In this document: piece by piece, positions 1 to 64,000 of the stretch | Layout: the number at the start of each line of letters is the position of its first letter | How positions within the stretch are numbered: position 1 is the first letter of the stretch | Source: Candidatus Cloacimonadota bacterium | GTDB taxonomy: Bacteria; Muiribacteriota; UBA6191 | Direction: 5' to 3' | DNA length: 64,000 nucleotides | NCBI GenBank assembly: GCA_019454875.1 | Contig: JACFNL010000008.1 | Location: 1,567 to 65,566, forward strand | Made by a program: the position numbers and the translations under genes | Notes under the pieces: generated by a model | Seen by the model: the letters and a program-made list of their open reading frames with translations, nothing else | What the model was told of the DNA's origin: nothing | Databases searched by the model: none

Positions 1-134
1 CTCATATAATTTTTCCTTTGTTGACAAAATTCTTCCCCCACCCGGGTGATTTGGCATCATTCTAAAACACAGAATTTCAATTGACCAAAAGATTTTTGAT
101 CGTCAGTAGGATATAATAACGAATATTTTACATT

Positions 135-1145
135 ATGATTCGAACCAACCTTTTTAAACTGATTGGCGAAGGCCTGGAAAAAATTGCGGATGCTGTAGAA
201 AACAAAGCTCCGGCCCAGGGTTCACACATCAAAAAGACCTCCTACTCCAGCCGTCCATCAGCTGAACCTTCTGTATCCTGGATTGACAGTCATGAGGAAA
301 AGACTGAGGCTTCTGAAGATGTTCTCAACAATAAGTCAAAAAATCGTTTTCACAGTGATTTTGTGGCCTTTGTCAGTTTTTTTCAGGATCTTCTAATAGA
401 TGAGGATCTGGCTTCAGAATCGTTTTCCGTATGTCCCACTGATGCCAATGAAATTGAGTTAAAAACCCGTAGCCGCAATGCGGATTTAATTCTAAATTAT
501 CATCAGTCTGTCTGTTCTGGTAAATTCAGGCTCAAAATCCGACCCATTGTCTCATTAGATCCGCGATTTTCCGATGAACTGACTCTGGATCTGCCTGATC
601 TTTTAAATTCGTTTCATCTTTCTCACAAGTTTGGTTATCGTCGCATTCGCTCCTTGATTCTCTGGATTCAAACCATGCTGGAAGAAATTCAGATTCTGCC
701 CAAAATCGACGAAACACAAATCAAACAGAATCGACAGCTTCTGATGCATAGCCTGAAGGAACTTCTGTCCGAGCGGGATTTTGGTATTATCGGGCCTACC
801 TACGGTCGTCACTATATTGAATTAAAACACTCCCGCTACAGCATCGAAATCAGCGAATATACAGACACCCTGGAACATGCCAGTCTAAGAATTGTTGGCA
901 TGCGCCATGTATCCCATTCCAAACGCCCTCAATCCAGAACCAGTAGCAGATACAGTTCACGACCAGACAATTTGTTAAGGTGTTTTCATATTCCTATTTT
1001 GCAGATGGTGCCCACACATCTGAATTTAAAAACACCGGATTACAACCGGGCCGAAGCTTTACTTAATCTTGTGCATCAGCTTGCAGAGGATATTCTGATT
1101 CGCGAGGCTGAACTGATGCAGAAAGTGACACCTATTTCCAGATAA
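135..1145 (+). CDS. hypothetical protein (336 aa)
   Basis: Long ORF with ATG at 135; no recognisable motif; charged/Ser-rich N-terminus. Confidence 0.5.
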   Translation: MIRTNLFKLIGEGLEKIADAVENKAPAQGSHIKKTSYSSRPSAEPSVSWIDSHEEKTEASEDVLNNKSKNRFHSDFVAFVSFFQDLLIDEDLASESFSVCPTDANEIELKTRSRNADLILNYHQSVCSGKFRLKIRPIVSLDPRFSDELTLDLPDLLNSFHLSHKFGYRRIRSLILWIQTMLEEIQILPKIDETQIKQNRQLLMHSLKELLSERDFGIIGPTYGRHYIELKHSRYSIEISEYTDTLEHASLRIVGMRHVSHSKRPQSRTSSRYSSRPDNLLRCFHIPILQMVPTHLNLKTPDYNRAEALLNLVHQLAEDILIREAELMQKVTPISR

Positions 1146-3138
1146 TCTGTATCAATCTGAGAAGAATCAGGATCAGAAACAGAGTCATTACCATAATCTC
1201 AAGCCGTCTTGGTGACAGTCTTTCCAACCAGTGCATCGGTCTGTCTAATCTAAAAATCAATCTGTGACCGATTTCCTCAAGGGCCGTTCGGACCTCCGTC
1301 CATTGCTGAGGTGAAATGATCTGGGGTTTTGTTCTCAGTTCAACCAGATATTCAATCCCACGATAACGATTTTTTTGACTTATGTTCAAATCAATACCAT
1401 GCACACTCATAGATAGCTGTTCTTCAACCACCCTAAAAGGATTCTGTTTCCCGTTTAAAAATACAAATTTTTGACGGATATGAATTGGAGCTACCAGCAT
1501 CGGAAGTTTTCTTGATTTTTCAGAAAAATTTTCCTGGATCCAGGACTGGATTTCATAGGCAATGATCTCAAGAAAATGCTGATTTCCCAATTGAGTCCAC
1601 AAAGTTTCAGTATTGTAGGTTTCCCTGCAGATCAAAACTGGTCTTCTGGGATCCTCATAAATTTCAAAACCTTTGGGTTCCAGTTCACACTCAAGGATCT
1701 TTTCCAGAAAACGACGGTAGTTTTCCGGAAGTTCCGAACCATTGGTCTGGGTTTCCTGGTGTACCTTGCCGCAGGCCGTACCGCGATACTCGGTCTTTAC
1801 TTTAACCCTGTGTTCCCCCTTGGCACGGAAATATAATTCAATTCGCGAATCAAGATGATATTCAAACTCGATTCTGTTGCCTGAATGCACCCACAAAACA
1901 TCGGGATGACCAATCAATAGAAGCTGGCGATTTGCCATATCCGCAATACACTTAGGATCCAGCTGATAGATGTCTGTAGGATCCACAAAAAACTGATCCG
2001 AATCTGTCTTTATGTATAAAAGACAATGATCAAAATAGAGGCCAGGAACAGGAGGGATTGTATCTCCAAGTTTTTTTGTATCCATCAGGGCTAACCAGGA
2101 TGTAAATCCAAGCCGCTTTAAAAGTACTAGCAGTAAAAAGGATTTATCCTTGCAGTCACCCCAGCGTTTGTAAAGTAAAGTATCTGGACTTCTGGGAAAA
2201 TAGCCTGATTGAGTAATGGCCACAGAAAAATAGTTGATTTTTTCCTTCACCCAGTCAATCACCTCAAAAAGTTTATCCTCAGAAGAAGCCTTGGAATCGA
2301 GAATTTTCTGTAAAGACTGGGGCATCAGATCATCAGAAATTGTGTCTTCGGTGGCTAAATAATCCTTCACCCAGTCACTGATCTGTGCCCAGTCTCTGGC
2401 TGTACTCATATAAAGACAGGGAACAAGTTCTGCATAAGAAAGGGTGTTTGCTTCAAACTTAGGCACTGGCTGGGGTTTGATATCCCACAAAATCTGTTTG
2501 CCGGAACTGGTCTCCTTCTCACTGCCTGGGGTATCACTAAAGGATTTGAAGTGTTCTTTTACATATTCATCTGCCAGGATCGCAAAAAAGTAAAGCCTGT
2601 CCACATCTTGGGTAACCAGGGCATAACCAGTAGAAAAAATATTATCCGTGATGGATAAATCCATATTGATGGAATAAGCCACATGAACCATGGCCCCAAT
2701 CTCCACATGGTTTAATATTGCCTGAACAGCCCACTCATTGGAAAGAATCTTTTTGTATTCATTGTCACCTACCTGATGAACCAGGACATCTTCAGCCAGG
2801 ACCCTGTACTCACGGCCTTTAACACAGACCTTGATCTCATGTATTTCAACGGATTCCAGAGGTGGGAAAAAATGAAATCTCAGATCCGCAGATCTCTCCA
2901 TTCCACCTTTATTCATAACCTTGTAGCAATATTCAACATACAGGGTAGCCGAAGACTTTTTTAGATGGGCAACCCGTAAAAGGTACGGGTAAGCCAGATC
3001 CAGATTTTTTTTGGAAGAAGGTTCCCGAACGGTAATGGGATAACCTTCCATATCCTGAAGCCAAGAAGGCTTGTCAGAATAAAATTTTACTCCGTGACGA
3101 ACAAATGGTTCAGCGCCTCCGATAGCGGGATTTTTCAT
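1132..3138 (-). CDS. transglutaminase-like domain protein (668 aa)
   Basis: Motif RWGDCKDKSFLLLVLLKRLGF matches the transglutaminase-like cysteine-protease core (G-x-C...F). Size and layout resemble DUF3857+TGase proteins. Confidence 0.55.
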   Translation of the reverse strand: MKNPAIGGAEPFVRHGVKFYSDKPSWLQDMEGYPITVREPSSKKNLDLAYPYLLRVAHLKKSSATLYVEYCYKVMNKGGMERSADLRFHFFPPLESVEIHEIKVCVKGREYRVLAEDVLVHQVGDNEYKKILSNEWAVQAILNHVEIGAMVHVAYSINMDLSITDNIFSTGYALVTQDVDRLYFFAILADEYVKEHFKSFSDTPGSEKETSSGKQILWDIKPQPVPKFEANTLSYAELVPCLYMSTARDWAQISDWVKDYLATEDTISDDLMPQSLQKILDSKASSEDKLFEVIDWVKEKINYFSVAITQSGYFPRSPDTLLYKRWGDCKDKSFLLLVLLKRLGFTSWLALMDTKKLGDTIPPVPGLYFDHCLLYIKTDSDQFFVDPTDIYQLDPKCIADMANRQLLLIGHPDVLWVHSGNRIEFEYHLDSRIELYFRAKGEHRVKVKTEYRGTACGKVHQETQTNGSELPENYRRFLEKILECELEPKGFEIYEDPRRPVLICRETYNTETLWTQLGNQHFLEIIAYEIQSWIQENFSEKSRKLPMLVAPIHIRQKFVFLNGKQNPFRVVEEQLSMSVHGIDLNISQKNRYRGIEYLVELRTKPQIISPQQWTEVRTALEEIGHRLIFRLDRPMHWLERLSPRRLEIMVMTLFLILILLRLIQIIWK

Positions 3139-3451
3139 GATATTTCCTTGGATGGCATCTAATGCTGATTACACGGTGACATTCTGCCTGAACTGTTTCA
3201 TCCTGAACAAACCTGAGATTGCTGTTATGAAAAACTGATTTCCTGGCCTCCTTTAATGGGGAGGATTCAAACCAGACAGGCAATGGCTGAATTTCATGAT
3301 ACAACATTGCATGAGGTTGAAACGGAGACTGTTTCAGAATGACCCTTTCCTGGGATGGAGTGGACTGTTTTACGGCCTTTATACTGTTCACTACACTTAT
3401 AAAACACATAAAATAAAAAACCGATCTGACCCACCGTAAAACAAACCTGAA

Positions 3452-3943
3452 TTGCATATGATATACTCCCCTATCATGGTTAAACCTGTTATCGTCGCAA
3501 TAGCCGATTCCGCCGAAGTTTCCCGAACCTGGATGCTGACCACAAAAGACGCATTGTGTACCAGTTTTGAAGTCCTTGGTGCAGATGATATGGATTCTTT
3601 GGTGCAAAGGCTGAGTACACATGCCGTTGAGGCTATTGTTATGGCAGTCACTGCTGGTACAGGGGCGGGTTATGACTGGCTTGAAGTTTTAAGACAGGAT
3701 CCAAACTATGATGATATTCCTATCCTGGTTCTTTTGAATGAATATGCTCTTGCCTCACAAAGCACCCTTTTGCGCTTAGGGGCCGACTGGATTCATGTGT
3801 ATGAAGAATCTGAGAGTTTTGCACCCACCGTTCTTGAAGTTTTAAAAAAGCAGCTCAGTGACATAGAATTTGTCAAAAAAGTCCGGGAACGGGTAGCTAG
3901 GCGCGGAATATCCATCGAAATTATTTCAGATAAGGTTATCTAG
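3452..3943 (+). CDS. degenerate receiver (pseudo-REC)-like protein
   Basis: Alternating beta/alpha pattern of a response-regulator receiver (VIVAIADS ... AIVMAV ... ILVLLNEY) but the phospho-acceptor Asp and conserved Lys appear substituted. True start may be the internal ATG giving MVKPV. Confidence 0.4.
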   Translation: MHMIYSPIMVKPVIVAIADSAEVSRTWMLTTKDALCTSFEVLGADDMDSLVQRLSTHAVEAIVMAVTAGTGAGYDWLEVLRQDPNYDDIPILVLLNEYALASQSTLLRLGADWIHVYEESESFAPTVLEVLKKQLSDIEFVKKVRERVARRGISIEIISDKVI

Positions 3944-3945
3944 CA

Positions 3946-5313
3946 CTAACAGTGAGTTGTTGCCAGTCCTCCTAGACTGGTTTCCTTGTATTTATCAGAC
4001 ATATCTGTACCAGTTTCTCTTAAAGTATCCACACAGCGATCAAAACTGATTAGATGATCCCCATCACCTAGAAGAGCTAGATTGGCTGAGTTAATCGCCG
4101 TACCTGCCGCGATGGCATTTCTTTCAATACAGGGTACCTGCACAAGTCCCATAACCGGATCACAGGTGAGTCCTAGATGGTGTTCTAAAGCTGCCTCAGC
4201 CGCTGATTCAATCTGGGAGTTGGTACCCCCACTTAAAAAGCAGGCGGCAGCCGAGGCCATGGCACAGGCCGTACCTACCTCACCCTGACAGCCAACCTCA
4301 GCACCGCTGATACTGGCTCGATCCACAACAATATTGCCAAACAGTGAGGCAACTAACAAGGATTCCGCAATCAGTTCCTCAGAAAGTTTTAACTCCTCCC
4401 ACAACATATAAAGAACCCCGGGGACCACACCACATGCTCCACAGGTCGGAGCTGTTACAATCCGGCCACCCGAGGCATTTTCCTCAGACACGGCCAGAGC
4501 ATAGATGTTTGCCTTTGCCAGTGTAGGAATAGCTTTTTGTAACTGAGAAGAACGATTCATGTAACGATCTCTTGTCCTTTTTGCCCTGCGTCTCACATTG
4601 AGCTTGCCGGGGAGATGCCCCTCCTGTTGCAGTCCATTTTCAACCGCAGCTTTCATGACATTCCAAAGGTAAAGAAGTTTGGCCTTGATTTCCTCTCTCT
4701 CAATTTTTAGGTAGCACTCCTCCTGGGCATAAGCAAAATCCAGAAGACTTAAAGAATGTTCCTGGCAATATTTTAAAATGGCATTGCTACTGAGTTTTTC
4801 TCCCACATTTCTGGAACCAGCCGGTTTTACAGAATCTGCCAATAACCAGGCCCCTCCCCCAATTGAGCAGCATTCCTTATCAAGAATCAGTTTCCCATCT
4901 GCATCATAGGCATAAAAATGAGCCGTATTTGGGTGCCTTAATCCAGTGAGAACCTTATCAAACTTGACGAGATTATCCGCACCTCCACTCAAAAAGCGTT
5001 CCCCAAGGAAAAATCCATGGTTTCTTTCCACCTCCAGGGTTGCCCCCTGAATTTTTTCGATATCAGAAAGCACCGGATCAAATCCTAGAAGGCCTGCTAT
5101 CACGGCATTTGGGGTTAAGTGACCTTCACCGGTCAATGCCAGACTGCCCTTTAAAATCACTTCAATTTTATGCACTGGCAGTTCAAGCTCAAGCAGGCGG
5201 TTTCTAAAGCTTTGCGCCATACGCATAGGTCCCAATGTATGGGAAGAAGAAGGCCCGATTCCAATTTTTAAAAGATCAAATGCACTTTGCTTAATTAATA
5301 ATTCCATAGGCAA
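3946..5313 (-). CDS. sdaA: L-serine dehydratase, Fe-S dependent (single-chain alpha+beta)
   Basis: N-terminal IGIGPSSSHTLGPMRMA, central CGACGVVPG Cys cluster; 455 aa typical of SdaA. Confidence 0.85.
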   Translation of the reverse strand: MPMELLIKQSAFDLLKIGIGPSSSHTLGPMRMAQSFRNRLLELELPVHKIEVILKGSLALTGEGHLTPNAVIAGLLGFDPVLSDIEKIQGATLEVERNHGFFLGERFLSGGADNLVKFDKVLTGLRHPNTAHFYAYDADGKLILDKECCSIGGGAWLLADSVKPAGSRNVGEKLSSNAILKYCQEHSLSLLDFAYAQEECYLKIEREEIKAKLLYLWNVMKAAVENGLQQEGHLPGKLNVRRRAKRTRDRYMNRSSQLQKAIPTLAKANIYALAVSEENASGGRIVTAPTCGACGVVPGVLYMLWEELKLSEELIAESLLVASLFGNIVVDRASISGAEVGCQGEVGTACAMASAAACFLSGGTNSQIESAAEAALEHHLGLTCDPVMGLVQVPCIERNAIAAGTAINSANLALLGDGDHLISFDRCVDTLRETGTDMSDKYKETSLGGLATTHC

Positions 5314-5353
5314 TCAGCATACCATCAAATATAATGTCCTTGGGAATGGAGTT

Positions 5354-6031
5354 ATGCTGAATCTAGTCACCGATGAAGACAAATCCGTGTCATTAATGAG
5401 TCTTAGTGAATTGCTGGCATGGGAAAACAGAATGTTTTATCTAAATCAGACCTTGAGTTACCCTTTGTATCTCAAAGAGGTGACACAGTATCTACGACAG
5501 GTTTTAGCCGAAGACAAATTCAGTTTTCTTGAAGCCTGTCTGAAACAAAGACCCAGAAAAATTGCTGTGTATCCCGGTTCCTTTGACCCCTTTCACAAGG
5601 GACATTTAAGCATTTTATTAAAGGCCGAGGCCCTGTTTGACAAGGTAGTGATTGCCGTTGGAATCAATCCGCAAAAGATGGCTTCAGAAGCTGACTTTAG
5701 AGTGCAGAACCTCAAGGAGATTTTAAAGGATCGGGAAGTACTGGGTTATCAGGGTTACCTCACTGATTTTTTGGCTACCCTTCAATATGAAACCACAATC
5801 ATTCGGGGACTTAGAAATGGTTATGATCTGGAATATGAGTTAAACCAGTTAAGATTTATTGAGGATATGAGCCAAAAGGATATCAACCTGTGTTTTATTC
5901 CCTGCGATCGTGAGTTTTCCTATCTTTCGAGCACAGCTTTACGCAATATGCAAAAAATCGCCGGGGAAAAGGAAAAACTCTACCTGCCTAAATCATTTAG
6001 AGACAAGGGCATCAGGGAAAAAATTTCGTAA
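5354..6031 (+). CDS. coaD: phosphopantetheine adenylyltransferase with ~70-aa N-terminal extension
   Basis: VYPGSFDPFHKGHLSIL (T/HxGH nucleotidyltransferase motif), VIAVGINPQK, IIRGLRNGYDLEYE, YLSSTALRNM all match CoaD signatures. The core is preceded by an extra ~70 residues. Confidence 0.75.
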   Translation: MLNLVTDEDKSVSLMSLSELLAWENRMFYLNQTLSYPLYLKEVTQYLRQVLAEDKFSFLEACLKQRPRKIAVYPGSFDPFHKGHLSILLKAEALFDKVVIAVGINPQKMASEADFRVQNLKEILKDREVLGYQGYLTDFLATLQYETTIIRGLRNGYDLEYELNQLRFIEDMSQKDINLCFIPCDREFSYLSSTALRNMQKIAGEKEKLYLPKSFRDKGIREKIS

Positions 6032-6522
6032 CTTCTTTGGCTTACTTGGCCACGATAGTACCCTAATCCCGTTCTGGTGCGGATTTTACTGCCAAAGCAG
6101 CCCAACAGATAAAGGCTAAGCTCGTTTTCACTATCAGCCTCGGCAAGAATCCTGGATTTAGTGTTTAAAAGAAGTGTCCTTAAACTACGATTCATGTACC
6201 CCTGTCCTAAAAAGTCTGAAAATGTCATAAACTCAAGCCAGAGATCCTCAGTATCCTGATGAAGTATCAGCCAGGTTGCAAGTCCCTGAGTGGTGTCCCA
6301 GACCAGAGTTGGATTTTCTTTAAGGTATGTACTCAAAACATCCTTTAAACTCATCTGCCTCGCAGTGGGTAAATACTGATCAATATGGGGTGAATTTTTA
6401 AGTGCCTCAAGCAGTGGATTCAGATCCTCAGATCTTACTGGTCTTAAACCAGATTGGGGAAAATTTATGGGGTTGATGGTGTGATTTTTCCTGAATTGAT
6501 CTACAATTTGCATCCATGTCAT
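5980..6522 (-). CDS. GNAT-family acetyltransferase-like protein (180 aa)
   Basis: N-terminal RPVRSEDLNPLLE and LGQGYMNRSLRTLL resemble GNAT motifs; overlaps the coaD 3' end by ~50 bp (true stop/start uncertain). Confidence 0.4.
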   Translation of the reverse strand: MTWMQIVDQFRKNHTINPINFPQSGLRPVRSEDLNPLLEALKNSPHIDQYLPTARQMSLKDVLSTYLKENPTLVWDTTQGLATWLILHQDTEDLWLEFMTFSDFLGQGYMNRSLRTLLLNTKSRILAEADSENELSLYLLGCFGSKIRTRTGLGYYRGQVSQRSYEIFSLMPLSLNDLGR

Positions 6523-6565
6523 GCAAACATTTTAATCGAACTCTTAATACAGGCAAGTCAGGATT

Positions 6566-9217
6566 ATGAATCTGAGCGATCTTTTAAACGAACATCCTGT
6601 GCTTGAGCTGGATCTTTTTAATCTGTTAAGAGTCAATTTTCAGGAAGTCTGCAAGTTTGTTTCCTTACGAATCTATGATAATGAGGCTAAGATTTTATTG
6701 CAGGAGGGTGAAGAAACTCCGGTACTGGATGTGTCAGGACTGCAACAGATTGCCGCAAAAGAGTATGAAACAACCAAAGACCAGATGCTTCACTGGGTCC
6801 ACCTTTTAATTATCAACTCAGTGCATGAGGGTTATATAGAAGTCCTCTGTGCAAACCTCGAAAGCCCGGGACAAGACCTACTCCTGATTGCAAAAAGTTT
6901 GAGGCTTGCCGTACTTTCCCGCATACAGATTTGTGAAAAATCACTGGCTTTGGACAACTATCAGACCAGACTTAGACATCAGTCCAATCAACTGTCCAGG
7001 ATTCAGGACAACTTTGAAGTTATGTCAGAACAGAACCTGAGTAAAAATCGTGAACTGGAACGATTGTTTGAAGAAAAGTCTGAACTTTTGAATCAGGTAT
7101 TACAAAGAGCCAGAATGCTTGATCTGCTTCAGGATGTGAACTATCAGAATGAGGCGGAATTTTTATCCCGTTGCTGCTCGATTATCAGTGAACATCTGCA
7201 TGCAGCCAGTAGTCTTATATGGATGCTTGATAGGGATAATCAGCGCCTTTTAGTCGTTTATGCAGATGGGGTGCAGGCAGAACATGAAATCACTCAGGAT
7301 CTGGTATCCGGAGTTGTGGGCCGCTGTTTTCAGCTCAAGGAGTCCTTGTATTCCAACGGCCCGGATTTACAGGAGGCACTACCAGCTGGAATTCGTGTGC
7401 CCAATCAGGATGGAACCATTCAATCCGTACTGGTTACCCCCATTGAGTTTCGTCAGGAAGCCATTGGGGTATTGCAGATATTTAACAAGTCCAGAGGTTT
7501 TGAGGCAGATGATCTAAAAATCGCCTCTGATATTGCCCGCTCCCTGACCAGTCACCTGAACATTCACAAACTGATTTCTTCCCAGATTGCGGCTAAAATG
7601 GAGCTTGAATCCCTTCTTGCTACCATTCCTGATGTGGTTTACAAAATTGATCCCAATGGAATGATTCGTTATCTCAGTCCAGCTATTGAGACTTTTGGAT
7701 ATAAAGTCAGTGACCTGGTCGGCAAACATTTTGACAATTTTATCCGCACCGAGACCTATCCATCCATCAGTCGTCCTACTGCTCTTGAAAACTCCAGGCC
7801 CGGAAGCCAGATTCATCTGTTTGATGAACGAAGAACAGGGCCAAGGGCTACCAAAGGTCTTGAAATCCAGATCAAACCGGGGCCCAATTTAAAACACAAT
7901 AGCCAGATTTATGGGGAAGTGAACAGTTCGGGATATTGGCAGAACTCCATCCGTAACACTCCTGAATTTCGAGGAAGTATCGGGATCATTCGTGATATTA
8001 CCAATCGTAAGGCGGCAGAAAGCAGCCTCGTTCGGGTTCGTGAAGACAAGGCAAAGCTCGAGGCCCAGCTGCTACAGCTTCAAAAGATGGAGATCATCGG
8101 AACCCTCGCTGGTGGTATAGCCCATGATTTTAACAATATTTTGCAGCCCATTTTAGGCTATACCTATCTTCTATTACAGGCTACCACTCCTGAATCCAAT
8201 AATTATGGATACCTTAACAATATCTGGACAGCGGCCAACCGGGCCAGGGATCTGGTAAAACAGATTTTGACCTTAAGCCGTCAGGCAGAATTTCAAAGAA
8301 CTCCTTTTGATTTGAAAACCATTATCAATGAGGTAGTACAGCTGATTCGCGCTTCTTCCACCCCTGATATCAGCTTTCGGGTCAACCTTGCACCTGTACC
8401 CCTTGTCATTTTGGGGGACCCTTCCCAGATCCACCAGGTACTGATGAATTTGTGTACCAATGCATGCCATGCCATGATCGATTGTGGGGGAACTCTGGAA
8501 ATATCTGCCGATGTCGTCAATGCCAGCCCACAGACAATCAAGGGTCTGCCGGGATTTCATGAAGCCCCCCATATCCGCCTTCTGGTTCGCGATGAAGGGC
8601 ACGGTATGGACAAGGTTACCCAGGAAAGAATTTTTGAACCATTTTTCACCACCAAAAAACCTGGTGAGGGCACGGGCCTTGGGTTGTCTGTTGTTCATGG
8701 AATAGTAGCCAACCATTCCGGCCTGATTCAGGTACAAAGTGTACAGAATACCGGAACAACCTTTACAGTCTATATTCCCTGCCATATGGAATCTGTGGAA
8801 AATCCTAGCCAGATGAAACGGACACAGATACAGGAACGAGGCAAAATTCTATTTGTTGACGATGAGGAAATTATCACTCAGTTAGGCAAGGATGTGCTGG
8901 AACGATTTGGTTATGAGGTAGATATAACTACTGATTCTTTGGAAGCATTAAAACGAATTAAAGATAACCCCAGCCACTATGACCTATTGATAACCGATAA
9001 TTTTATGCCCAATCTGACAGGCATTGCATTGGTTGAATCTGTACGATCCATCAATCCTGATTTACCTGTTATTTTAACAACAGGTAACGATTTGCGGGGT
9101 ACTTCCAACAAACTGTCACAGTACCCCAAAACCGCATATCTTTTTAAACCGATCAGCTCCGATGAAATGTATCAGGCTATTCAAAGCCTCTTAAAACCTC
9201 AACGGGAAGGACGATAG
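6566..9217 (+). CDS. hybrid sensor histidine kinase (coiled-coil, GAF, PAS, HisKA, HATPase, C-terminal receiver); no TM segments
   Basis: H-box [16 protein letters not shown]-box [11 protein letters not shown], receiver ILFVDDEE...[10 protein letters not shown]...LFKP. Upstream are a GAF-like region and a PAS-like region ([18 protein letters not shown]). Confidence 0.85.
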
Positions 9218-10803
9218 TCAAGAAGCCTTGAGTCAAAGCGAATACCCTGGGCTTCTGCCTGACGAACTCTTGAAAAATAGGCCGCACCATGAAGAATGGC
9301 CTCAGCCACTACCGAGGCATTTCGGCTTTGTGGTTCGGAAAGATATGTCCCTTTTACCCAGTCATTAAAAGCTCCCATAGCTGGGCCGGCCCAAATCTGA
9401 TAGTCCATTTCCCGGCCCTTTTCCCCTGAGTTTGCCCAGCGGGAAGACAATCCAAGATACCAGCGAAAAACCAATGCCATTTTTTGTTTAGGATCGGCCT
9501 CTGCCATGTGAACCTGTTCAGGATCCCGGCTTAAAAAATAAGCTCTTGTATCGGTCCAGATCTGTTCCAGACTTCTTCTAAAAATCTGGGTCTCCAGACG
9601 GCTTTTTTCGTCTTGTGGAATAGATTCGAGGCTAGGATAGGTACGATATATCTCATAAAGTTTCTGAGCACGCATGGGAAAGAGGGTCCCCCGCTTTAAA
9701 ACCTGTAGCTTAACACCCATTTCAAACATATCCGCAGCCGGAGCCATTGCTACATCCGCCATTTCTGCCTGAGCCAGAACTTTCCTTACATGATCACAGG
9801 ATCCTGATTCCACACAGGCCTGATTTACGGAGCCGGTCACGATAAACGAAGCTCCCATCATATAAGCACCAAGGGCGGACAAAGGTGTTGAAATTCCTCC
9901 CCCTGCCCCTACCCGAAGCGGAGGAGAATAGTGGAATTCAGCCTGAATCTCGTCCCTAAGGCCCAGAATCGAAGGTAAAAGACAGGGTAGTGGACGATTG
10001 TCCGTGTGTCCCCCAGAATCAGCTTCAACAATGATGTCATCACACATAGGTACACTCTTGGCCATTTCCATCTGTTCTTTTGTGATTTGATTGGCCAAAA
10101 GAAGCTTCTCTAAAAACTTAAGCGGGGCGGGACGCATAAACTTGGATGCCACTTCCCGGCGCGAAATTTTGGCAATCACGCGATTGCCTGTTTCAATGGT
10201 GTTATCCGATCTTCGTTTTAAACCGGCCACACGATACCGTACAATATGTTCAGTCAAATCAAGAAAAGCCGAGGCCTCTACTGTTTTTACCCCATACTTC
10301 AAATAAAGATCCACAGCCCCTCTCTCCAATGCTTCCTCACTTGGAGAGTGGATCAGATTAAAGGCATACGGTCCATTGGGCAGTTCTTTCTGAATCCTGT
10401 GAATTGCCTGTTCAACCCGGGAAGGAACTAGACCTGCTGCTCCAAAAGATGCAAGATACCCAGACTTGCCAAGTGCAATCACTAGCTCTTCACTTGCAAT
10501 TCCATTGGCCATAGCTCCCGCCATATAAGCTGCTTTCACCCCGTGAGCCTTCAAAAACTCAGGATCACCAAGGCGGCTGATATCCTGGGCGGGAATCCTG
10601 GCCAGGATTTCAAATCCTAGACCTTCTGTATTGATTTTCCCATCCTGATAAATGACTGGACCGTCCTTACCTAAGACCACAAATAAGGGTTGAGACAGAT
10701 TAGACAAGGCTTTGCGAATTTCGGCCTCGGATACAATCGGATGCTGTTCACTATTGGAAAGCCATAACTTCTGGGACGAAGCCCAAGCTGTAGTTGATAT
10801 CAT
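9199..10803 (-). CDS. PfaD-family enoyl-reductase-like protein (FMN-dependent, NMO/2-nitropropane dioxygenase fold)
   Basis: AAYMAGAMANGIASEELVIALGKSGYLASFGAAGL is the signature stretch of PfaD / trans-AT PKS enoyl reductases. 534 aa fits PfaD (~540 aa), not the short NMO (~330 aa). Confidence 0.75.
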   Translation of the reverse strand: MISTTAWASSQKLWLSNSEQHPIVSEAEIRKALSNLSQPLFVVLGKDGPVIYQDGKINTEGLGFEILARIPAQDISRLGDPEFLKAHGVKAAYMAGAMANGIASEELVIALGKSGYLASFGAAGLVPSRVEQAIHRIQKELPNGPYAFNLIHSPSEEALERGAVDLYLKYGVKTVEASAFLDLTEHIVRYRVAGLKRRSDNTIETGNRVIAKISRREVASKFMRPAPLKFLEKLLLANQITKEQMEMAKSVPMCDDIIVEADSGGHTDNRPLPCLLPSILGLRDEIQAEFHYSPPLRVGAGGGISTPLSALGAYMMGASFIVTGSVNQACVESGSCDHVRKVLAQAEMADVAMAPAADMFEMGVKLQVLKRGTLFPMRAQKLYEIYRTYPSLESIPQDEKSRLETQIFRRSLEQIWTDTRAYFLSRDPEQVHMAEADPKQKMALVFRWYLGLSSRWANSGEKGREMDYQIWAGPAMGAFNDWVKGTYLSEPQSRNASVVAEAILHGAAYFSRVRQAEAQGIRFDSRLLDYRPSR

Positions 10804-12077
10804 AATACATCCATAAAAGCAGAGACGGAAAATACCGCCTTTCCTGCTCCAACAGGCCCATAACCTATAGGTTCAGGCAATTGATACTTGCGAAATGTGT
10901 CGCGAAACTCCTGTAGAAGTCTACAAAAATACAGTAAGGGCGGAGCAGGCTGGGGGCCTAATTTTGCATGGGGTTCGGGACACCATGAGGTAAATCGAGG
11001 CATAATTCCTTTGGACATAAAAAACTCAAGCCCGGCTTTAGTTGAAGAAATTGCTTCCTCAACATCGGAATAGCCGTAGTTCTGATTCATCTCCACACCG
11101 GCTACAAAATTTGGAATGACACACTCAGGGCCAAAAACCTCAGCCGAATCTACAATCCTTGCAATCCATTCATCTCGGCCAATAACTCTGGTTTTTCCCG
11201 GACAAATCAGAGGAAAAAGTTTGGGATCCCATACCTCATAGTTTGGGTGATAGATCCGAACCCCGCTGTCTTTAAGAAGTTTACAGTCATCTCGGGTAAA
11301 GGCCTGAACTACAGCCTTGATTATCCAGCGATCTGAAAACTGTTCCTGAATGGCTTTTGCATAACGGGCATAAAAGGACACCTCTCCCTCACCCCGCAGA
11401 TTTTCAATGATGGAACCCCCGGTAATGGTCAGAGCCTTGGCTACCGTGTCCTCTTCCTTGATATACAATAGTGCTTCCAGAATTTCGGCTTCAGACTTGA
11501 CTGCTGTATAAGGTCGGCCCGCTTTTCTCTGCTGCTCATAATTGCGGTTCAAGTCACAGAACTGGCACTGTTCTTCACGATTAAAATACTGACACATGCG
11601 ATATACAGTCAGATAAATCAGATAACCCCATTCAATGACCGGGGCCACTTCACCTAAAGCCTTGCCATTGGACATTTGCCTTTTGTAATAAGCCGGAACC
11701 GGGTGGTACAAAACCTCGGAAATTTCTTCCTCCTCACAATAGAGGCGAAGCTGTCCCTCCTGTAAGCGAACCTGCCAGGGTGAATTTGGATTCACTCTTA
11801 CGGAAACAATGGTTGGCAAAAGATCACGGGAACCACCGCGAAACTGAATTTCCTCGGGAGCCCTGAGATGTTCCTCCTGCTGCATCTCAGCAATGGGAAT
11901 CAAATCAAAGGAGAATATGAAATAATCCTTAGGTTTATAACCAGAAGCAATTCTTAAGGAGTCTGGACTAAAGGACAGGCCTTCTCTTAGGATATCCTGT
12001 TTAAATACAGCTTCTATCGGAAGATCAGAAAATTGATCGGCTAGTTTGGATACGGATTCAAAATGTTTAAGCTTCAT
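10800..12077 (-). CDS. Cys-rich hypothetical protein, possible non-canonical radical-SAM/Fe-S enzyme (425 aa)
   Basis: Cys triad C162-x8-C171-x2-C174 (MCQYFNREEQCQFC) followed ~45 aa later by TITGGSIIEN (GGE-like SAM motif). 4-bp overlap with the PfaD start. Confidence 0.4.
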   Translation of the reverse strand: MKLKHFESVSKLADQFSDLPIEAVFKQDILREGLSFSPDSLRIASGYKPKDYFIFSFDLIPIAEMQQEEHLRAPEEIQFRGGSRDLLPTIVSVRVNPNSPWQVRLQEGQLRLYCEEEEISEVLYHPVPAYYKRQMSNGKALGEVAPVIEWGYLIYLTVYRMCQYFNREEQCQFCDLNRNYEQQRKAGRPYTAVKSEAEILEALLYIKEEDTVAKALTITGGSIIENLRGEGEVSFYARYAKAIQEQFSDRWIIKAVVQAFTRDDCKLLKDSGVRIYHPNYEVWDPKLFPLICPGKTRVIGRDEWIARIVDSAEVFGPECVIPNFVAGVEMNQNYGYSDVEEAISSTKAGLEFFMSKGIMPRFTSWCPEPHAKLGPQPAPPLLYFCRLLQEFRDTFRKYQLPEPIGYGPVGAGKAVFSVSAFMDVL

Positions 12078-12696
12078 TATGCAATTGAAAATGTCGGGCC
12101 ACTGCTGGCGGAATATTTAAAAACACGATTTTTGTATCAATCTGCCGCTCTTTTATAAAACCTTCTAATATTTGATTAACCTGAGTTCCGGTAGTTGACC
12201 CAATAAGTCTTGTAACAAGACTTCTGAGCTTTCGTACCCCAAGATATTCAAAATAACTAAGATACCCTTTTGGTTTTAAAAGCCGCATATAACTTTGCAA
12301 AATTGATTGCACTACTGGTGGTTCAAAATTGTTTAAGGGAAGTCCAGAAACGATATAATCAAAAGAAAGCCCTTCTTTAAGATGTTCCAGATAACAGCGT
12401 TTGATGTGAACCGTAACCCCAGTTAATGACTGTTTCCAAACAGTCTGGCGTTTTTCCTCTAAAATTTCACAAAAACGGGGATTTGCCTCTACCAGCCACA
12501 ATTCATCTCCTGGCACAAGATTCATGATGATCCGATTTGTCACCGCACCGGTTCCAGGTCCAACTTCAAGAATTGCCTTATTACCCTGATGTTTTTTTAA
12601 ACGCCAGATCAAGGCATCAGCCAGAAACTGTGATGATGGAAAGAGGGAGCCTACTTCTTGGCGATTCTGCCCAAACTGTCTGATAAAATCCAGCAA
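12067..12696 (-). CDS. class I SAM-dependent methyltransferase (209 aa)
   Basis: Motif I ILEVGPGTGAVT; overall small-MTase fold pattern. Confidence 0.65.
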   Translation of the reverse strand: MLDFIRQFGQNRQEVGSLFPSSQFLADALIWRLKKHQGNKAILEVGPGTGAVTNRIIMNLVPGDELWLVEANPRFCEILEEKRQTVWKQSLTGVTVHIKRCYLEHLKEGLSFDYIVSGLPLNNFEPPVVQSILQSYMRLLKPKGYLSYFEYLGVRKLRSLVTRLIGSTTGTQVNQILEGFIKERQIDTKIVFLNIPPAVARHFQLHNEA

Positions 12697-12706
12697 AAAT
12701 GACTCC

Positions 12707-14173
12707 TTAATACCCTTTTATTAATGCACTGTACAACTGCTGATATACATGGGCCGATTTTTCCCAGGAAAAATCCGTGCGCATGCCTCTTTGTTGTACC
12801 ACATACCGTACTTCAGGGTAATTGTACAGACCAAGAGCCCTGTCCACAGCATTTAAAAATGCCTCTCTACTGTATTGATGAAACACATATCCGTTTCCGT
12901 TATCTGGATGTTCGTCACAATCAAAAACGGTATCAGCCAGACCACCAGTAGAAAAGACAATGGGAATAGTTCCATAACGGAGGGAATACATCTGATTCAA
13001 TCCACAGGGTTCATAACGCGAAGGCATGAGAAAATAATCAGAAGCTGCCTCAATCAGGTGGGCCAGGGTATTGTCATATTTGATAAAAGCCCTGACCTGC
13101 CGGGGATACTTTGACTCAAAATACTTCAGTGAATTGGCAAACTGCTGCTCACCTGAGCCAAGCACAACAATCTGAGTGCCCTTGGCCAGAATTTCTTCAA
13201 ATGCACTTTCCAGAAGTCGAATACCCTTCTGTGCAGCAAATCGGGCTACAATTCCCATGAGGGGAACATGTTTCCAAAAAGGTAGTCCAAGAGATTCCAG
13301 AAACTTCTGTTTTAAAATCTCCTTGTTTCCCATTTCATCGGCTGAATAATTATACCCACCCAGATGCGGATCTGTTGCCGGGTTCCATTCATCCATGTCA
13401 ATACCATTCAGAATTCCAAAAATACGATTGGAACGGGCCTGTAATACATATTCCATACCACATCCATATTCAGAACCCTGAATCTCCCAGGCATAGGTCG
13501 GGGAAACTGTCGTGATAAAATCACTGTATTGAAGTCCAGCCTTAAGATAGGATGAAGAACCATGCATTTCCATACCGTCAAAGCGCATTACTGAATCTGA
13601 AAGATCAAACTTGCGATGAATGGTGGGCCCAAACCAGCCCTGATAGGCCAGATTATGAATGGTAAACACAATTTTAGTCCCATAAAAAAATGGGTCCTGG
13701 GCATATTTTAATCGAAGAATTGGCCCTAAAATTCCGGTCTGCCAATCATTGATATGAATAATATCAGGCTTCCAGTTCTCTATTTTACACATCAATAAAG
13801 CCGCTTCACACAGGTAGGCAAACCTCTCATCGTTATCACCAAAATCACCATGGGAATCCCCGTAAATGCCGTCCCTGTGATAATAGTGAGGTTGATGAAC
13901 CAGATATCGTTTCACCCCGTTGACATGATGGTATACCAGTGTTCCATCCACCTTCCATCCTGAGATGTGAATATGAAAATCAGCCCCTTTTTCCAGGTTT
14001 TTTGCCTTGGCAAAACTATAAAAAGGTAATACGGTTCTGACTTCTTCGCCTACTCTTGCGAGCGCGTCCGGGAAGGCCCCGGCTACATCGGCAAGACCGC
14101 CACTTTTGCAATAGGGCACCATCTCAGACGCAATGAATAGAACTTTTGCCATTGATTCACTCCTTAAGGGCAT
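12707..14173 (-). CDS. glgA: glycogen synthase (ADP-glucose type)
   Basis: N-terminal KVLFIASEMVPYCKSGGLADVAGAFP is the GlgA signature; 488 aa. Confidence 0.9.
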   Translation of the reverse strand: MPLRSESMAKVLFIASEMVPYCKSGGLADVAGAFPDALARVGEEVRTVLPFYSFAKAKNLEKGADFHIHISGWKVDGTLVYHHVNGVKRYLVHQPHYYHRDGIYGDSHGDFGDNDERFAYLCEAALLMCKIENWKPDIIHINDWQTGILGPILRLKYAQDPFFYGTKIVFTIHNLAYQGWFGPTIHRKFDLSDSVMRFDGMEMHGSSSYLKAGLQYSDFITTVSPTYAWEIQGSEYGCGMEYVLQARSNRIFGILNGIDMDEWNPATDPHLGGYNYSADEMGNKEILKQKFLESLGLPFWKHVPLMGIVARFAAQKGIRLLESAFEEILAKGTQIVVLGSGEQQFANSLKYFESKYPRQVRAFIKYDNTLAHLIEAASDYFLMPSRYEPCGLNQMYSLRYGTIPIVFSTGGLADTVFDCDEHPDNGNGYVFHQYSREAFLNAVDRALGLYNYPEVRYVVQQRGMRTDFSWEKSAHVYQQLYSALIKGY

Positions 14174-15627
14174 TCAATCTGGTATTTTTCCCGCAACAAA
14201 GATTTCAAAATCTCATTTACCTTGCCAGGATTGGCCTTGCCTCTGGTTTCTTTCATAATCTGACCAACCAGAAATCCAAATGCCTTCATCTTGCCGGCCT
14301 GCATATCATGGACCGATTGTGAGTTGTTTGTCAAAACTGCCAGAATAATTTCCTGAATCTGGGAATCATCAGAAATTTGTGTGAGACCACGGCTTTTGAC
14401 AATCGATTCCGGTTCCGATCCTTCTTTGTACATTTCTTCAAAAACATCCTTGGCAATTTTTCCGGAAATCACACCCGAATCAATCAGATAAACGAGTTTG
14501 CCTAAATGGGATGCCTTGATTTTACAATCGCGAATGGGTAACAGATCCTTGTTTAACTCTCGAAGCAGTTCCGATAGAATCCAGTTGGAAATTGATACCG
14601 GGTTATTATGAGAGCGAACCGCTTCTTCAAAATAGTCACTCAATTCCCGATCCTCAGCCATCAGCCTGGCATTATAAGCAGGGATCTGATAGGTCTTTAT
14701 AATTCTGTCTACCTTTTTATCGGGAAGTTCAGGCAACAACTGTGAAACTTCTTGAATCATATCTTGCGTGATATGAACCGGGGGTAAATCCGGTTCAGGA
14801 AAATAGCGGTAGTCATCGGCATTTTCCTTGGTACGCATGACTCTGGTTTCACCTTTTACATCATCCCAAAGCATGGTCTGCTGCAAAATTCTCTGATCCC
14901 TTTTTATCTGCCTTACCTGCCGCTTTTTTTCATATTCAAGGGCTCTTACTACGGAGCGAAAAGAATTCATGTTTTTGATTTCTACCTTGGTTCCGAATTT
15001 CTCAGTACCAACAGGTCGAACCGAAACATTCACATCACAGCGCAGTGAGCCATTTTCCATATCACAGTCAGATACCCCAATGTAGCGCATGATAAGTTTT
15101 AACTTTTCAAGATAGGCTCTGGCCTCTTCCGGTGTTCGCATATCTGGTTCAGATACAATTTCTAAAAGAGGTACACAGGCTCGGTTGTAATCCACTAGGG
15201 TTTCCCCGTTTTCAGCGTGCAAAGATTTTCCCGCATCTTCTTCCATGTGGATTCTGGTGACCCCAATTAGCCTTTCACTGCCGTCTTCCAGTTCAATACG
15301 GATACGGCCTCTTTCTCCAATTGGCTTATCAAACTGGGATATCTGGTAGGCTTTGGGTAAATCCGGGTAAAAATAGTGTTTTCTGTCAAACTTGGTTTCT
15401 TTGGTGATATCACATTCCAAAGCCATGCAGGCCTTCATAGCGTATTGTAATACATTCTGGTTTAACACAGGCAATACCCCGGGAAGCCCCATACACACCT
15501 CGCACACATGGGTATTGGCCGGTTTGTTGGAATAGTCTGTCGAGCAGTTACAAAAAATTTTGGTTTTTGTATTGAGCTGCACATGGACTTCAAGTCCAAT
15601 TACTGTCTCAAATTCTTCTTGGCTCAT
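14164..15627 (-). CDS. gatB: Asp-tRNA(Asn)/Glu-tRNA(Gln) amidotransferase subunit B
   Basis: FETVIGLEVHVQLNTKTKIFC N-terminus, 487 aa; overlaps the gatA stop. Confidence 0.9.
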   Translation of the reverse strand: MSQEEFETVIGLEVHVQLNTKTKIFCNCSTDYSNKPANTHVCEVCMGLPGVLPVLNQNVLQYAMKACMALECDITKETKFDRKHYFYPDLPKAYQISQFDKPIGERGRIRIELEDGSERLIGVTRIHMEEDAGKSLHAENGETLVDYNRACVPLLEIVSEPDMRTPEEARAYLEKLKLIMRYIGVSDCDMENGSLRCDVNVSVRPVGTEKFGTKVEIKNMNSFRSVVRALEYEKKRQVRQIKRDQRILQQTMLWDDVKGETRVMRTKENADDYRYFPEPDLPPVHITQDMIQEVSQLLPELPDKKVDRIIKTYQIPAYNARLMAEDRELSDYFEEAVRSHNNPVSISNWILSELLRELNKDLLPIRDCKIKASHLGKLVYLIDSGVISGKIAKDVFEEMYKEGSEPESIVKSRGLTQISDDSQIQEIILAVLTNNSQSVHDMQAGKMKAFGFLVGQIMKETRGKANPGKVNEILKSLLREKYQIECP

Positions 15628-17129
15628 AAATGGTTTCCTTTAAGCATTACTTCCATAGCCTGAGCATAGGTAAACAACTGGTCTTCTTTAAGGGCAGGCG
15701 TAATGAGCTGAATACCAACCGGCAACTGATTTGTGGTTCTAGGCACGGGTATAGAGATAGCTGGTAATCCCGCAATACTCACGGGAACTGTGCAGATATC
15801 AGCCAGGTACATGGCCATAGGATCTTCAGTTTTGGCCCCTAGTGAAAATGGTGGGAAAGGTGAGGTTGGAGTCAGAAGTACATCACATTGAGTGAAGGCA
15901 TGATCAAAATCCTGGCGAATGAGAGTACGCATTTTCTGGGCTTTTAGATAAAATGCATCGTAATACCCTTCGGAAAGTACATAGGTACCAAGAATGATTC
16001 TTCTTTTAACCTCTGCTCCAAACCCCAGACTGCGATTCTTAAGGTACAAATCATCAAGATTTCCACCCTCATGCAGGCGAGGCCCGTACCGCACTGAATC
16101 GTAGCGGGCAAGATTAGAAGAAGCCTCGGCTGAAGATAAAATGTAATACACAGGAAGACAGCGGTTCACCAGTTTAAGAGAAACAGAAACTACCCTGGCT
16201 CCCATTTTTTTCAAATTCTGTATGGTCTGATCCATAGCCTCAGAAACTTCTTTATCTATACCCTCTCCCATAAACTCTTCTGGTACTCCCACAACCAGAT
16301 CGGCAAGGCTTCCCGTATCTTTTTTAAGTGGGGTCCACTTTGGGGTATGGGTCAGACTGGTGGCATCCTGATTATCTTTTCCGCTAATAACCTGATGAAC
16401 AAGCATGGCATCCTCAACACACAGAGCCAGAGGACCAATCTGGTCAAAAGAAGAAGCAAAGGCCACCAGACCCCGTCGAGAAACCGTGCCGTAGGTTGGT
16501 TTTAAACCCACCACGGAACAGAAAGATGCAGGCTGACGAATAGAACCACCTGTATCAGAACCCAGAGCCACTGTACAAAACCCGGCGGCCACTGCCGCAG
16601 CACTGCCTCCCGATGAACCACCAGGAACCAGATTTCGATTTAATGGATTTTTTACCGGTCCATAGGCTGAATTTTCATTGGAAGAACCCATGGCAAACTC
16701 ATCACAGTTTAGTTTGCCCATGATGATGGCCCCTGCTTCCCTGAGCCGTTTTACAACCGTTGCCTCATAAACAGGCGAAAAACCTTTAAGAATTTTACTG
16801 GCACAGGTAGTTGTCATTCCATGTACATGGATATTGTCCTTGATTCCGGCAAACACCCCTTCAAGCTCGCGCATGGCCCCGCCACTATTAAGCCTTTGAT
16901 CAGAAGCTTTGGCATCTAAAATCACCTGATCAGGATCAATGGATAAAAAAGCATTGATATCGGGATTGTGTTTTTGGATGGCATCAAGATATTGTCTGGC
17001 CAGAGATTCACAAGTAAGAGTCTTACCCTTTAACCCAGCCTGTATTTCACTTATTGTCAGTCGATTGGCCTGCATCGGTTCTCCTCTGCCCTTAAGGGCA
17101 TCCTGAAAAGCCGAGGCATTATAACTCAA
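15624..17129 (-). CDS. gatA: Asp-tRNA(Asn)/Glu-tRNA(Gln) amidotransferase subunit A (amidase signature)
   Basis: GGSSGGSAAAVAAG amidase signature; 501 aa; immediately upstream of gatB. Confidence 0.9.
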   Translation of the reverse strand: MSYNASAFQDALKGRGEPMQANRLTISEIQAGLKGKTLTCESLARQYLDAIQKHNPDINAFLSIDPDQVILDAKASDQRLNSGGAMRELEGVFAGIKDNIHVHGMTTTCASKILKGFSPVYEATVVKRLREAGAIIMGKLNCDEFAMGSSNENSAYGPVKNPLNRNLVPGGSSGGSAAAVAAGFCTVALGSDTGGSIRQPASFCSVVGLKPTYGTVSRRGLVAFASSFDQIGPLALCVEDAMLVHQVISGKDNQDATSLTHTPKWTPLKKDTGSLADLVVGVPEEFMGEGIDKEVSEAMDQTIQNLKKMGARVVSVSLKLVNRCLPVYYILSSAEASSNLARYDSVRYGPRLHEGGNLDDLYLKNRSLGFGAEVKRRIILGTYVLSEGYYDAFYLKAQKMRTLIRQDFDHAFTQCDVLLTPTSPFPPFSLGAKTEDPMAMYLADICTVPVSIAGLPAISIPVPRTTNQLPVGIQLITPALKEDQLFTYAQAMEVMLKGNHL

Positions 17130-17134
17130 TTGAT

Positions 17135-17911
17135 TCAGATTTCGTAGAAGATAAGATCCTGTTCTTCACCGATGCCGGATTCGCCCACACTAGGCCTGTC
17201 GAGCTTGGAAAGTTTTTCCTGGGAATATGGTCTTTCAAAGTATTGGGGCAAATACCATACCTTCTGGTGCTGAATAGCCCGAAACAGGCCTTCCTGCACT
17301 TCCTGGTAAAACAGGCACTGGGCATAATACTTGAGATTTTTTTCCAGAAGTTTTAGCTGCAAGGGAGAAGCTTTGGCAATCAGGGACATCAAAACTGGTA
17401 AAAGACTTTGTCTGTTCTCTTTTAAGAGGGTCAAAAACGCAGCAATTACCACACAGTTATTCGAATCCTGAAGGTACTGAAGCAACTGAAAAGTAAAACA
17501 GTGAGAATCCATCCAGCCCATAAGGATTGCAGCCACAATTCTATCATTACAGCCCTTGCTGCCCCTCAACTCAGAGATGACGGAAATCAGTTCGGACTGG
17601 GGGAAACTTCCACAATGCCTGGCTACATGAAAACGGATATCTCCACTTTCGTTGCGATCAAGAAGAATACTTCTAAATGCATTCCAGCTCTCGGATCCTG
17701 AAAATAATTCAGCGATCAGAACTACACATTTAAGCCGTATTACCTGCCGTCTGTGGGACAATCCCTGCTTTAAAATCTCCAGAGCTTCTTCTCCGAGATA
17801 CAATAAAGCCTCTCTGTCCTCAATAATCTCCTCAACATCAGGCAGATTGGTTTCGCAATCCAACGCACTGTCGTCTTCGAGAAAGTCACAGAGGTTTATA
17901 ATATTATTCAT
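17135..17911 (-). CDS. HEAT-repeat-like hypothetical protein (258 aa); first gene of the gatAB-glgA operon
   Basis: Repeated helical units (DIRFHVARHCG, NDRIVAAILMGW). Not GatC (too long, no GatC motifs). Confidence 0.45.
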   Translation of the reverse strand: MNNIINLCDFLEDDSALDCETNLPDVEEIIEDREALLYLGEEALEILKQGLSHRRQVIRLKCVVLIAELFSGSESWNAFRSILLDRNESGDIRFHVARHCGSFPQSELISVISELRGSKGCNDRIVAAILMGWMDSHCFTFQLLQYLQDSNNCVVIAAFLTLLKENRQSLLPVLMSLIAKASPLQLKLLEKNLKYYAQCLFYQEVQEGLFRAIQHQKVWYLPQYFERPYSQEKLSKLDRPSVGESGIGEEQDLIFYEI

Positions 17912-18029
17912 AGAAATCCCCTAAGGATCCCGCCGGCTACTTCCGGTCCAGGACGGCTACAGAATCGAACTGTAACACGGAGGATGATCCCTTGGCAATA
18001 GGGTAAAAATCTTCATTTTTAGAGCACAC

Positions 18030-18053
18030 AAACCCTGATTTAATCAAGGGTTT
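18030..18053. promoter_or_regulatory. inverted repeat AAACCCT-N10-AGGGTTT in the divergent fabI / gatAB-operon intergenic region (candidate operator)
   Basis: Perfect 7-bp arms seen directly in sequence. No flanking T-tract on either strand, so not a terminator. Confidence 0.3.
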
Positions 18054-18205
18054 CAAAGAAAATATGCCTTTAAATACTGGCTTGAGGCCATGATTTGTTC
18101 TTGTTTATTTTTGTTGGTTCTTGCAGACTTGTCCGTGCTTTGATCAAATTTGTCTTGTCGGCCTTTCTCATGGTATACAGACATGAAAAATCTAAGGGAG
18201 AGAAA

Positions 18206-18967
18206 ATGCTTCAGGGAAAAAAAGGAATCATATTCGGGATTGCTAATGACAAAAGTATTGCCTGGGGTTGTGCCCGCTCCATCAAAGCCCTTGGGGGCGA
18301 GTTCGGTATTACCTATGCCGGGGACATAATGGAAAAACGGGTTCGACCATTAGGTGAAGAGATCGGGGCCGGTTTTATTGAAAACTGTGACCTGACCAAA
18401 GAAGATGATATTGCCCGGGTGATGGAAAAAGCCTCACAAACCTATGGAAAAATTGATTTTTTAATTCATTCCGTGGCTTATGCCAGTAAAGAAGCCCTGT
18501 CCAACCCTGATATTTCTTCGGTGAGTCTTGAGGCCTTCAGTGAAGCCCTGACTATTTCTGCCTGGACATTTATAGCAATGGCCAAACATGCAAAACCCAT
18601 CCTGAATCCTGGCTCAAGCCTAGTAACAATGACCTATTACGGTGCACAGCGGGCCATACAGAACTATGGACTGATGGGAGTAGCTAAAGCGGCTCTTGAA
18701 GCTGAGGTTCGTTATCTTGCCAATGAATTTGGAGCCACCGATACAAGGGTAAATGCCATTTCTGCAGGAGCAATCCGTACCCTTGCTGCCTCAGGTATTA
18801 AGGGGTTTCGTGACATGCAGACCATAGCTGCTGAAAAATCGGCTATCAAAAGGGCTGTTACCTCTGAGGAAGTAGGAGATACTGCCGCATTTCTAGTCGG
18901 GCCATTAAGCACAGGTATTACTGGCCAGATTTTGTTTGTGGATATGGGTTACAGTGCCAATGGCTGA
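18206..18967 (+). CDS. fabI: enoyl-ACP reductase (NADH), FabI
   Basis: MLQGKKGIIFGIANDKSIAWGCARS N-terminus is typical of FabI. Start moved from 18095 to the ATG at 18206, which is preceded by AAGGGAGAG. Confidence 0.85.
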   Translation: MLQGKKGIIFGIANDKSIAWGCARSIKALGGEFGITYAGDIMEKRVRPLGEEIGAGFIENCDLTKEDDIARVMEKASQTYGKIDFLIHSVAYASKEALSNPDISSVSLEAFSEALTISAWTFIAMAKHAKPILNPGSSLVTMTYYGAQRAIQNYGLMGVAKAALEAEVRYLANEFGATDTRVNAISAGAIRTLAASGIKGFRDMQTIAAEKSAIKRAVTSEEVGDTAAFLVGPLSTGITGQILFVDMGYSANG

Positions 18968-19734
18968 ATGTTTTTTAAAATCTCTGTGTAGACTCTTTTA
19001 GGAGAGGGAATACAATAGAGGCAGAATTCTTCGGAGGGGGCCACTGTGTTTCTTGACTGGGAAAACCCCACACTGCCCCCTGCTGCCACCGGACCGATAC
19101 CAGCTCCAGCAGCCATAGACGCATTGGAACCCATGTTTCCCATTCCTAACTGCGAAGCAGTGATAGGAACTATGGTTCCAAACCCAAAAAACCGGCCCAA
19201 AAGGCTTCTTTGTAACACCAGATCCTGAATACGATTGATAAAAAATGTTCGTTCGTTGCCACCTAAAATTCCCGAGCGAATGATAATTCTTAAATTGGTA
19301 ATAATATAACGGGTATGGTTCAGGCTTAATACGGTAAACAAAATCCCGAGTATACCAATAAGAATCAAAAGTCTGAATTCCAGATCAGCCACTTCGGGCA
19401 AAGCCGTGGCACTCCCATATACACTAAAAAGACAGATACAGTGAATCAGCAATACTTTTGGTCTAATTTTAATCAGGGACAGAATCAGACTGTGAATAAA
19501 CAATAGTCCATAGGCCAGAACAACCCGGGGCAAGGAGTTTAAAAATTTCAATACCGGGGTAAGCACTGGAAAAAAGCTCATTGCCCCTTCTATAAACAGG
19601 GATAGTTTGTCCTCTGCCAGCCAAAACAAAAGCCCAAGAACCACATAAGGAACAAAACCCCAGGTTTCTTTGAAAGACAAAAACCAATGTGGATGTAAAT
19701 CAAAAAGTACAGTTTCTGATTCCAGGGTTTGCAT
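18949..19734 (-). CDS. polytopic membrane protein, hypothetical (261 aa)
   Basis: Several hydrophobic helices; Gly/Ala-rich C-terminal tail. Last gene of the glycan array; convergent overlap with the fabI stop. Confidence 0.45.
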   Translation of the reverse strand: MQTLESETVLFDLHPHWFLSFKETWGFVPYVVLGLLFWLAEDKLSLFIEGAMSFFPVLTPVLKFLNSLPRVVLAYGLLFIHSLILSLIKIRPKVLLIHCICLFSVYGSATALPEVADLEFRLLILIGILGILFTVLSLNHTRYIITNLRIIIRSGILGGNERTFFINRIQDLVLQRSLLGRFFGFGTIVPITASQLGMGNMGSNASMAAGAGIGPVAAGGSVGFSQSRNTVAPSEEFCLYCIPSPKRVYTEILKNIQPLAL

Positions 19735-20949
19735 CTATGTCCTTGGCGGGCTTGACTCAGTGGATACTGAATCTACGGAAGTAATAGATTCCATGGATGG
19801 AATGGAATCTGTCAAAGGCTTAAATTTAGAAAAATATTCGGATTGATTCAAATCTTCAAACTCAATTTGATGTCCATTTAATATCCATAAGCGGCTCTCA
19901 AGTACATCGGACTCTGAACTAACAAAAAAGTTGATTTTCTTTTTGTATTCAGGCACTGGAATATACTCCCCTGCCCCAGCCATGGTTCTGAATGAAATTT
20001 TTTCCCTGTCCATATCTCCAAATGCCATCAGAAGTTTCACAAAAAGTTCAACCGGTATGGTTGTGTCCACATCCTTGTACAAATCAAGAATAAAACCAGG
20101 CATTCGGCCCAAAACTTTCAGGGAATCCCAGCCTATGGTTTTTAAGGATTTTACCCGAGCTAAAAAGGCTGCAATAAACTTTTTCTGCCTCTCAATCCGT
20201 CCCAGATCTCCTAGTCCATCACTGCGGTAACGGACATATCCTTCGGCATTCTCTCCATTTAATACCTGAAGCCCCTTGTCTATATTTATGGTTAAGCCCT
20301 GAGCTTTATCAGTGTATTTCAGATCCTTTTCCACATCCACTTCAACCCCACCCATGGCATCAATGATCTTACGAAAAATAACCAGATCAATCACCACGGT
20401 ATGATCGACTGGAATTCGTAGAAACTCCTGAATGGAATGAGTCAAAAGTTCAAGCCCTCCCCAGCGAAAGGCATGGGATACCTTATCCATGACTAAATTG
20501 CCTTTATGGGCAGTCAAAACCCTTGTATCCCTTGGAAAACTCAGAATACGGATTGTACCCGTATCAATCTGCATGTGGCATAAAATAATTGTATCCGCTC
20601 TTCCATCATCCTCTTTGCCTAAAATCAGGATGGTATAACTGGTTTTTGGTTTTGTTTTTGGTATCTCAACCTCCGGTGAACTTGGGGAGGCTTTCATGAT
20701 GGGCTGTGGCAAAGACCGAATTGCAGCAACCTCATTCTCGGAGCGGCTGACTAAAACATTGATCCACAAAAAAACTGTCGCCATCATCAGAATCAAAAAC
20801 ATCAGAATGCGATTTCTGTAAGGCTTACGAGTACTGGCTGATGGTGTTTTTTTGAGATCCACGAGATCAAACTGGGATGGTCTATGGGCAATTCCCGGAA
20901 AATCAGGAACAAGATACAGAAGTTTTTTAAAGACTCCCTTAAGCTTCAT
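19735..20949 (-). CDS. LCP (LytR-CpsA-Psr) family glycopolymer phosphotransferase
   Basis: N-terminal TM anchor, RADTIILCHMQ, SFPRDTRV, MDKVSHAF, GGVEVDV, GRIERQKKFIAAFL are LCP-domain hallmarks. Confidence 0.8.
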   Translation of the reverse strand: MKLKGVFKKLLYLVPDFPGIAHRPSQFDLVDLKKTPSASTRKPYRNRILMFLILMMATVFLWINVLVSRSENEVAAIRSLPQPIMKASPSSPEVEIPKTKPKTSYTILILGKEDDGRADTIILCHMQIDTGTIRILSFPRDTRVLTAHKGNLVMDKVSHAFRWGGLELLTHSIQEFLRIPVDHTVVIDLVIFRKIIDAMGGVEVDVEKDLKYTDKAQGLTINIDKGLQVLNGENAEGYVRYRSDGLGDLGRIERQKKFIAAFLARVKSLKTIGWDSLKVLGRMPGFILDLYKDVDTTIPVELFVKLLMAFGDMDREKISFRTMAGAGEYIPVPEYKKKINFFVSSESDVLESRLWILNGHQIEFEDLNQSEYFSKFKPLTDSIPSMESITSVDSVSTESSPPRT

Positions 20950-21523
20950 ACAATCTGGAGTTAGCCGTACAAAGCCAGTTCCAGCATCCTAGACTGTCGT
21001 AATGCAAAGGCTGCCCCTTCTGCATGGTGTACATAAGTTTAGCCTGTAAAATTTTTTTCATGGCAGAACCAATATCCTGTAAAGCCAGCTTCATATCCAT
21101 CGGGTCATAAAACTCCCTGCCCGGTTCAATCTGATCTGCTACATACAACACCATATCGGACAAACTCATGTTTTCCCTTCCAGTTGTATGCCAGCGAATT
21201 GGTTCTGCCCATTCTTCTGGTAGATTAAATTCATGAATGGCTAGATAATGAGCTGTTTTTGCATGCCACAATGCAGGAGATTTTAAAGTCATAAGATCAG
21301 GTTTGACTTCCTCAAGAAGTTTTAACTGCTGTGGTTTAGGCAATTCCTTGGTTCTGTCATGTAATATAGCCGCCATTTTAATTGGCAATGGATCCAGATC
21401 ATAGTTTTTGGCCAGAGTTACAGCAGTGTCAACAACTCCAAGGATATGCAAAAATCGAGGTGCAGAAACCGAGTTTTTTACTACCTCAAGGGCCTGGTTA
21501 CAGCGATTTTCCCAGTTCATCAT
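20939..21523 (-). CDS. yqeK: HD-domain phosphohydrolase, YqeK-like
   Basis: HILGVVDTAVTLAKNYDLDPLPIKMAAILHDRTKE matches the YqeK H...HD motif layout; 194 aa. Confidence 0.65.
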   Translation of the reverse strand: MMNWENRCNQALEVVKNSVSAPRFLHILGVVDTAVTLAKNYDLDPLPIKMAAILHDRTKELPKPQQLKLLEEVKPDLMTLKSPALWHAKTAHYLAIHEFNLPEEWAEPIRWHTTGRENMSLSDMVLYVADQIEPGREFYDPMDMKLALQDIGSAMKKILQAKLMYTMQKGQPLHYDSLGCWNWLCTANSRLYEA

Positions 21524-22493
21524 TTAACAGCATCTCTAAAATCTGTGCTCTGTTCATCAGAGGAACACAGTCCGATTTATACACATTCTCAGGTACCTGC
21601 TTAGGTCTTTGCTGAAAACCAACCACCAGCATATCCTCCATCTCATGACACATGGAGCGTTCATTCTCAAACAGGAGTTCCTCATGCATTTTTTCGCCTT
21701 CACGAACCCCAACCACATCAATAGGCACGGACAACAAACCGCGAGCCCTGGCAAATTCTGTGTTGATGACAGACACCAGATCTCCCATACGGACCGAGGG
21801 CATTTTCATGATAAAAATTTCGCCCCGCGAGGCCAGTTCAGCACCCTTTAACACAAGGCTCACAGCCCTTTGCATGGTCATCAGAAACCGGGTCATATCC
21901 GGATGGGTCAGGGTCAGGGGATTTCCCTGCTTTAACTGCTCAAAAAATAAAGGCAGAACGGAACCTCTTGTTCCCAGCACATTTCCGAAGCGGACACAGG
22001 AAAAAACGGTGCGGCGGCTACCCTTGTAACGGTGGGCTGTACGCATCAGCTTTTCGGCCAGAAGTTTGGTGGTTCCCATGGTATTGACCGGATTTACAAC
22101 CTTATCGGTTGATATCAATACTACTTTTTCCACATTCATCTTCATGGCTACTTCAATCACATTCTGGGTGCCAATCACATTGGTTTTGACAGCTTCAAAC
22201 GGGTTGTCCTCACAGGAAGGTACCTGTTTTAAGGCAGCAGCATTAAACACATAGTCCGCACTTTCCATAGCCATAGTCAATCGTTCCTTGTCACGGATAT
22301 CCCCTAACAAAAAGCGAATTCTGGGATTATGGCCCAAGGACTGGGCAAGTTTATACTGCTTGTATTCATCCCGGGACAAAACCCGGACTGAAGCAGGGTT
22401 CTGATCAAGTATGTCCCTTACCAGAGAACCACCAATTGAGCCGGTGCCCCCTGTTACCAGGATATTTTTCCCTTTGAGAAAATCAGATCCCAT
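21498..22493 (-). CDS. pseB: UDP-N-acetylglucosamine 4,6-dehydratase (inverting), PseB/FlaA1-like
   Basis: ILVTGGTGSIGGSL Rossmann motif, STDKVVNPVNTMGTTK, FGNVLGTRGSVLPLF; 331 aa as for PseB. Confidence 0.8.
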   Translation of the reverse strand: MGSDFLKGKNILVTGGTGSIGGSLVRDILDQNPASVRVLSRDEYKQYKLAQSLGHNPRIRFLLGDIRDKERLTMAMESADYVFNAAALKQVPSCEDNPFEAVKTNVIGTQNVIEVAMKMNVEKVVLISTDKVVNPVNTMGTTKLLAEKLMRTAHRYKGSRRTVFSCVRFGNVLGTRGSVLPLFFEQLKQGNPLTLTHPDMTRFLMTMQRAVSLVLKGAELASRGEIFIMKMPSVRMGDLVSVINTEFARARGLLSVPIDVVGVREGEKMHEELLFENERSMCHEMEDMLVVGFQQRPKQVPENVYKSDCVPLMNRAQILEMLLNDELGKSL

Positions 22494-22522
22494 TCTACTC
22501 CTCGTTCAAAAAACATGCCATT

Positions 22523-23671
22523 CTAACGGTTTATGGACATTCTGCCAACCATAGCCTTAGGAGGATAAGCAGGATTTTTACCGGTAGTTTTCATTATTCC
22601 ACCATTGCGGGCAGAATCATAGATAGACTCAATTAACTCAAGGGTACGAATTCCATCCCGCACAGATGCCAGGGATTCCACCTGCCCCTGTATGCCCAAA
22701 ACCAGATGATTCAGTCTTTCAAGATACGGGTTTTTAGCTTTAGGCAACAAAATGGGCATTTCTTCCAGAAAATACCCACCCTTTTGTCGTCTTAACCAGA
22801 CGGACTGAGAATTTCCATGCAGAATTCTGGCCTTCTCAAAACCCAGCTCCAGGGCAAAATGAAAATATTTTCTTTGTCCACCACACAAAAAACTGACGGT
22901 AGGTCCATCTTTGAAATACATACTGCCAAGGCAGGTATCTTCTGTATGAACCCTTTGTGAGGATCGGGTACAGATTGCCTGAACCCATCCAGGATCCCCT
23001 AGCAGAAATAAAACCAGATCTACCAGATGGGTGCCGTCATGAAGCATGGGGCCACCAAACTGAAGGTTGGCTTTTCGTTTTCCTTTACCCTCAGCAAAAG
23101 ATCCACAGTTAATCTCTATGCGTATGTGTTGTAATGCTCCAAATTTTCTGGATTGAATCAGCCTCTTAAAATACTGAAACTCCGTATAAAATCTGCGATC
23201 ATGACAGACCACAATAAAAGCCTTCATCTCATCACAAAGTGACTGAATCAACAAGGCTTCCCCAACATTCATTCCTACAGGCTTTTCCAAAAGAATTCCC
23301 AAAATAGTGGGATACAAACTCTGATATTTGGCCAGGGTTTTTATCACTTCAAGGTGTGAAGAAGAAGAGACAGCTACAGATACCACCGAGGGTCTGGTTG
23401 ATATCAGAAATTCCAGCAGGTTTTGGGATGCGATCTGGCTCTTTGGGTAATTTTTTAAAAATTCCTCAGCCGAATCAGGATCCTGATCATAACCACCAAC
23501 CAGTTCAAAATCAGGATGAGCTTCAAATGAACCTGCATGGGTACAGGGAGAGGCACGAAACCTGTCTCCTTCCAGAGAAAACCCAATCCGGCCCAGACCA
23601 ATAACTACGGACCTATACAAGGGAATACCCAATCCCGGCTTCCAGATCATCCAAAAAAAATACTTCTGCAT
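22523..23671 (-). CDS. Gfo/Idh/MocA-family NAD(P) oxidoreductase
   Basis: VVIGLGRIGFS dinucleotide fold at the N-terminus, 382 aa; true start may be downstream of the annotated ATG (overlaps the upstream gene). Confidence 0.55.
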   Translation of the reverse strand: MQKYFFWMIWKPGLGIPLYRSVVIGLGRIGFSLEGDRFRASPCTHAGSFEAHPDFELVGGYDQDPDSAEEFLKNYPKSQIASQNLLEFLISTRPSVVSVAVSSSSHLEVIKTLAKYQSLYPTILGILLEKPVGMNVGEALLIQSLCDEMKAFIVVCHDRRFYTEFQYFKRLIQSRKFGALQHIRIEINCGSFAEGKGKRKANLQFGGPMLHDGTHLVDLVLFLLGDPGWVQAICTRSSQRVHTEDTCLGSMYFKDGPTVSFLCGGQRKYFHFALELGFEKARILHGNSQSVWLRRQKGGYFLEEMPILLPKAKNPYLERLNHLVLGIQGQVESLASVRDGIRTLELIESIYDSARNGGIMKTTGKNPAYPPKAMVGRMSINR

Positions 23672-24584
23672 CCAGCTTAAGCATTTTTAATCCATCACGA
23701 ATTTGTGGTTCATAATTCATGCCAAGTCCTAATGCCCATTGCAAAAGATAGGTGGCAAAGTCTGCTCCTGAGGCAATTGTTAAGGGAATTCCACCTGAGA
23801 ATCGGGGATTAACCTCAAGAAAATAAAACTCATTCTCAAACTCAATACACTGAACATTCCATGGACCAGCAAGATTAAAATCTGGCGCAACATTTTTGAT
23901 AAGGTCAATCAGTTTGGTATTCTGAACTACAACTCCCACATCGGACACCCCGGAACGGACTTTTTTTCTTAGTCTTGAAACCAGGGCAACAGGCTTTTTG
24001 GCATCATCACAAAAGACATCAACCGTATACTCTGGGCCTGCCATAAATTTTTGTAAAAATGGGTGTTTCATCCTGGGAAGATTGGCTATCAAATCCTGAT
24101 TGGAGTTTAAAAGGTACTGATTGACGGATCCGAATCCAAAATCTTCTTTGAGGATCAGGGGGTAGTCAGAAACATCTTTTAAATCATCAAACACCTTAGG
24201 TACCTTAAGCCCTAATTTCTCAAATGCCGCGCTTCCAAGACTTTTTTGTAACCACGGTCTGTATTGAGCTGGATGGGAACATAATAGTCTGGCGGGAATT
24301 TCATCTGCGCGCTGCGACAGGTACAGAAGATCCAGATCATTACCTGGCAGAATATGGGTTATCTCATACTTTTGTATCAGGCAAAGAATTGCCAAATGGT
24401 GTTCATCACTAAAGGTTCTGGGAACTATTTCAAAAGCATCACAAAAAAACAGGGAAGGTGTATCCAATTCAATTTCTGTGCCTACTAAAAACAGAGATAC
24501 ATCCAGATTTTTTGCAGCACGACGCAGGTGGCGAATCAGACTTACTCTGCGCCCTGTACTTAAAACAAGGATTCGCATTTTCAT
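23613..24584 (-). CDS. ATP-grasp domain enzyme (carboxylate-amine ligase-like)
   Basis: MKMRILVLSTGRRVSLIRHL N-terminus and EYTVDVF...NPRFSGG C-terminal region typical of ATP-grasp enzymes found in sugar-modification clusters. Confidence 0.6.
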   Translation of the reverse strand: MKMRILVLSTGRRVSLIRHLRRAAKNLDVSLFLVGTEIELDTPSLFFCDAFEIVPRTFSDEHHLAILCLIQKYEITHILPGNDLDLLYLSQRADEIPARLLCSHPAQYRPWLQKSLGSAAFEKLGLKVPKVFDDLKDVSDYPLILKEDFGFGSVNQYLLNSNQDLIANLPRMKHPFLQKFMAGPEYTVDVFCDDAKKPVALVSRLRKKVRSGVSDVGVVVQNTKLIDLIKNVAPDFNLAGPWNVQCIEFENEFYFLEVNPRFSGGIPLTIASGADFATYLLQWALGLGMNYEPQIRDGLKMLKLDAEVFFLDDLEAGIGYSLV

Positions 24585-25510
24585 ACCTTTGGTCTTGGAT
24601 GATCCTCTGGCTGAAATGGAATATCACAGACGGCACAAAGCCCATGGCAGGACTTAAAACCATGATTTTTTTTCAGGTTTTCCTTGCGTTTGACTAAATA
24701 GGTTCTCAAATCAAGCATGGCCTGTGAATTCCAGGCAGCCATGACACCCTGTTCACTATTGCCCAAGGGATATTTGCCATCATAGTCCACACAACAGGGA
24801 ACAAAAGTTCCATCCCATAAAACTGCCATCGATCGCCAGGGATAGGAGCATACGGAATAATGATCCTCAAGATTCACATCCTTGAGTGAGTTTAAATATC
24901 CAGTCCAGTTTCTCCAGACCTTAACGGCAACTTCATCTGGGTTTAAGGCTTCCATTCTGGCCTTGAATTCAGGAAATGCGTCCCGGGTTTCCTCCATATC
25001 AATAATTTCAATCGAAATTCTGGTCTGAGACTGCATGGACTTTTTTATGGCAATAGCCGACTGTATATTTTTGAGTGTGGTTTCGTAATTACCCTTGACC
25101 CTCACACTCTCATAGATTTCTTTACTGATTCCTTCAAAGGAGATGGTGAGATAATCCAGTCCTGATTCAAACAACATTCTGGCCTTGTCCTCAAACAGAA
25201 AGGAAGCATTGGTATTCAGACGAATCTGAAGACCGTGCTCTTTGCCAAGCTTTAACATCTGTTCCAAGCCCTTATGCATCAAAGACTCACCTAAAAAAAA
25301 CAGATTGATCTTTTTGACCCCTGATTTGGCCGCATCCTCTATCAGTTTTTCATAAACTTCAAGGGACATAAATCCCTTTTTGCGGGTCTGATCCTTTTGA
25401 GGACAGAATACACAGGCTAAATTGCAGTGGTTGGTTGGCTCAATAAAAAGAGTGTAGGGCCCATCTGGCAGATACACTTCCCGGTTATGATACGCTTCTA
25501 TGTTTCGCAT
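24581..25510 (-). CDS. radical SAM protein with C-terminal SPASM-like Cys cluster
   Basis: Canonical CNLACVFC (CxxxCxxC) motif, FLGESLM (GGE-like); C-terminal CCVDYDG...CHGLCAVCD. Confidence 0.75.
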   Translation of the reverse strand: MRNIEAYHNREVYLPDGPYTLFIEPTNHCNLACVFCPQKDQTRKKGFMSLEVYEKLIEDAAKSGVKKINLFFLGESLMHKGLEQMLKLGKEHGLQIRLNTNASFLFEDKARMLFESGLDYLTISFEGISKEIYESVRVKGNYETTLKNIQSAIAIKKSMQSQTRISIEIIDMEETRDAFPEFKARMEALNPDEVAVKVWRNWTGYLNSLKDVNLEDHYSVCSYPWRSMAVLWDGTFVPCCVDYDGKYPLGNSEQGVMAAWNSQAMLDLRTYLVKRKENLKKNHGFKSCHGLCAVCDIPFQPEDHPRPKV

Positions 25511-26477
25511 GTTCTAATACCTGCCTTAAGATGGCATAAGCCCCCTGGCCAGCCTCATATTGTGAAAATCGCCTCTGGAATTCTACACGCATTGCATCAT
25601 GATTTTGCATAAAAATATGCTCTTTTAAACACATTTTGTAAAAGTTGTCCTGAATTCCAAGATTCACAGCCAGACCTTTGTCGCTTAGCTCTTTGATTAC
25701 TTGGGCCTGTTCTTCATGCTGGGCTATCAGAAGTGGCACAGAACCACATTTAAGAACTTCATAAGCCGTAATACCCCCACTAGCAATCACAAAATCCGAG
25801 CCACGAAAATAAGGTCTGAGATCGGTTACTCCTGCCCGAAAATCAAACATTGGATATAAAGACTTCAAAGCAGTCTGTCTATCCAGGGAAAAACCAGGTC
25901 CCAAAAATATAAGAAACCGATTTACATCAACGGGGAGTGAAACCAGATATGGCAAAAGAATTTCAGTCAGACCAAAAGGATCTGAGCCTCCAAACGACAC
26001 GGGAACTTTTCCTGGTTCCAGTACAAGAGGTTTTTCTTCCTCATCATCAAACACAAACCACTTGATTCCGATCCATTCCTGACATTTTCCAATCCTTTGT
26101 TCCCGAGCACTGACCCCAAGAAGGGTACTGACAAAATGCAAATCAAACTCTTTGCGCATTTCCCCTAGTTCATCCAGGCCAACAACCAGGCAAAAGGGAT
26201 CCAATGCATTAAGATACTGCCGGTTAAATCCATGATCGTCCACAATCAGAATCCGGTTGTTCTGGCCCAGATGCTTAAGATCAGAACTTGTCGGAATATA
26301 TCGATATTCAAATTTTGAATGGGTCAGTTCTGGGTTTCTGAACAAAAATGTTACTTTACCACCTAAAGACTCAAGCTTTTTGGCCAAAATCTCACAGCGG
26401 CGCAGATGCCCATATCCAACGGATTCCGAAAAGTCTGTGACAAAAAACCACTCAAAATCAGAAAACTCAGGCTTCAA
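25485..26477 (-). CDS. pseG: PseG-like UDP-sugar hydrolase (GT28 C-terminal-domain family)
   Basis: FVTDFSESVGYGHLRRCEILAKKL N-terminal motif typical of PseG; 330 aa. Confidence 0.6.
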   Translation of the reverse strand: MKPEFSDFEWFFVTDFSESVGYGHLRRCEILAKKLESLGGKVTFLFRNPELTHSKFEYRYIPTSSDLKHLGQNNRILIVDDHGFNRQYLNALDPFCLVVGLDELGEMRKEFDLHFVSTLLGVSAREQRIGKCQEWIGIKWFVFDDEEEKPLVLEPGKVPVSFGGSDPFGLTEILLPYLVSLPVDVNRFLIFLGPGFSLDRQTALKSLYPMFDFRAGVTDLRPYFRGSDFVIASGGITAYEVLKCGSVPLLIAQHEEQAQVIKELSDKGLAVNLGIQDNFYKMCLKEHIFMQNHDAMRVEFQRRFSQYEAGQGAYAILRQVLEHAKHRSVS

Positions 26478-27210
26478 ACAGCCCCTTCTGCTTAACAGAC
26501 TGATTCATCTCAAACAACTGAGGATTTTTAATATAAAGTTCTCTTAACGAGGGTAGTGTAATAGAAGCCGGCTCTAAATTAAGAGCTTCAGAAACCTGGT
26601 TCACCAGCTTAAGATCCAAATCAGAGTCCACGGTCAGTCTGAGATGGGCAATATCCTGATAACCAGCATCCAAGGGTACACGAATTGCTGTACTACCTTC
26701 TTCATAAAGGCCAGGGGTGACATGCTCAACCCAGTGGGCAGGCAGAGTCGGGCGGGAAAACATGCGTAAAAATGTGCTGCGACGAAATACCTCAAATCCA
26801 CAACCTAAAGGCAGTCCCGTGGGGCAGAGGTAATCACCACCCTCATCCTCTAGCCTTTTGATTGCATCCGACAAAAAACACTTCTGGGTCATTGGATTAT
26901 CCGCTGTGATGCGAATCAACCACTGAGCATCAGATACAAGAGCTGCATGATGAAATCTTGAAATGACCTGGGACTCTGAGCCCCGAAAAAGATTAAACCC
27001 CAAACGGTTTACCTCGGAAGCTACAGGATCATCCGATCGGCCCAGAACACCTAAAACCAGAGTCTGATCCGCGTTCAGACCAAAAAGAACCTGTGCCAGA
27101 AGAGTACTGCTACCAGCTCTCATCAATACCTTGCCGGGTAACCGGGAAGCCAGATAACGAGCCTGTACCAGAACCAGAACATCATTTCTTGAACTAAAAT
27201 CTGTTTCCAT
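26467..27210 (-). CDS. cytidylyltransferase, SpsF/PseF (CMP-nonulosonate synthetase) family
   Basis: VLVQARYLASRLPGKVL matches the R-x-G-S-x-R-L-P-x-K motif of acylneuraminate-type cytidylyltransferases. Confidence 0.6.
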   Translation of the reverse strand: METDFSSRNDVLVLVQARYLASRLPGKVLMRAGSSTLLAQVLFGLNADQTLVLGVLGRSDDPVASEVNRLGFNLFRGSESQVISRFHHAALVSDAQWLIRITADNPMTQKCFLSDAIKRLEDEGGDYLCPTGLPLGCGFEVFRRSTFLRMFSRPTLPAHWVEHVTPGLYEEGSTAIRVPLDAGYQDIAHLRLTVDSDLDLKLVNQVSEALNLEPASITLPSLRELYIKNPQLFEMNQSVKQKGLFEA

Positions 27211-27213
27211 GGT

Positions 27214-28089
27214 CTAAGGGTAACTTAAAGTGTTGAGAATCTCCAGTCGCTCTGGAAAAGAAGGGTTTCTTCCGTACCCCGAAAGCAAAAATACCAGTCG
27301 CCCTTCCGCGCGTAGGTACACCGTGTCCTCAATTTTGCGTGAAAACAGGCGATCGACCGCTGCGGTGGCTATGCCAAATGGACGCACTGGCATTTGCTTT
27401 TCAATGGTATCGGCAAATTCCTCTCTTAAAACAATATGTAATTTTTTTCCGGATAAAAACTCCACTAGAAGTCCGTCTAATGATGGGGATTCAGCAAACT
27501 GAAATGGGGTTGGCACAGAAGTTTTGACCCGAATCAACCAGAAAAATTCCTGGCTTTTCCATATGGGAATATCCAGGTTTTTGGAAACCTCCTGGGCGAT
27601 TCTTTCTGTATAATCACTATTTTTGGATAAAACCATCAGGTACGGTGGAAATAGTACTAACTCACCAAAGGATGTCACAAAAGCAGTGGGCACCTCGGAA
27701 TCTATCTGGACTTTTACCTCAGCTATTGTACTAAGACAACTCTGCCATGATTCAAACTGTATGAGGGCTGCGCTGATGATTGCACTGGATTCGCGGGAAC
27801 GGTATTCCGAAGCAATGGCCGAAACAAAACCCGTAAGTTTGGGGAAAGGCAGCATGGCCTGTAGTCTGATGGAATCAAGTAGTATGTCTCGACCAAACAG
27901 ATAAAGATCCCTGCTTTTACTCAATTCAAAGGGAGAGCGGGTGGAAGCGGACACAGCACTTTCACTAACATCTCCTGGATGCAAAATGGTTAGTGGTTTG
28001 TTGGAAATCAGAGTGCGATTGGCGTACCAGAAAAACAGACCGGCTATGGCCAGAATCCCAATGGCGAAGCCAAAAATAATCCGTTTCAC
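27214..28089 (-). CDS. membrane-anchored hypothetical protein (291 aa)
   Basis: Single N-terminal TM (IIFGFAIGILAIAGLFFWY); tightly packed between the rhomboid gene and the cytidylyltransferase. Confidence 0.45.
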   Translation of the reverse strand: MKRIIFGFAIGILAIAGLFFWYANRTLISNKPLTILHPGDVSESAVSASTRSPFELSKSRDLYLFGRDILLDSIRLQAMLPFPKLTGFVSAIASEYRSRESSAIISAALIQFESWQSCLSTIAEVKVQIDSEVPTAFVTSFGELVLFPPYLMVLSKNSDYTERIAQEVSKNLDIPIWKSQEFFWLIRVKTSVPTPFQFAESPSLDGLLVEFLSGKKLHIVLREEFADTIEKQMPVRPFGIATAAVDRLFSRKIEDTVYLRAEGRLVFLLSGYGRNPSFPERLEILNTLSYP

Positions 28090-29495
28090 TGGACCACCCT
28101 GCGTAACCCAAATCTCCCAATTAATGCTGCTTCCAGATTTTGCAGTTCCTTCAATTTCAGGGAAGCCTTTTCTTTTCGGTTTTCCAATGGCAGCTCACGA
28201 AGGCCCCACACCTCTTTGAGTTTATCCAAAAAACTTAAAAAGGCCTGTCTGTCCTCTTTGTCTTCAGGTATCCATTCCTCATGATATGGAAATTCCGATG
28301 GTTTCAGATTAGGGGTATCCGACATCAGTTCAGCCTCGAGCCTAATCAGAATCGGGGCGATGGATGTATTAATGATGTCTAAAAGTACCTTTTGTTCTTT
28401 CTGCCTAATCTGTACCTGATGAAAGACTTTCTGGGCATTTCGGTTCACTTCTTCATGTAGAACAATAAGGCCAATACTTAGAAAGACAAATACCATTCCC
28501 TTACGGAATTTTCCGGCCCTGCCCAAAAACAGAAACCCCAGTACAAATCCCGATATCAGACCACCTACATGAGACCAGATATCGATCTGAGGTATTAGAA
28601 GTGGCAAAAAACCATTCACGGCCAGGACGGTCCATAACGACTGCAACAGGCGTTTTCCCTGATATTCATGAAAAGGACCATATACGGAGAGGTTGCTCAT
28701 CAAAAAACTTAAAGAGCAGCCAACCAGACCAAACACCACTCCTGAGGCCCCAATTGAATTTAATGGTTTAGCATAAAAGCTCAAAGAGCATAAGGCACCA
28801 CAATATCCAGATATCAATAAAACCAGAATCATCTGTAAGGCACTTAAAAATCTCTCAATCAATGCTCCAAGAAAAAACAGGGAGATTGCATTCAAGAGAA
28901 AATGAACCATACCGGAATGTAAAAATATGCCCCCGAGCATGAGTGAAAGTTCATTGCTATGCCAGTTGTAGAGATTGATCCCGTAAACTTCCGAGGCATT
29001 TGTCCCCAATGTACTTAAATAACCCTGCCAGGCAAAGACTAGAGACAGGATTAAAAAATAACAATTGGTGATAAAAAGTTTCACAGGAGGCCAGGGTTTG
29101 CGTACCTTAGCGGACAATGCCGCATCAAGAACTGTACCTACCTGTTCGTCATCCCAGTTCCAGGAAATCTTGTGGATGTCTGCCTTACCCTTTTGATGAC
29201 GGGTACTGACAGCAGTACTTAGCTCCGTACATTCAAGATGCCAGACCACCAGACTCACAGGTACAGCCCTCTGTCTGAGGTGTTCCTGAATTTTCTGATC
29301 GAGCAAGGCAAAATCACAGGACTGCCTTAATCTGGTCAGATAAACCACACCAAGCTGCCATCCATCCGGCCTTGGCTGAAACAAAAACCAGGCAGAACCA
29401 TTATCCCCCATGTCCACTTTCCGGTATACTTCCAGAGAAGTTCCAAGCAAAATTGAGAGGTTCTGTGCGCTATTCAAGTCAGCTGATATATACAT
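28086..29495 (-). CDS. rhomboid-family intramembrane serine protease with ~190-aa N-terminal soluble domain
   Basis: GASGVVFGLVG (GxSG catalytic Ser), downstream H in a TM helix (WSHVGGLISG); six or seven TM helices in the C-terminal half. Confidence 0.7.
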   Translation of the reverse strand: MYISADLNSAQNLSILLGTSLEVYRKVDMGDNGSAWFLFQPRPDGWQLGVVYLTRLRQSCDFALLDQKIQEHLRQRAVPVSLVVWHLECTELSTAVSTRHQKGKADIHKISWNWDDEQVGTVLDAALSAKVRKPWPPVKLFITNCYFLILSLVFAWQGYLSTLGTNASEVYGINLYNWHSNELSLMLGGIFLHSGMVHFLLNAISLFFLGALIERFLSALQMILVLLISGYCGALCSLSFYAKPLNSIGASGVVFGLVGCSLSFLMSNLSVYGPFHEYQGKRLLQSLWTVLAVNGFLPLLIPQIDIWSHVGGLISGFVLGFLFLGRAGKFRKGMVFVFLSIGLIVLHEEVNRNAQKVFHQVQIRQKEQKVLLDIINTSIAPILIRLEAELMSDTPNLKPSEFPYHEEWIPEDKEDRQAFLSFLDKLKEVWGLRELPLENRKEKASLKLKELQNLEAALIGRFGLRRVVQ

Positions 29496-29497
29496 GG

Positions 29498-30067
29498 GCT
29501 ATGATTTCCGTCTTTTCCTGCTCCTGGTCTAATCCAACCATACCCAGCAATTTTTCTGCCCTTTACACCCGTCACAAGGTATCACAAATCCTCTTTGATC
29601 TTACAAGCCATTTTCAACTCAACTCCCTGATCATCGGGCTTGAAGATCGAACCACCAGTCTTGGTTTTCACAACTGCGACTTTTCCGAATGTATGAAAAA
29701 TGCCTTACATACCAATAAGTTTGTTTCCATTCCTGCCCATAGTTTTTTGGCCCTGATTCCTGTAGAAACATTCCGTCCGTCTTTGCTGGACAATATAGAG
29801 AAAATTAACAAGAAGGTTCAATCAAGTTCACCTAAAACAATTGATTTGGTTGCCAGACAAACATCCCTGCCAGTACTCATTGGAAGCCTGTTGAAAGTAT
29901 TGGAGATCAAGGCCGGCATATCTGCTAAAGTACAGGGGTCAGTAAGCGTATACCTTAAATCTGCCGATGCTTTGGAGGTATTGGCCTGGCTATTTATGCT
30001 GCATAGTCTAGAAATTCGTAACAGTCACGGAGTATTTGTAGTCGCCCCAGACTACTTTACCCCTTAA
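29498..30067 (+). CDS. hypothetical protein (~190 aa)
   Basis: ORF 29372..30067, trimmed to the internal ATG just past the convergent rhomboid gene; no motifs recognised. Confidence 0.3.
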   Translation, partial: AMISVFSCSWSNPTIPSNFSALYTRHKVSQILFDLTSHFQLNSLIIGLEDRTTSLGFHNCDFSECMKNALHTNKFVSIPAHSFLALIPVETFRPSLLDNIEKINKKVQSSSPKTIDLVARQTSLPVLIGSLLKVLEIKAGISAKVQGSVSVYLKSADALEVLAWLFMLHSLEIRNSHGVFVVAPDYFTP

Positions 30068-30078
30068 AGGAATCATGT

Positions 30079-30768
30079 ATGAAACCGCAAAATTCGTTGA
30101 GCTCTGAAGTCTCTGTAATCTGGCAGCAGCTTGGATATGGTGAACCCAGACAGTTTGTATGTGGCTTCTGTAGTGCCAATGTTGCCAGCGAACGCGGGTA
30201 TTTTGCCCAGGATCCGGTCACAGGAGAAATGCTGATGCAGCTTAATATCTGCCATCTATGCTCCAGGCCCACCTTTTTTGATGAAAAAGGTCTGCAACAT
30301 CCTCCCCCATCTTCAACCCAGCCCATTCAACACATAGTCAACCCTGAGATACGGGCCCTTCTGGATGAGGCAAGGCGTTGTCTTTCCGTTCATGCTCACA
30401 CAGCTGCCTACTGGTGCTGCAAAAAAATTCTGATTCTTGTTTGCCGGGATAAGGGACAGAATCAGATCCAGAGCACTAGCGAAGCCCTGGATTACCTCAA
30501 GGACTCCGGTCATATTCCCCCTGCCTTGATAGAGGCTACAGAAACAATACAGAAGAGCATGCCTCCTGCCTCCGTTTTAAGGGTGCAATCCCATTCAGAA
30601 TCGCTTGAACTTTACCAGTTTACCGATATTATTCTGCGTCTGGTGTATGAACTGCCTCAAACTATGCGTGAATTGCAGAGTCAATCCAAACGAGACACGG
30701 CCAAAGTAACCGTTGGCAGCCATACCAATCAGATTTTAAACAAGCTGCAAAAGGGCTACATCAAATGA
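30079..30768 (+). CDS. zinc-ribbon protein with C-terminal helical domain (DUF4145-like?)
   Basis: CGFC...(24 aa)...CHLC predicted zinc ribbon, then LDEARRCLSVHAHTAAYWCCKKIL helical region. 4-bp overlap with the downstream transporter gene. Confidence 0.4.
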   Translation: MKPQNSLSSEVSVIWQQLGYGEPRQFVCGFCSANVASERGYFAQDPVTGEMLMQLNICHLCSRPTFFDEKGLQHPPPSSTQPIQHIVNPEIRALLDEARRCLSVHAHTAAYWCCKKILILVCRDKGQNQIQSTSEALDYLKDSGHIPPALIEATETIQKSMPPASVLRVQSHSESLELYQFTDIILRLVYELPQTMRELQSQSKRDTAKVTVGSHTNQILNKLQKGYIK

Positions 30769-32057
30769 AAATTCATCAAAAAATTCTTGTGGGAATGGGG
30801 CTTGGAATATTGACAGGTCATTTGTTCGGAGCTCACTCACCATTTGAATTTTTCCAGGGTGAATTAGGTCAGCGGCTGATGTTAAATCTCAACATTGTGG
30901 GTGAGATCTTTCTGAAGCTTTTAAAAATGGTGGTTGTACCTCTCATATTTTTTTCCATGGTTTTAGGAATTGCTTCCATGGATAGTGTCGCCTCCATTGG
31001 CAGGGCCGGAAGCAGAATCCTTCTGTATTTTCTAGGCACAACAGCCCTTGCGATAACCATTGGACTTAGTCTATCCCTGATGATTGAGCCCGGAAGTTAT
31101 CTGCATGAAACCAAAAGACTGGAGTTGATGGCTGAAAATAATGAGGCCATAAAAAAGATGGAGTCGCTCTCAGAGAGCTCCCAGTCCGGGATGGTGGAAC
31201 TGATTCGTAAAAACCTTCTGGATATGATTCCGGCAAATCCCATTGAGTCCATGGCCAAAACCCAGATATTGCAGATTATAGTGTTTGCCCTGTTTTTTGG
31301 AATTGGAATCACCGGTCTTGAGGAAAAGAAAAAAAAGACTCTTCTGGAGACATGTCATGGGATCAACGACATCATGATTTATCTGGTTGAAAAGATTATT
31401 CTTCTGGCTCCCTATGGAGTATTTACACTAATGGCAGAGGCAATATCCAAGCAGGGTCTGGGTATATTAAATGCACTGGCTGCCTATTTTGTAACCGTGA
31501 TTTTTGGTCTTATGCTTCAGCTGGTATTTTATTTGACTGTGGTGCGCTTTGCTGGTGGATTATCCCCTTTGTACTTTTTAAGGCAGATGCGCGAGGCCCT
31601 GATTCTGGCATTTTCAACCTCATCATCCTCAGCTACCCTGCCTGTAACTATGAGGCTGGCTGAAAAGGGACTTGGTATCCCCCCTAAAACCACTTCTTTT
31701 GTGCTCCCTCTGGGTGCCACCATCAATATGGATGGAACGGCACTGTATCAGGGAGTTGCCGTGGTCTTTATCTGTCAGGTCTACGGACATGCTCTAGGCC
31801 CTATTGAACTTTTAACCATTGTTTTAATGGCCACCATGGCCTCCATTGGAGCAGCCGGTATACCGGGGGCAGGGATTCTAACCCTGGTCATGGTCCTGGA
31901 TTCAGTGGCACCAGTCCTGGTGGCAGGCATAGCCCTGATTTTGGGAGTGGATCGAATTCTTGATATGTGCCGCACCACCATCAATGTCTGTGGTGATTGT
32001 GCAGCCTGTATAGTGATGAATCTTTTTAACACTGAATCATCAGAACCAAAGCCCTGA
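30765..32057 (+). CDS. dicarboxylate/amino-acid:cation symporter (DAACS/GltP family)
   Basis: Eight-plus TM profile; motifs PLGATINMDGTALYQ and AGIPGAGILTL (hairpin loops HP1/HP2 of GltP-family carriers). Confidence 0.85.
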   Translation: MKIHQKILVGMGLGILTGHLFGAHSPFEFFQGELGQRLMLNLNIVGEIFLKLLKMVVVPLIFFSMVLGIASMDSVASIGRAGSRILLYFLGTTALAITIGLSLSLMIEPGSYLHETKRLELMAENNEAIKKMESLSESSQSGMVELIRKNLLDMIPANPIESMAKTQILQIIVFALFFGIGITGLEEKKKKTLLETCHGINDIMIYLVEKIILLAPYGVFTLMAEAISKQGLGILNALAAYFVTVIFGLMLQLVFYLTVVRFAGGLSPLYFLRQMREALILAFSTSSSSATLPVTMRLAEKGLGIPPKTTSFVLPLGATINMDGTALYQGVAVVFICQVYGHALGPIELLTIVLMATMASIGAAGIPGAGILTLVMVLDSVAPVLVAGIALILGVDRILDMCRTTINVCGDCAACIVMNLFNTESSEPKP

Positions 32058-32079
32058 TGATTCAGGTTAAACCATAAAC

Positions 32080-32997
32080 TTAATAGACCATGGACAGGCC
32101 AGCAGGGCCTGCATAGCGTTTGCGGCTCTGGGATAGAGCCTGCTTCACGGTCTCACCAATCATGGCTGGTGTTTCAGCCACAAATAAACCACATTCCCGC
32201 ATTACCTTCATCTTGGCGTGAGCAGTTTCATCCCCTCCAGAAATAATGGCCCCGGCATGGCCCATTCTTCGTCCAGGAGGAGCAGTCTGACCGGCAATAA
32301 AACCAATCACAGGCTTACTCATGTTATCACGAATCCAGGCCGCTGCTTCGGGTTCCAGGGAACCACCAATTTCACCTATCATCACAACAGCATCTGTGTC
32401 ACGATCGGCTTCAAACAAAGCCAGAAGATCAATAAACTGAGTGCCAATAATTGGATCTCCACCAATACCTACACAGGTAGACTGGCCTATGCCTAATTCT
32501 GTAAGCTGATTCACTGCCTCGTAGGTCAAAGTACCTGATTTGGAAATGAGACCAACCCGTCCTGGCATATGAATAAATCCAGGCATAATTCCAATTTTTG
32601 CCTGGCCCGGTGTAATAATTCCAGGACAGTTTGGACCAATCAGACGAGACTTGGAAGACTTCAGAGCACTGTAAACCTTAACCATATCATTCACAGGAAT
32701 TCCTTCTGTGATACATACAATCAGTTCAATGGATGCCTCAATGGACTCAAGGATTGCATCAGCCGCAAAAGCGGGAGGAACAAAAATCAGGCTTACATTA
32801 CAGGCTGTTGCCATACGGGCTTCATAAACTGTATCAAAAACCGGAAGGCCTTCAAACTCCTGTCCGCCTTTACCTGGAGTGACCCCTCCAACTACATTGG
32901 TACCGTACTCACGGCACTGGGATGCATGAAAGCCCCCTTCTTTACCGGTAATACCCTGAACAATTACCCTGGAATGATTTCCTACTAAAATACTCAT
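32080..32997 (-). CDS. sucD: succinyl-CoA synthetase alpha subunit
   Basis: [24 protein letters not shown], active-site His region [10 protein letters not shown]. Confidence 0.9.
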
Positions 32998-33008
32998 GCC
33001 CTACCCCC

Positions 33009-34175
33009 TCAATTCCTGATGGCCTTGACCACTTTTTCTGCAGCATCCTTGATCCCGGTCGCTGTAATAATACTGATACCAGAATCATTTAACATGCGGC
33101 GCGCTTCTTCAGCATTGGTACCAGAGAGCCGCACAACCAGAGGTACTTTTAAAGGTACAATTTTCATGGCATCCAAAACACCCTGGGCTACCCTGTCACA
33201 ACGCACAATACCACCGAAGATATTAATCAGAATGGCTTTTACATTGGGGTCCTTGGTAATGATAGAAAATGCATTGGCAACAGTGGCCGCACTGGCACCG
33301 CCCCCTACATCCAAAAAGTTGGCAGGTTCTCCCCCACAATATTTAATGATGTCCATGGTTCCCATTGCCAAACCAGCTCCATTCACCATACAGCCCACAT
33401 TTCCATCCAGTTTGATATAGTTCAAACCAAATTTCTGGGCTTCCAGTTCAAGTGGATCTTCCTCATGTTCATCCCTTAAAGCAGCAGCCTCAGGATGCCG
33501 GTACAGTGAGTTGTCATCCAGGGTCAATTTACAGTCAAGGGCGAACAGTTCGCCTTCTTTGGTTGTAACAAGAGGGTTGATTTCCACCAGGGAACAATCC
33601 ATCTCCATATAAGCCTGATAAAGAGAACGGCAGAAGTCATGAAACTTCTGAACCATGGCCTTATCGGTAAACCCCAAAGCCTTGGTCATTTTACGAAGAC
33701 TAGCACCAGTGATTCCATTGGCAACATCAATACGGGTTTTCACAATTTTTTCTGGATGGGCTTCAGCTACTTCTTCAATGTCCATCCCACCTTCGGTAGA
33801 ACAGATAGCAGTTACCTTGCCAGCAGTTCGATCCAGTGTCATGGCCAGATAATATTCCTTGGTTATATTCATACCCTGTTCAATAAGGATTTTGCGAACT
33901 TTCTGTCCTGAAGGGCCTGTCTGATGAGTAATGAGCTGCATTCCTAAAATATCAGCAGCATATTTTTCAGCCTGCTGCAGATTTTTTGCGACCTTGACTC
34001 CTCCGCCTTTGCCCCTGCCACCTGCATGAATCTGTGCTTTCACCACACAAACCTCAGTAGGCAGTTTCTTGTGAATTTTTTTAACATCCGAAAGCTTGTC
34101 TGTCACAAAGCCGACAGGCACACTCACCCCATACCTTTTCAGGATTTCCTTGGCCTGAAACTCATGAATCTTCAT
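33009..34175 (-). CDS. sucC: succinyl-CoA synthetase beta subunit
   Basis: MKIHEFQAKEILKRYGVSVP ATP-grasp N-terminus, 388 aa, directly upstream of sucD. Confidence 0.9.
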   Translation of the reverse strand: MKIHEFQAKEILKRYGVSVPVGFVTDKLSDVKKIHKKLPTEVCVVKAQIHAGGRGKGGGVKVAKNLQQAEKYAADILGMQLITHQTGPSGQKVRKILIEQGMNITKEYYLAMTLDRTAGKVTAICSTEGGMDIEEVAEAHPEKIVKTRIDVANGITGASLRKMTKALGFTDKAMVQKFHDFCRSLYQAYMEMDCSLVEINPLVTTKEGELFALDCKLTLDDNSLYRHPEAAALRDEHEEDPLELEAQKFGLNYIKLDGNVGCMVNGAGLAMGTMDIIKYCGGEPANFLDVGGGASAATVANAFSIITKDPNVKAILINIFGGIVRCDRVAQGVLDAMKIVPLKVPLVVRLSGTNAEEARRMLNDSGISIITATGIKDAAEKVVKAIRN

Positions 34176-34201
34176 CTGTACCTCTTTTAAATCTATATGG
34201 T

Positions 34202-36415
34202 TTATAGTAACTGACTTCTCAGAATCTGCGCTGTCAAATCAGCTGGAAACCGTTGAAGATATTCCTTAAGAATCAAATCCTTAGAGCTCTCATCCCCAAG
34301 TTCCATATACATCTGAACCAGTGCCCTCACCGTGATGGGAGTATAGAAGGAATCTGGGAATTTCTCAAACATTTCCCGGCCCATTACAGCCCATTTTTGC
34401 ATATGCTCCTTTAAGGACGGTTCCATAAAGGACTTACGAATTCTTAAGGACTGTGCCGAAAGTCTCAACCACAGAATCCTTTCCTCGAAGACAAAATCAA
34501 GCTCGGAACTAAGATCGGAACCAGACAGATCCAGTATCCCCTGCTCCAGCTCCTCCAGATCTCCAGACAGCCACAAAAAATGAAGCTGTACCAGTTTTAC
34601 AAGTGTTTTGTCATCCAGATAGTCTCTCATTGGCAGAAGCAGCATATTAAAGGGTTGCAGTTCAACAAACCAGGGTGAGCTCATGCGATTTTCCATAAAT
34701 TTACGCATCTTCAGAAGTGCATCGCCTAAGGCCAGAGTCCGAAGGCTCAAAACTATATCCAGATAAGCAAAATCTTCATCGCTCAAAACAGGTTTTAACT
34801 GGTCCAGCCTTTGCCTGGCCTCACTTGTCTGCCCTGCCAGAATCATATGTTTTAGAGCATGCACCAGGGATTGACTGTCGGAATAAGCATTTTCCTGAGA
34901 TTCAAACATCTCCTTTTTGTAGGTACGAAACAGCCGAATCGCTTCCCTGGAAGTTCCTGGTATATGATTTAAGGCATCAAGCCACATCAGGTTCAATTTA
35001 GGATTCTGATTTCTTATGGGTTCTGTCAATCCGCTAATCAGCCTGTCTACTAAAAAATAGTCTTTTTGTCTGTGAGCAATCTCGATCCGGATCTTAAGAA
35101 ATTCGGAAGAATCCCTGTAAGGTACATACTCTGAGAGTATCTTACTGGCTACTACCAGATTACGATCTAATCCCTCCTTAATTGCCGGTAAAACAATAGA
35201 TGCCTCCAGGTTAAAATCAAGGGACGACAAACTGAACTGGGGATTTTTATGCAGTACTGACATAACCATTCTGACTGCCCTTATCTGAGAATCGCTATAG
35301 GCTTTTTTCAGAAACTGGGTCAGACTGGCTGCCGGCACATAATCAAGAATCCTTTCTCCCAGTAAAAATCCGTCTTCCTGTCCAAATCGACGAAATAGTT
35401 CCGTATAAAAGTTTTCTTCCTTGCCACGGCTTCCAAAAAGATGCAGGAGGACATCAGAAAGGATCAGGGGGGAACGAATTTTCTGTCTATATGCAGTCAC
35501 AAATTCTACAAGCCGTTCCTCTCTTTGATAATCCAGAAACACCTGGGCAACCTCACGGGCTACTGAAATGGAATTGGCATTAATCTGCAAAACTTGAATC
35601 AGAAGTGACTCGGCCTCTGTCTGCCGACCCTGAGAAAACCACAGTGATGCCAGATCCCGGGCAGTGACAATATCATGGGGCCTTAACTCCACCCTGCGAA
35701 GATAAGCCTTCTCAATCCATTCTGGTTTGTTTTCCTTATGTCCCATAAACAAAATCAAATCAGTGACTGCCTCCCCACTGGCATTTATGATGCCAAAAAA
35801 CAATTCCCGTGCCCTGGGTTTATCAACCTTCTCATAAAGCAGGCGAATCAGAGTCACCCTGACATCCATTGGGTAGGAATTAAATGTCTTTTCTTCAATA
35901 TTTGATACAATCCACTCAGTGAGACTTCCCAATGCCTCATGGCTGATAGAGAGAAGATTCACGATCTGCGAATCCAAAACAACTGGTGCATTTTTTAATA
36001 CTTCTCTGTGCGCCCCTTCCTTGGATAAGGCAGTTAGGTAAGCTAAAAGCCAGGGACCCTCAGGATTTTTTGGAGGGGGAAAATTCATGTCAAGCAGCTG
36101 TTTCAAAACTGAAGACGAAAAAGAACGGGATTTAACATACTCAAGCAGGGCCAAAGACAAACCTGGTTCCTGAGCCAAAGAGGATTGGGAACGGGCAATG
36201 TCCATCCAGCGCAACCCCTCTTCCTCCCTGCCCATACAAAATAAAACCGCACCCTTGTAAAGATCGGAACGGGGAGAACTCTCACCCTCCCTGCTCAAAA
36301 CCAGATAGGCCTGGGAGCAGTTACCAGCTTTGATCAATGCATCCACCAGAAACGAATTCTGAAAACCTTCACAAATCGCCACCAGAAGAAACAGCAGGCT
36401 TAAAGGTTTAATCAT
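34202..36415 (-). CDS. secreted TPR/helical-repeat hypothetical protein (737 aa)
   Basis: Signal peptide MIKPLSLLFLLVAICEGF; long alpha-helical repeat composition. Confidence 0.5.
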   Translation of the reverse strand: MIKPLSLLFLLVAICEGFQNSFLVDALIKAGNCSQAYLVLSREGESSPRSDLYKGAVLFCMGREEEGLRWMDIARSQSSLAQEPGLSLALLEYVKSRSFSSSVLKQLLDMNFPPPKNPEGPWLLAYLTALSKEGAHREVLKNAPVVLDSQIVNLLSISHEALGSLTEWIVSNIEEKTFNSYPMDVRVTLIRLLYEKVDKPRARELFFGIINASGEAVTDLILFMGHKENKPEWIEKAYLRRVELRPHDIVTARDLASLWFSQGRQTEAESLLIQVLQINANSISVAREVAQVFLDYQREERLVEFVTAYRQKIRSPLILSDVLLHLFGSRGKEENFYTELFRRFGQEDGFLLGERILDYVPAASLTQFLKKAYSDSQIRAVRMVMSVLHKNPQFSLSSLDFNLEASIVLPAIKEGLDRNLVVASKILSEYVPYRDSSEFLKIRIEIAHRQKDYFLVDRLISGLTEPIRNQNPKLNLMWLDALNHIPGTSREAIRLFRTYKKEMFESQENAYSDSQSLVHALKHMILAGQTSEARQRLDQLKPVLSDEDFAYLDIVLSLRTLALGDALLKMRKFMENRMSSPWFVELQPFNMLLLPMRDYLDDKTLVKLVQLHFLWLSGDLEELEQGILDLSGSDLSSELDFVFEERILWLRLSAQSLRIRKSFMEPSLKEHMQKWAVMGREMFEKFPDSFYTPITVRALVQMYMELGDESSKDLILKEYLQRFPADLTAQILRSQLL

Positions 36416-36717
36416 GAACCAAGCCTGTCATCCTCAGGAATAAAAACCTGATACCATGTTGGTTCGCCCAAAAGTTCATCAACTTCCTTCTGAACCGCCT
36501 GTCTCTCCTGACTTTCCACCCATCGTTCCCAATCGGAAAGACTAGCCCAGTTACTGATCACCAACTGCTGCTCAGAATCATCGGCATTGCGCAGGGTCTC
36601 ACCTCCCAGATATCCCGGACTACGGCGAGCCAGATATCGAAGCTGAGCCAGAAGCGGTGCCAGTTCTGCCTCGAGCCCCTTGGCCACCCTGCGTTGAATC
36701 ATAATTCTTGCGGTCAT
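36412..36717 (-). CDS. ABM (antibiotic-biosynthesis-monooxygenase/Dabb)-like small protein
   Basis: 101 aa; QLVISNWASLSDWERWVESQER pattern typical of the ABM ferredoxin-like fold; 4-bp overlap with the downstream gene. Confidence 0.4.
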   Translation of the reverse strand: MTARIMIQRRVAKGLEAELAPLLAQLRYLARRSPGYLGGETLRNADDSEQQLVISNWASLSDWERWVESQERQAVQKEVDELLGEPTWYQVFIPEDDRLGS

Positions 36718-36831
36718 ATCATCCCCTGTGTGTCGTCACTTGTGGTAATGCTACAACGGTCTTCCTCTCATTGCAATGAACCTGAGTACTCGGTATAATC
36801 TGCCCCGAATTCTTGGAAAGGAAGGCCAATC

Positions 36832-38277
36832 ATGAGCACACGCACCCCCATCACAGTTGCCTACGGAGACGGAATCGGTCCAGAGATTATGGAAGCGACC
36901 CTCAGAATTTTGAACGCTGCCGGAGCCCAGCTTGACATTGAAACCATTGAAATTGGAGAGAAGGTCTACTTGCGCGGGATCAAGGACGGGATTGAACCGA
37001 AGGCCTGGGATTCGCTTTTGCGCACCAGGGTGTTCTTGAAGGCACCAATTACTACTCCTCAGGGTGGGGGTTATAAAAGCCTCAATGTTACTACAAGAAA
37101 AGCCTTAGGACTTTATGCCAATGTCAGGCCATGTATCTCCTATGCACCTTACATTGCTACGGCCCATCCCAAAATGGATGTAGTTATTGTACGGGAGAAT
37201 GAGGAAGATTTATATGCCGGTATTGAGCACAGGCAGACCCAGGAAGTGTATCAGTGTTTAAAACTCATCACCAGGCCCGGATGCGAAAGAATCATTCGAT
37301 ACGCCTTTGAATATGCCCGTGAAAACAATCGAAAACGGGTCAGTCTTTTTGTCAAAGATAATATTATGAAAATGACTGACGGGATTATGCACAAGGTGTT
37401 TGATGAAATTGCCAGACAGTATCCCGATATTGAAAATGATCACTATATTATTGATATCGGGGCTGCCCGGTTAGCCGACACCCCGGAAATGTTTGATGTG
37501 ATTGTCACCTTAAATCTTTACGGTGACATCATTTCAGATATTGCAGCCCAAATCGCGGGTTCCGTCGGCCTTGCGGGAACATCAAATATTGGTAATAGCT
37601 GCTCTATGTTTGAAGCCATTCACGGTTCGGCACCAACCATCGCCGGACAGGATATTGCCAACCCATCGGGTTTGATTCTGGCATCAGTCATGATGCTTGT
37701 GCATATCGGACAGCACGACATTGCCTCTTTGGTTCATAATGCCTGGCTTAAAACAATTGAAGATGGAGTTCATACAGCCGACATCAAGGACACCCATAAC
37801 TTTGGCAAAAAGGTGGGAACCCATGAGTTTGCCAATTCTGTAATTGATAGATTGGGGCAAAAACCTCTGGTCTTTGCAGAAATGAATTACAAGCCTGCTG
37901 AAGCCCCTGCCTCATCTTATGTTCCAGTGGCCAGCATCCAGGTTGAGCAGTTCAAGGAACTGATGGGGGTAGATGTATTTATTGATTTGGCAAAGGTTCG
38001 TCCACAGTCATTAGGTGATTCTCTTAAAGAACTAGAGTCTAAGGATTTACCCTTAACTTTCATTTCCAACCGTGGCATCAAGGTGTATCCCGGTGGTTTA
38101 GCTGAAACCGTCTGTTCCGATCACTGGAGGGTCCGTTTTTTAAGTCCTGATAAATCGGTTTCACATCATGAGATTCTAAAACTTCTTCAAAGAATTGTAG
38201 ACTCTGGCTACGATGTGATTAAGACAGAAAATCTCTATCACTTTGACGGGCAGCCAGGATTCTCTGGATCCCATTAA
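36832..38277 (+). CDS. isocitrate/isopropylmalate-dehydrogenase-family enzyme, probable isocitrate dehydrogenase with ~135-aa C-terminal extension
   Basis: ITVAYGDGIGPEIMEA, NLYGDIISD, AIHGSAPTIAGQDIANP are beta-decarboxylating dehydrogenase hallmarks; the core ends near residue 345 and the protein is 481 aa. Confidence 0.7.
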   Translation: MSTRTPITVAYGDGIGPEIMEATLRILNAAGAQLDIETIEIGEKVYLRGIKDGIEPKAWDSLLRTRVFLKAPITTPQGGGYKSLNVTTRKALGLYANVRPCISYAPYIATAHPKMDVVIVRENEEDLYAGIEHRQTQEVYQCLKLITRPGCERIIRYAFEYARENNRKRVSLFVKDNIMKMTDGIMHKVFDEIARQYPDIENDHYIIDIGAARLADTPEMFDVIVTLNLYGDIISDIAAQIAGSVGLAGTSNIGNSCSMFEAIHGSAPTIAGQDIANPSGLILASVMMLVHIGQHDIASLVHNAWLKTIEDGVHTADIKDTHNFGKKVGTHEFANSVIDRLGQKPLVFAEMNYKPAEAPASSYVPVASIQVEQFKELMGVDVFIDLAKVRPQSLGDSLKELESKDLPLTFISNRGIKVYPGGLAETVCSDHWRVRFLSPDKSVSHHEILKLLQRIVDSGYDVIKTENLYHFDGQPGFSGSH

Positions 38278-38283
38278 GGCAGT

Positions 38284-39120
38284 ATGTCAAAAATCTGGTT
38301 TGTGTTTTTTGTTTTGGTCTCACCTTGTTATTCTCTGCCAGAACTGGAACTTCCCAGATTGTGGAACCGTCCTGAAACCTGGCTTGGGCTTGGATTTTTC
38401 CTAAGTCCAAGCCAGGATTTTAAGTATCAGAACTGCCATCTGGAAGCTCAGCACACTTTTTCACTTTCAGAAAGCCCAAATCAGCTATTAATTGTTCATG
38501 AAGTTAAAAACCAGACTCTGATACTAAAACAGGAAAATCAGAGAATGGTCTACTGCCGCCCCGATTCATCCGGTATGTTTCCCGAACTTGTGTTTTACAA
38601 GGATCTATTGGATGCCAAGTCCCACCTCATGAACAAAACAGTGTTTTCCAGGTCGGGAGAAGCTCTTATTAAAAACAAATCCGGGGTCTTGGTACCCCAG
38701 AAAATTGATCGTTTCAAAGAATTTCTAATCCGTGATATCAACCTTCATCCCGCATCTTCGGTCTATAGTCTCATAGCTGAGCTTTTTGGTACGGACCGAC
38801 AGATTGTTTTTATTCCATTTTCTGTCTCAGGAGTCAATCAAAGCACTCCGGTTGCTAGCATAACAAACCATCTGCTTTTGCAGTCTCCTATTGAAAAATA
38901 TTCCCTTGTGGCGGAAGACTGGAATAATTTACGCTCAGGCCAGGTAAGGGAAGGGTACTCCATTGAACTTGTGGAACTGATCCGGGGCAAGCCCATGCGC
39001 AGAGTGGAAAATTCAGAGCACACAACACTAATCTATCAGAATAAGGCCAGCCTTTTACACCATGTATTTTTTAAGGGAAGACTTCTGACTGTTCGCGAAG
39101 AAGTAAGTGACGAGTTATGA
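38284..39120 (+). CDS. secreted hypothetical protein (278 aa)
   Basis: Signal peptide MSKIWFVFFVLVSPCYSLP; no motifs recognised. Confidence 0.45.
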   Translation: MSKIWFVFFVLVSPCYSLPELELPRLWNRPETWLGLGFFLSPSQDFKYQNCHLEAQHTFSLSESPNQLLIVHEVKNQTLILKQENQRMVYCRPDSSGMFPELVFYKDLLDAKSHLMNKTVFSRSGEALIKNKSGVLVPQKIDRFKEFLIRDINLHPASSVYSLIAELFGTDRQIVFIPFSVSGVNQSTPVASITNHLLLQSPIEKYSLVAEDWNNLRSGQVREGYSIELVELIRGKPMRRVENSEHTTLIYQNKASLLHHVFFKGRLLTVREEVSDEL

Positions 39121-39569
39121 ATCATTCCAGACAGTTTCCCGTTAAGGAATTCTGTGACCGAGTCCTTAAGGATTTACAGTCCAAAGGATCCCTGGATCCT
39201 AAAGCAATCCATCAACTCAAGTTTCTCAACCAGCTGAACAGACACTGGAGAGCAATCTGTGGGCCTCTGTTATTTCCACATTTGAAACCCAGAGGCATTC
39301 GAGGACATACCCTGGTTCTGGAAGCCACACACAATCTCTGGGCAGAACAGGCCCGCTGCTACCAGGAGGAGCTGCTTAAACGGCTCAAGGAGCATATCCC
39401 CTGGCTGATTGTATCTCAAATCCGTTTTGAAGCAGGAGCAAATCAGCCAGTAAATGCCAGCGGCAACCCTAAACCAACCCCAAGGCCACAGTGTCAGGAT
39501 TCCTTCCATCCTGTCCGTGATGCTAACAACAAGCTCTCAAAAATTCTGGAATTGCTTCAGTCACCTTGA
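39117..39569 (+). CDS. DUF721/DciA-like small protein (150 aa)
   Basis: Size, HWRAICGPLL...HTLVLEATHNLWAEQ pattern and basic C-terminus resemble DUF721. 4-bp overlaps at both ends. Confidence 0.35.
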   Translation: MNHSRQFPVKEFCDRVLKDLQSKGSLDPKAIHQLKFLNQLNRHWRAICGPLLFPHLKPRGIRGHTLVLEATHNLWAEQARCYQEELLKRLKEHIPWLIVSQIRFEAGANQPVNASGNPKPTPRPQCQDSFHPVRDANNKLSKILELLQSP

Positions 39570-41713
39570 AGCTAAAATGTCTTTCTGATATCATCCGCCG
39601 GTTTGATGAGAGGAGAAATATTGTGGAACTAAACATTACAAATGCCAGCTACCTTACCTTGGGAGCTGGGGTTGTTGGTGTGATTTATGCCAACATGCTT
39701 ACCAACAAGATAAAGTCCAATTCAGAGGGTACTGACCGTATGGTGGAGATCGCCGGGTTTATCCGTGAGGGTGCCAGGGCCTTTATTTCCGCTGAGTATG
39801 GAGTACTTTATTATTTTGTGGCCATTGTTGCCATACTCCTGGGATTTATGGTCAATCCCGGAACAGCAGTTGCCTTCCTTTTAGGGGCAGCATGCTCCAT
39901 GTTTGCCGGAAAAATGGGTATGGAAACTGCCACAGCATCCAATGCCCGCACAGCCAATGCTGCCCGTGAAAAGGGTCTGACCAGTGCATTGGATATCGCC
40001 TTTAGTGGTGGGGCCGTAATGGGGTTATGGGTATGTGGTCTGGGCCTGATTGGTTATTCCCTTCTGATGATTGTTTTACCTCAACTAACCTTTATTCAGA
40101 CAGCAGTTGGTGAAGGAAAAGATCTTCAGGATTATGTTCTGCATTGTTTGTCAGGTTTTGGACTCGGTGCATCCTCTATTGCCCTCTTTGCCCGTGTAGG
40201 TGGTGGAATTTTCACCAAGGCCGCTGATGTTGGGGCCGATCTGGTAGGTAAGGTTGAAGCTGGTATCCCTGAAGATGACCCCAGAAACCCTGCCGTGATT
40301 GCTGACAATGTGGGTGACAATGTGGGTGATGTGGCCGGAATGGGTGCGGATTTGTTTGAATCCTATGTTGGCTCCATGGTTGCTGCCTGTGCTATCGGAT
40401 ATGCCATGTTAGGTGTTCAAGGTGTGATTCTACCTCTGGTTATTGTGGCCATTGGTATAATTTCTTCGATTGTTGGAATGCAGTTTGTAAAAACCAATGA
40501 CGAGAACAAAATTCATTCCGCTTTAACATTTGGTGTAATCGTGGCTTCAGTCCTTTGTATCGGTGGAATGCTTTGGGCCTGCAAGAGCCTGATTATAGTC
40601 GATATGAATGTTCAATTTTTTAAGGATGGTTATACAGGGCTTGGAATATTTTTTGCGGTGCTTTCCGGACTGGTCGCAGGATTTCTAATCGGTCAGATTA
40701 CGGAGCATTATACTGGTGCTGACAAACCACCTGTGGCTGCTATTGCCAAATCAGCCCTTACTGGCCCAGCCACTGTAATCATTGAAGGTATGGCTATTGG
40801 AATGCGCTCCACAGTCCTGCCGATGATCATGATCTGTCTGGCAATTTTTGTGGCCTTTCATTTTGCAGGAATGTATGGAATTGCCATGGCGGCTATTGGA
40901 ATGTTATCGACTGTGGCAATCACCGTGGCCATTGATGCCTATGGTCCGATTGCTGACAATGCCGGGGGAATTGCTGAAATGGCAGAACTTCCTAAAGGTG
41001 TTCGGGTAATTACGGATAAACTGGATGCTGTGGGTAACACAACCGCAGCTATCGGTAAAGGATTTGCAATCGGCTCAGCTGCCTTGACAGCTTTAGCCTT
41101 GTTCTCTGCCTTTACCAAGGAGACTGGTTTGATGAACACTGGAATCAATCTGACCAGTCCTCATGTGGTGATTGGATTGTTTCTAGGTGGAATTCTTCCC
41201 TATCTGTTTTCTGCTATGACAATGCAGGCCGTGGGACGGGCTGCTATGGCCATGATTGATGAGGTTCGCAGGCAGTTTCGCGAAGATAAGGGAATTATGG
41301 CCGGAACTTCCAAACCCGATTACAGAAACTGTGTGGCCATTTCCACAAATGCAGCCATTGCCGAGATGATTGTACCTGGGGTAATTGCCATTGTTGTTCC
41401 CCTTCTGGTAGGCAAGTTTATGGGAGCACAGGCCTTAGGCGGTCTTCTGGCTGGAAGTCTGGTTTCTGGTGTCTGTTTGGCCATTATGATGGCAAATGCT
41501 GGTGGAGCCTGGGACAATGCAAAAAAATACATTGAGGCCGGGGAATTAAAAGATGGTAATGGAACGGTTCATGGTAAGGGCTCTGAACCACATAAAGCGG
41601 CAGTTGTAGGTGATACCGTTGGTGATCCTTTCAAAGATACTTCCGGACCATCCATTAACATTTTTATCAAACTGGTTTCTATCGTTTCACTGGTCTGCGC
41701 ACCAATGTTCTAA
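39566..41713 (+). CDS. hppA: membrane-bound H+-translocating pyrophosphatase
   Basis: [45 protein letters not shown] is the H+-PPase signature; 715 aa, ~15 TM. Confidence 0.9.
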
Positions 41714-41736
41714 GATAGAATAAATTACAGTCCAAA

Positions 41737-41767
41737 GGGCGTTGCGAACTTCGTAACGCCCTTTTTT
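41737..41767 (+). terminator. rho-independent terminator after hppA
   Basis: GGGCGUUGCG-aacuu-CGUAACGCCC: 10-bp stem with one G.U wobble, followed by UUUUUU (41762-41767). Confidence 0.6.
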
Positions 41768-41769
41768 AA

Positions 41770-42969
41770 TTGCAACAAAACCCCAGAATCTACCGTATTA
41801 AACTTCCTATGATAATCAAAATAATTCTTTCTTTTCTGCTTCCCAATCTTTTGTTTTCTTCTGATATTCCCTTTGGCCATCCTCATGGCCCTTCCATACA
41901 AGGGGTGGATAATGTCATGAATACAATTCTTTCAGATGACTACAATCTGGAAATATTGATGAGTTTTGCCAATCACAAAAAAGGAGCAGCAGGCCACCTT
42001 GCCCTTTCTGTGCGCAAGCCTCAAAGCCATATCGAAACTGTCTATTCAGCCAATTTTTATGCGGACAGACAGGCAGAGCATGACCAGGGATATTATACAG
42101 AGGAACTCATAATGGCTATTCCAAAAAAGGAATATCTATATGGGGTTCAATCCAGTGTTTCTAAACATGCAAAATTTGGCCTTGATTTTGGCGAACTTTT
42201 TAAACGCTCTGTGATTGGGATTCGGGTATATGGTTTAAATGACGCTCAAATAACAGGCATTGAAGAATTTTACCAAAGAATCAATCAGGATTATAAAAAT
42301 CGTGCCAGCAATACGGAATACCAGCGGGGTGAGGTTGTATACGACTACATGAATCTTAACTGTGCCAAGTCCGTGGCCCAGGCCTTAAAATATGGTGCAG
42401 GCCTTCATGAAATTGCAGTGCGTGGCAATCATATTTTAGGCAACATGCCTTATGCAAAGGCTCTGTTTGCTCATACCCCTACAGAAACCACCATGCAGAT
42501 TTTAAAGGTATTACATAAATTTGGGGCCCATTTTGATGTAATTCTTTACAAAAGAAGTGAAGATTCGACCTATCAGAATGATGATCCACCTATGGCCTTC
42601 AAGGAGTTAGCCAACCGCTTTCCCTCAGTCAAATCCCTGGACTTTTTTAATGGGTCCACTGCCTACGAAGACTATGACAACCTTTTGGCCATGAACCTTT
42701 TTTTCCAAATGGGTAAATACAGTTTTGAAATTCCTAAAGGTTCACAAAGGGTGGTGCTGGAAAAACAAAAATCTCCCATTCCTTATGATGTGGCCATGGA
42801 TATAGCTAAAGAGGCAGCATCAGAGGACTCAAAAAATGCCCTACGGCGCATGGTTCGTCTTCTTGGATTAAAACTCACAGCCGACAACGATAACTCCGAT
42901 TTGTATGATCCTGCGGTTGCAAACAATCGGGCTGAGTTATTTGAGCTTCTGTATTCAGAGACTTTGTAA
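41770..42969 (+). CDS. secreted hypothetical protein (399 aa)
   Basis: N-terminal hydrophobic signal (IIKIILSFLLPNLLFSS); no recognised motif. Confidence 0.45.
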   Translation: MQQNPRIYRIKLPMIIKIILSFLLPNLLFSSDIPFGHPHGPSIQGVDNVMNTILSDDYNLEILMSFANHKKGAAGHLALSVRKPQSHIETVYSANFYADRQAEHDQGYYTEELIMAIPKKEYLYGVQSSVSKHAKFGLDFGELFKRSVIGIRVYGLNDAQITGIEEFYQRINQDYKNRASNTEYQRGEVVYDYMNLNCAKSVAQALKYGAGLHEIAVRGNHILGNMPYAKALFAHTPTETTMQILKVLHKFGAHFDVILYKRSEDSTYQNDDPPMAFKELANRFPSVKSLDFFNGSTAYEDYDNLLAMNLFFQMGKYSFEIPKGSQRVVLEKQKSPIPYDVAMDIAKEAASEDSKNALRRMVRLLGLKLTADNDNSDLYDPAVANNRAELFELLYSETL

Positions 42970-44778
42970 GATTTTTAAAAGCTCGTCTCTGGAAATTTTT
43001 CCATGTTGATCCAGATCTTTTCTATGGATTCCATTTTTATCGTAAAAGGCAAAAAATGGCATGGAAGCACTTTGATAAACCTGGTTCTTGACTCTGGAAG
43101 CCTCTGAATCAGCTTCTGTGCAATCCAGAATACCCACAGCAAATCGTGCCAGTTCTGCCTGAATTTTGGGATCTGGCAAAATATTTTCCTTGATTTGCCG
43201 GCAGGGAATACACCACTTTGCCGTGAAATAAAGCATAACTGGAGCACCACGGTTTTTACCTGCCTTTAAAGCATCTTTTTGGCTATCAAAAATTTCCTGT
43301 ACCTTAGCAGGGGCTGAAATTTCAGCATTGCTTGACGCATTAACGAGCCTATGGGGAAATCTCAGTTCGATCATGCCAGATACTCCATAAAGAATCATCA
43401 AAAGACCAAAAGCCTGGCGAATACGAAACACAAAAGGATCGGCGGGGGTTAAACGAAACAGACCACCAATGAGTACCCCACCTGTAAAAAACCATAAGGA
43501 GTATCCAAACTGAATCTGAGCCTCGCTTAAAAATACTGTTTGAAAATGAAAGGCAACCAGCAACAAAACAAAGCCCATGCCCTGCTTTAAAGAAACCATC
43601 CAGCCACCAGACCTTGGCAGAATATTCTGGGAAAATAAAGCCAGAACCAGAAACAGAACTCCCATTCCAAGACCAAATGATGCCATCATCAAAAATCCAA
43701 ACAAAAGGCTTTCCGGGTGTTTCACAAGATAAAGAATTATGGCTCCGGCAAAAGGCCCTACACATGGTGCAGCCACAAAACCCATGGCACAACCCATAAA
43801 AAACAGTGTACCTGGACTAGTACCCTCCACAGAGTTTAGTTTCTGTTTTAAAGACTGGGGTAGATCAATCTCAAACAGGCCAAACATACTTAAGGCAAAA
43901 AGAAGCATTAATGAACTAAGAAATACGGCCACAACCGGATTAGCCAGCCAGGAGCCAAGATCTTTGCCTGTCTTGGCAGCCACAACCCCTAACAGGGCGT
44001 ACACCAGAACAATTCCTAGAACATAAATCAGAGCACGAAAGAACCTTATGCCTTTACTGCTCCCTGTCTCCCCGGAAAACAGGGAGACGGTAATGGGAAT
44101 CATAGGATAAACACAGGGAGTCAGTGAGGCTAAAAGGCCCCACAAAAATGCCTGAATCAAAGCAATCCACCAGTCCTTGGCTATGGGACTATGTTCCTGG
44201 TTTACAGATTCCGGCTCGCTAAAAAATGCCGTAAATTCCTGGGAAACTTCCCTGGTTTTTGTACTTCCTGTTGTATGGGTAATCACAATTTCTTCGGTTT
44301 TGAGAATTCCACAGGAGGTTAATGTACAGGGTTGCCATTGAGCCTCAAGAACCAGTCGGCCTTCTCCGGTAACTGATTTTGCACTCATGCCCATCATGGC
44401 ACCATCTTCTAAAAAGTAGGAGGTGTAGTTATTGCCCTCTCCTAAAGATATTTTATGGGTAACAGAGGGGCTTTGCCTTAAAGAAAGTAGTTCCCAGTCT
44501 GAGGAATTAACAATTTTAAGACTAGTTGGTGTGCCTATGGTTTCTTTATCCCCATAGATATGCCATCCAGATTCCATCTTGAACTTGACAAGTACCCAAA
44601 TCTCGGTGCCAGTGCTTATACCTTCATGCGATGAGGACACATCATAAGTCACAGGACCTGATGAAACAGCCTGGGGCTTTTTAAAGGATGAAAGTTTTAA
44701 CCCGAGTTTAGGGGACGCTTCACAAAACAAATTGCCCAAACAGATAAGCATTAACAAAAGTAGGCGCGTCAAAATCAT
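42955..44778 (-). CDS. dsbD: thiol:disulfide interchange protein DsbD (DsbD-beta TM core + C-terminal thioredoxin)
   Basis: Polytopic central region with conserved Cys pairs; C-terminal FTAKWCIPCRQ thioredoxin CxxC motif; 607 aa. Confidence 0.8.
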   Translation of the reverse strand: MILTRLLLLMLICLGNLFCEASPKLGLKLSSFKKPQAVSSGPVTYDVSSSHEGISTGTEIWVLVKFKMESGWHIYGDKETIGTPTSLKIVNSSDWELLSLRQSPSVTHKISLGEGNNYTSYFLEDGAMMGMSAKSVTGEGRLVLEAQWQPCTLTSCGILKTEEIVITHTTGSTKTREVSQEFTAFFSEPESVNQEHSPIAKDWWIALIQAFLWGLLASLTPCVYPMIPITVSLFSGETGSSKGIRFFRALIYVLGIVLVYALLGVVAAKTGKDLGSWLANPVVAVFLSSLMLLFALSMFGLFEIDLPQSLKQKLNSVEGTSPGTLFFMGCAMGFVAAPCVGPFAGAIILYLVKHPESLLFGFLMMASFGLGMGVLFLVLALFSQNILPRSGGWMVSLKQGMGFVLLLVAFHFQTVFLSEAQIQFGYSLWFFTGGVLIGGLFRLTPADPFVFRIRQAFGLLMILYGVSGMIELRFPHRLVNASSNAEISAPAKVQEIFDSQKDALKAGKNRGAPVMLYFTAKWCIPCRQIKENILPDPKIQAELARFAVGILDCTEADSEASRVKNQVYQSASMPFFAFYDKNGIHRKDLDQHGKISRDELLKILQSL

Positions 44779-47700
44779 ATTTCCTCAATTTTTACGGCAA
44801 TATAGGTAATATCATCACTTGGGTCTACCCCGTCACGATATTCAAACATATCCTGTTCCAGGATTGTCTTGAGTTCACCGGGACTACAGTTCTTATAATT
44901 TTCAAGCAAAAGGCGTTCCAGTCTTTCCATCCCATATAATTCCAGTGCGGGATTTTCCAGTTCAGTAACTCCATCTGTGTATAAAAACAGCCAGTCCCCG
45001 GGACTAAGAGTTATTTCTTTGGTCTCATAAAATCCGGGAGAAAACATGCCAAGGGGCAATCCTTTGGCATTTAAGTATTCAATTTTCTGCTCCTGACTGC
45101 GGATTACAAACATCTTGTTATGTCCGGCAGATGCATAGCTGAAGGTTCTAGTTTTAAGATTTAAAATCCCAAAAAACAATGTGGCAAACAGAGTATTGGA
45201 TTTACCCTCACATAAAAGATCGTTTAAGCGAACCATAAGTTCCCCAGGAGACTCAATCCTAGAGGAAAGACTCTGTAAAAAGGCCTTGCAGGTAGCACCA
45301 AACAGGGAAGCACCTACCCCTTTCCCGGACACATCCGATATAACAAATCCTATTTCATCAGGATTTGTATACTCCACAAAATCAAAAAAATCTCCACCCA
45401 GAAACTTGGCTGCCCCAAAAGCAAAATCCATACTCAGTCCAGGAAGAACCAAGGGTTCCTGAGGCAAAATTCCAAGCTGAATATCCCGTCCTTCCACACT
45501 ATCTTTTTTGAGTTTATCCAGCCACACCTTGGCCACTACACTTACAGTCTGGGAGGTAAAACTTAAAAGAAATTTTTCCTGCTCCTGGCTGAATTGAGGC
45601 ACGGCCGGACTACCTAAAATTAAAAATCCTTCCACATTATCCTGATGGATGCCGTGAAACAGAATTCCGTTCTCAAATAAAAGCTGGGCCTGGGCATTTT
45701 TTAAAGCCAGAGGTTTTAACCTGCTTACCAAATCCTCTTTGGATTCCACCCATTGACCACCAGTTTTAAGGGAAGAACCAATAAATTTTTCTTTTGATGT
45801 CTGCTCATAAAAACCTAACCAGACAAAACCGGCACCAAAAATCTGTATCAGGCGATCCGATGCATAATCAAGAAGCTCGGATAAATCTTTACCATCAAGC
45901 ATCATTTCGTTGATTTGATTTACTGAGCCAAGTTCCATGACTCTGGTATCAATATTTTGAACCATGGCATCAAAGTCTCTGGCCATCTGGGCAATTTCGT
46001 TGTTATCCCTTAAATGTAAAGGTTTAATGGATTCATGGGCTGCATAGGCACTCACGGAAACTGTAAGTTCATTAACAGGATGTACAATCCTTAAAGAAAG
46101 CCTGCGAATCAAAAATGCCGTTATGCCAATGGTCAGAAGGATCACGATTAGAATAAGAATCTCAACGGTGCGGATTTCTGAATAAGCCAGATCCCTGGGC
46201 AGAGATAAAAACAAAAGGTGGTCAGAAAAATCTGGGGATCGCACAGCAAGGCCTAACATCACCTGCCCAGAAGAAACAAACTCATAATCCACCGATCCAA
46301 AGCGTTTCTCTTTTAACATCTGTCTTAATTCCAAAACCGTGGCATCGGGTAACTGATTCGCACCGTTTCCATGAATAGTCCTGATTTTTTCTTCCGGAAA
46401 CCTGGAGTCATCAAGAATTGCCTCGGGTACAGGCACAACCATCAATTCAGTATGTAGCTGCCATAATAGGGAACGGTCCTTCAAGGTCGGTGAATCCTCT
46501 CTAAGGCCAATCAGGTATGCTCCAAGACTCAGATAGTCCCTGATGACATCCATAAATGAGCGAGACTGGTTCAGAGCCTGTCTTGCTTCCTTCTTATCCC
46601 TTAGATCCCATAAAGACTGATAGGCCTGAAGTATCACAGGATCCGCATTGCGTAAGTCTAAAAATTCATTGTGAAAGTGGTTTGCCCCTTCACTGGCAAC
46701 TAGCTCCATGGCCTTGAAATAGTGCAGTTTTAATTCACTGAGCCTAAGAATTGCAAAAAACAAACCGGCAGGCATTGGAGAAATTCCTGCAAAAAACTCC
46801 TCCGGCTCAAAATTATGGGGTGAATACCAGTAATGAAACAAAAATGCCCCTGTGTTTGTATTCCATAACATCCATCTTTTTACACGAAGGGTCAGTTCTA
46901 TACCCAGATATCCTATAAATTCCTCATCCCAATTTGATATTCCCAGATCCTGTAACAGATAATAATTGCGAATCTTGCCTACAGTTGAGTTTACTGAGGA
47001 CCACTCCAAATCATCCTTGAGGTTGGTGATTTCTTGGCCGGAAAGAAGATACCTTGGTCTGAGATTTTCAAAGGGCTCAAGACTTAGTCTACTGTCAGAA
47101 CTCTGCACAGCCCTCTTTACTCTCACCAGACTATAATAACTGATACGGTATGGGTCCGCTTCCTCAAGTACCTGCCTCCAGTGATGATCTCCAATTCCTG
47201 ACTGCTTTGGCTCTGTCAGAAGTTGTCTGACTGATTCTGGGCAGATCTCCCCATATAGCTCAAAACAGGCGTTTAATCCCTGCTTAAGCCAGGTCTTGGA
47301 AGATAAGGATTCCAGTTGATTTTCTCTCCACAAAAGCCTTAATTTCACCAAAGGCTCAAGCAGATTTTTTCGTAGGGTTTTAAGCTTCTCCCAGTTCGTT
47401 TCCGTGTGAGTGTACCAGGGCATAGGTCTCAGGGCTTTAGCACAGTCTGGATCAAAATCTGTCACACAGCGAATTTTTGCCCGTTCTTCCTCCAATAAAC
47501 CAGCTGGGCTGGTGCTGGTTTCCAAAGAGGGTTGTAATGAGGCTATTAACTCCTGGACGGTAAACAGTCTGTTTGGGGCAGTTGTTCGCAAAAGCTGAAG
47601 ACGGACTGGAAGGTTTGTTTCCTGGGATGAACTTTGTGGAACCGGGATCCCAAGCCTGGGAAAATACCTCTGATAATAAACACTCAAGGCCTGATTGGCA

Positions 47701-47963
47701 CTCACATAATCCTTAGCTGGAACAAAGGTATCGGTAGCCCGGATTGCCGTATCCTGGTAAGCCTTTAACATCTGGTTTCGAAAATGGGACTCCAGGGACT
47801 GAACCTGGGATCTTTGATTTTCAGAAACTACCATCTCCACCAGTAAAGCCCGTGATTTCAGACTACTGAAGGCAAATCCAGCCAAAAACAGCATAGGAAG
47901 AAATAAAGCCAGAGTAAATCCAACCAGAAAAAGATTGCCCAACTTTTTGTTAAACCGAGGCAA
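44775..47963 (-). CDS. membrane sensor phosphatase: TM, ~520-aa extracytoplasmic domain, TM, HAMP, GAF-like, PP2C (SpoIIE/RsbU family)
   Basis: N-terminal TM LFLVGFTLALFLPMLFLAGFAF, second TM ILILIVILLTIGITAFLI + HAMP, C-terminal PP2C with FVISDVSGKG and LYTDGVTELEN. Confidence 0.8.
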   Translation of the reverse strand: MPRFNKKLGNLFLVGFTLALFLPMLFLAGFAFSSLKSRALLVEMVVSENQRSQVQSLESHFRNQMLKAYQDTAIRATDTFVPAKDYVSANQALSVYYQRYFPRLGIPVPQSSSQETNLPVRLQLLRTTAPNRLFTVQELIASLQPSLETSTSPAGLLEEERAKIRCVTDFDPDCAKALRPMPWYTHTETNWEKLKTLRKNLLEPLVKLRLLWRENQLESLSSKTWLKQGLNACFELYGEICPESVRQLLTEPKQSGIGDHHWRQVLEEADPYRISYYSLVRVKRAVQSSDSRLSLEPFENLRPRYLLSGQEITNLKDDLEWSSVNSTVGKIRNYYLLQDLGISNWDEEFIGYLGIELTLRVKRWMLWNTNTGAFLFHYWYSPHNFEPEEFFAGISPMPAGLFFAILRLSELKLHYFKAMELVASEGANHFHNEFLDLRNADPVILQAYQSLWDLRDKKEARQALNQSRSFMDVIRDYLSLGAYLIGLREDSPTLKDRSLLWQLHTELMVVPVPEAILDDSRFPEEKIRTIHGNGANQLPDATVLELRQMLKEKRFGSVDYEFVSSGQVMLGLAVRSPDFSDHLLFLSLPRDLAYSEIRTVEILILIVILLTIGITAFLIRRLSLRIVHPVNELTVSVSAYAAHESIKPLHLRDNNEIAQMARDFDAMVQNIDTRVMELGSVNQINEMMLDGKDLSELLDYASDRLIQIFGAGFVWLGFYEQTSKEKFIGSSLKTGGQWVESKEDLVSRLKPLALKNAQAQLLFENGILFHGIHQDNVEGFLILGSPAVPQFSQEQEKFLLSFTSQTVSVVAKVWLDKLKKDSVEGRDIQLGILPQEPLVLPGLSMDFAFGAAKFLGGDFFDFVEYTNPDEIGFVISDVSGKGVGASLFGATCKAFLQSLSSRIESPGELMVRLNDLLCEGKSNTLFATLFFGILNLKTRTFSYASAGHNKMFVIRSQEQKIEYLNAKGLPLGMFSPGFYETKEITLSPGDWLFLYTDGVTELENPALELYGMERLERLLLENYKNCSPGELKTILEQDMFEYRDGVDPSDDITYIAVKIEEI

Positions 47964-50900
47964 GTTCCTGCTCCTGTTTCAAAACCTTCACAATGATAAA
48001 GGTGACATCATCAGACAATAAAATTCCATTGCGAAAATCCGCCAGTTCCTGCTCCAGTTCTTTGACAAACTCAGAAGCAGAAAGGGACTGATTCTTTTTG
48101 CAAAAGTCTATAAACCGTTCGTTACCGTATAGCTCCAGATCCTGATTTTCAAGCTCAGTGACCCCATCGGTGTAAAGAATCAGGCTGTCCCCCAAAAAAA
48201 GCTGAATATTTTTAGTTTCGTATTTACCCCCATCAAACAGGCCACAGGGCAGGCCTTTGGCACTTAATTCTTCAATACTTCCATCAGCGCGCATCAGATA
48301 CATTTTGTTGTGCCCGGCTGAGGCGTACTCCATATTTAAAGTCTTAAGATCAATCACACAATAAAACATGGTCAAAAACAGAGATGATGTCTTTTTGTAA
48401 CACAGTCCCTTATTCAATTCAGTCAGATGGGACCCTGCCTGGGTTGCATCGGAGGAGACTACTCTCATAATGGCCCTGGATGTAGCTCCAAACAAAGAAG
48501 GGCCAATACCTTTTCCCGACACATCTGCAATAGTAAAACCCAACTTATCTGGCCAGACTAAAAAATCATAATAGTCCCCGGCCAGTCCCCGGGCCGCAAC
48601 AAAGGAACTGCCTATGTCTAAAATTCCCCTGCTATCAGGAACCTGATTGGGCATCAAAGACTCCTGAATCTCCCAGCCCTTTTCCGCATCAGCTTTAATT
48701 TCCTCCAGAAGACTTTTGTGAAATACCGAACGGGCCTGTTCAAAAAGACTCTGAACCATCACAGGTTCAAACTCTGTATCGGGATCAAGAATCAGAAACA
48801 AACCGGTCATAACACCGTCCTGATCCTTAATTTTTTCCCGGGTAAACAATAAGGCTGCTTTTTGTGAATCAGGAAAATACTTCTGCCTTATATCCTGAGG
48901 TAAAACCACTGCCTGACGAATCTTTTCGGAATTTCTAAGGTTATCGGGCACATACAGATTAAGTATCTCCTGACGAAAACCAGCCAAAAAATCCATGCCC
49001 GAATCTATCCCGGCACCCACATAATCCTGAGGCATGGCCGAAAGTTCACCAGAAACAAAGCTGAGTAGTGAGGCCCGAGGACCGAGGCGATGATGAATCA
49101 CATCCACAAGATGTTTCATAATCTCGTTTCGCGAAACACCTGTATTCATCATATGATTCAACTCACGAATCAGATTCATCTGAAACAGCTTGTCCTCAAT
49201 ATTGGCAGCCATGCGATTAAAATGCCAGCCTAACTTCCCAAGCTCATTGTCGGAATCAAGTTCCACTTTTTTTTCATAATTACCCTGGGCCAGAGCACGG
49301 ATTCCTTCATTCAAATTCAGAATTGGCCGTATCACCTTTTTGGATATCAGGGTTCCCATACCAGCAACGGCCAAAAGTGCTGCTAGTACAAACAGAATTG
49401 TGCCAATGGCATCCCGTTTCAAAACCTCTTTTAGTGGCTCACTGGATTGCAGGGTAAGATATGCCTGATTAGGAAAATCCTCGGTAGGATGTAAAGTCCC
49501 CATCCATTCTTTCTGATCCGAGGGATGAACAAATGTAAACTGCAAGGAAGTCTTTAATACAGGCAATAAATGAGCCAGAAGCATACCATCACTACAAGCC
49601 TGCATTTTTTGAAAGATGATTTCTCTAGCCTGAGGATCCGATTCCCTAGCTAGCACCTCGGCAATGGCATAATCCCTGAATGCCTCCCGATTCAGGTAAT
49701 ACTGACCCGTTTTAGGATTCAAAACCCGCATCAGTTTTTGAATCCTAAAGTCCGAGGAATGAAAATTCAAAAAGTCTTTTGGAATTTCTTTTGAAGACAA
49801 ATCCCCATCAATCAAAACTCCATCTGGAGTAAATGCGGACTGTACCGACCCTTCACGGCCTTCCTGAAGTGAGTTCAGGCTGAGGGCGTAAAACCACATT
49901 TTTTTCTCTTCTAACAGATGACGAATCAGACCAAGGCTCAAAAACCCCTTTTTTTGCAGGTGATCTTTAATACTCTTGGTATCAATGGACTGATTCAGAA
50001 ATTCTGTGTCCATTCCGGCAATGGACTGCATTCCCTCAGGAAACTCCCCCGATTTAAATGCTTTCCAGAAGGTTTCTCTTACATCCGTCATATCCAGCAC
50101 GGCCAGACAGATTGCATCCATAGCCTCGACTTCGGAATTTCTATAAGCCTGATAATCGAAGTCCTCAGGCAAGGATCTCCAGTAAAGCTCCATTTCCTTA
50201 GAAAAAAATCTGACCAGAAGCCAACGCTTACGGGATTCAAGAATAGGAATTTTTACAAGATTTTCAAAGGCAGCCTGCTCAGTAAGTGCCATATCCAATC
50301 CAAAAACCATACCGCGCATAATATCGCGAACAATTCCGGTAAACTCGTCCCAAATCAGGGCCATCATGGAGGAACGGGGATTAATGGCCATATGCACGGG
50401 CAAATAATCAAAGGTGCGCATAAGTCCGGCCCGGCGCAACCACTCATTCCTCTCCTGCTCGTTTTCCAGATCCACTCCTTCGCGGGAAGGTGTATCCAAA
50501 AACAGATCCTCATAAAACAGAGCCTTTTTATCCTTGTTTCTGCTAAAGGACTTTTCCAGAACATAAATCTGAACCTTGATTGGAGATTTAAAATCATCGT
50601 GCTGGCTTGGATCTGTGGATATTGCTCTGGCAATCATACGATTGTAGAGGGTACGGTAGGAGGCATAAGCCCCCATATAACGGGTCTTCTGAGGTGGATT
50701 TTCCTTTTCCAGATATTCTAAAAAGCGTTTGGAGCGATTGAACCATAAATTGGGATCCGTGGCTCCAGGAACCTTGGAATTCATGCGGTCAAAATAATTC
50801 TCGGCCAGGGATCTGAGATAACCTTTGTAGTGAAAATAGGATGCATGCCATCCAGACAGAATCAGCAAATGCTGATCAAGTTCCTCCCTGGTTCTTAAAT

Positions 50901-51036
50901 CCAGGGACTGCTGATAGTTATCCCAGGCCAAACGACAAAGTACCAGAACAGGAAGACCCACGGCGGCCAGGAAAAAAATCTGAAATGTCCTGGCTAAGCT
51001 TTTTTTGGGCCCTGGATTCACTTCAGCATTGTTCAT
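47950..51036 (-). CDS. paralogous membrane sensor phosphatase (TM, extracytoplasmic domain, TM, HAMP, GAF-like, PP2C)
   Basis: Same layout as 44775..47963: TIADVSGKGIG, LYTDGVTELENQDLELYGNERF; HAMP after TM GTILFVLAALLAVAGMGTLI. Confidence 0.8.
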   Translation of the reverse strand: MNNAEVNPGPKKSLARTFQIFFLAAVGLPVLVLCRLAWDNYQQSLDLRTREELDQHLLILSGWHASYFHYKGYLRSLAENYFDRMNSKVPGATDPNLWFNRSKRFLEYLEKENPPQKTRYMGAYASYRTLYNRMIARAISTDPSQHDDFKSPIKVQIYVLEKSFSRNKDKKALFYEDLFLDTPSREGVDLENEQERNEWLRRAGLMRTFDYLPVHMAINPRSSMMALIWDEFTGIVRDIMRGMVFGLDMALTEQAAFENLVKIPILESRKRWLLVRFFSKEMELYWRSLPEDFDYQAYRNSEVEAMDAICLAVLDMTDVRETFWKAFKSGEFPEGMQSIAGMDTEFLNQSIDTKSIKDHLQKKGFLSLGLIRHLLEEKKMWFYALSLNSLQEGREGSVQSAFTPDGVLIDGDLSSKEIPKDFLNFHSSDFRIQKLMRVLNPKTGQYYLNREAFRDYAIAEVLARESDPQAREIIFQKMQACSDGMLLAHLLPVLKTSLQFTFVHPSDQKEWMGTLHPTEDFPNQAYLTLQSSEPLKEVLKRDAIGTILFVLAALLAVAGMGTLISKKVIRPILNLNEGIRALAQGNYEKKVELDSDNELGKLGWHFNRMAANIEDKLFQMNLIRELNHMMNTGVSRNEIMKHLVDVIHHRLGPRASLLSFVSGELSAMPQDYVGAGIDSGMDFLAGFRQEILNLYVPDNLRNSEKIRQAVVLPQDIRQKYFPDSQKAALLFTREKIKDQDGVMTGLFLILDPDTEFEPVMVQSLFEQARSVFHKSLLEEIKADAEKGWEIQESLMPNQVPDSRGILDIGSSFVAARGLAGDYYDFLVWPDKLGFTIADVSGKGIGPSLFGATSRAIMRVVSSDATQAGSHLTELNKGLCYKKTSSLFLTMFYCVIDLKTLNMEYASAGHNKMYLMRADGSIEELSAKGLPCGLFDGGKYETKNIQLFLGDSLILYTDGVTELENQDLELYGNERFIDFCKKNQSLSASEFVKELEQELADFRNGILLSDDVTFIIVKVLKQEQELASV

Positions 51037-51037
51037 A

Positions 51038-51586
51038 TTACTTAAGCTTTGGAGCTGGCTTCAGATTCTGAACAAGGCCCGTCTGTTCAATGACAGTCAG
51101 ATCATCACGGATCTGCCGGAACTGTTTTTTGGAAAAATGATCCACAAACAGCTTTCCATCCAGATGATCCAGTTCGTGCAAAAAGCAGCGGGCCCATAAT
51201 CCATCCCGCTCCCTGACAATCTCTTTGCCTTTTTCATCCAGATACCGAACCTTGATCCAGTTGGATCGAACCACATCCATATACATTTTTGGAAAAGAAA
51301 GGCAGCCTTCATTAAAAGTACTAACCCCCCGTACTTCAAGAACTTCGGGGTTGATGATTCTTTCAAAAACTCCTTCATCCACATTCATAACAAACATGCG
51401 CAGGGCATAACCAACCTGGGGGGCAGCCAGACCAATACCTGGGGCCAGAATCATGGTTTCAATCATCTCTTCTAAAAGATCAAGAATGGACTGATTAATT
51501 TCTGTAACAGGTAATGCCTTGTCTCGAAGTATATTTGCACCAAATTTATAAATTTCCATTTGCAGTAGTTTAACACTGGAGTACAA
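51038..51586 (-). CDS. def: peptide deformylase
   Basis: GIGLAAPQVG, EGCLSFP, HELDHLDG: the three Def motifs. Confidence 0.9.
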   Translation of the reverse strand: MYSSVKLLQMEIYKFGANILRDKALPVTEINQSILDLLEEMIETMILAPGIGLAAPQVGYALRMFVMNVDEGVFERIINPEVLEVRGVSTFNEGCLSFPKMYMDVVRSNWIKVRYLDEKGKEIVRERDGLWARCFLHELDHLDGKLFVDHFSKKQFRQIRDDLTVIEQTGLVQNLKPAPKLK

Positions 51587-51595
51587 TCGCAGCCC

Positions 51596-52837
51596 ATGAT
51601 TTTTGTAGTGCTTTTTCTGATTTTCTGGTTTGCCGTATGGATCTGGTTAAAACCAAGGTTTATTGATGTAACCATTATTGCCACCGTACCAGACTATACC
51701 CCTAAGGACAGGCTAAGATTAGTTGGGGATATCGACTCGCTGGGTAACTGGCAGAATCACTCCCATGCCCTGATGCCTATTGAAGATAATACTTACAAAA
51801 CCCAGCTGCGACTTAAGGAAGGTGTCAGGGTCCGTTGTAAATTTTCTCTGGGAGACTGGGGAACAGTCCAGAAGGATCGGCATTTTGCGGATATTGCCGA
51901 TTTAGAGTTCGTTGTGAGTAAAAATAAGCCCCTGCTACAGTTTGTTATAGAAAATTTTGCCGGTTTTGAGCCCCAGATTCAAAAGGCATCCCTCACCGGT
52001 CAATTTGAATACCTGCACAGGTTCCAAAGTAATATACTAAAAAATGAACGCACCATCATGATCTGGCTGCCTCCCAACTACGCTCTGCGCCCCTCCCATC
52101 GTTTTCCGGTTTTGTATATGCATGACGGCAATAACCTGTTTGATGCCAGGACGGCTTTTGGCGGGGTTGAATGGGGAGTGGATGAGGCTGCATCCAAACT
52201 CATTTTTCATGGGTTGATGGAGGAAATCATCATTGTAGGTATTTACAACACCATGGGCCGTATGGAGGAATACACCCCAACGGTTTCCAAAAGGCATGGA
52301 GGGGGAGACGGGCGCAAGTATCTGGAGTTTATTACCCAGGAATTGATGCCGGTGATAAACCAGAGATTTCGCACCAATACCGATCCACAAAAAACCGGAA
52401 TCATGGGATCCAGTCTTGGAGGTCTTATATCTCTGTGGGCCGGTTTTGCCTTTCCTCATCATTTTGGCCTAATAGGTGCAGTCTCTCCCTCTTTATGGTG
52501 GGATGACAAATACATGCAAAAGACCTTTATCCCTTCCCAGAACAAGTTAAATCATAAAATATGGATGGATATGGGAAGTCTCGAGGGCATGGGACGGGAT
52601 GGAGTGTCTTATGCCATGAAAGATACACAGGAAATGAAATTGTGCCTCAATACATTAGGGTATAATTCCACAGACAGCCTTTTTTACTTTGAGCATCTTG
52701 GGGCATACCATAATGAGGCATCCTGGGCTGCCAGAATCCATATGCCCCTTCTGTATTTTTATGGAATTGGCAATCCCCCGATACAGCTTGAAAAAAATTG
52801 GGAGAACGCAGCCTCAGCCCCAGCAAAAATCCATTGA
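51596..52837 (+). CDS. esterase (PF00756-type alpha/beta hydrolase) with N-terminal CBM20/25-like starch-binding-type domain
   Basis: N-terminal LRLVGDIDSLGNWQ...WGT beta-sandwich pattern; then IWLPPNY...PVLYMHDG, MGSSLGG nucleophile elbow (G-x-S-x-G). Confidence 0.65.
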   Translation: MIFVVLFLIFWFAVWIWLKPRFIDVTIIATVPDYTPKDRLRLVGDIDSLGNWQNHSHALMPIEDNTYKTQLRLKEGVRVRCKFSLGDWGTVQKDRHFADIADLEFVVSKNKPLLQFVIENFAGFEPQIQKASLTGQFEYLHRFQSNILKNERTIMIWLPPNYALRPSHRFPVLYMHDGNNLFDARTAFGGVEWGVDEAASKLIFHGLMEEIIIVGIYNTMGRMEEYTPTVSKRHGGGDGRKYLEFITQELMPVINQRFRTNTDPQKTGIMGSSLGGLISLWAGFAFPHHFGLIGAVSPSLWWDDKYMQKTFIPSQNKLNHKIWMDMGSLEGMGRDGVSYAMKDTQEMKLCLNTLGYNSTDSLFYFEHLGAYHNEASWAARIHMPLLYFYGIGNPPIQLEKNWENAASAPAKIH

Positions 52838-52869
52838 ACAAATTCATGCTTGTTTGATACCATTTTGGC

Positions 52870-53505
52870 ATGAAAAGTCTAGCCTCCTTTGTTTTATCCC
52901 TGATTCTTCTGTCAATATCCCATGCCAACCAGCCAGTCAAGTCAACTTCTGGCAAGTTTCAGGCCGGAACTTATATTGGGGGACAGCTTGTTCCAGTGAC
53001 CTATTCCTACACTGTGGAACAGGAACCCATTTTTCAGTCCAATCGCTTCCACATTCGCAAGGCAAAAATTATTGCTGTCACCGCCCCGAATCAGATTCGC
53101 GCTGAGGTGGCAGGTAGGGAACGGGACTTTACCCTGATAGGGCTGATGGACTTTTCCATGGGAATTAACGGGTCCTTAAGACAGTTTGTGATTCAAAGGA
53201 TGCAAAGGGAACTTCCTGGCCTTGAAGTGACTCTGTACCTTCCTAAAGATTTTAAACAGGAAGGATTAAGTGACACTCATGTATACATTCTTCACAAGGA
53301 AAAGCTGATTAACTATGAATTGTTGCAGCAGGGTCTTGGGATTCTTCCCGAAAATCAGGCTTTTTATGGCCCACTGCTGGAAGCTTTTGATACAGCCATG
53401 CGTGAGGCTGCCAACCAAAATCTGGGCATCTGGGGCACAAAACCCAATCATAAACAACTAAGTGATGAAGAGCTTTCAAAGCACGGGATTATTCGCGAAC
53501 CTTAA
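52870..53505 (+). CDS. secreted SNase (thermonuclease)-fold-like protein, possibly catalytically degenerate
   Basis: Signal peptide; C-terminal LLEAFDTAMREAANQNLGIWG resembles the SNase C-terminal helix (…A…A…LGLW). I could not confirm the catalytic Arg/Glu. Confidence 0.3.
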   Translation: MKSLASFVLSLILLSISHANQPVKSTSGKFQAGTYIGGQLVPVTYSYTVEQEPIFQSNRFHIRKAKIIAVTAPNQIRAEVAGRERDFTLIGLMDFSMGINGSLRQFVIQRMQRELPGLEVTLYLPKDFKQEGLSDTHVYILHKEKLINYELLQQGLGILPENQAFYGPLLEAFDTAMREAANQNLGIWGTKPNHKQLSDEELSKHGIIREP

Positions 53506-53997
53506 ATTCAAATCACAGACTTCCTGGCTGGAACCAAGGCGAAGATAAATAGAATCTTTTGTATTACTTAACCTGCCTGTACCACTAACATTAGGTTTTA
53601 ATCCTAATTGGCCTTTGGTTAATAAAACCCCATTATCATCCTGGATTGTCAGACGGATTTCCTCTGAAATGGTTTGGGGGCTCCCTTCCAGAAACTCTTT
53701 TGCCTCACACACTGATTCTTCAGCTTTATAATCACAACAACTCTGATGACTCATACCGCCATACAAAGACATAGGGCCTGCAATGGCAGATAACTCAAGT
53801 TTAACGGGACAGATTCGTCTTTGAAAAGAACAATGTATTACACCGGTTAACTCGGTCTGATTATAACTGGCATAAAATGGACTGACCCGATTGTAAAAGC
53901 TAGGCATATTAGTATCATGGTGTTCATCGGTATTATCAGTGGCACAGCCACAAAATAGAATCAGAATCAGGGTCTGCATTACTCGTTGCATGCCCAT
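53476..53997 (-). CDS. lipoprotein, hypothetical (173 aa)
   Basis: Lipobox LILILFCGCATD; 30-bp convergent overlap with the preceding gene. Confidence 0.4.
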   Translation of the reverse strand: MGMQRVMQTLILILFCGCATDNTDEHHDTNMPSFYNRVSPFYASYNQTELTGVIHCSFQRRICPVKLELSAIAGPMSLYGGMSHQSCCDYKAEESVCEAKEFLEGSPQTISEEIRLTIQDDNGVLLTKGQLGLKPNVSGTGRLSNTKDSIYLRLGSSQEVCDLNLRFANNPVL

Positions 53998-54076
53998 ACA
54001 CTCGGCAGATGTTTCTACTCCATGCAGGCAAAGCCAACCGATCTAAAAACAAAGAAGGGTATCAGAAACAAGTTAC

Positions 54077-54628
54077 TTAAGGTTGAAACAGATTTTGTGA
54101 ACCTGAAGCATTTAACATCTGAAATAGACCTTCCATCTGTTTTATCTGCGATTCCATACCGGAAGCATTATTGGATGATGGAGCAAGCATCCGTAGACCT
54201 TCCAGAAGCTGTTTCTGAAAATCCGTGCTTTTCATTTGTTGCATCAGCTGCTGTACCTGGGGATTCTGATTTAATTCCATAAGTTTTGAAGAGTCAATGT
54301 TTTGTCCCTGAAGATTCAACAGACTTCCCACTGAATCAGAACCCATCATCTGCTGTAGACCCTGCATAAAATTTGCCGTACTGATGGCATTGGGACCGCT
54401 GGAAGGTGCTGAGAATATACCCTTGGGTGCCGGTCTGCCGTGAGTTGGGATATTACTGGTTCCTCTTCTGGCAGGAGCTTCCATATAAGCCTTCTTCGGC
54501 AACTGTTTTCCACAGGAATAACAAAAATTATAAGACTCCTCGTTTTGTGTACCACAATGTGGGCAGTACATGGAAAAAAGCTGAGTGGAAAACAAAAAAT
54601 TCAGACAAACAACAAGGATCATTTTCAT
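54077..54628 (-). CDS. membrane/secreted zinc-ribbon protein with Gln/Met-rich low-complexity tail
   Basis: Hydrophobic N-terminus, then CPHCG...(11 aa)...CYSCG double CxxC, then Q/M-rich region (QQLMQQMK...). Confidence 0.4.
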   Translation of the reverse strand: MKMILVVCLNFLFSTQLFSMYCPHCGTQNEESYNFCYSCGKQLPKKAYMEAPARRGTSNIPTHGRPAPKGIFSAPSSGPNAISTANFMQGLQQMMGSDSVGSLLNLQGQNIDSSKLMELNQNPQVQQLMQQMKSTDFQKQLLEGLRMLAPSSNNASGMESQIKQMEGLFQMLNASGSQNLFQP

Positions 54629-55662
54629 CAGGAAACCGCCAGTTCAGCCTGAAGCCTTATCTGGGCTGCTTCCAGATCGGCCTGATACAATTCCTCAGAC
54701 CGAACGGACTGTAACAGCCAGCGAATACTGTTTAACTCTTCCAGATTGGCCACCTGAAGCACCATCTGATGAATCAGATGAAGGGCCCGTTTATCATCCT
54801 GTGAATATAAAAGGCGGGCGGCTCCGGTACGAACCCGTGGATCCCTGTCTCTTAAGGCTGCCTGAGCCATACCTAAAATCATATTGCGGTAGCCATCACT
54901 GGCCGCCCATCTCCAAAGACCTTCCAGGGTATTGGAGCGCACTCTGGCATCCTCGTGTTCCATCAAACCATGAACCAGCATAGGCACTCTGGTGTTCTCA
55001 CCGAGTCTTTCATGAAAAACCAGAGGCAACAAACGGGCTAGTCTCGAAAGCACAAAACGATCCTGTTCCACAGCCAGGGCCTGTAATCCCCACTGAACCA
55101 AAGACTCTGCCCTGTCCTTCTGGCTCTCTACCCCGGATAACCATCGAAGTTTTGACTTGGAAGACATCTCCATAAAGGTACTGTACTCCAAGGCACCAAG
55201 AAGCCCTGAGGCTTCCCCGTCCATGTCGCGCTTCTGATCCAGTACATCCAGCCGTTTGCGGCATGCCGAACGAATCCTGGAATCACGGGAATCTATCTGG
55301 CTTTCCAGCCACTCATAAATTGTACTATGTTCCGGCAAAACCCAGTCCAGGCAAAGATCAAGAAGCATCAGCTTCTGATCGGGATTTCTGTCCCCAATCA
55401 ACTCCCAGGCCAAAGAAGATTCATCAAAAAAATCAGCTACAGTGACGGAACCATTGTGAAGAATTTCACCAAGAAGGCCATAACAATGACGGGACCAGGT
55501 TTCATATTCCGATTCCAGCATTTCTGTGAACAAAAACCGGGCAAAACGGACTGGATCAGGACCGGGGCCTTTTTGAGAAGATACAAAGTCTTCAAGGAAA
55601 CGGATTTTTTCCGGCACTTCCTCAAGGCTGCTTACCTTATATTTATCAAAATCACTTCTCAT
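54628..55662 (-). CDS. HEAT (PBS-lyase-type) repeat protein (344 aa)
   Basis: Repeated EDARVRSNTLEGL / DRDPRVRTGAARLL units. Confidence 0.5.
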   Translation of the reverse strand: MRSDFDKYKVSSLEEVPEKIRFLEDFVSSQKGPGPDPVRFARFLFTEMLESEYETWSRHCYGLLGEILHNGSVTVADFFDESSLAWELIGDRNPDQKLMLLDLCLDWVLPEHSTIYEWLESQIDSRDSRIRSACRKRLDVLDQKRDMDGEASGLLGALEYSTFMEMSSKSKLRWLSGVESQKDRAESLVQWGLQALAVEQDRFVLSRLARLLPLVFHERLGENTRVPMLVHGLMEHEDARVRSNTLEGLWRWAASDGYRNMILGMAQAALRDRDPRVRTGAARLLYSQDDKRALHLIHQMVLQVANLEELNSIRWLLQSVRSEELYQADLEAAQIRLQAELAVS

Positions 55663-55692
55663 TTTTTTGTTCCTGTATTTAATTAGTATAAC

Positions 55693-56328
55693 CTAGAATT
55701 GCATTTGTTGCAGGGGCTTTTCAAAATGATGATAGTCCTGAATCTGCTTCCAGTTACCACCCCAAACCCACCCTTGATCCAAAAATGCTTCGACCACTGG
55801 ATGTTTAAGCGACAGAGTACCTAATCTTTCAGGGATGTATTTTCCCTCAGAGGGTTCCATGCCATGGGCGGTAAAACAGGGATTCCATAAAGGGTTAATA
55901 TCAACAGCCATACCAAGGGCATGCCAGGACAGGCGATTTGTACCCGCTATGAAGCGATAGTTAAACCCACTGCTGTTATTCATACGCATAGAAATTGCAT
56001 CAGAGGGTCTTCCTCCACTAAAAAATGCAGGATCAGACACAGGTCTTATCATGGCAACAGGAAAATGGTTTTGCAGCATAAATTCAAACAGACCCAAAAG
56101 TTCCTGGGCCAGATCCTTATGTATCACAATCTGCCCGGTGCGCTTCTCTCCTTGAGAATCCAGATGATCTACATCAAGTAACACCAGGGTTTGCAAAATC
56201 TCTGGGGGACAGAGAGGGTCTGTCCCAAACAAAACGGCAGACTCCCATTCCATCAAGGGTTTTTCTAAGAGGGAATCACCAGTAGTTTTCGTAGTGAATG
56301 TTGCCATGTTTTTTAGGTTCATCGACAA
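55693..56328 (-). CDS. peptidase M15 (VanY / D-Ala-D-Ala carboxypeptidase-like)
   Basis: SWHALGMAVDINP matches the M15 S-x-H-x-x-G-x-A-x-D zinc-binding motif. Confidence 0.6.
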   Translation of the reverse strand: MSMNLKNMATFTTKTTGDSLLEKPLMEWESAVLFGTDPLCPPEILQTLVLLDVDHLDSQGEKRTGQIVIHKDLAQELLGLFEFMLQNHFPVAMIRPVSDPAFFSGGRPSDAISMRMNNSSGFNYRFIAGTNRLSWHALGMAVDINPLWNPCFTAHGMEPSEGKYIPERLGTLSLKHPVVEAFLDQGWVWGGNWKQIQDYHHFEKPLQQMQF

Positions 56329-57169
56329 TAAACCCCATCTTCACAAGCATCTCCACAACTCCGCCCTGGGTGGGATATTCCCACAACCCCAATTCTCGAT
56401 TCTTTTTTGGGGCTCCAACCATAGACGGGTTACCACACAAAAATACATGGGTTGTTTCTGGCTTCAAGTCAAATCCAGCCATGTCCATAAGCAGATTCTG
56501 TGATATTAAATCCTGAATATAAAGCTTTTTTTGATTCGGCTCACGAGTCGATAGTGCCAGGGTTTTATAACCTTTATAAAGCGATTCAAGTTCCTTGTGT
56601 GTTTCAAAATAACAGTGATCCTCCTGCCTGCGACTACAGGTAACATGTAAAATTTTTCCCTGGTAGCCGTTAGCAAGCAGAAAACGGATCATAGAGTTAT
56701 GCGGGGCCTCTCCTGTACCTGTTGAGGCAAAAAGAATCTGATCTGGTAACACTCCATTTAGTAAATCCAGAGTGTAGTGTCCCATGGCCTTTTCTGAGAT
56801 AAATATCCTCTCTCCACCCTTTAGATAAAAAAGCCTTGGAGTTAATGCCGGAGCTGGATTTTCTGAAGTCGGCTCAACTAATGCCACATAAAACTCCAGA
56901 TGTTTAGGCAATGACTCTACAAGTTTTGATTCAATCAGAATTGGATCAGAGAGGGAATATGGTCTTTTACACAGTCTTGATTCCTGATTTTCCTTAAGAG
57001 TCTCTGTGCCGGAGCCCATTATTCGTGGCTCCCAGTACCCAAGACCTAAGGTAAAATACTGGCCAGGTTTGTAAGGAGGGATCTCCTTATCAGGTTTCAC
57101 CCTAAGTATCAGCAGATTTTTTTGTGGATACCTTGCAGATAAGACAGTTGCATTGTACAAATCACTCAT
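56276..57169 (-). CDS. fpr: ferredoxin--NADP+ reductase (Fpr-type)
   Basis: RPYSLSD (RxYS FAD motif), STGTGEAP (NADP motif), FLCGNPSMV, C-terminal aromatic ...YENYW. Confidence 0.7.
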   Translation of the reverse strand: MSDLYNATVLSARYPQKNLLILRVKPDKEIPPYKPGQYFTLGLGYWEPRIMGSGTETLKENQESRLCKRPYSLSDPILIESKLVESLPKHLEFYVALVEPTSENPAPALTPRLFYLKGGERIFISEKAMGHYTLDLLNGVLPDQILFASTGTGEAPHNSMIRFLLANGYQGKILHVTCSRRQEDHCYFETHKELESLYKGYKTLALSTREPNQKKLYIQDLISQNLLMDMAGFDLKPETTHVFLCGNPSMVGAPKKNRELGLWEYPTQGGVVEMLVKMGFIVDEPKKHGNIHYENYW

Positions 57170-57178
57170 CTTATTTCC

Positions 57179-57769
57179 TCAGGTCTGTGGTACATCAATC
57201 CTTAAAAGCATATTGGTGTAGCGGGGATATACGGTAACTAAAGCTACCATTGGACGGATTTCCTGTTTGCCCTCAACAGTTTTAGTCTGAACCGTATCAA
57301 AATATTCTATGGTTATGTCAATTCGGTGTTTCTGGGTAAGAATTTGCTGATCTACCTGATTTGAACCCGTATAAAAACCCAAAATCTGGGTCTGACCCCC
57401 AAGAAAAATTCCCTGTCTGATAATGCTGTCCCCATCCCGTTCCACAAATGCGATGGCCTTTTTTTCCCGAACATAACTATATTCCACAGAATAGTTCTGA
57501 TGGCCAAACTGCTCGCCCATCAGGATGCGGATGGCCTCGGTCTGGGTATTGCTCTCAGGAATCACGACCCCAATGGCTGACTTGAGCTCCTGGCGAATTT
57601 TTGTACTTAGAAGTCTTACTGCCTGCTGCCCTTGAGACTTCTGAATCACCTTGATCAGCCGGTTCTGATAGGTACCATACATCAGATAAAAAACACTTAA
57701 AATAAACATGGCGATGGCAAAGGCAATCAGCATTTCAATCAGGGTAAATGCACCTCGTTTTTTTAACAT
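57179..57769 (-). CDS. prepilin-type (pseudopilin) protein, 196 aa
   Basis: MLKKRGAFTLIEMLIAFAIAMFIL: N-terminal methylation/cleavage motif with an extra Ala before FTLIE. Confidence 0.65.
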   Translation of the reverse strand: MLKKRGAFTLIEMLIAFAIAMFILSVFYLMYGTYQNRLIKVIQKSQGQQAVRLLSTKIRQELKSAIGVVIPESNTQTEAIRILMGEQFGHQNYSVEYSYVREKKAIAFVERDGDSIIRQGIFLGGQTQILGFYTGSNQVDQQILTQKHRIDITIEYFDTVQTKTVEGKQEIRPMVALVTVYPRYTNMLLRIDVPQT

Positions 57770-58231
57770 TTAATCTGCCCTGCTATCCGTAATCATGGAA
57801 CTGACCGTGATGGATTCTTCCCCGCCCATGACATTTTTCCACATTACCTGAATTGCCACTAGCCTGAGTTTAGAAGGTGCTGCTGGATTGCGATCATTCT
57901 CAGGGCGAATTTCACTGATGGCAATACCAATTAAAAACTTGTCCTCGTACTGGTTAAAAAAAGGCAAATTTCTTCTCAAATTACTTGCTACCATCTGTCT
58001 GATTTCCGGGACACTGTAGTACTGATCTGGTGGCCGAGGCGGAATTACGGCAAACTCCACACCACGAATTGCTTCAATGAGATCGGCCGCTGCCAGAATG
58101 GCTGTAGTGCGCTCAGCACCCTTGTAAACTCCTTTGGTGCCAGAATCCATAAGGCGAAGAATCGGGGTCACCAACAGGGTGGCTATGGTAATCGTGGCCA
58201 GAATTTCAATTAAGGTGAACCCTTTTCTCAC
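57770..58231 (-). CDS. GspG-like major pseudopilin, 153 aa
   Basis: MRKGFTLIEILATITIATLLV classic prepilin motif (G|FTLIE, Glu+5). Confidence 0.7.
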   Translation of the reverse strand: MRKGFTLIEILATITIATLLVTPILRLMDSGTKGVYKGAERTTAILAAADLIEAIRGVEFAVIPPRPPDQYYSVPEIRQMVASNLRRNLPFFNQYEDKFLIGIAISEIRPENDRNPAAPSKLRLVAIQVMWKNVMGGEESITVSSMITDSRAD

Positions 58232-60945
58232 TGCAATCCTGCTTTCCAGCTGAACTTGGCAATTTCATCCGTCAGGGATGCCCAGTAATAGGAATTTTTA
58301 CTGGCCTCATCCAGATTATCCAAAAAATAAGAGGGATCGTACTTCACAAGGCCACCACAAGGCAAATCTTCCAGTTTGATTTCCGATGCGCCCAATGTCC
58401 CAATCAGCTGAAATCTATATCCCTTATTGCGATTTTCCTCAGCATAGGATTTTGGAGGAAACATAAAACTGTACACAGTGGCCTGAATGGGCTGTTCGGT
58501 CACAAAACGAATTCCCCCTAAAGCCACAATGGTTAAAACGGAATCGTCCTTACCTTGAGCCGCTCCCATACCGGTATCAAAGGCATATCCATCTTTTTTC
58601 AATCCAACATCAAAAATCACTTCCCCAAAAGTCACAATCATTGCCTTTCCCTTGTAGGTGAGCATGCGTTCCCCTGGGGCCACAAAATCAGAAAACTTCA
58701 AGGGCATGGCCGTACCGGTAATATAAAGAACCCCATTCATTTCCAGTCTGTTTGTATCCGGGTTAAGATACTTTTCCTTTAGAAGATTTGTGGGTTTTCC
58801 CTCACTGTCACGGCGGGTATAGTCATAAATTGAGGAAATATAATCTGTGGCTTTACGATAGTATAAAAAGGGATTAAAGTTAGCCAGTTCAAACTCAGGC
58901 TCAAGATGTTTGGTAAACAGGGATTTATACTGCCCCCCCCAGGCGTTTTCCAGTTGCTGATCCGAAGCATTATCAAAAAATATACCGTGTCTTGAAAACT
59001 TGGTAACTCCCTTATTTACATCCACAAACAGTTCTCTGAGTTTGGAGTCACTGTAAAATTCCTTCAGGTAGTTGCCTATAGCATTGTTATAGGGAGCAAG
59101 AATTGCTCCTGCTGGCACCTTGTCCTGAAAGTTCTGTTCAAAAAACTGTTGCTGGTATTTACGGTTATCACGCATATATTCAAAAAATGCCGGAGTTCTT
59201 AATCCAGAGGGCAAATCCAGAAAATTCTCAAAGGTTTCTTCAGACCAGCCCACCTCTGCATTGACAAACCGCGATTTCGAGCTTTGATCAAAGGGGGTTT
59301 TTTTGTTAGCATCAGTAATCCCCTCAAGTACACTGTCGGGAAACTCAGGAATGGGGTACTGCCCTGGGCCTAAGAGCCCAATTCTGAAGGTACTGATAAG
59401 AGAGCTAAAAGTACTTGCAATGTCATCCCAGGCACGGCTCCACCAGGATTGGCCTTCATTTTCCCTCTCTTTTCTTCTTTCCCATACGGATTGAAACTCT
59501 TCCGATCTGGTGTACTGATAATCCATTACCTTATAGTAGGACATTAAAGCCTTGCCATAAACAATGGTTGGAGAAACTCTTACATTGTAATTTTGATCCA
59601 CAAAGGCATTTAATACATCACGGGTTATTTCTGTAACTCCATCCCAGAGTCTTTGAAAAATCCCCCCCTCTTCATCGCGGTCCACACGAATGGCTTCAGG
59701 CTTTAATTCCACACGACCAAAAAGATCAAGCCCGGATTTGGAAGGGTTTTTGCTATTATCGTCTGTCTGCCACTCCCCGGCACTTTTATACGATTCAAAG
59801 TAAGACAGATAACCTGCCCTGTCCTTCCCGGAAATTTTTACCTTGTTATGCCTTAATTCTGCCCCGTGCCCAAGATAACGGGTAAATAGTTTTCCGTTAT
59901 GCGGCTCCAATACCTCAAGAAGTAATCGGTCTGCATCACTGAGTGAGGCTCCTCCAGCTCCAGCACTCAGATTGCCTCGTAAATCTTCCAGTGTAAAGTT
60001 CATGGCTGGTGGCAATAACTCGGTTTCGGCACTATAAAATGCCCTCTGAAGCATTCCTGATTCCATGTTGCCATTGGTCAGAGGCACAATTCCTGTATTT
60101 ACAAACACCCTGCCTGGTGGAACCTTGCCAGCCATCAAAACATCTTCAAATCCAGTTTTTAAATCCTCAAGACTCATTTCGGTTTTTCCCAGAGCTTCGG
60201 CCCATCCGTGATCAAGGATCAGGGAATGCTGGGTGGGAGACTCATCTGTGCAGCGCCCATCGGAACGGACATCTTCATTTTCACGGCCCTGGGCATATTT
60301 GACCCCCATTTTTGAAGACCAGTGAGCCAGATAAGGCCAGGAAGGATCGTTTAAAAACATGGTAAAAGGTGCCAAGGGGGCCATGGTCGTGTTGACAACC
60401 TTTAGGGAACGGGTGACCCGGATCTGTTTTACCATATCCTCAAAGGCCACACTGACATCAATCTCCAAAACCGCATCCTTTTCCTTAAGATCCGGTTTAA
60501 TTCTTCTGCCTGGGCGGTTATTTTCGCCACCACTGGGATTGATATCTATCTGTTTTATATCCTTGACAGCTGCCTTGATTGCAACGGCTGCCTTGATACT
60601 CTCAGCAAGTTTTATAGAATCTGGAACAAGGTAATCAGATACTCCCTTTTCAATTGGAATCTCTGATCCTTCCCTGGTTTCTTCCCTCAGTTTTTCATAA
60701 ATTCCACCAATTGGACCCTGATCATCAGAATTCATAAGCCTTTGGGCATTGACATAAAACTCTTCAACCACTGCCTCAGCAAGGTTCATACAAACCTCGT
60801 TTCTATAGGCAAACTGGGCAGCCCTGGCTTCATCACGGCTCATATCCATCAGAATATAGGCAAGAGCTATAAGAACACTTAAAATGATGGTGACGAGATA
60901 TAAAATACTACCTTTTTGAGACCTCATAACTCGCTTTCTCCCCAA
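58228..60945 (-). CDS. giant GspK-like minor-pseudopilin-type protein (905 aa)
   Basis: N-terminus RSQKGSILYLVTIILSVLIALAYIL resembles GspK-type prepilin signals lacking Glu+5. Large extracytoplasmic domain; start overlaps the lipoprotein gene and stop overlaps the GspG-like start. Confidence 0.5.
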   Translation of the reverse strand: MGRKRVMRSQKGSILYLVTIILSVLIALAYILMDMSRDEARAAQFAYRNEVCMNLAEAVVEEFYVNAQRLMNSDDQGPIGGIYEKLREETREGSEIPIEKGVSDYLVPDSIKLAESIKAAVAIKAAVKDIKQIDINPSGGENNRPGRRIKPDLKEKDAVLEIDVSVAFEDMVKQIRVTRSLKVVNTTMAPLAPFTMFLNDPSWPYLAHWSSKMGVKYAQGRENEDVRSDGRCTDESPTQHSLILDHGWAEALGKTEMSLEDLKTGFEDVLMAGKVPPGRVFVNTGIVPLTNGNMESGMLQRAFYSAETELLPPAMNFTLEDLRGNLSAGAGGASLSDADRLLLEVLEPHNGKLFTRYLGHGAELRHNKVKISGKDRAGYLSYFESYKSAGEWQTDDNSKNPSKSGLDLFGRVELKPEAIRVDRDEEGGIFQRLWDGVTEITRDVLNAFVDQNYNVRVSPTIVYGKALMSYYKVMDYQYTRSEEFQSVWERRKERENEGQSWWSRAWDDIASTFSSLISTFRIGLLGPGQYPIPEFPDSVLEGITDANKKTPFDQSSKSRFVNAEVGWSEETFENFLDLPSGLRTPAFFEYMRDNRKYQQQFFEQNFQDKVPAGAILAPYNNAIGNYLKEFYSDSKLRELFVDVNKGVTKFSRHGIFFDNASDQQLENAWGGQYKSLFTKHLEPEFELANFNPFLYYRKATDYISSIYDYTRRDSEGKPTNLLKEKYLNPDTNRLEMNGVLYITGTAMPLKFSDFVAPGERMLTYKGKAMIVTFGEVIFDVGLKKDGYAFDTGMGAAQGKDDSVLTIVALGGIRFVTEQPIQATVYSFMFPPKSYAEENRNKGYRFQLIGTLGASEIKLEDLPCGGLVKYDPSYFLDNLDEASKNSYYWASLTDEIAKFSWKAGLQ

Positions 60946-61427
60946 CGGCCTGACAGGTTTTTCACCTTTTCCTGTTCAGCCTGGTGTTCATGAAATGCCT
61001 TGCCACCACGGATGGCTTCCAAAAGTGATATAACCTCAGCATTTTTCTGGGTTGCCCGATCAATATCTCCCGATTTTTTATATTGCTCCACCAGAAAAAA
61101 ACCCAGTTCCAGTCTGGTTTTTGTATCCGAGCGGGGACTAGTCAGCCAAAGTTCCTCAGCTAAAGCAATAAGTTCCCTGGGAGATTCTCCACTTATGATG
61201 CGATTGCGAAACAATGAAATCCGTGCACTAAAGTCAGTGCCTGATAAACTGCCCCCAGAAGATTCCTTGTTACTCACTCCAGATTCCAAAGGCCCATCGG
61301 AACTTAAAGCGGCCTCCCATTCTTCCACGGACTGAATTTTTGGCGGTAAGGGCTGGTTTGTGGTTTTGGAAAAACAGCCAGCAAAAAGCCCGGCTAAAAT
61401 TAATATGCAGTATTTAGAGTGATTCAT
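60924..61427 (-). CDS. lipoprotein, hypothetical (167 aa)
   Basis: Lipobox ILILAGLFAGCFS; first gene of the pseudopilin array. Confidence 0.45.
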   Translation of the reverse strand: MNHSKYCILILAGLFAGCFSKTTNQPLPPKIQSVEEWEAALSSDGPLESGVSNKESSGGSLSGTDFSARISLFRNRIISGESPRELIALAEELWLTSPRSDTKTRLELGFFLVEQYKKSGDIDRATQKNAEVISLLEAIRGGKAFHEHQAEQEKVKNLSGRWGESEL

Positions 61428-61447
61428 CAGTTCTCAAGTATACCAAA

Positions 61448-61477
61448 CTTGTCGGCTTAAAGTAGCCTTGGGTATAA
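61448..61477 (+). promoter_or_regulatory. sigma70-like promoter for icd (-35 TTGTCG, 18-nt spacer, -10 TATAAT); RBS AAGGAG at 61508-61513
   Basis: Read directly: TTGTCG at 61448-61453, TATAAT at 61472-61477, AAGGAG 7 nt before ATG 61520. Confidence 0.35.
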
Positions 61478-61519
61478 TCCACCTGCATTTCGCCAATTCA
61501 GGCAAATAAGGAGCATAGA

Positions 61520-62812
61520 ATGTTTGAACAATTAACCCCCCCAACTACTGGTCAGAAAATTACAGCCCGTGCAGACGGTACCCTGAATGTACCGAATAAC
61601 CCCATCATCCCCTTTATTGAGGGTGACGGAACTGGAGTGGATATCTGGCCAGCCTCAAGAAAAGTTCTGGATGCCGCAGTCGAGAAGGCATACAAGGGTC
61701 AGAAACGCATTGAATGGTTTGAGGTTTTTGCCGGGGAAAAAGCGTTCAAAAAATGGAATAACTGGTTGCCCGAAGACACACTGACAGCCATTCGTGAGTA
61801 TCTGATTGGAATCAAGGGTCCATTAACAACCCCAGTTGGTGGAGGGATCCGCTCCATCAATGTTGCCCTAAGACAGGAACTGGACTTATATACCTGTTTG
61901 CGCCCGGTTCGCTGGTTTACTGGGGTTCCAAGTCCTGTAAAGGATCCTGGGGCTGTGGATATGGTTATCTTTCGAGAAAACACCGAGGACATCTACGCTG
62001 GTATTGAATATGCTGCTGGCACTGAAAACTGCAAAAAACTTCTGAATTTTTTACAGAATGAACTGGGAGTCAAAAAAATCCGTTTTCCCGAAACATCTTC
62101 CCTTGGTATTAAACCTGTGTCTCAGGAAGGCACAGAAAGACTGGTAAGGGCAGCTATTGAGTATGCCATCCGCCACAAAAAACCATCGGTAACCCTGGTT
62201 CATAAGGGTAACATCATGAAATTTACGGAAGGCTCATTTAAAAGCTGGGGTTATGCCCTGGCTGAGAAAGAATTTGCCAATCAGACTTTCACTTGGGGAC
62301 AATACGATAAAATCAAGGAAACCTCCGGTGAAGCTTTGGCTGAAAAAGCTCAGAATGAAGCCATTGCCTCCGGCAAAATCATTGTCAAAGAATCGATTGC
62401 CGATGCCTTTTTACAGCAGATTCTTTTAAGACCAAAAGAATACTCCGTAATCGCCACCCTAAATTTGAATGGAGATTATGTATCCGATGCTTTGGCAGCT
62501 CAGGTAGGTGGCATTGGTATTGCTCCCGGTGCCAACATCAATTACGCCACTGGACATGCCATTTTTGAGGCCACTCACGGCACCGCTCCCAAATATGCCG
62601 GTCAAGACAAGGTAAACCCAGGCTCTGTTATTCTTTCTGGGGTCTTGATGCTAGAACACATGGGATGGCAAGAAGCTGCCGACATGATTGTCAAAGGACT
62701 TGAAACCTCAATTGGCAAGGGACTAGTCACTTATGACTTCCATAGGCTCATGGAAAAAGCCACTCTCAGAAAATGCAGCGAGTTTGCTGACGATATCATT
62801 GCCAATATGTAA
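61520..62812 (+). CDS. icd: isocitrate dehydrogenase (NADP), homodimeric E. coli type
   Basis: [33 protein letters not shown]-terminus, [25 protein letters not shown]; 430 aa. Confidence 0.9.
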
Positions 62813-62831
62813 GAATCCCTTCCAAAAAAAA

Positions 62832-62865
62832 CACCTCAGTCTGGATTTAAATCCAGACTGAGGTG
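62832..62865. terminator. bidirectional rho-independent terminator between convergent icd and 62886..64000 genes
   Basis: Perfect palindrome CACCTCAGTCTGGATTT|AAATCCAGACTGAGGTG; A8 tract 5' on the plus strand gives U8 after the hairpin for the minus-strand transcript, and a weaker CCAUUUUC follows on the plus strand. Confidence 0.6.
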
Positions 62866-62885
62866 CCATTTTCAGATCTGATTCA

Positions 62886-64000
62886 TTATTCAGATTTTGG
62901 CAAAAGATGTAACACTGGCCTGAATGCCTCACTGTTACCTAAAGCCTCCATTACAGACAGAGCTTCCTCTGTTTCCAGTTGAATATGTTTTGCCTGACGG
63001 GCCAAAATTTCCCATGAATCCATGGACTGCTGATGTGCCCTGTGCAAGCGGCTCAGATAAGAACGAGTCTGGGTTAATCCAGAATTTAAAAGCTGACTCA
63101 TAACCTGTTTTCTGGATTCAGCAGTATTAATACCCTCAAATCCAAAACCTAGATAGGTCACAACACCTTCTCCCCTTTTGTTTCTTGTACCGGCACCCTC
63201 AGAATCACCATAGGTAAAAATGACATCAGCCCCATTGGAAGCAATGACATCAGGGTACTTCTGATTGTTGGCACTCTCAGAACCATCAAGAACAAAACTC
63301 AAATCCAACCCACTGACATTTTTGCTGGATGCCGTATCTTTTAGATATTTAGCCCCAACAACATCCGTGTAAAATGATTTCTGCTTTAGGGCATAACCAA
63401 TATCCTGACCGGATAAAACCAGATGGCCACCACTTTTTACATACTCTGTCAGAGTTTCCATTTCCTGATCGTTTAAAACATCACTCGAAACTGCACCGGT
63501 AAACCAGACAATGGTCTTATAGCCCAAAGCATCATCCAATGATACCGACTTTTCAACCATGTCAAATTCCTGATTCAGGGACTGCAAGGCCTCCTGATAG
63601 TATTTTTCATGGGTCAGTGGTTCATCATCGACCAAAAGAACAGCAGGCAGATCCTGCATTCCATAGGAAAACTCCGAATTCTGAGTCACAGTCAAGGTTT
63701 CTACCTTGCTTCTATATCCTTTAGAATACACTCTTACTGAATAGATTCCCCCAGGAATCTTAACCTCTGTGCCTTCCATTCCCACAGTTACAGGCTGTAG
63801 GGGGGCATCTAAAAATGTGATACGACCAGCTAAGGCAACCGAACTGGAATCCTTTAGCATAAAGCGGGTGCTAAACGATGGAGACTCAGCAAACTTTAAC
63901 TTCATCTCCACGGTTTCTTTGGCTTTGATGCTTATCTCACCAGAAATTGGCAGATACCCAAAGGCAGAGGCAGTAAATGCATATTTACCCTCGGCTAACG
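62886..64000 (-). CDS. hypothetical protein, 5'-truncated by window edge (C-terminal region ThuA/DUF4159-like?)
   Basis: Reading frame stays open from ATG 63911 upstream to position 64000, so the N-terminus lies outside the window. C-terminal VWFTGAVSS...YVKSGGHLVLSGQD resembles class-I glutamine-amidotransferase-like folds. Confidence 0.45.
   Translation of the reverse strand, partial: LAEGKYAFTASAFGYLPISGEISIKAKETVEMKLKFAESPSFSTRFMLKDSSSVALAGRITFLDAPLQPVTVGMEGTEVKIPGGIYSVRVYSKGYRSKVETLTVTQNSEFSYGMQDLPAVLLVDDEPLTHEKYYQEALQSLNQEFDMVEKSVSLDDALGYKTIVWFTGAVSSDVLNDQEMETLTEYVKSGGHLVLSGQDIGYALKQKSFYTDVVGAKYLKDTASSKNVSGLDLSFVLDGSESANNQKYPDVIASNGADVIFTYGDSEGAGTRNKRGEGVVTYLGFGFEGINTAESRKQVMSQLLNSGLTQTRSYLSRLHRAHQQSMDSWEILARQAKHIQLETEEALSVMEALGNSEAFRPVLHLLPKSE

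Follow-up and report, generated by a model that had tools for sequence, protein, structure and literature searches.

Operon layout

Within the window, that is, the entire 64-kb stretch of DNA that was analysed, three minus-strand ORFs encoding proteins of 209, 425, and 534 aa close a compact seven-gene operon (Table 1). A Shine-Dalgarno sequence (AAGGAG) lies ahead of the methyltransferase start codon, the methyltransferase and radical-SAM genes share 11 bp (12067-12077), and the radical-SAM and PfaD genes share 4 bp (ATGA, 10800-10803). The upstream genes also lie on the minus strand and are spaced by gaps or overlaps that do not exceed 10 bp. The coordinates of the trio, its strand, both overlaps, and the seven-gene extent had been given in the original prediction, and recomputing them from the ORFs returned the same values. 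The first ORF had been labelled a HEAT protein, and matched zero Pfam families at E ≤ 1e-5. No convincing internal terminator was found in the operon, where 14 terminator-like matches compared with 10.4 ± 3.6 in shuffled sequences represent background. FabI is encoded divergently, adjoining the operon, and the large ORFs of the window encode SpoIIE phosphatases, an H+-PPase, DsbD, and similar proteins.

Table 1. Positions in the window of the seven operon genes and of the presumed cluster site.
Feature	Positions	Strand	Basis
PfaD (predicted), 534 aa, operon 3′ end	9199-10803	-	ORF
Radical-SAM protein (predicted), 425 aa	10800-12077	-	ORF
Codons of C162-x8-C171-x2-C174, presumed [4Fe-4S]/SAM cluster site	11556-11594	-	Cys conservation
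Methyltransferase (predicted), 209 aa, TTG start	12067-12696	-	ORF
glgA	12707-14173	-	ORF, same operon, upstream
gatB	14164-15627	-	ORF, same operon, upstream
gatA	15624-17129	-	ORF, same operon, upstream
258-aa ORF, first operon gene	17135-17911	-	ORF

Protein families of the three terminal genes

Judged by its profile and pairwise scores, the 534-aa protein is a genuine PUFA-synthase-type PfaD, a predicted FMN enoyl reductase. It matched TIGR02814 far above the cut-off (664.7 bits versus 449.25; model positions 3-443 of 444) and scored 675 and 666 bits against solved PfaD structures (6lkc and 4yx6), 400 and 361 bits against the trans-AT PKS reductases DfnA and MlnA, and 15.5 bits against FabK. 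Additionally, it is 62% identical to the PfaD of a Shewanella EPA synthase, contains the FabD_helical_ins domain, and carries the diagnostic stretch GAMANGIASEELVIALGKSGYLASFGAAGL on which the original PfaD call had drawn. That call held, and the protein is not an ordinary nitronate monooxygenase, the Pfam NMO match being below cut-off (20.7 bits versus 28). The accompanying statement that PUFA-synthase and PKS genes are missing nearby was likewise borne out, in that tblastn with PfaA, PfaB, and PfaC segments of a canonical cluster found no match in the window at E ≤ 0.01, and neither KS, AT, DH, nor ACP genes were found there. In canonical Shewanella-type pfaABCD clusters, pfaD follows pfaA, pfaB, and pfaC (e.g., locus L086), whereas in the window and in one other locus (L087), which also lacked PfaA/B/C matches, it follows the radical-SAM gene in the gatAB-glgA operon. 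Any partners of this PfaD would be encoded outside the window.

Family match and cysteine pattern identify the 425-aa protein as a radical-SAM enzyme whose C-x8-C-x2-C site is invariant. The original radical-SAM call did not extend to Pfam PF04055, which remained below its gathering score (20.7 bits versus 29.5), but was supported by the dedicated model NF045502 ('variant_rSAM'; 186.9 bits, cut-off 125), and the protein has the (beta/alpha) barrel radical-SAM fold. The Cys triad noted in that prediction proved to be conserved: C162, C171, and C174 are invariant in 20 homologues from several phyla (57-69% identity), as are T217, G220, and G221 of the TITGGS motif in the same homologues, so chance does not account for the triad. 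The canonical motif for the SAM-cleaving [4Fe-4S] cluster is CX3CX2C, a spacing absent from the 425-aa protein. In a weak profile-profile match to CofH/MqnC-type enzymes (E = 1.4e-3, probability 18%), C171 and C174 paired with the last two Cys of the MqnC-type CX3CX2C, and TGGS with the GG(D/E) motif. A 5-residue insertion would convert the usual cluster loop to CX8CX2C.

The protein differs from MqnE (aminofutalosine synthase; TIGR03700, PDB 6xi9) in this cluster motif, MqnE having CX3CX2C, and in an extra N-terminal domain of ~150 residues with beta strands. Moreover, it matched neither TIGR03700, TIGR03699, nor CofH_C (PF19288), and is not a member of the MqnE family. The CX8CX2C motif is the one given for Megacluster-4-6 subclusters in RadicalSAM.org, where CX8CX2C clusters are listed as uncharacterised (PMC9477430); neither that entry nor NF045502 carries a function. 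TIGR04043 (the MSMEG_0568 family) is a distant relative (37.5 bits versus a cut-off of 303.7).

The 209-aa protein, on the strength of its Pfam matches, is a class-I SAM methyltransferase, as had been proposed, and appears distantly PmtA/OlsG-like. It scored above cut-off for Methyltransf_25 (36.4 bits, cut-off 27) and Methyltransf_12 (36.3 bits, cut-off 30) and contains the GxGxG-type SAM motif LEVGPGTG. Like PmtA and OlsG, it is a small class-I SAM methyltransferase. Its best NCBIfam matches, PmtA NF045881 (45.9 bits versus 250) and OlsG NF041658 (45 bits versus 350), fell far under the equivalog cut-offs. JGI labels its homologues 'phospholipid N-methyltransferase', and the nearest among solved structures, 9ko3 (E = 1.3e-6), is an unnamed methyltransferase.

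Gene neighbourhoods and orthologues of the 425-aa protein

The gene order around the 425-aa protein was compared across 170 loci with an orthologue, belonging to 42 lineage groups, with 11 loci from the window's own lineage. In that lineage, the order gatA-gatB-glgA-methyltransferase-radical-SAM was kept in 10 of the 11 loci, namely the window and L004, L006, L007, L087, L089, L169, L171, L172, and L173, which are all that extend upstream; the eleventh, L088, is too short to reveal the upstream order. The methyltransferase adjoins the radical-SAM gene only in this lineage (11/170 loci), and methyltransferase homologues without a radical-SAM neighbour occur in Gimesia benthica (L168) and a Riflebacteria MAG (L170). 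PfaD follows the radical-SAM gene in just two of the 170 loci, the window and L087, both from this lineage. Seven of the PfaD-less lineage loci instead have a gene for a protein of ~2100-2360 aa in that position. PfaD and the methyltransferase are merely lineage-specific neighbours of the radical-SAM gene, and gatA, gatB, and glgA are just as syntenic, so the operon mixes unrelated functions. The trio, rather than being a dedicated cassette, forms the end of an operon that is specific to the lineage, serves mostly housekeeping functions, and may or may not include PfaD. PfaD would have joined the operon's 3′ end in one sub-lineage.

The trio had been viewed originally as a compact lipid/metabolite-modification cassette, and we weighed a specific form of this idea, in which the three proteins jointly modify a single lipid or acyl-ACP substrate by enoyl reduction, radical C-H functionalisation, and methylation, as an undescribed cassette. 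The translational coupling through the 11-bp and 4-bp overlaps is consistent with this, as are the recurrence of the trio order and the ATGA overlap in L087 (the three proteins being 53-72% identical), the weak resemblance of the methyltransferase to lipid head-group N-methyltransferases, and FabI beside the operon. Nevertheless, we consider a one-substrate cassette improbable: PfaD is missing from the flanks in 168/170 loci, including 9/11 of the own lineage, the remainder of the operon is equally syntenic, and the window lacks the ACP, KS, and DH genes. Further, the 425-aa protein is 54-62% identical to orthologues encoded inside mqn clusters, so that a different substrate in the window is unlikely. 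In Leptospira, Catenulispora, and Streptomyces the orthologue stands alone amid unrelated housekeeping genes. The cassette failed the synteny comparison; across phyla, the radical-SAM gene is partnered instead by genes for menaquinone synthesis (futalosine pathway).

Radical-SAM enzymes require a one-electron donor, and a second proposal would have an adjoining flavoprotein fill this role, either PfaD, recruited as an NAD(P)H-dependent reductase of the [4Fe-4S] cluster rather than of enoyl-ACP, or a 173-aa FMN reductase/flavodoxin-like protein. PfaD is an FMN enzyme translationally coupled to the radical-SAM gene, and in L007, L169, and L173 an FMN_red/Flavodoxin_2 gene lies between, and overlaps, the methyltransferase and radical-SAM genes. 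Against this, at least five lineage loci (L004, L006, L089, L171, and L172) lack both flavoproteins next to the radical-SAM gene, the identity of PfaD to that of a functional EPA synthase and its 675-bit structural match give no sign of changed function, and PfaD proteins are not known to reduce Fe-S proteins. We regard such electron donation as highly improbable.

The 425-aa protein sits in one tightly conserved radical-SAM orthologous group under strong constraint. It was matched by 2761 clusters at 90% identity, of which clustering at 50% left a single full-length representative (55% identity), the next full-length relatives being at most 41% identical. Around this narrow group (>50% identity across phyla) is a wider family with 738 representatives. 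The orthologous group draws its members from Acidobacteriota, Planctomycetota, Leptospiraceae, Catenulispora, Streptomyces, Ktedonobacterales, Kapaibacteria, SAR324, and Myxococcota. Three of the member phyla are fully covered in the table of Zhi et al. 2014, which records MqnA/C/D in Acidobacteria (5/5), Planctomycetes (5/5), and Spirochaetes (6/22) (PMC3914697).

Potential role in menaquinone synthesis

A gene of the mqn families was located within 5 kb of the orthologue in 24/170 loci, representing 8 of the 42 lineage groups, and was absent from the other 146. The window itself has none, nor do the 7-10 kb flanks of the lineage's ten other loci. The recurrent cross-phylum neighbours were MqnA, MqnC, MqnD, an MqnB-like nucleosidase, MqnP, and an aminofutalosine-deaminase-like hydrolase (an amidohydrolase near the orthologue in six loci). 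MqnA was the closest and commonest of these across unrelated lineages, being directly adjacent on the same strand, 51-146 bp away, in eight loci (L054, L073, L075, L078, L079, L081, L114, and L142), and the neighbouring MqnA proteins match solved chorismate dehydratase structures (e.g., 7ahr). MqnC-like genes were near the orthologue in 14 loci; in Ktedonobacterales, a bona fide MqnC (TIGR03699, 439.9 bits versus a cut-off of 428.1) is directly downstream. In Kapaibacteria-type clusters, the order is MqnP, DAHP synthase, MqnD, MqnB-like, radical-SAM, aroA, aroE, aroK/B, aroQ, and aroC.

MqnE, like MqnC a radical-SAM enzyme of this pathway, was adjacent to the orthologue in none of the 170 neighbourhoods, although the genomes may still encode it elsewhere. 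Six CofH-family neighbours were tested (in L001, L003, L075, L078, L092, and L094), and the MqnC model outscored that of MqnE by at least 90 bits in each. MqnA, B, C, and D are all found as neighbours, leaving MqnE as the sole vacant slot among the canonical head-group enzymes. From these operon-like arrangements in other phyla we infer that the 425-aa protein acts in menaquinone head-group synthesis and, less firmly, that it performs an MqnE-like step. Specifically, the product of MqnA is the substrate of MqnE, and the 425-aa enzyme would act on the step following MqnA, where the SAM-derived 5′-deoxyadenosyl radical would add to 3-[(1-carboxyvinyl)oxy]benzoate, yielding aminofutalosine. An adenosine-bearing intermediate is what the nucleosidase and deaminase neighbours suggest. 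The protein would then be a non-orthologous functional equivalent of MqnE.

The same mqn context would also suit participation of the 425-aa enzyme in a different step of menaquinone synthesis, with MqnE encoded elsewhere. Candidate roles are decarboxylation or another late head-group step without MqnL/MqnM, modification of the ring or side chain, and by-product handling. The Kapaibacteria-type gene lies beside MqnP, MqnD, and the MqnB-like gene, not MqnA, in clusters that lack a UbiD/UbiX-type decarboxylase, and the MqnC-like partner in Holophagae, Sulfidibacter, and Myxococcota falls below the MqnC cut-off (317-343 bits versus 428), a hint of altered chemistry. We nonetheless think such a step rather unlikely, given that MqnA, which makes the MqnE substrate, is the predominant neighbour and that, with the other four head-group enzymes all represented, only the MqnE position is empty.

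Taken together, the chances seem about even that the trio is a lineage-specific operon tail rather than a cassette and that its 425-aa protein serves menaquinone synthesis, most probably at an MqnE-like step. As a point against this overall reading, the ATGA overlap is shared by two genomes whose radical-SAM and PfaD proteins are only 64-72% identical, which argues for co-expression as a minimum and would allow the two proteins to be functionally linked.

More tentatively, and with confidence short of even, we propose that a widespread, non-orthologous CX8CX2C aminofutalosine synthase replaces MqnE in Acidobacteriota, Planctomycetota, Leptospiraceae, Ktedonobacterales, Kapaibacteria, some actinomycetes, and the window's lineage, and that in the window's sub-lineage it is also coupled to a stand-alone PfaD. 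No description of a link between this family and the menaquinone pathway was found in the literature searched. If the proposal is correct, the family would represent a radical-SAM enzyme of the futalosine pathway that has so far gone unrecognised.

Operon structure and the genes flanking the radical-SAM gene

The coordinates of the methyltransferase, radical-SAM, and PfaD genes in the original prediction were confirmed, as were their overlaps of 11 bp and 4 bp. They are preceded on their strand by glgA, gatB, gatA, and a 258-aa ORF, with gaps or overlaps of at most 10 bp, and the run from the 258-aa ORF to PfaD reads as a seven-gene operon, starting at 17911 divergent from fabI and ending in convergent orientation to the gene for a hybrid histidine kinase. 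Terminator-like and promoter-like matches within the operon did not exceed the shuffled-sequence background. The first ORF, previously labeled a HEAT protein, matched no Pfam family; it was kept at the same position in relatives, with 56% identity in L087, a comparison locus of the same lineage.

Locations of features in the window and in comparison loci (L numbers)
Feature	Location	Strand	Remarks
Hybrid histidine kinase gene	6566-9217
534-aa PfaD	9199-10803	minus
425-aa radical-SAM protein	10800-12077	minus
209-aa methyltransferase	12067-12696	minus	TTG start, AAGGAG ahead of start
258-aa ORF	17135-17911	minus	First ORF of operon
fabI	18095-18967
Sugar or nonulosonate-like biosynthesis cluster	21498-28089	minus
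Canonical radical-SAM/SPASM protein	24581-25510	minus	Within 21498-28089 cluster
737-aa ORF	34202-36415		No Pfam match at E ≤ 1e-5
399-aa ORF	41770-42969		No Pfam match at E ≤ 1e-5
SpoIIE/PP2C proteins	44775-47963, 47950-51036	minus	Adjoining, overlapping genes; ~1030-1060 aa
905-aa ORF	58228-60945		No Pfam match at E ≤ 1e-5
173-176-aa FMN reductase/flavodoxin-like gene	L007:4439-4969, L169:6699-7220, L173:6487-7008		Between methyltransferase and radical-SAM gene, overlapping both
~2100-2360-aa protein	L004:9641-16732, L006:11630-18709		Downstream of radical-SAM gene
~2100-2360-aa protein (L169, L171, L172, L173)			Downstream of radical-SAM gene
CofH-family partners below cut-off	L001:8909-10000, L003:6890-7966, L092:815-1855, L078:11300-12241		Best match MqnC
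Shikimate and mqn gene cluster	L005:2498-15716		Also in L014, L094

The 534-aa protein is a bona fide PfaD of the PUFA-synthase type. The family call made earlier was borne out by a score of 664.7 bits to TIGR02814 (cut-off 449), and an ordinary nitronate monooxygenase was excluded (Pfam NMO, 20.7 bits against a required 28). Solved PUFA-synthase PfaD structures scored 675 (6lkc) and 666 bits (4yx6), and the Shewanella EPA-synthase PfaD shared 62% identity, whereas the trans-AT PKS reductases DfnA and MlnA scored lower (400 and 361 bits). PfaD looks fully functional. KS, AT, DH, and ACP genes were found neither in the window, as had been noted of PUFA-synthase and PKS genes, nor in L087; either pfaABC is located elsewhere in the genome, or PfaD has another partner.

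Matches to Methyltransf_25 and Methyltransf_12 agreed with the assignment of the 209-aa protein as a class-I methyltransferase. In NCBIfam it matched PmtA and OlsG best, at scores far under their cut-offs. By analogy to distant relatives it could methylate lipid head groups, and it could also be a menaquinone C-methyltransferase. A ladderane/anammox-type lipid cluster or a trans-AT PKS, as readings of PfaD, radical-SAM, and methyltransferase genes together, were rejected because PfaD is of the PUFA type, KS and ACP genes are absent, and orthologs of the radical-SAM protein occur mainly in non-anammox phyla.

Elsewhere in the window, the sugar or nonulosonate-like cluster encoded a dehydratase (Polysacc_synt_2), an oxidoreductase (GFO/IDH/MocA), an ATP-grasp protein, and a cytidylyltransferase alongside its canonical radical-SAM/SPASM protein, and two further ORFs in it had no Pfam match. 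Two large proteins had SpoIIE/PP2C phosphatase C-termini, one of them also with a HAMP domain, and the long N-terminal regions of both lacked Pfam matches.

A variant radical-SAM protein under strong constraint

The 425-aa protein has a radical-SAM barrel, a conserved, spaced-out three-cysteine site, and a conserved SAM motif, and is most plausibly a radical-SAM enzyme. This assignment passed NCBIfam NF045502 ‘variant_rSAM’ (186.9 against a cut-off of 125) but did not reach the Pfam Radical_SAM cut-off (20.7 against 29.5 bits). An AlphaFold2 model built from 20 homologs (pLDDT 88.2, pTM 0.90) had an extra N-terminal domain comprising residues 1-150. The cysteine triad singled out previously proved to be a real feature, in that C162, C171, and C174, together with a TxTGG motif, C292, and C366, were invariant among homologs from several phyla. 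In a weak profile-profile alignment with MqnC-type enzymes (E = 1.4e-3), C171 and C174 lay opposite the second and third cysteines of CX3CX2C, and TGGS lay opposite the GG(D/E) SAM motif; a 5-residue insertion in the cluster loop would fit this alignment. A PDB sequence search returned no useful match. RadicalSAM.org gives CX8CX2C for Megacluster-4-6 subclusters, with no function attached (PMC9477430).

The protein matched 2761 clusters at 90% identity. Clustering at 50% left one full-length representative (55% identity), the next full-length relatives being at most 41% identical, and this sharp fall marks a single orthologous group under strong constraint. Those more distant relatives (P0364-P0371, including the 717-aa P0366; 38-41% identity) formed separate subfamilies, one of which had an N-terminal extension of ~300 residues, and could provide a clue to the role of the wider CX8CX2C family.

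The gene trio is not a conserved module

Ortholog loci of the 425-aa gene (170 in total, of which species-representative genomes and metagenomes gave 80 each and contig look-ups the remainder) were compared by tblastn with defined queries and by clustering of all ORFs. PfaD was within 10 kb of the ortholog in two of the 170 loci, the window and L087, while the methyltransferase adjoined it in 11, all belonging to the window's lineage, in which gatA, gatB, and glgA were as syntenic as the methyltransferase where loci reached far enough upstream. Methyltransferase homologs from elsewhere, one in Gimesia benthica and one in a Riflebacteria MAG, had no radical-SAM neighbor. On these counts, synteny of the trio is largely absent from related genomes, and the lipid-modification cassette proposed in the original prediction is not a conserved system. 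The trio and its ATGA overlap were nevertheless retained in L087 at only 53-72% protein identity, and the arrangement is stable in the sub-lineage formed by the window and L087.

Downstream of the radical-SAM gene, two loci of the lineage had PfaD and seven had a gene for a ~2100-2360-aa protein without Pfam matches, the N-terminus of which was lipoprotein-like where read (L004, L006). This gene occupies the place that PfaD and the convergent histidine kinase have in the window, marking the operon end as a point of rearrangement in the lineage. An FMN reductase/flavodoxin-like gene beside the radical-SAM gene in three relatives was missing from the window. With PfaD in two further loci, the radical-SAM gene of this lineage often has a flavoprotein beside it, which suggests, speculatively and at a level that we rate low, that the flanking flavoprotein donates electrons to the radical-SAM cluster.

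Futalosine-pathway genes neighbor the orthologs in other phyla

The menaquinone head group is canonically made by MqnA, MqnE, an optional deaminase, MqnB, MqnC, and MqnD, in that order. When loci were pooled at 75% identity of the radical-SAM protein, giving 42 lineage groups, 24 loci in eight of the groups had a futalosine-pathway gene within 5 kb. MqnA was on the same strand, 51-146 bp from the radical-SAM gene, in eight loci, from Acidobacteriota (L054), a MAG labeled Legionella sp. (L081), Myxococcota (L078, with which L079 groups), Ktedonobacterales/Chloroflexia (L073, L075), and metagenome contigs (L114, L142). These neighbors matched solved structures of chorismate dehydratase, 7ahr among them, at 57-141 bits, and did not match that of MqnD. 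In Ktedonobacterales, a bona fide MqnC directly followed the radical-SAM gene (TIGR03699, 439.9 against 428.1 bits). In Holophagae and Sulfidibacter an MqnC-like protein was encoded immediately upstream, and in Myxococcota beside the gene; these partners scored 317-343 bits, short of the cut-off of 428, and may constitute a divergent MqnC subfamily co-evolving with the radical-SAM variant.

Kapaibacteria-type clusters (L005, L014, L016, L094-L096) had the order aminofutalosine-deaminase-like hydrolase, MqnP-like prenyltransferase, DAHP synthase, MqnD (resembling TTHA1568), futalosine-hydrolase-like nucleosidase, radical-SAM gene, aroA, aroE, aroK/B, aroQ, and aroC. DAHP synthase and five shikimate genes are here united with mqn genes and the variant radical-SAM gene, an arrangement that amounts to a chorismate-to-menaquinone supercluster. 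UbiD/UbiX genes were missing from these clusters, which, like the sub-threshold scores of MqnC-like partners in some phyla, leaves some probability to the main alternative to an MqnE-equivalent role, namely that the 425-aa protein performs a different or additional menaquinone step.

Each of six CofH-family neighbors tested, from separate loci, scored at least 90 bits better for MqnC than for MqnE. No locus had two CofH-family genes within 5 kb, and ~2.3 Mb of sequence flanking the orthologs yielded no MqnE-type gene. Of the phyla with members of the family, three are reported to have MqnA/C/D (Acidobacteria 5/5, Planctomycetes 5/5, Spirochaetes 6/22; Zhi et al. 2014, PMC3914697). In Leptospira, Catenulispora, and Streptomyces the radical-SAM gene stood alone amid housekeeping genes and outside secondary-metabolite clusters, and these neighborhoods in the latter two ruled out a role in actinomycete secondary metabolism. 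By tblastn, mqn genes were found neither in the window nor in the flanking sequence of the ten relatives closest to it, and Pfam scans of 39 other window ORFs recovered no quinone-related genes. The window encodes TCA-cycle enzymes, DsbD, and an H+-PPase, a set to be expected of a cell that respires; succinyl-CoA synthetase and two dehydrogenases of the isocitrate/isopropylmalate type are among its products.

A possible stand-in for MqnE

Gene context indicates that the 425-aa protein probably acts in menaquinone head-group synthesis; more tentatively, and with somewhat less than an even chance, it may perform the MqnE step. Every canonical head-group enzyme except MqnE occurred as a neighbor of the orthologs, MqnA, the product of which is the MqnE substrate, was the commonest and closest, and the nucleosidase and deaminase neighbors imply an adenosine-bearing product. 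Together these make an MqnE-equivalent model the most economical. The 425-aa protein would then be a non-orthologous equivalent of MqnE, in which reductive SAM cleavage would generate a 5'-deoxyadenosyl radical, the addition of which to 3-[(1-carboxyvinyl)oxy]benzoate would yield aminofutalosine (the MqnE mechanism is summarized in PMC13459092).

All three families of the trio are already catalogued. The searched literature described neither the 425-aa family nor a substitute for MqnE, and no paper in it joined PfaD to a radical-SAM enzyme and a methyltransferase; RadicalSAM.org alone gave CX8CX2C clusters, without function. As far as that literature shows, the consistent link of a CX8CX2C radical-SAM ortholog group to the futalosine pathway is new, as is the possibility that this group fills the MqnE role.

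The futalosine route to menaquinone is a drug target and serves as a marker of how respiration evolved early on, and its head-group steps are considered to be fully assigned, to MqnA, E, B, C, and D. We advise against annotating the gene trio as a lipid-modification cassette. If our proposal is true, a second, unrelated radical-SAM enzyme, be it an MqnE stand-in or an added step, would alter the scoring of pathway completeness in genomes and MAGs, a second scaffold would exist for adenosyl-radical addition, a rare type of chemistry, and a catalogued CX8CX2C radical-SAM cluster would gain a function.

Follow-up and report, generated by a model that had tools for sequence, protein, structure and literature searches.

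What would a bacterium make with a gene cluster that carries several enzymes of a pseudaminic-acid-like pathway, lacks others, and runs directly into genes for a YqeK-family phosphohydrolase and a LytR-CpsA-Psr (LCP) glycopolymer phosphotransferase? This question is raised by eleven minus-strand open reading frames that fill positions 18949-29495 of the window, the 64,000-nucleotide stretch of DNA analysed here. The genes are tightly packed, with junctions from the rhomboid gene to the bPH_2 gene of -4, +3, -11, -26, -4, -59, +29, -26, -11 and 0 bp (negative values are overlaps). The co-directional arrangement and domain content described in the initial annotation were both confirmed, and the gene product listed there as a polytopic membrane protein was found to be a bPH_2-domain membrane protein.

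A conserved unit of nine genes

The eleven genes had been treated as one unit, of which nine proved to be conserved. The order from the cytidylyltransferase to the bPH_2 gene recurs at about 20 loci within a single uncultured clade, with identities down to 30-36% (cytidylyltransferase, PseG-like and bPH_2 proteins), 36-46% (YqeK) and 48% (radical SAM), and it is kept despite differing flanks (wholly different in L003/L004), which is more than chance. The conserved unit would thus be a nine-gene operon at 18949-27210. Because promoter and terminator scans gave signals no better than shuffle level, the operon boundaries and co-transcription are inferred from gene packing only.

The remaining two genes are strain-specific and not part of this unit. 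The first gene of the run encodes a rhomboid-family intramembrane protease of 469 aa (28086..29495; PF01694, 75 bits; about seven hydrophobic segments), which has a counterpart upstream of the cluster in just one relative, the 99%-identical strain L088, and is missing from every other cluster locus. Its gene is overlapped by 4 bp by that of a 291-aa single-pass membrane protein (27214..28089; transmembrane segment at residues 4-22), which was likewise found among the relatives in L088 only and had no match in Pfam, NCBIfam or PADLOC. The 291-aa protein is possibly a substrate of the neighbouring rhomboid protease.

Within the conserved unit, two blocks stay intact while other parts move. The first, comprising the Gfo/Idh/MocA, dehydratase, YqeK, LCP and bPH_2 genes, varies least of all parts of the cluster. 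The second consists of the radical SAM and ATP-grasp genes, usually with the PseG-like gene, and the cytidylyltransferase goes with either block. L085 is without the cytidylyltransferase and PseG-like genes, L086/87 contain the trio of PseG-like, radical SAM and ATP-grasp genes alone, and L096/97 carry a 3.1-kb PD40/Big_5 gene between the ATP-grasp and cytidylyltransferase genes.

Family assignments of the sugar enzymes

The cytidylyltransferase (26467..27210) is of the SpsF/COG1861 type (CTP_transf_3; PF02348, 46 bits, cutoff 22.6) and keeps the N-terminal QARxxSxRLPGK motif that is retained across its family. Its best solved-structure match was the Leptospira cytidylyltransferase 6oew (50 bits), and in NCBIfam it gave weak KdsB-subfamily matches and fell far below the threshold of the PseF equivalog. 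It presumably forms a CMP-sugar. The adjoining protein (25485..26477) is a divergent PseG-like GT-B protein, with no Pfam match and a TIGR03590 (PseG) score of 65 bits that is far below the cutoff of 153.55, although the alignment spans its full length. GxGHxxR, whose His position we take to be catalytic in PseG, and GGxTxYE are invariant in eight members of the family. In an AF2 model (pLDDT 66) the protein adopts a GT-B fold, for which Campylobacter jejuni PseG (3hbn) ranked third in the fold search with the best target-normalised TM score (0.63). The protein is presumed to be a UDP-sugar hydrolase, with a transferase role as an admissible alternative.

The dehydratase (21498..22493) is a short-form Polysacc_synt_2 UDP-GlcNAc 4,6-dehydratase (PF02719, 346 bits). 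It had been described as PseB-type; it belongs to the inverting PseB/CapE/Pen group, but scored below the equivalog cutoffs for both PseB (317 bits, cutoff 408) and FnlA (260 bits, cutoff 730), and its PDB matches were 6bwc (281 bits), CapE (258) and FlaA1/PseB (241). The sequence STDK...NTMGTTK, kept in six family members, carries the MxxxK of CapE, whereas PseB has YxxxK instead (PMC3699295). In every locus having both, its gene adjoins that of the Gfo/Idh/MocA oxidoreductase (22523..23671; three Gfo/Idh/MocA Pfam domains; best solved-structure match the 3q2i dehydrogenase, 43 bits), presumably a sugar keto-reductase or dehydrogenase.

The radical SAM protein (24581..25510; Radical_SAM and SPASM matches) has one auxiliary-cluster (twitch-type) Cys motif, and its invariant cysteines are C29/C33/C36 together with C221, C239, C240, C292 and C295. 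Profile and structure comparison, a check proposed in the initial annotation, led to BtrN as both the best PDB profile match (75 bits, followed by BlsE and DesII) and the top Foldseek match of the AF2 model (pLDDT 85.8; 4m7t, E 1.9e-12, TMt 0.72), and the enzyme is presumed to modify a sugar. For the ATP-grasp ligase (23613..24584), whose gene was inseparable from the radical SAM gene in all loci examined, the profile comparison gave PylC-like_N/ATPgrasp_Ter (Pfam and NCBIfam matches). Radical SAM enzymes of the SPASM/twitch kind and ATP-grasps often occur in RiPP clusters, SuiB, EpeE and SkfB appeared in the Foldseek list, and PADLOC pVip models matched the radical SAM core with 51-58 bits, all of which could point to peptide maturation or a viperin-type anti-phage defence. 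We nevertheless regard such a function as extremely improbable: BtrN was best by sequence and structure, the overlapping junctions leave no space for a precursor gene (in L086 the trio abuts thrC and pyrB), the pVip match is limited to the generic core (residues 26-167) with no other gene matching PADLOC, and the neighbours are all sugar-nucleotide enzymes.

Missing steps and affinity to nonulosonic acid islands

As the initial annotation had stated, PseC, PseH and PseI are absent from the window. Throughout the 64 kb, ORFs down to a length of about 110 aa were scanned without finding a NeuB/PseI, a DegT-type aminotransferase or a PseH-type acetyltransferase, and tblastn with NeuB and DegT probes yielded no match. 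The suggested search for such genes near the cluster was carried out for NeuB, with no homologue found within 10 kb in seven arrangement variants, and synthase, aminotransferase and acetyltransferase were absent from every related cluster locus.

The sugar genes nonetheless belong to families housed in nonulosonic acid (NulO) islands, in keeping with the earlier assignment to nonulosonic-type families. In four of the five context types examined, which are flagellin glycosylation islands (L089, L090/91, L093 and L094), a homologue of the ATP-grasp ligase (31-34% identity) comes immediately after NeuB; in the fifth (L092), the homologue is found inside a PglF/DegT/Bac_transf cluster. The window cytidylyltransferase is about 30% identical to those of the flagellin islands with NeuB (E 1e-15 to 1e-20), and the PseG-like protein is 23% identical (E 2e-7) to the product of an L090 gene that lacks Pfam matches and lies upstream of NeuB. 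In addition, L075 is a complete NeuB cluster containing Gfo/Idh/MocA, CTP_transf_3, dehydratase and radical SAM genes as well as DegT and a PglD-like acetyltransferase. Its dehydratase is 52% identical to that of the window, and its radical SAM protein shares 33% identity and the Cys pattern with the window's; the MxxxK-type motif of the window dehydratase is also present in the dehydratases of L075 and L094. Within 8 kb of the flagellin islands no dehydratase was found, and these islands, together with L085 and L086 within the clade, demonstrate that pathway genes can scatter. The distant radical SAM family as a whole is a generic one of glycan clusters: of 72 loci, most of them generic polysaccharide clusters, only 1 had NeuB nearby.

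The initial annotation had placed the oxidoreductase, ATP-grasp and radical SAM enzymes in the stead of PseC, PseH and PseI. In its strongest form, this would have the radical SAM enzyme open a route to the CMP-activated sugar that needs no synthase. The gene order is suggestive, as every cluster locus reads PseG-like, radical SAM, ATP-grasp and L089, L093 and L094 read PseG-like, NeuB, ATP-grasp (L090 and L094 contain an interposed HAD gene); the lack of linked NeuB and the persistence of the trio by itself are also consistent with it. However, L075 has the same radical SAM family together with NeuB, DegT and the acetyltransferase, and it is alongside these enzymes that the supposed replacements occur outside the clade. 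BtrN, BlsE and DesII, the nearest characterised relatives, act on sugars by redox chemistry, decarboxylation or deamination and not by chain extension, and to our knowledge the polar aldol-type reaction of NeuB has no radical counterpart. Replacement is therefore a decidedly improbable explanation.

Proposed pathway and product

Taking gene content, family assignments, block structure and island affinity together, we favour, at a probability of roughly 0.42, an aminotransferase-free, fusaminic-like CMP-sugar pathway that relies on a synthase from another locus and is co-transcribed with a module for wall-glycan ligation. At the family level, the PseB/CapE-type SDR would turn UDP-GlcNAc into a 4-keto-6-deoxy-L sugar, and the Gfo/Idh/MocA enzyme would reduce the 4-keto group with no transamination, giving a UDP-2-acetamido-2,6-dideoxy-L-hexose. 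The retained His motif suggests that the PseG-like protein could release the free sugar. In the weakest step of the proposal, a NeuB-type synthase, with its gene at another place in the genome, would condense this sugar with PEP to form a fusaminic-like 5-acetamido-3,5,9-trideoxy-nonulosonic acid. Tailoring may follow through hydroxyl oxidation or epimerisation by the BtrN-like radical SAM enzyme and amide ligation by the ATP-grasp enzyme, and the SpsF-type cytidylyltransferase would yield the CMP-sugar. The sugar would end in an envelope glycan, and the LCP enzyme would anchor this glycan, or a polymer carrying the sugar, to peptidoglycan.

Several observations count against this pathway. With no synthase in the cluster, the nonulosonic product is a proposal; if a synthase is required, some NeuB linkage might be expected. 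The PseF and PseG scores are sub-threshold, the radical SAM family is found in glycan clusters generally, and an ATP-grasp amide ligase would have no clear role on a sugar with no free amine. Alternatively, the product might be no nonulosonic acid at all but a tailored 2-acetamido-2,6-dideoxy-L-hexose (L-FucNAc/QuiNAc/PneNAc/AltNAc class), or an acid or amide from it, serving as a unit of a secondary cell-wall polymer that LCP links to peptidoglycan. In that case the PseG-like protein would be a glycosyltransferase or hydrolase and the cytidylyltransferase repurposed. The CapE-type motif and near-CapE score of the dehydratase, the invariance of the block from Gfo/Idh/MocA to bPH_2, the consistent lack of NeuB, aminotransferase and acetyltransferase, the company kept by distant radical SAM relatives and a fold search that scored glycosyltransferases as well as PseG all fit such a polymer. 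Yet NeuB clusters also contain MxxxK dehydratases, the characteristic substrates of CTP_transf_3 enzymes are 2-keto-3-deoxy sugar acids, in four independent island types NeuB is accompanied by members of the cytidylyltransferase, PseG-like and ATP-grasp families, and the catalytic-His motif of PseG is kept. We consider this alternative somewhat unlikely.

Linkage to the YqeK and LCP genes

The YqeK-family HD phosphohydrolase (20939..21523; TIGR00488, 117 bits, cutoff 70) matched 2o08 (92 bits) and the bis(5'-nucleosyl)-tetraphosphatase 8wmy in the PDB, and its alignment keeps the H, HD, H, H and D motifs; the characterised activity of the family is symmetrical Ap4A hydrolysis. The LCP protein (19735..20949; PF03816 and TIGR00350, 129 bits each) has an N-terminal membrane anchor with one transmembrane segment (48-66), matched TagV and TagU (86-89 bits) and retains the GRADT, PRDT, RYR and GRxxRQ motifs. 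Judging from these motifs, both enzymes appear intact. The last gene of the unit encodes the bPH_2-domain protein (18949..19734; PF03703, 47 bits; 3-4 hydrophobic segments) and comes after LCP in the full-cluster types, with L011 giving no bPH_2 in the first screen.

As the initial annotation noted, the sugar genes are genuinely linked to YqeK and LCP, and this arrangement is conserved: YqeK always sits between the dehydratase and LCP. Genes for a glycosyltransferase, flippase or polymerase are lacking in the operon, so the link from the sugar to the LCP substrate is indirect. The two sets of genes could thus be functionally unrelated, with a sugar module inserted upstream of an ancestral yqeK-lytR pair at the place that nadD has in the published synteny, and merely co-transcribed. 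The trio can exist away from LCP, and yqeK-lytR is kept across phyla without sugar genes (PMC7549365). Against this, the dehydratase/YqeK and YqeK/LCP junctions overlap or abut in all relatives, down to the lowest YqeK identities and in varied contexts, and L086/87 retain genes for an LCP and an SLT-domain protein at a distance of 7-9 kb from the trio. We likewise consider mere co-transcription somewhat unlikely.

YqeK had been described as normally partnering NadD and not glycan genes, yet conserved synteny of nadD-yqeK-lytR-rsfS has been published for Firmicutes, diderm Negativicutes and Deinococcus-Thermus (PMC7549365), and the window YqeK and LCP genes are a local copy of the ancient yqeK-lytR pair. 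Nor is LCP in a diderm the anomaly it had been taken for, as it is a minority but known trait in several Gram-negative phyla (PMC2632651). A chemical precedent for the fusaminic-like pathway is offered by the O-chain of Fusobacterium nucleatum 25586, which contains 2-acetamido-2,6-dideoxy-L-altrose and 5-acetimidoylamino-3,5,9-trideoxy-non-2-ulosonic acid according to Vinogradov 2017 as cited in PMC7371886. The yqeK-lytR pair and LCP proteins in Gram-negatives were known already; in this small uncultured group, the cluster joins six genes with a probable role in the synthesis and tailoring of an unusual amino sugar to three genes around a known cell-wall gene pair.

Gene content and surroundings of the minus-strand run

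ORF calling placed eleven minus-strand ORFs in 18949-29495 with no competing long ORFs, and Pfam and NCBIfam returned matches for every family named in the initial annotation, confirming its gene list. In transcription order, the run opens with a rhomboid protease (28086-29495, minus strand; PF01694, 75 bits) and a 291-aa protein that has a single N-terminal transmembrane segment and matches no family, which together lie within 27214-29495. The nine genes that follow (18949-27210) encode a CTP_transf_3 cytidylyltransferase (46 bits against a cutoff of 22.6), a PseG-like protein whose sole match was the PseG equivalog model TIGR03590, a Radical_SAM and SPASM domain protein, an ATP-grasp protein (PylC-like_N/ATPgrasp_Ter), a Gfo/Idh/MocA oxidoreductase, a short-form Polysacc_synt_2 dehydratase (PF02719, 346 bits), a YqeK equivalog (TIGR00488, 117.2 against a cutoff of 70.15), an LCP protein (129 bits) and, last, a bPH_2-domain membrane protein. 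The successive junctions are -4, +3, -11, -26, -4, -59, +29, -26, -11 and 0 bp; as ORF starts are longest-ORF calls, the overlaps may be overstated.

The neighbours of the cluster are housekeeping genes (fabI, gatA/gatB, glgA, sucCD, icd, dciA and an H+-PPase), and neither tRNAs, Rfam elements nor flagellar genes were found in the window. Recent horizontal transfer was rejected, the GC content of the cluster (0.42-0.45) being uniform and inside the window's range. Promoter and terminator scans gave counts at the level of shuffled sequence (19 vs 22 and 19 vs 14), were therefore uninformative, and were dropped as a means of setting operon limits. Elsewhere in the window, three co-directional genes directly upstream of glgA (9199-12696, minus strand) encode a PfaD-family enoyl reductase (TIGR02814, 665 bits), a “variant radical SAM” protein (NF045502, 187 bits) and a SAM methyltransferase, and resemble a set for tailoring lipids or polyketides. 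At 44775-51036 (minus strand), two genes in tandem encode proteins of about 1000 aa that both combine HAMP with SpoIIE/PP2C phosphatase domains.

The rhomboid gene overlaps that of the 291-aa single-TM protein by 4 bp, and the two products could be a protease-substrate pair. Both genes are restricted to the window strain and a 99%-identical strain (L088), and lie outside the conserved unit. On the plus strand, the longest-ORF call at 29372-30067 shares about 120 bp with the 5' end of the rhomboid gene; the gene caller used for L088 gave its counterpart as 188 aa, only 5 bp from the rhomboid start. The start codon of one or both genes is probably miscalled, which leaves the promoter region of the cluster poorly defined in the window strain.

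Conservation and block structure of the nine-gene unit

Close relatives of the window radical SAM protein are few (28 proteins at E <= 1e-20), and an exact-sequence look-up found no identical sequence on record. Context look-ups, together with one genome scan and one metagenome scan, provided about 20 loci from a single uncultured clade, whose taxonomy rests on the NCBI label Candidatus Cloacimonadota carried by two of its MAGs. Radical SAM identity is about 48-60% inside this clade and falls abruptly to below 40% in all other proteins. The nine-gene order, from the cytidylyltransferase to bPH_2, is kept in most of the clade loci. Two distant members, L003 and L004, retain it at identities of 48% (radical SAM), 36% (cytidylyltransferase), 35% (PseG-like), 39% (YqeK), 41% (LCP) and 34% (bPH_2), with both flanks unrelated to those of the window. 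All junctions in the relatives overlap or abut, including dehydratase/YqeK and YqeK/LCP.

Rearranged loci divide the unit into two blocks. The closest species (L085, 73% radical SAM identity) is without the cytidylyltransferase and PseG-like genes and has a Sel1-repeat gene in their place. L086, L087 and related short contigs hold only the PseG-like, radical SAM and ATP-grasp genes, set between threonine and pyrimidine genes. In L096 and L097, the order is PseG-like, radical SAM, ATP-grasp, a 966-aa PD40/Big_5 protein, cytidylyltransferase, Gfo/Idh/MocA, dehydratase, YqeK, LCP and bPH_2. Radical SAM and ATP-grasp, usually with the PseG-like gene, thus form one unbroken block, and Gfo/Idh/MocA, dehydratase, YqeK, LCP and bPH_2 form the other.

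The PD40/Big_5 gene lies inside the cluster in L096/L097 (11016-13916), between ATP-grasp and cytidylyltransferase; in five further loci (L001, L002, L010, L095 and L099) a gene for a 920-970-aa protein of this PD40 beta-propeller plus Big_5 (Tricorn/TolB-like) type adjoins the cytidylyltransferase gene on its upstream side. The protein may be acted on by the glycan system or work together with it. Positions 1-2927 of L086/L087 encode a 738-aa LCP protein and an SLT-domain (lytic transglycosylase) protein, 7-9 kb upstream of the trio and on the same strand.

The tight packing of these genes also bears on whether a radical SAM and ATP-grasp pair of this kind might belong to a RiPP or defence system. 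The overlapping junctions leave no space for a precursor gene, the L086 trio abuts thrC and pyrB directly, and PADLOC matched only the generic radical SAM core, through its pVip models. With both a precursor gene and PADLOC support missing, this explanation was rejected as having almost no chance of being correct.

Enzymes of the sugar module

The best PDB matches of the dehydratase were 6bwc (281 bits; named CapD by its depositor, and which we take to be Pen of B. thuringiensis), CapE (258 bits) and FlaA1/PseB (241 bits). CapE and PseB both carry out 4,6-dehydration with C5 inversion. The window protein carries the motif STDK...NTMGTTK, kept in 6 family members; this is the MxxxK form that sets CapE apart from the YxxxK of PseB (PMC3699295). 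The protein is without YxxxK and scores below the cutoff of the PseB equivalog TIGR03589 (317.3 vs 407.75), yet still belongs to the wider PseB/CapE/Pen group. MxxxK was considered as proof of a FucNAc-type pathway without a nonulosonic acid (NulO), and this was rejected because dehydratases in two clusters that contain the NulO synthase NeuB (L075 and L094) share the motif.

The match of the PseG-like protein to TIGR03590 is full-length, though at 65.3 against a cutoff of 153.55, and the motif GxGHxxR, whose His is presumably the catalytic His of PseG, is invariant. An AF2 model of moderate quality (pLDDT 66) adopts a GT-B fold, and PseG (3hbn) came third among its structural matches, many of which are glycosyltransferases. 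A homology search found 6 proteins, and the family was instead reassembled from locus translations.

In the radical SAM protein, the CX3CX2C motif (C29/C33/C36) and five C-terminal cysteines (C221, C239, C240, C292 and C295) are all invariant, and we take the spacing of the latter to resemble the twitch motif of BtrN. BtrN was also the best match, both by profile (75 bits) and by Foldseek (E 1.9e-12, TMt 0.72, model pLDDT 86), with DesII and BlsE ranked behind it; all three enzymes act on sugar or cyclitol substrates. By sequence and model, the window protein is therefore of the BtrN-like twitch type and a putative sugar enzyme. The top PDB match of the Gfo/Idh/MocA protein is the dehydrogenase 3q2i, presumably a WlbA-type sugar-nucleotide 3-dehydrogenase. 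The cytidylyltransferase has the SpsF-type motif QARxxSxRLPGK, with weak KdsB-subfamily matches and no match to the PseF equivalog in NCBIfam. None of the three Pse-type enzymes (dehydratase, PseG-like protein and cytidylyltransferase) reaches its equivalog cutoff.

Absent pathway genes and parallels with nonulosonic acid islands

The initial annotation had proposed a variant pseudaminic-acid-like pathway, observing that PseC, PseH and PseI are absent from the window, and Pfam/NCBIfam scans and tblastn bore out this absence. No NeuB/PseI synthase (PF03102) was found by Pfam or NCBIfam among the scanned larger ORFs of the 64-kb window, nor was NeuB found in the roughly 20 related loci and as much as 10 kb of their flanks, and neither NeuB nor a DegT aminotransferase lies within 10 kb of the cluster across seven arrangement variants. 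For DegT, the PseC family, Pfam found none among the window ORFs, and tblastn with two probes found none in the window or the cluster loci. No PseH-type acetyltransferase was found in the cluster or its flanks, the single GNAT-like ORF (5980-6522) being 13 kb away and below its cutoff (22.1 vs 25.4).

Five context types of distant ATP-grasp homologues (31-34% identity) were examined. The ATP-grasp gene directly follows NeuB in four of the five (L089, L090/L091, L093 and L094), all in flagellin/motAB neighbourhoods, and the fifth (L092) is a PglF/DegT/Bac_transf amino-sugar cluster. The island layout is DUF8042, (DegT), a 315-360-aa gene with no Pfam match, (HAD), NeuB, ATP-grasp and CTP_transf_3, in which the gene with no Pfam match encodes a 23%-identical homologue of the window PseG-like protein and the cytidylyltransferases are about 30% identical to that of the window. 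These islands are a recurrent flagellin-glycosylation module between flagellin genes and flbD-motAB, apparently undescribed.

A Dehalococcoidaceae MAG (L075, 2310-10927) contains a complete NulO cluster comprising Gfo/Idh/MocA, CTP_transf_3, SDR, NeuB, Epimerase_2, PglD-like acetyltransferase, DegT, dehydratase and terminal radical SAM genes. Its dehydratase, also with MxxxK, is 52% identical to that of the window, and its radical SAM protein is 33% identical with the same Cys pattern, making this cluster a candidate system for finding the function of the BtrN-like radical SAM family. It is the only one of 72 loci of distant radical SAM homologues with NeuB nearby, the rest being generic polysaccharide clusters that carry GT4, GT2, AsnB, B12-rSAM and Wzx-like genes.

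Between the flagellin islands and L075, all six sugar-module families are found in bona fide NeuB clusters, which supports a module related to NulO synthesis by descent and company, as judged from sequence. This much of the proposed NulO-type pathway stands, while the synthase that it calls for is absent from the window and the clade loci. The same absence, together with the CapE-like motif of the dehydratase, would also suit a 6-deoxy-L-hexosamine derivative made for a wall polymer with no NulO involved; against the company that these families keep, we regard this product as rather unlikely.

The suggestion that the oxidoreductase, ATP-grasp and radical SAM enzymes sit in place of PseC, PseH and PseI is unsupported, because the same families accompany NeuB, DegT and acetyltransferase genes in clusters outside the clade. 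Its most literal form has the BtrN-like radical SAM enzyme substituting functionally for NeuB, and the gene does lie between PseG-like and ATP-grasp, exactly the slot of NeuB in other lineages. Radical SAM and ATP-grasp would then act on a free 6-deoxy-L-hexosamine, using radical chemistry and no NeuB-type synthase, to give an acidic or higher-carbon sugar that can be CMP-activated, and YqeK-LCP-bPH_2 would be dedicated machinery installing that sugar on diderm peptidoglycan. Given that a radical SAM homologue and NeuB coexist in L075, we hold substitution in the NeuB slot to be improbable, and the full scheme built on it equally so. A synthase encoded elsewhere in the genome is plausible instead, because pathway genes are scattered in this clade (L085 and L086) and in the flagellin islands, where the dehydratase is not nearby.

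The YqeK-LCP-bPH_2 part

The presence of an LCP enzyme in a diderm and the pairing of YqeK with glycan genes rather than NadD had both been flagged as unusual. LCP proteins are known in Spirochaetes, Thermotogae, Deinococcus-Thermus, Cyanobacteria, Chloroflexi and a few Bacteroidetes (Huebscher et al., PMC2632651), and nadD-yqeK-lytR-rsfS, in which yqeK adjoins the LCP gene lytR, is a published synteny (Bechon et al. 2020, PMC7549365) that is conserved throughout nearly all Firmicutes, diderm Negativicutes among them, as well as Deinococcus-Thermus. Taken singly, a YqeK-LCP adjacency and an LCP protein in a diderm are both already known. The diderm, Gram-negative-type assignment of the present clade draws on the one outer-membrane marker seen, a gene for a TonB-dependent receptor in L085.

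Both proteins look functional from their sequences. In alignment with 2o08, YqeK retains all metal ligands of the HD family (H, HD, H, H, D); the LCP protein has one N-terminal anchor (transmembrane segment 48-66), and its GRADT, PRDT, RYR and GRxxRQ motifs align with TagV and comprise the Arg/Asp motifs of TagT/U/V. The yqeK and LCP genes overlap by 11 bp in the window and overlap or abut in all relatives.

Neither nadD nor rsfS adjoins the window yqeK-LCP pair, which has the dehydratase gene upstream and bPH_2 downstream. The sole CTP_transf_like gene of the window (5354-6031, plus strand), 15 kb from the cluster, was considered as a relic nadD and ruled out because NCBIfam identifies it as CoaD (TIGR01510, 102.2 against a cutoff of 103.3); its longest-ORF call carries an N-terminal extension of about 65 residues. 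Its counterpart in L085, a 220-aa CTP_transf_like gene 8 kb from the cluster, had at first been read in the same way.

Since the PseG-like, radical SAM and ATP-grasp trio can stand apart from YqeK-LCP, and yqeK-lytR occurs in other phyla beside nadD and rsfS, sugar genes and YqeK-LCP genes might share a locus and be functionally independent, a question separate from what the product is. The dehydratase/YqeK junction nevertheless stays closed across the relatives, and we think functional independence doubtful.

A proposed pathway and its implications

From the observed gene content, family assignments, conservation and block structure, we infer as the leading reading, with a probability of about 0.42, an aminotransferase-free CMP-NulO pathway with its synthase in trans and its glycan anchored by the co-transcribed LCP protein. 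The dehydratase would convert UDP-GlcNAc to a 4-keto-6-deoxy-L sugar, which the Gfo/Idh/MocA enzyme would reduce to a UDP-6-deoxy-L-HexNAc, and the PseG-like protein would release the free sugar. A synthase acting in trans would then give a trideoxy-nonulosonic acid, the radical SAM enzyme (by hydroxyl oxidation or epimerisation) and the ATP-grasp enzyme (by amide ligation) would tailor it, and the cytidylyltransferase would form the CMP-sugar. The sugar would enter an envelope glycan that the LCP protein would anchor to peptidoglycan. If Gfo/Idh/MocA does reduce the 4-keto intermediate, an aminotransferase and a second acetyltransferase become unnecessary, leaving the synthase as the sole gap. 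Such a route would be expected to yield 6-deoxy-L-AltNAc as its hexose and a 5-N-acyl-3,5,9-trideoxy-nonulosonic acid as the derived acid, sugars that both occur in the O-antigen of F. nucleatum 25586 (Vinogradov 2017, as cited in PMC7371886).

The components are individually of familiar kinds, and YqeK-LCP has been published as a pair. Three features are new: the stable joining of this pair and bPH_2, in an uncultured clade of Gram-negative type, to a sugar module like those of NulO islands; a layout that has no synthase and sets a BtrN-like radical SAM gene between PseG-like and ATP-grasp; and the association of the BtrN-like radical SAM family with such clusters. The open-access literature searched yielded no entry linking radical SAM enzymes to nonulosonic acids. 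If the proposed pathway is correct, a NulO-type pathway would be tied to an LCP wall ligase in an uncultured lineage of Gram-negative type, pointing to a peptidoglycan-anchored acidic glycan beyond monoderms, and the long-conserved, unexplained yqeK-lytR pair would gain a specific glycan setting for testing what it does. It would also single out two uncharacterised families that travel with NulO and glycan genes, the BtrN-like radical SAM and the NeuB-adjacent ATP-grasp, and the aminotransferase-free route would supply candidates for the genes behind 7-hydroxy, 9-deoxy nonulosonic acids, the Fusobacterium sugar among them. Should the synthase merely be encoded at another site and the LCP link be only organisational, this would be an ordinary surface-glycan operon of unusual layout.

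Comparison with known systems

The Pse pathway of Campylobacter and Helicobacter and the Pen/Pal system of B. thuringiensis share with the window a short-form Polysacc_synt_2 dehydratase and a CTP_transf_3 domain, and the window's PseG-like protein, of predicted GT-B fold and with the presumed catalytic-His motif, is a candidate counterpart of PseG. The Pse pathway has PseC, PseH and PseI, whereas the window and related loci are without all three, and the window cluster adds radical SAM, ATP-grasp and Gfo/Idh/MocA to the Pse-type set. The UDP-L-FucNAc enzymes CapE/FnlA/WbjB share MxxxK with the window dehydratase, which scores 259.8 against a cutoff of 730 for FnlA, and the cluster has no homologues of CapF or CapG.

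The O-antigen of F. nucleatum 25586 contains 6-deoxy-L-AltNAc and 5-acetimidoylamino-3,5,9-trideoxy-non-2-ulosonic acid (Vinogradov 2017, as cited in PMC7371886). By pathway logic, such sugars would be expected where an inverting dehydratase and a 4-ketoreductase are followed by a UDP hydrolase, a synthase and a cytidylyltransferase and no aminotransferase takes part. This likeness to the window is one of logic and not of sequence, and relative to this product set the window cluster is without the synthase. To our knowledge, the genes for the F. nucleatum nonulosonic sugar have not been assigned.

The flagellin islands share the ATP-grasp family, a related cytidylyltransferase and a PseG-like protein with the window, in the order PseG-like, X, ATP-grasp, where X is NeuB in the islands and the BtrN-like radical SAM in the window cluster; the islands sit among flagellin and motAB genes, while the window cluster adjoins YqeK, LCP and bPH_2. 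BtrN itself, the butirosin 2-deoxy-scyllo-inosamine dehydrogenase, has CX3CX2C and a four-to-five-Cys auxiliary motif at similar spacing, with about 18% identity to the window protein in structural alignment, and belongs to an aminoglycoside cluster rather than a nucleotide-sugar or NulO-type one.

With nadD-yqeK-lytR-rsfS, the window shares a YqeK equivalog directly before an LCP gene, a pair also found in diderms, and differs in having six sugar genes upstream and bPH_2 downstream, with neither nadD nor rsfS. The published synteny belongs to Firmicutes and Deinococcus-Thermus, and the window clade, by its two MAG labels, to Cloacimonadota.

Streptococcal capsule loci carry cpsA (LCP) and neuBCDA in one operon. 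They also encode an initiating transferase, glycosyltransferases, a flippase, a polymerase and NeuB, all missing from the window operon, and their host is monoderm. In these loci LCP is co-operonic with CMP-NulO genes and the sugar is part of a peptidoglycan-anchored polymer, and the window arrangement may be likened to them.

Follow-up and report, generated by a model that had tools for sequence, protein, structure and literature searches.

A cassette of four coupled genes on the minus strand of the window (the whole stretch of DNA that was analyzed, 64,000 nucleotides) probably encodes the K-I-J priming or tip complex of a type IV filament, for which a type IVa-like pilus is the most likely identity and a type II secretion pseudopilus the alternative. 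An earlier note on this DNA had proposed a tip or minor-pilin subcomplex with a giant GspK-like subunit as its cap, and the proposal is supported by fold, motif and synteny. The K-I-J reading is founded on the coupling of the genes, their purifying selection, the presence of the cassette across clades, the N_methyl domain and Glu+5 of two small prepilins, and a glycine without Glu+5 in the giant. PilX_N matches and PilT-size ATPases found among remote relatives, together with the framework provided by the literature, also argue for it. The type of device is most likely known already, and what is new is the family of the giant, its conserved middle of ~500 aa and the coupled lipoprotein.

Organization and conservation of the cassette

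The four genes described in the earlier note were all found, with junctions that overlap or abut. In order of transcription, they encode a lipoprotein (60924-61427, minus strand, 167 aa), the giant (58228-60945, minus strand, with a TTG start at 60945 in the longest ORF), pilin-A (gene 3; 57770-58231, minus strand, 153 aa) and pilin-B (gene 4; 57179-57769, minus strand, 196 aa). Direct reading of the junctions reveals an ATGA in which the ATG of the giant overlaps the lipoprotein stop, a GTGA in which the GTG start of pilin-A overlaps the stop of the giant, and an ATG of pilin-B placed directly after the TAA stop of pilin-A. The array runs into fpr, as previously reported, and the fpr start lies 9 nt past the pilin-B stop. 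A length of 905 aa had been given for the giant; this figure holds for the longest ORF, but the likely product has 899 aa (58228-60927, minus strand, ATG at 60927, beginning MRSQKGS) because the lipoprotein stop overlaps its ATG. NCBI makes the same call (P0001). Residue numbers of sub-features of the giant follow the 905-aa ORF.

Comparison with a 94%-identical relative (L007) gave a pN of 0.04 while synonymous sites were saturated (pS 0.68-0.82). Hence, these genes are not chance ORFs, and the cassette is under strong purifying selection. The order lipoprotein, giant, small prepilin and larger prepilin is found in at least 13 related loci belonging to two deep clades that are only ~30% identical to each other. 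The cassette is also kept in a remote relative (L018), where one extra gene separates the giant from the first prepilin.

The family of the giant is present in 11 of 185,579 species genomes and shows no Pfam, NCBIfam or PDB sequence match. The wider superfamily numbers ~157 cluster representatives at E < 1e-3; apart from three sub-threshold Pfam matches, it corresponds to none of the curated Pfam, NCBIfam or PDB families. The giant is a member of a previously undescribed, unannotated protein family. As a separate observation, sister lineages also carry a second K-I-J cluster.

The lipoprotein

The lipobox LFAGC announced for gene 1 was confirmed, and its Gly17-Cys18 pair is nearly invariant among 12 orthologues. 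A signal peptide, a lipobox and a nearly invariant Cys place the product among bacterial lipoproteins. The signal peptide and the lipobox (LFAG/C) are followed by a linker of low complexity and, at the C-terminus, by a conserved helical domain of ~90 aa, in which the orthologues share the motif 'AE.L...RLEL.F.L..AY'. In 12 loci an orthologue lies upstream of the giant, and L018 likewise has one ahead of the remote relative. No match was obtained in Pfam, NCBIfam or PDB, and similarity to PDB sequences is confined to the signal peptide. TPR-lipoprotein pilotins (PilF/PilW/Tgl) contain several TPR repeats and are required for secretin assembly. Among the orthologues of gene 1, TPR_8 is matched weakly and in only 2 of 12 (E 0.033), with a conserved domain of only ~90 aa. 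This coupled helical lipoprotein belongs to the cassette and is new for minor-pilin clusters.

Two small prepilins

Pilin-A and pilin-B carry class III signals and are prepilin-type proteins: PF07963 (N_methyl) scores above its curated cut-off in both and in 12/12 orthologues of each, and Glu+5 is invariant in the two families. The N-terminus of pilin-A reads M-R-K-G/F-T-L-I-E (N_methyl E 6.8e-5; TIGR02532 above cut-off). The description of gene 3 as a canonical GspG-like pseudopilin can thus be retained for its prepilin motif and not for its likeness to GspG, as the motif is a generic N-terminal one. Identification of pilin-A as the GspG major pseudopilin was rejected since neither the protein nor its 11 orthologues match T2SSG. 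GspI, GspH and PilV models match pilin-A weakly, at the N-terminus only and below cut-off in all cases; for TIGR01707 (gspI) the score is 20.2 bits where 44.35 is the cut-off, and only residues 4-50 are covered. The match to the HpsC model covers 27 N-terminal residues only. In the alignment, an apparent helix followed by three strands can be discerned. Pilin-A is a small minor-type prepilin; size, gene position, N-terminal similarity and these apparent strands suggest that it may be I/PilV-like.

The atypical signal noticed in gene 4 (G-A-FTLIE) is indeed present: pilin-B reads K-R-G-A/F-T-L-I-E, with N_methyl above cut-off. The register is set at Ala-1/Phe+1 because orthologues show Gly or Ala at -1. 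Searches for T2SSJ or PilW sequence matches were negative, N_methyl being the only domain across 12/12 orthologues, and NCBIfam matches (ComGF and others) fell below cut-off. The structure model of pilin-B displays a J-type globular fold, with GspJ, XcpW and EpsJ among the best structural matches. On the basis of the model, pilin-B is a putative GspJ/PilW-type minor prepilin. Its name at NCBI is 'type II secretion system protein'.

The giant as a candidate K subunit

The N-terminus of the giant (60736-60927, minus strand) is made of a basic leader, Gly12 and a hydrophobic segment of ~20 residues without Glu+5. The earlier note read it as a GspK/minor-pilin-type prepilin signal lacking Glu+5, and this interpretation stands: Gly-1 is there, and the pattern recurs among long relatives. 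Gly12 is nearly invariant (conservation of 90% or more across the family). K/R plus G or A precedes the hydrophobic segment in 114 of 137 long relatives, and most of the remaining 23 begin within that segment, resembling N-terminally truncated gene calls; Glu+5 was found in 0/137. Past the hydrophobic segment lies the motif 'SEV..NLAEA', also present in the N-termini of relatives. Absence of Glu5 has been described for PilX and GspK (PMC7541494).

In the structure model, a helix of ~60 residues (residues 11-70), the pilin alpha-1, continues from the class-III-like signal and packs on a predicted antiparallel sheet, as in pilins. The pilin-like beta-sheet region spans residues ~71-190 (60376-60735, minus strand), with strands at 119-132, 156-168 and 171-185. 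The model resembles ComZ, GspK, XcpX and PilX; its quality is moderate (pLDDT 68, pTM 0.57, with the middle mostly below 60), and the Foldseek match to ComZ is non-significant (E 0.18). Pilin HMMs and profiles gave no match for the giant (PilX_N, T2SSK, HpsA, PDB profile search), and 0/24 family members match PilX_N (PF14341) or T2SSK at E <= 1. PilX_N is matched by only 2 of 63 remote superfamily members (best E 1.2e-4).

These traits bear on another possibility, in which the giant, a plain envelope protein that is signal-anchored or secreted (for instance, a beta-helix adhesin or enzyme with its lipoprotein), does not polymerize and the prepilins serve an unrelated system. We consider this explanation very unlikely. 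A near-invariant Gly preceding a 20-residue uncharged segment across the superfamily would be needless in an ordinary anchor, and the model predicts a pilin-type long helix with a sheet. Furthermore, the giant-prepilin-prepilin order and the overlapping codons are kept across the ~30%-identical clades, with the one extra gene in L018. At the level of motif and modeled fold, the giant reads as a K subunit of the ComZ/cyanobacterial-PilX type.

The middle of the giant (residues ~191-699, ~500 aa; 58849-60375, minus strand) harbors the most conserved motifs of the family. Invariant ones include LDHGW, PPGRVF.N.GIVPLTNGN..G.LQ.AF.SAE.ELLP and NPSKSGLDLFGR. No family was matched by this region, and its pLDDT is mostly 31-60, rising to ~80 at residues 530-620. 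Beta-helix-like consensus motifs appear in the superfamily alignment (A6), and the middle may be an irregular solenoid extension with large loops. Weak matches to 'pita-bread' folds were also detected in this region.

Residues ~700-880 (58306-58848, minus strand) are modeled as a beta-solenoid of the ice-binding-protein (DUF3494-like) fold type. A large triangular solenoid of this type mounted on a pilin fold, as the model predicts, is the architecture of ComZ and cyanobacterial PilX. The earlier note had recognized no described family in the non-pilin region; this remains true of the ~500-aa middle and not of the C-terminal solenoid, for which ComZ and cyanobacterial PilX are precedents. The protein ends in a hairpin (residues 887-904; 58234-58287, minus strand) with the family consensus 'YY.VALTDEIKKYSWK', invariant Y886, Y887 and E894, and modeled strands at 887-892 and 899-904. 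By analogy with the topology of ComZ (PMC6561018) and with the beta-strand-addition model (PMC13533445), the hairpin is a candidate donor strand that would complete the pilin sheet in cis.

Machinery and genomic context

As the earlier note had stated, GspD/E/F and PilB/C/Q genes are missing from the window: Pfam scans and six-frame motif scans were both negative. Secretin, GspE/PilB, GspF/PilC and PilD were absent among 28 scanned window proteins, which included every ORF of at least 300 aa not recognizable as housekeeping; GspE-type Walker A and PilD motifs were absent in the six frames. An ATPase, platform, secretin, peptidase or major pilin is likewise lacking from the 64-kb window and from the 10 kb flanking each of 17 related loci. 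Therefore, a filament machine is assumed in this organism. Minor-pilin clusters are usually unlinked from the machinery (PMC7541494), and 'orphan' status adds little for this reason.

In the remote relative L018, 8-9 kb separate the cassette from two PilT-size T2SSE ATPases. In L002 and L003, TadZ/CpaE-like genes (Response_reg plus AAA_31/CbiA) flank the cassette. The latter observation, and the existence of CpaL, a K-like pilin of large size that has its terminal strand in cis (PMC13533445), would fit a Tad/Flp-type (type IVc) cassette with the giant as the analogue of TadG/CpaL. However, both small pilins have N_methyl signals of the T4a/T2SS class (G/FTLIE) rather than Flp or TadE/F signals, and CpaF, TadB/C and RcpA were not found within 10 kb; we regard this explanation as extremely improbable. 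Tad-associated domains were not seen either, since giants match no Pfam family whatsoever.

Another view is that a type II secretion pseudopilus carries the cassette products at its tip (the GspI-J-K equivalent), where the giant would serve as piston head or as a cap in contact with the substrate, in the periplasm and secretin vestibule. The presence of GspK, XcpX, GspJ, XcpW and EpsJ among the best structural matches, the NCBI label of pilin-B and the minimal I-J-K composition of the cassette agree with it. Yet the known solenoid-bearing K subunits, ComZ and cyanobacterial PilX, are pilus proteins (PMC6561018; bioRxiv 10.64898/2026.02.12.705559), the GspK-type T2SSK domain is undetected by sequence, and gspC-M genes were not found nearby. 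In addition, the ATPases near the cassette of L018 are a sign of a retractile pilus, and a head of ~700 aa seems ill-suited to a short periplasmic piston. Altogether, a pseudopilus is possible and rather unlikely.

Proposed mechanism

For a K-I-J complex of a type IVa-like pilus, the following model can be envisaged. The start and stop codons overlap or abut, which suggests that all four products come from a single transcript. The N-terminal helices of pilin-A (I/V-like) and pilin-B (J-type) would anchor these prepilins in the inner membrane, and a prepilin peptidase encoded elsewhere would cut both after Gly/Ala-1, as their motifs suggest. The 899-aa K subunit would combine a PilX/GspK-type signal, a pilin-like helix and sheet, and a head of very large size with the solenoid at its end. 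By folding back, the conserved hairpin at its C-terminus probably completes the pilin sheet in cis, after which the I-J dimer might recognize the complete sheet. Polymerization of a major pilin, on a machine of the PilB/PilC type whose genes lie elsewhere, would be seeded by the trimer, which would remain at the filament tip. There, the head of the giant, too bulky for the filament body, may act as plug, adhesin or ligand receptor. The most tentative step concerns the lipoprotein, which might be anchored in a periplasm-facing membrane and chaperone or dock the giant.

A bolder proposal is that the middle of the giant is a new ligand-binding or catalytic tip module and the lipoprotein a dedicated chaperone or docking factor, so that together they make up a four-part lipoprotein-K-I-J cassette. 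We view it as an unlikely speculation. If true, candidate phyla (UBP17-like, Wallbacteria-like) would possess, in lipoprotein-K-I-J, a subclass of type IV filament tips that had gone unrecognized.

Comparison with known tip complexes

ComZ is a tip pilin that joins a pilin and a solenoid (PMC6561018). The modeled giant shares with the ComZ-PilA2 competence tip pilins of Thermus thermophilus (PDB 6qvi; PMC6561018) an ice-binding-protein-like beta-solenoid; however, sequence similarity to ComZ is undetected in PDB profile searches, the giant is larger (899 aa compared with ~550 aa), and a conserved ~500-aa region and a coupled lipoprotein are added on its side. In cyanobacterial PilX, an ice-binding-protein-like solenoid sits between the last strand and the one preceding it and has been proposed as a tip plug that replaces PilY1; cyanobacteria also contain several minor-pilin sets per genome, apart from the machinery (bioRxiv 10.64898/2026.02.12.705559). 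The likeness to PilX/HpsA thus includes a bulky solenoid of this kind on a PilX-type pilin and an extra K-I-J cluster in sister lineages. The phyla are, however, different, a lipoprotein partner is undescribed in cyanobacteria (bioRxiv 10.64898/2026.02.12.705559), and the giant matches no Hps model, as the NCBIfam search returned nothing.

In GspI-GspJ-GspK (PDB 3ci0) and XcpVWX (5vtm), GspK has ~330 aa and an alpha-helical insertion in mid-sheet, whereas the addition in the giant is ~700 aa long, beta-rich and apparently C-terminal. Unlike GspI-J-K, the cassette lacks a gsp operon context and T2SSK, T2SSJ or T2SSI HMM matches. PilVWX-PilY1 and PilIJK-PilC resemble the cassette in that their minor-pilin genes are separate from those of the machinery, their K lacks Glu5 and the tip bears a bulky protein of ~1000 aa (PMC7541494, PMC13533445). 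PilY1/PilC is nevertheless a separate Sec-exported beta-propeller that donates its strand in trans, while the giant would unite bulk and pilin in one polypeptide (cis); neither PilY1 nor an H-type (FimU/GspH-type) fourth minor pilin accompanies the cassette. Assembly of the filament has been proposed to be licensed by I-J-K through a terminal beta-strand in cis or trans (PMC13533445), which suggests a role for the conserved C-terminus of the giant. CpaL/TadG of Tad pili is likewise a large (~600 aa) apical pilin-like subunit that has an insertion in its middle and a C-terminal strand in cis (PMC13533445), but belongs to another pilin class (Flp/TadE/F signals), while the partners of the giant are N_methyl prepilins.

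A K-subunit reading would extend to deep-branching uncultured phyla the idea, drawn from ComZ and cyanobacterial PilX, of a bulky solenoid head fused to the apical minor pilin in bacteria without PilY1. A family of ~900-aa putative K subunits with an invariant C-terminal hairpin would be a natural test case for cis beta-strand 'licensing' (PMC13533445), and the conserved lipoprotein partner is missing from current minor-pilin models. Regarding annotation, 'hypothetical proteins' of this family can be renamed putative apical (PilX/ComZ-like) tip pilins.

Four coupled genes form a recurrent, probable minor-pilin cassette

The four minus-strand open reading frames described in the earlier note were confirmed at their positions: a lipoprotein gene (60924–61427), a gene for a giant protein (58228–60927), and the genes of two small prepilins, pilin-A (57770–58231) and pilin-B (57179–57769). 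Direct reading of the junctions also bore out their tight coupling. The lipoprotein stop codon overlaps the start of the giant gene in an ATGA, the TGA of the giant gene overlaps the GTG start of pilin-A, and the ATG of pilin-B follows immediately after the pilin-A TAA. The giant reading frame is real, but its previously proposed length of 905 aa holds only for the longest open reading frame, which begins at an upstream TTG. The ATG start, also used by NCBI, yields a protein of 899 aa with the N-terminus MRSQKGS (residue numbers below follow the 905-aa frame).

The fpr gene (56276–57169) starts 9 nt past the pilin-B stop, behind an AGGAAA that overlaps that stop (junction 57170–57181), and is therefore probably co-transcribed with the cassette. 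This linkage is limited to the closest relatives (loci L007 and L014). Membership in the cassette was considered for fpr, the M15 peptidase, the HEAT protein and the zinc-ribbon protein, and was rejected: only the closest relatives (L005, L007 and L014) have them downstream of the cassette, and they are thus neighbors rather than members.

A search among 5.8 billion clustered proteins retrieved 25 relatives of the giant, all of 836–963 aa and none of them named. They form two tiers, one with 45–63% identity, labelled Cloacimonadota or ‘uncultured bacterium’, and another with ~30% identity, which includes ‘Candidatus Wallbacteria’. The giant is present in 11 of the 185,579 GTDB species representative genomes, and its family is both unannotated and restricted to candidate phyla. 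The order lipoprotein, giant, ~155-aa prepilin, ~215-aa prepilin recurs in every locus with enough flanking sequence. Comparison with the 94%-identical relative gave a pN of about 0.04, with synonymous sites saturated (pS 0.68–0.82). That relative, the closest in GTDB, belongs to a species representative titled ‘bacterium UBP17_UBA6191’, while the NCBI label of the source MAG is ‘Candidatus Cloacimonetes bacterium’; the phylum label of the MAG is therefore doubtful.

The giant protein carries a K-type prepilin signal

Sequence searches with the giant were empty, whether the window protein was compared with Pfam and NCBIfam, all 24 family members with Pfam, or a profile with PDB sequences. In the family alignment, basic residues precede a nearly invariant Gly, which is followed by a stretch of about 20 uncharged residues; position +5 is Val or Leu, never Glu. 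When the wider superfamily is included, the K/R-G/A-hydrophobic arrangement is found in 114 of 137 long members and Glu+5 in none; most of the remaining long members have their start within the hydrophobic segment, suggesting truncated gene calls. Glu5 is likewise absent from PilX and GspK (PMC7541494).

The AF2 model of the giant (pLDDT 68, pTM 0.57) starts with an N-terminal helix of 60 residues and includes three long strands, modelled at pLDDT 83–91. The middle (residues ~190–700) is poorly modelled; a beta-rich C-terminal domain (residues ~700–880) belongs to the confident part, and a terminal hairpin (residues 887–904) carries invariant residues. Foldseek comparison of the model with the PDB gave no significant match, the best being ComZ (E 0.18). 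Weak matches to ‘pita-bread’ folds (Arx1, prolidases, MetAP and Ebp1) were also obtained, and are not assignable to any region of this low-confidence model.

Exhaustive profile searching for the wider family recovered 157 cluster representatives at E < 1e-3, only about eight of which match over the full length. The other superfamily members (600–950 aa) have in common the N-terminal ~200 residues, the C-terminal ~170 residues or both, around a variable middle, and their N-termini have in common an ‘RG + hydrophobic … LAE(A/S)’ pattern. PilX_N was matched by 2 of 63 superfamily members (best E 1.2e-4), and DUF7305 weakly by one.

The lipoprotein and the small pilins

Like the giant, the lipoprotein (167 aa) has no match in Pfam or NCBIfam. 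Alignment of its family reveals a nearly invariant Gly-Cys lipobox together with a helical domain, about 90 aa long, that is also conserved. A chaperone or docking function is tentatively proposed.

Pilin-A (153 aa) and pilin-B (196 aa) match PF07963 (N_methyl) and TIGR02532, both above cut-off, and Glu+5 is invariant in the alignments of both families. The pilin-A signal is M-R-K-G|F-T-L-I-E. For pilin-B, the signal previously regarded as atypical is indeed present in the window as K-R-G-A|F-T-L-I-E, but it is merely an Ala−1 variant, since orthologues carry either Gly or Ala at −1. A GspG-like identity had been suggested for pilin-A and does not hold. Its size, the helix-plus-three-strand pattern of its alignment and weak N-terminal matches to GspI, GspH and PilV make it a putative I/V-like pilin. 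When profiles of pilin-A, pilin-B and the lipoprotein were searched against PDB sequences, the matches were confined to N-terminal helices or signal peptides.

Related minor-pilin clusters and the presumed filament machinery

A remote superfamily member of 948 aa is found in locus L018 (9439–22847), in a cassette made of lipoprotein, K-type protein, TPR lipoprotein and two prepilins (178 and 281 aa). Encoded 8–9 kb downstream are PolA, a HEAT-repeat protein of 657 aa and two T2SSE ATPases of PilT size. HEAT_2 proteins are also found near the cassette in the window (54628–55662) and in L019.

Sister lineages harbor a second, divergent cluster of K-, I- and J-type minor pilins, located 3.6–10 kb upstream of the cassette and divergently oriented (L001 1–6361 and L006 1–6294; also L009, L012 and L013). 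It encodes a K-like protein of 709–745 aa, prepilins of 196–199 aa and 274–275 aa, a Ser-rich membrane protein of 322–342 aa and, as the second K-like protein, one of 940–979 aa. The C-terminal domain of the 745-aa K protein is common to the giant (hhalign E 3.7e-5). A similar minor-pilin cluster stands alone in L020 and L021.

In agreement with the earlier note, Pfam scans of the 28 window proteins detected housekeeping and signalling genes and no secretin, GspE/PilB, GspF/PilC or PilD, and six-frame motif scans of the window found neither a GspE Walker A nor a PilD motif. Motif scans did not find the presumed machinery within 10 kb of any of 17 related loci, walking outward from the neighboring second cluster did not reach it, and the literature on Wallbacteria and UBP17 did not locate it. 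Separation of minor-pilin clusters from the machinery is the normal state (PMC7541494).

In the Wallbacteria-like clade, genes of TadZ/CpaE-like architecture (Response_reg + AAA_31/CbiA) directly adjoin the cassette (L002 7113–8258; L003 7336–9839), and in L003 two of them lie between the lipoprotein and the giant. Affiliation with Tad systems was considered for this reason, and was rejected on the type of pilin signal.

A probable tip complex with a large apical pilin

Altogether, the interpretation of the cassette as a minor-pilin tip complex appears essentially right, with a solenoid-bearing apical pilin of the ComZ/PilX type, a system of an already known kind. The evidence fits the I-J-K priming model. 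In this model, a terminal strand completes the sheet of the K subunit, and the K subunit in this form is recognised by an I-J dimer; the strand comes from PilY1/PilC (in trans) or is part of the K subunit itself (in cis), as in GspK, CpaL and ComZ-type proteins with large insertions (PMC13533445). ComZ itself is described as having a pilin fold like that of GspK, into which a beta-solenoid resembling ice-binding proteins is inserted ahead of the last strand, and a location at the pilus tip has been argued (PMC6561018). Cyanobacterial PilX subunits of ComZ-like design have been proposed to replace PilY1 as tip plug (bioRxiv 10.64898/2026.02.12.705559). In the giant, the conserved C-terminal hairpin would be the obvious candidate for a cis strand donor. 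As the giant's head of about 700 aa beyond the pilin domain cannot fit in the filament body, this head should lie at the filament apex. Two features are without precedent: the conserved, coupled lipoprotein and the unexplained conserved middle of about 500 aa in the giant.

Other genes in the window

Two tandem, overlapping minus-strand genes (44775–47963 and 47950–51036) encode two membrane proteins (1062 and 1028 aa) that are paralogues, each combining a HAMP domain with a SpoIIE/PP2C phosphatase domain at the C-terminus. A minus-strand run of sugar-modification-type genes (21498–27210), including a GFO/IDH/MocA oxidoreductase, an ATP-grasp (PylC-like) protein and a probable radical-SAM protein, looks like a biosynthesis cluster of the surface-glycan or nonulosonic-acid type. 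Three consecutive minus-strand genes (9199–12696) encode a 534-aa protein with a FabD helical-insert domain and an NMO match below cut-off, a radical-SAM-like protein (425 aa) and a probable methyltransferase (209 aa); they are a possible module for specialised lipid or polyketide modification.
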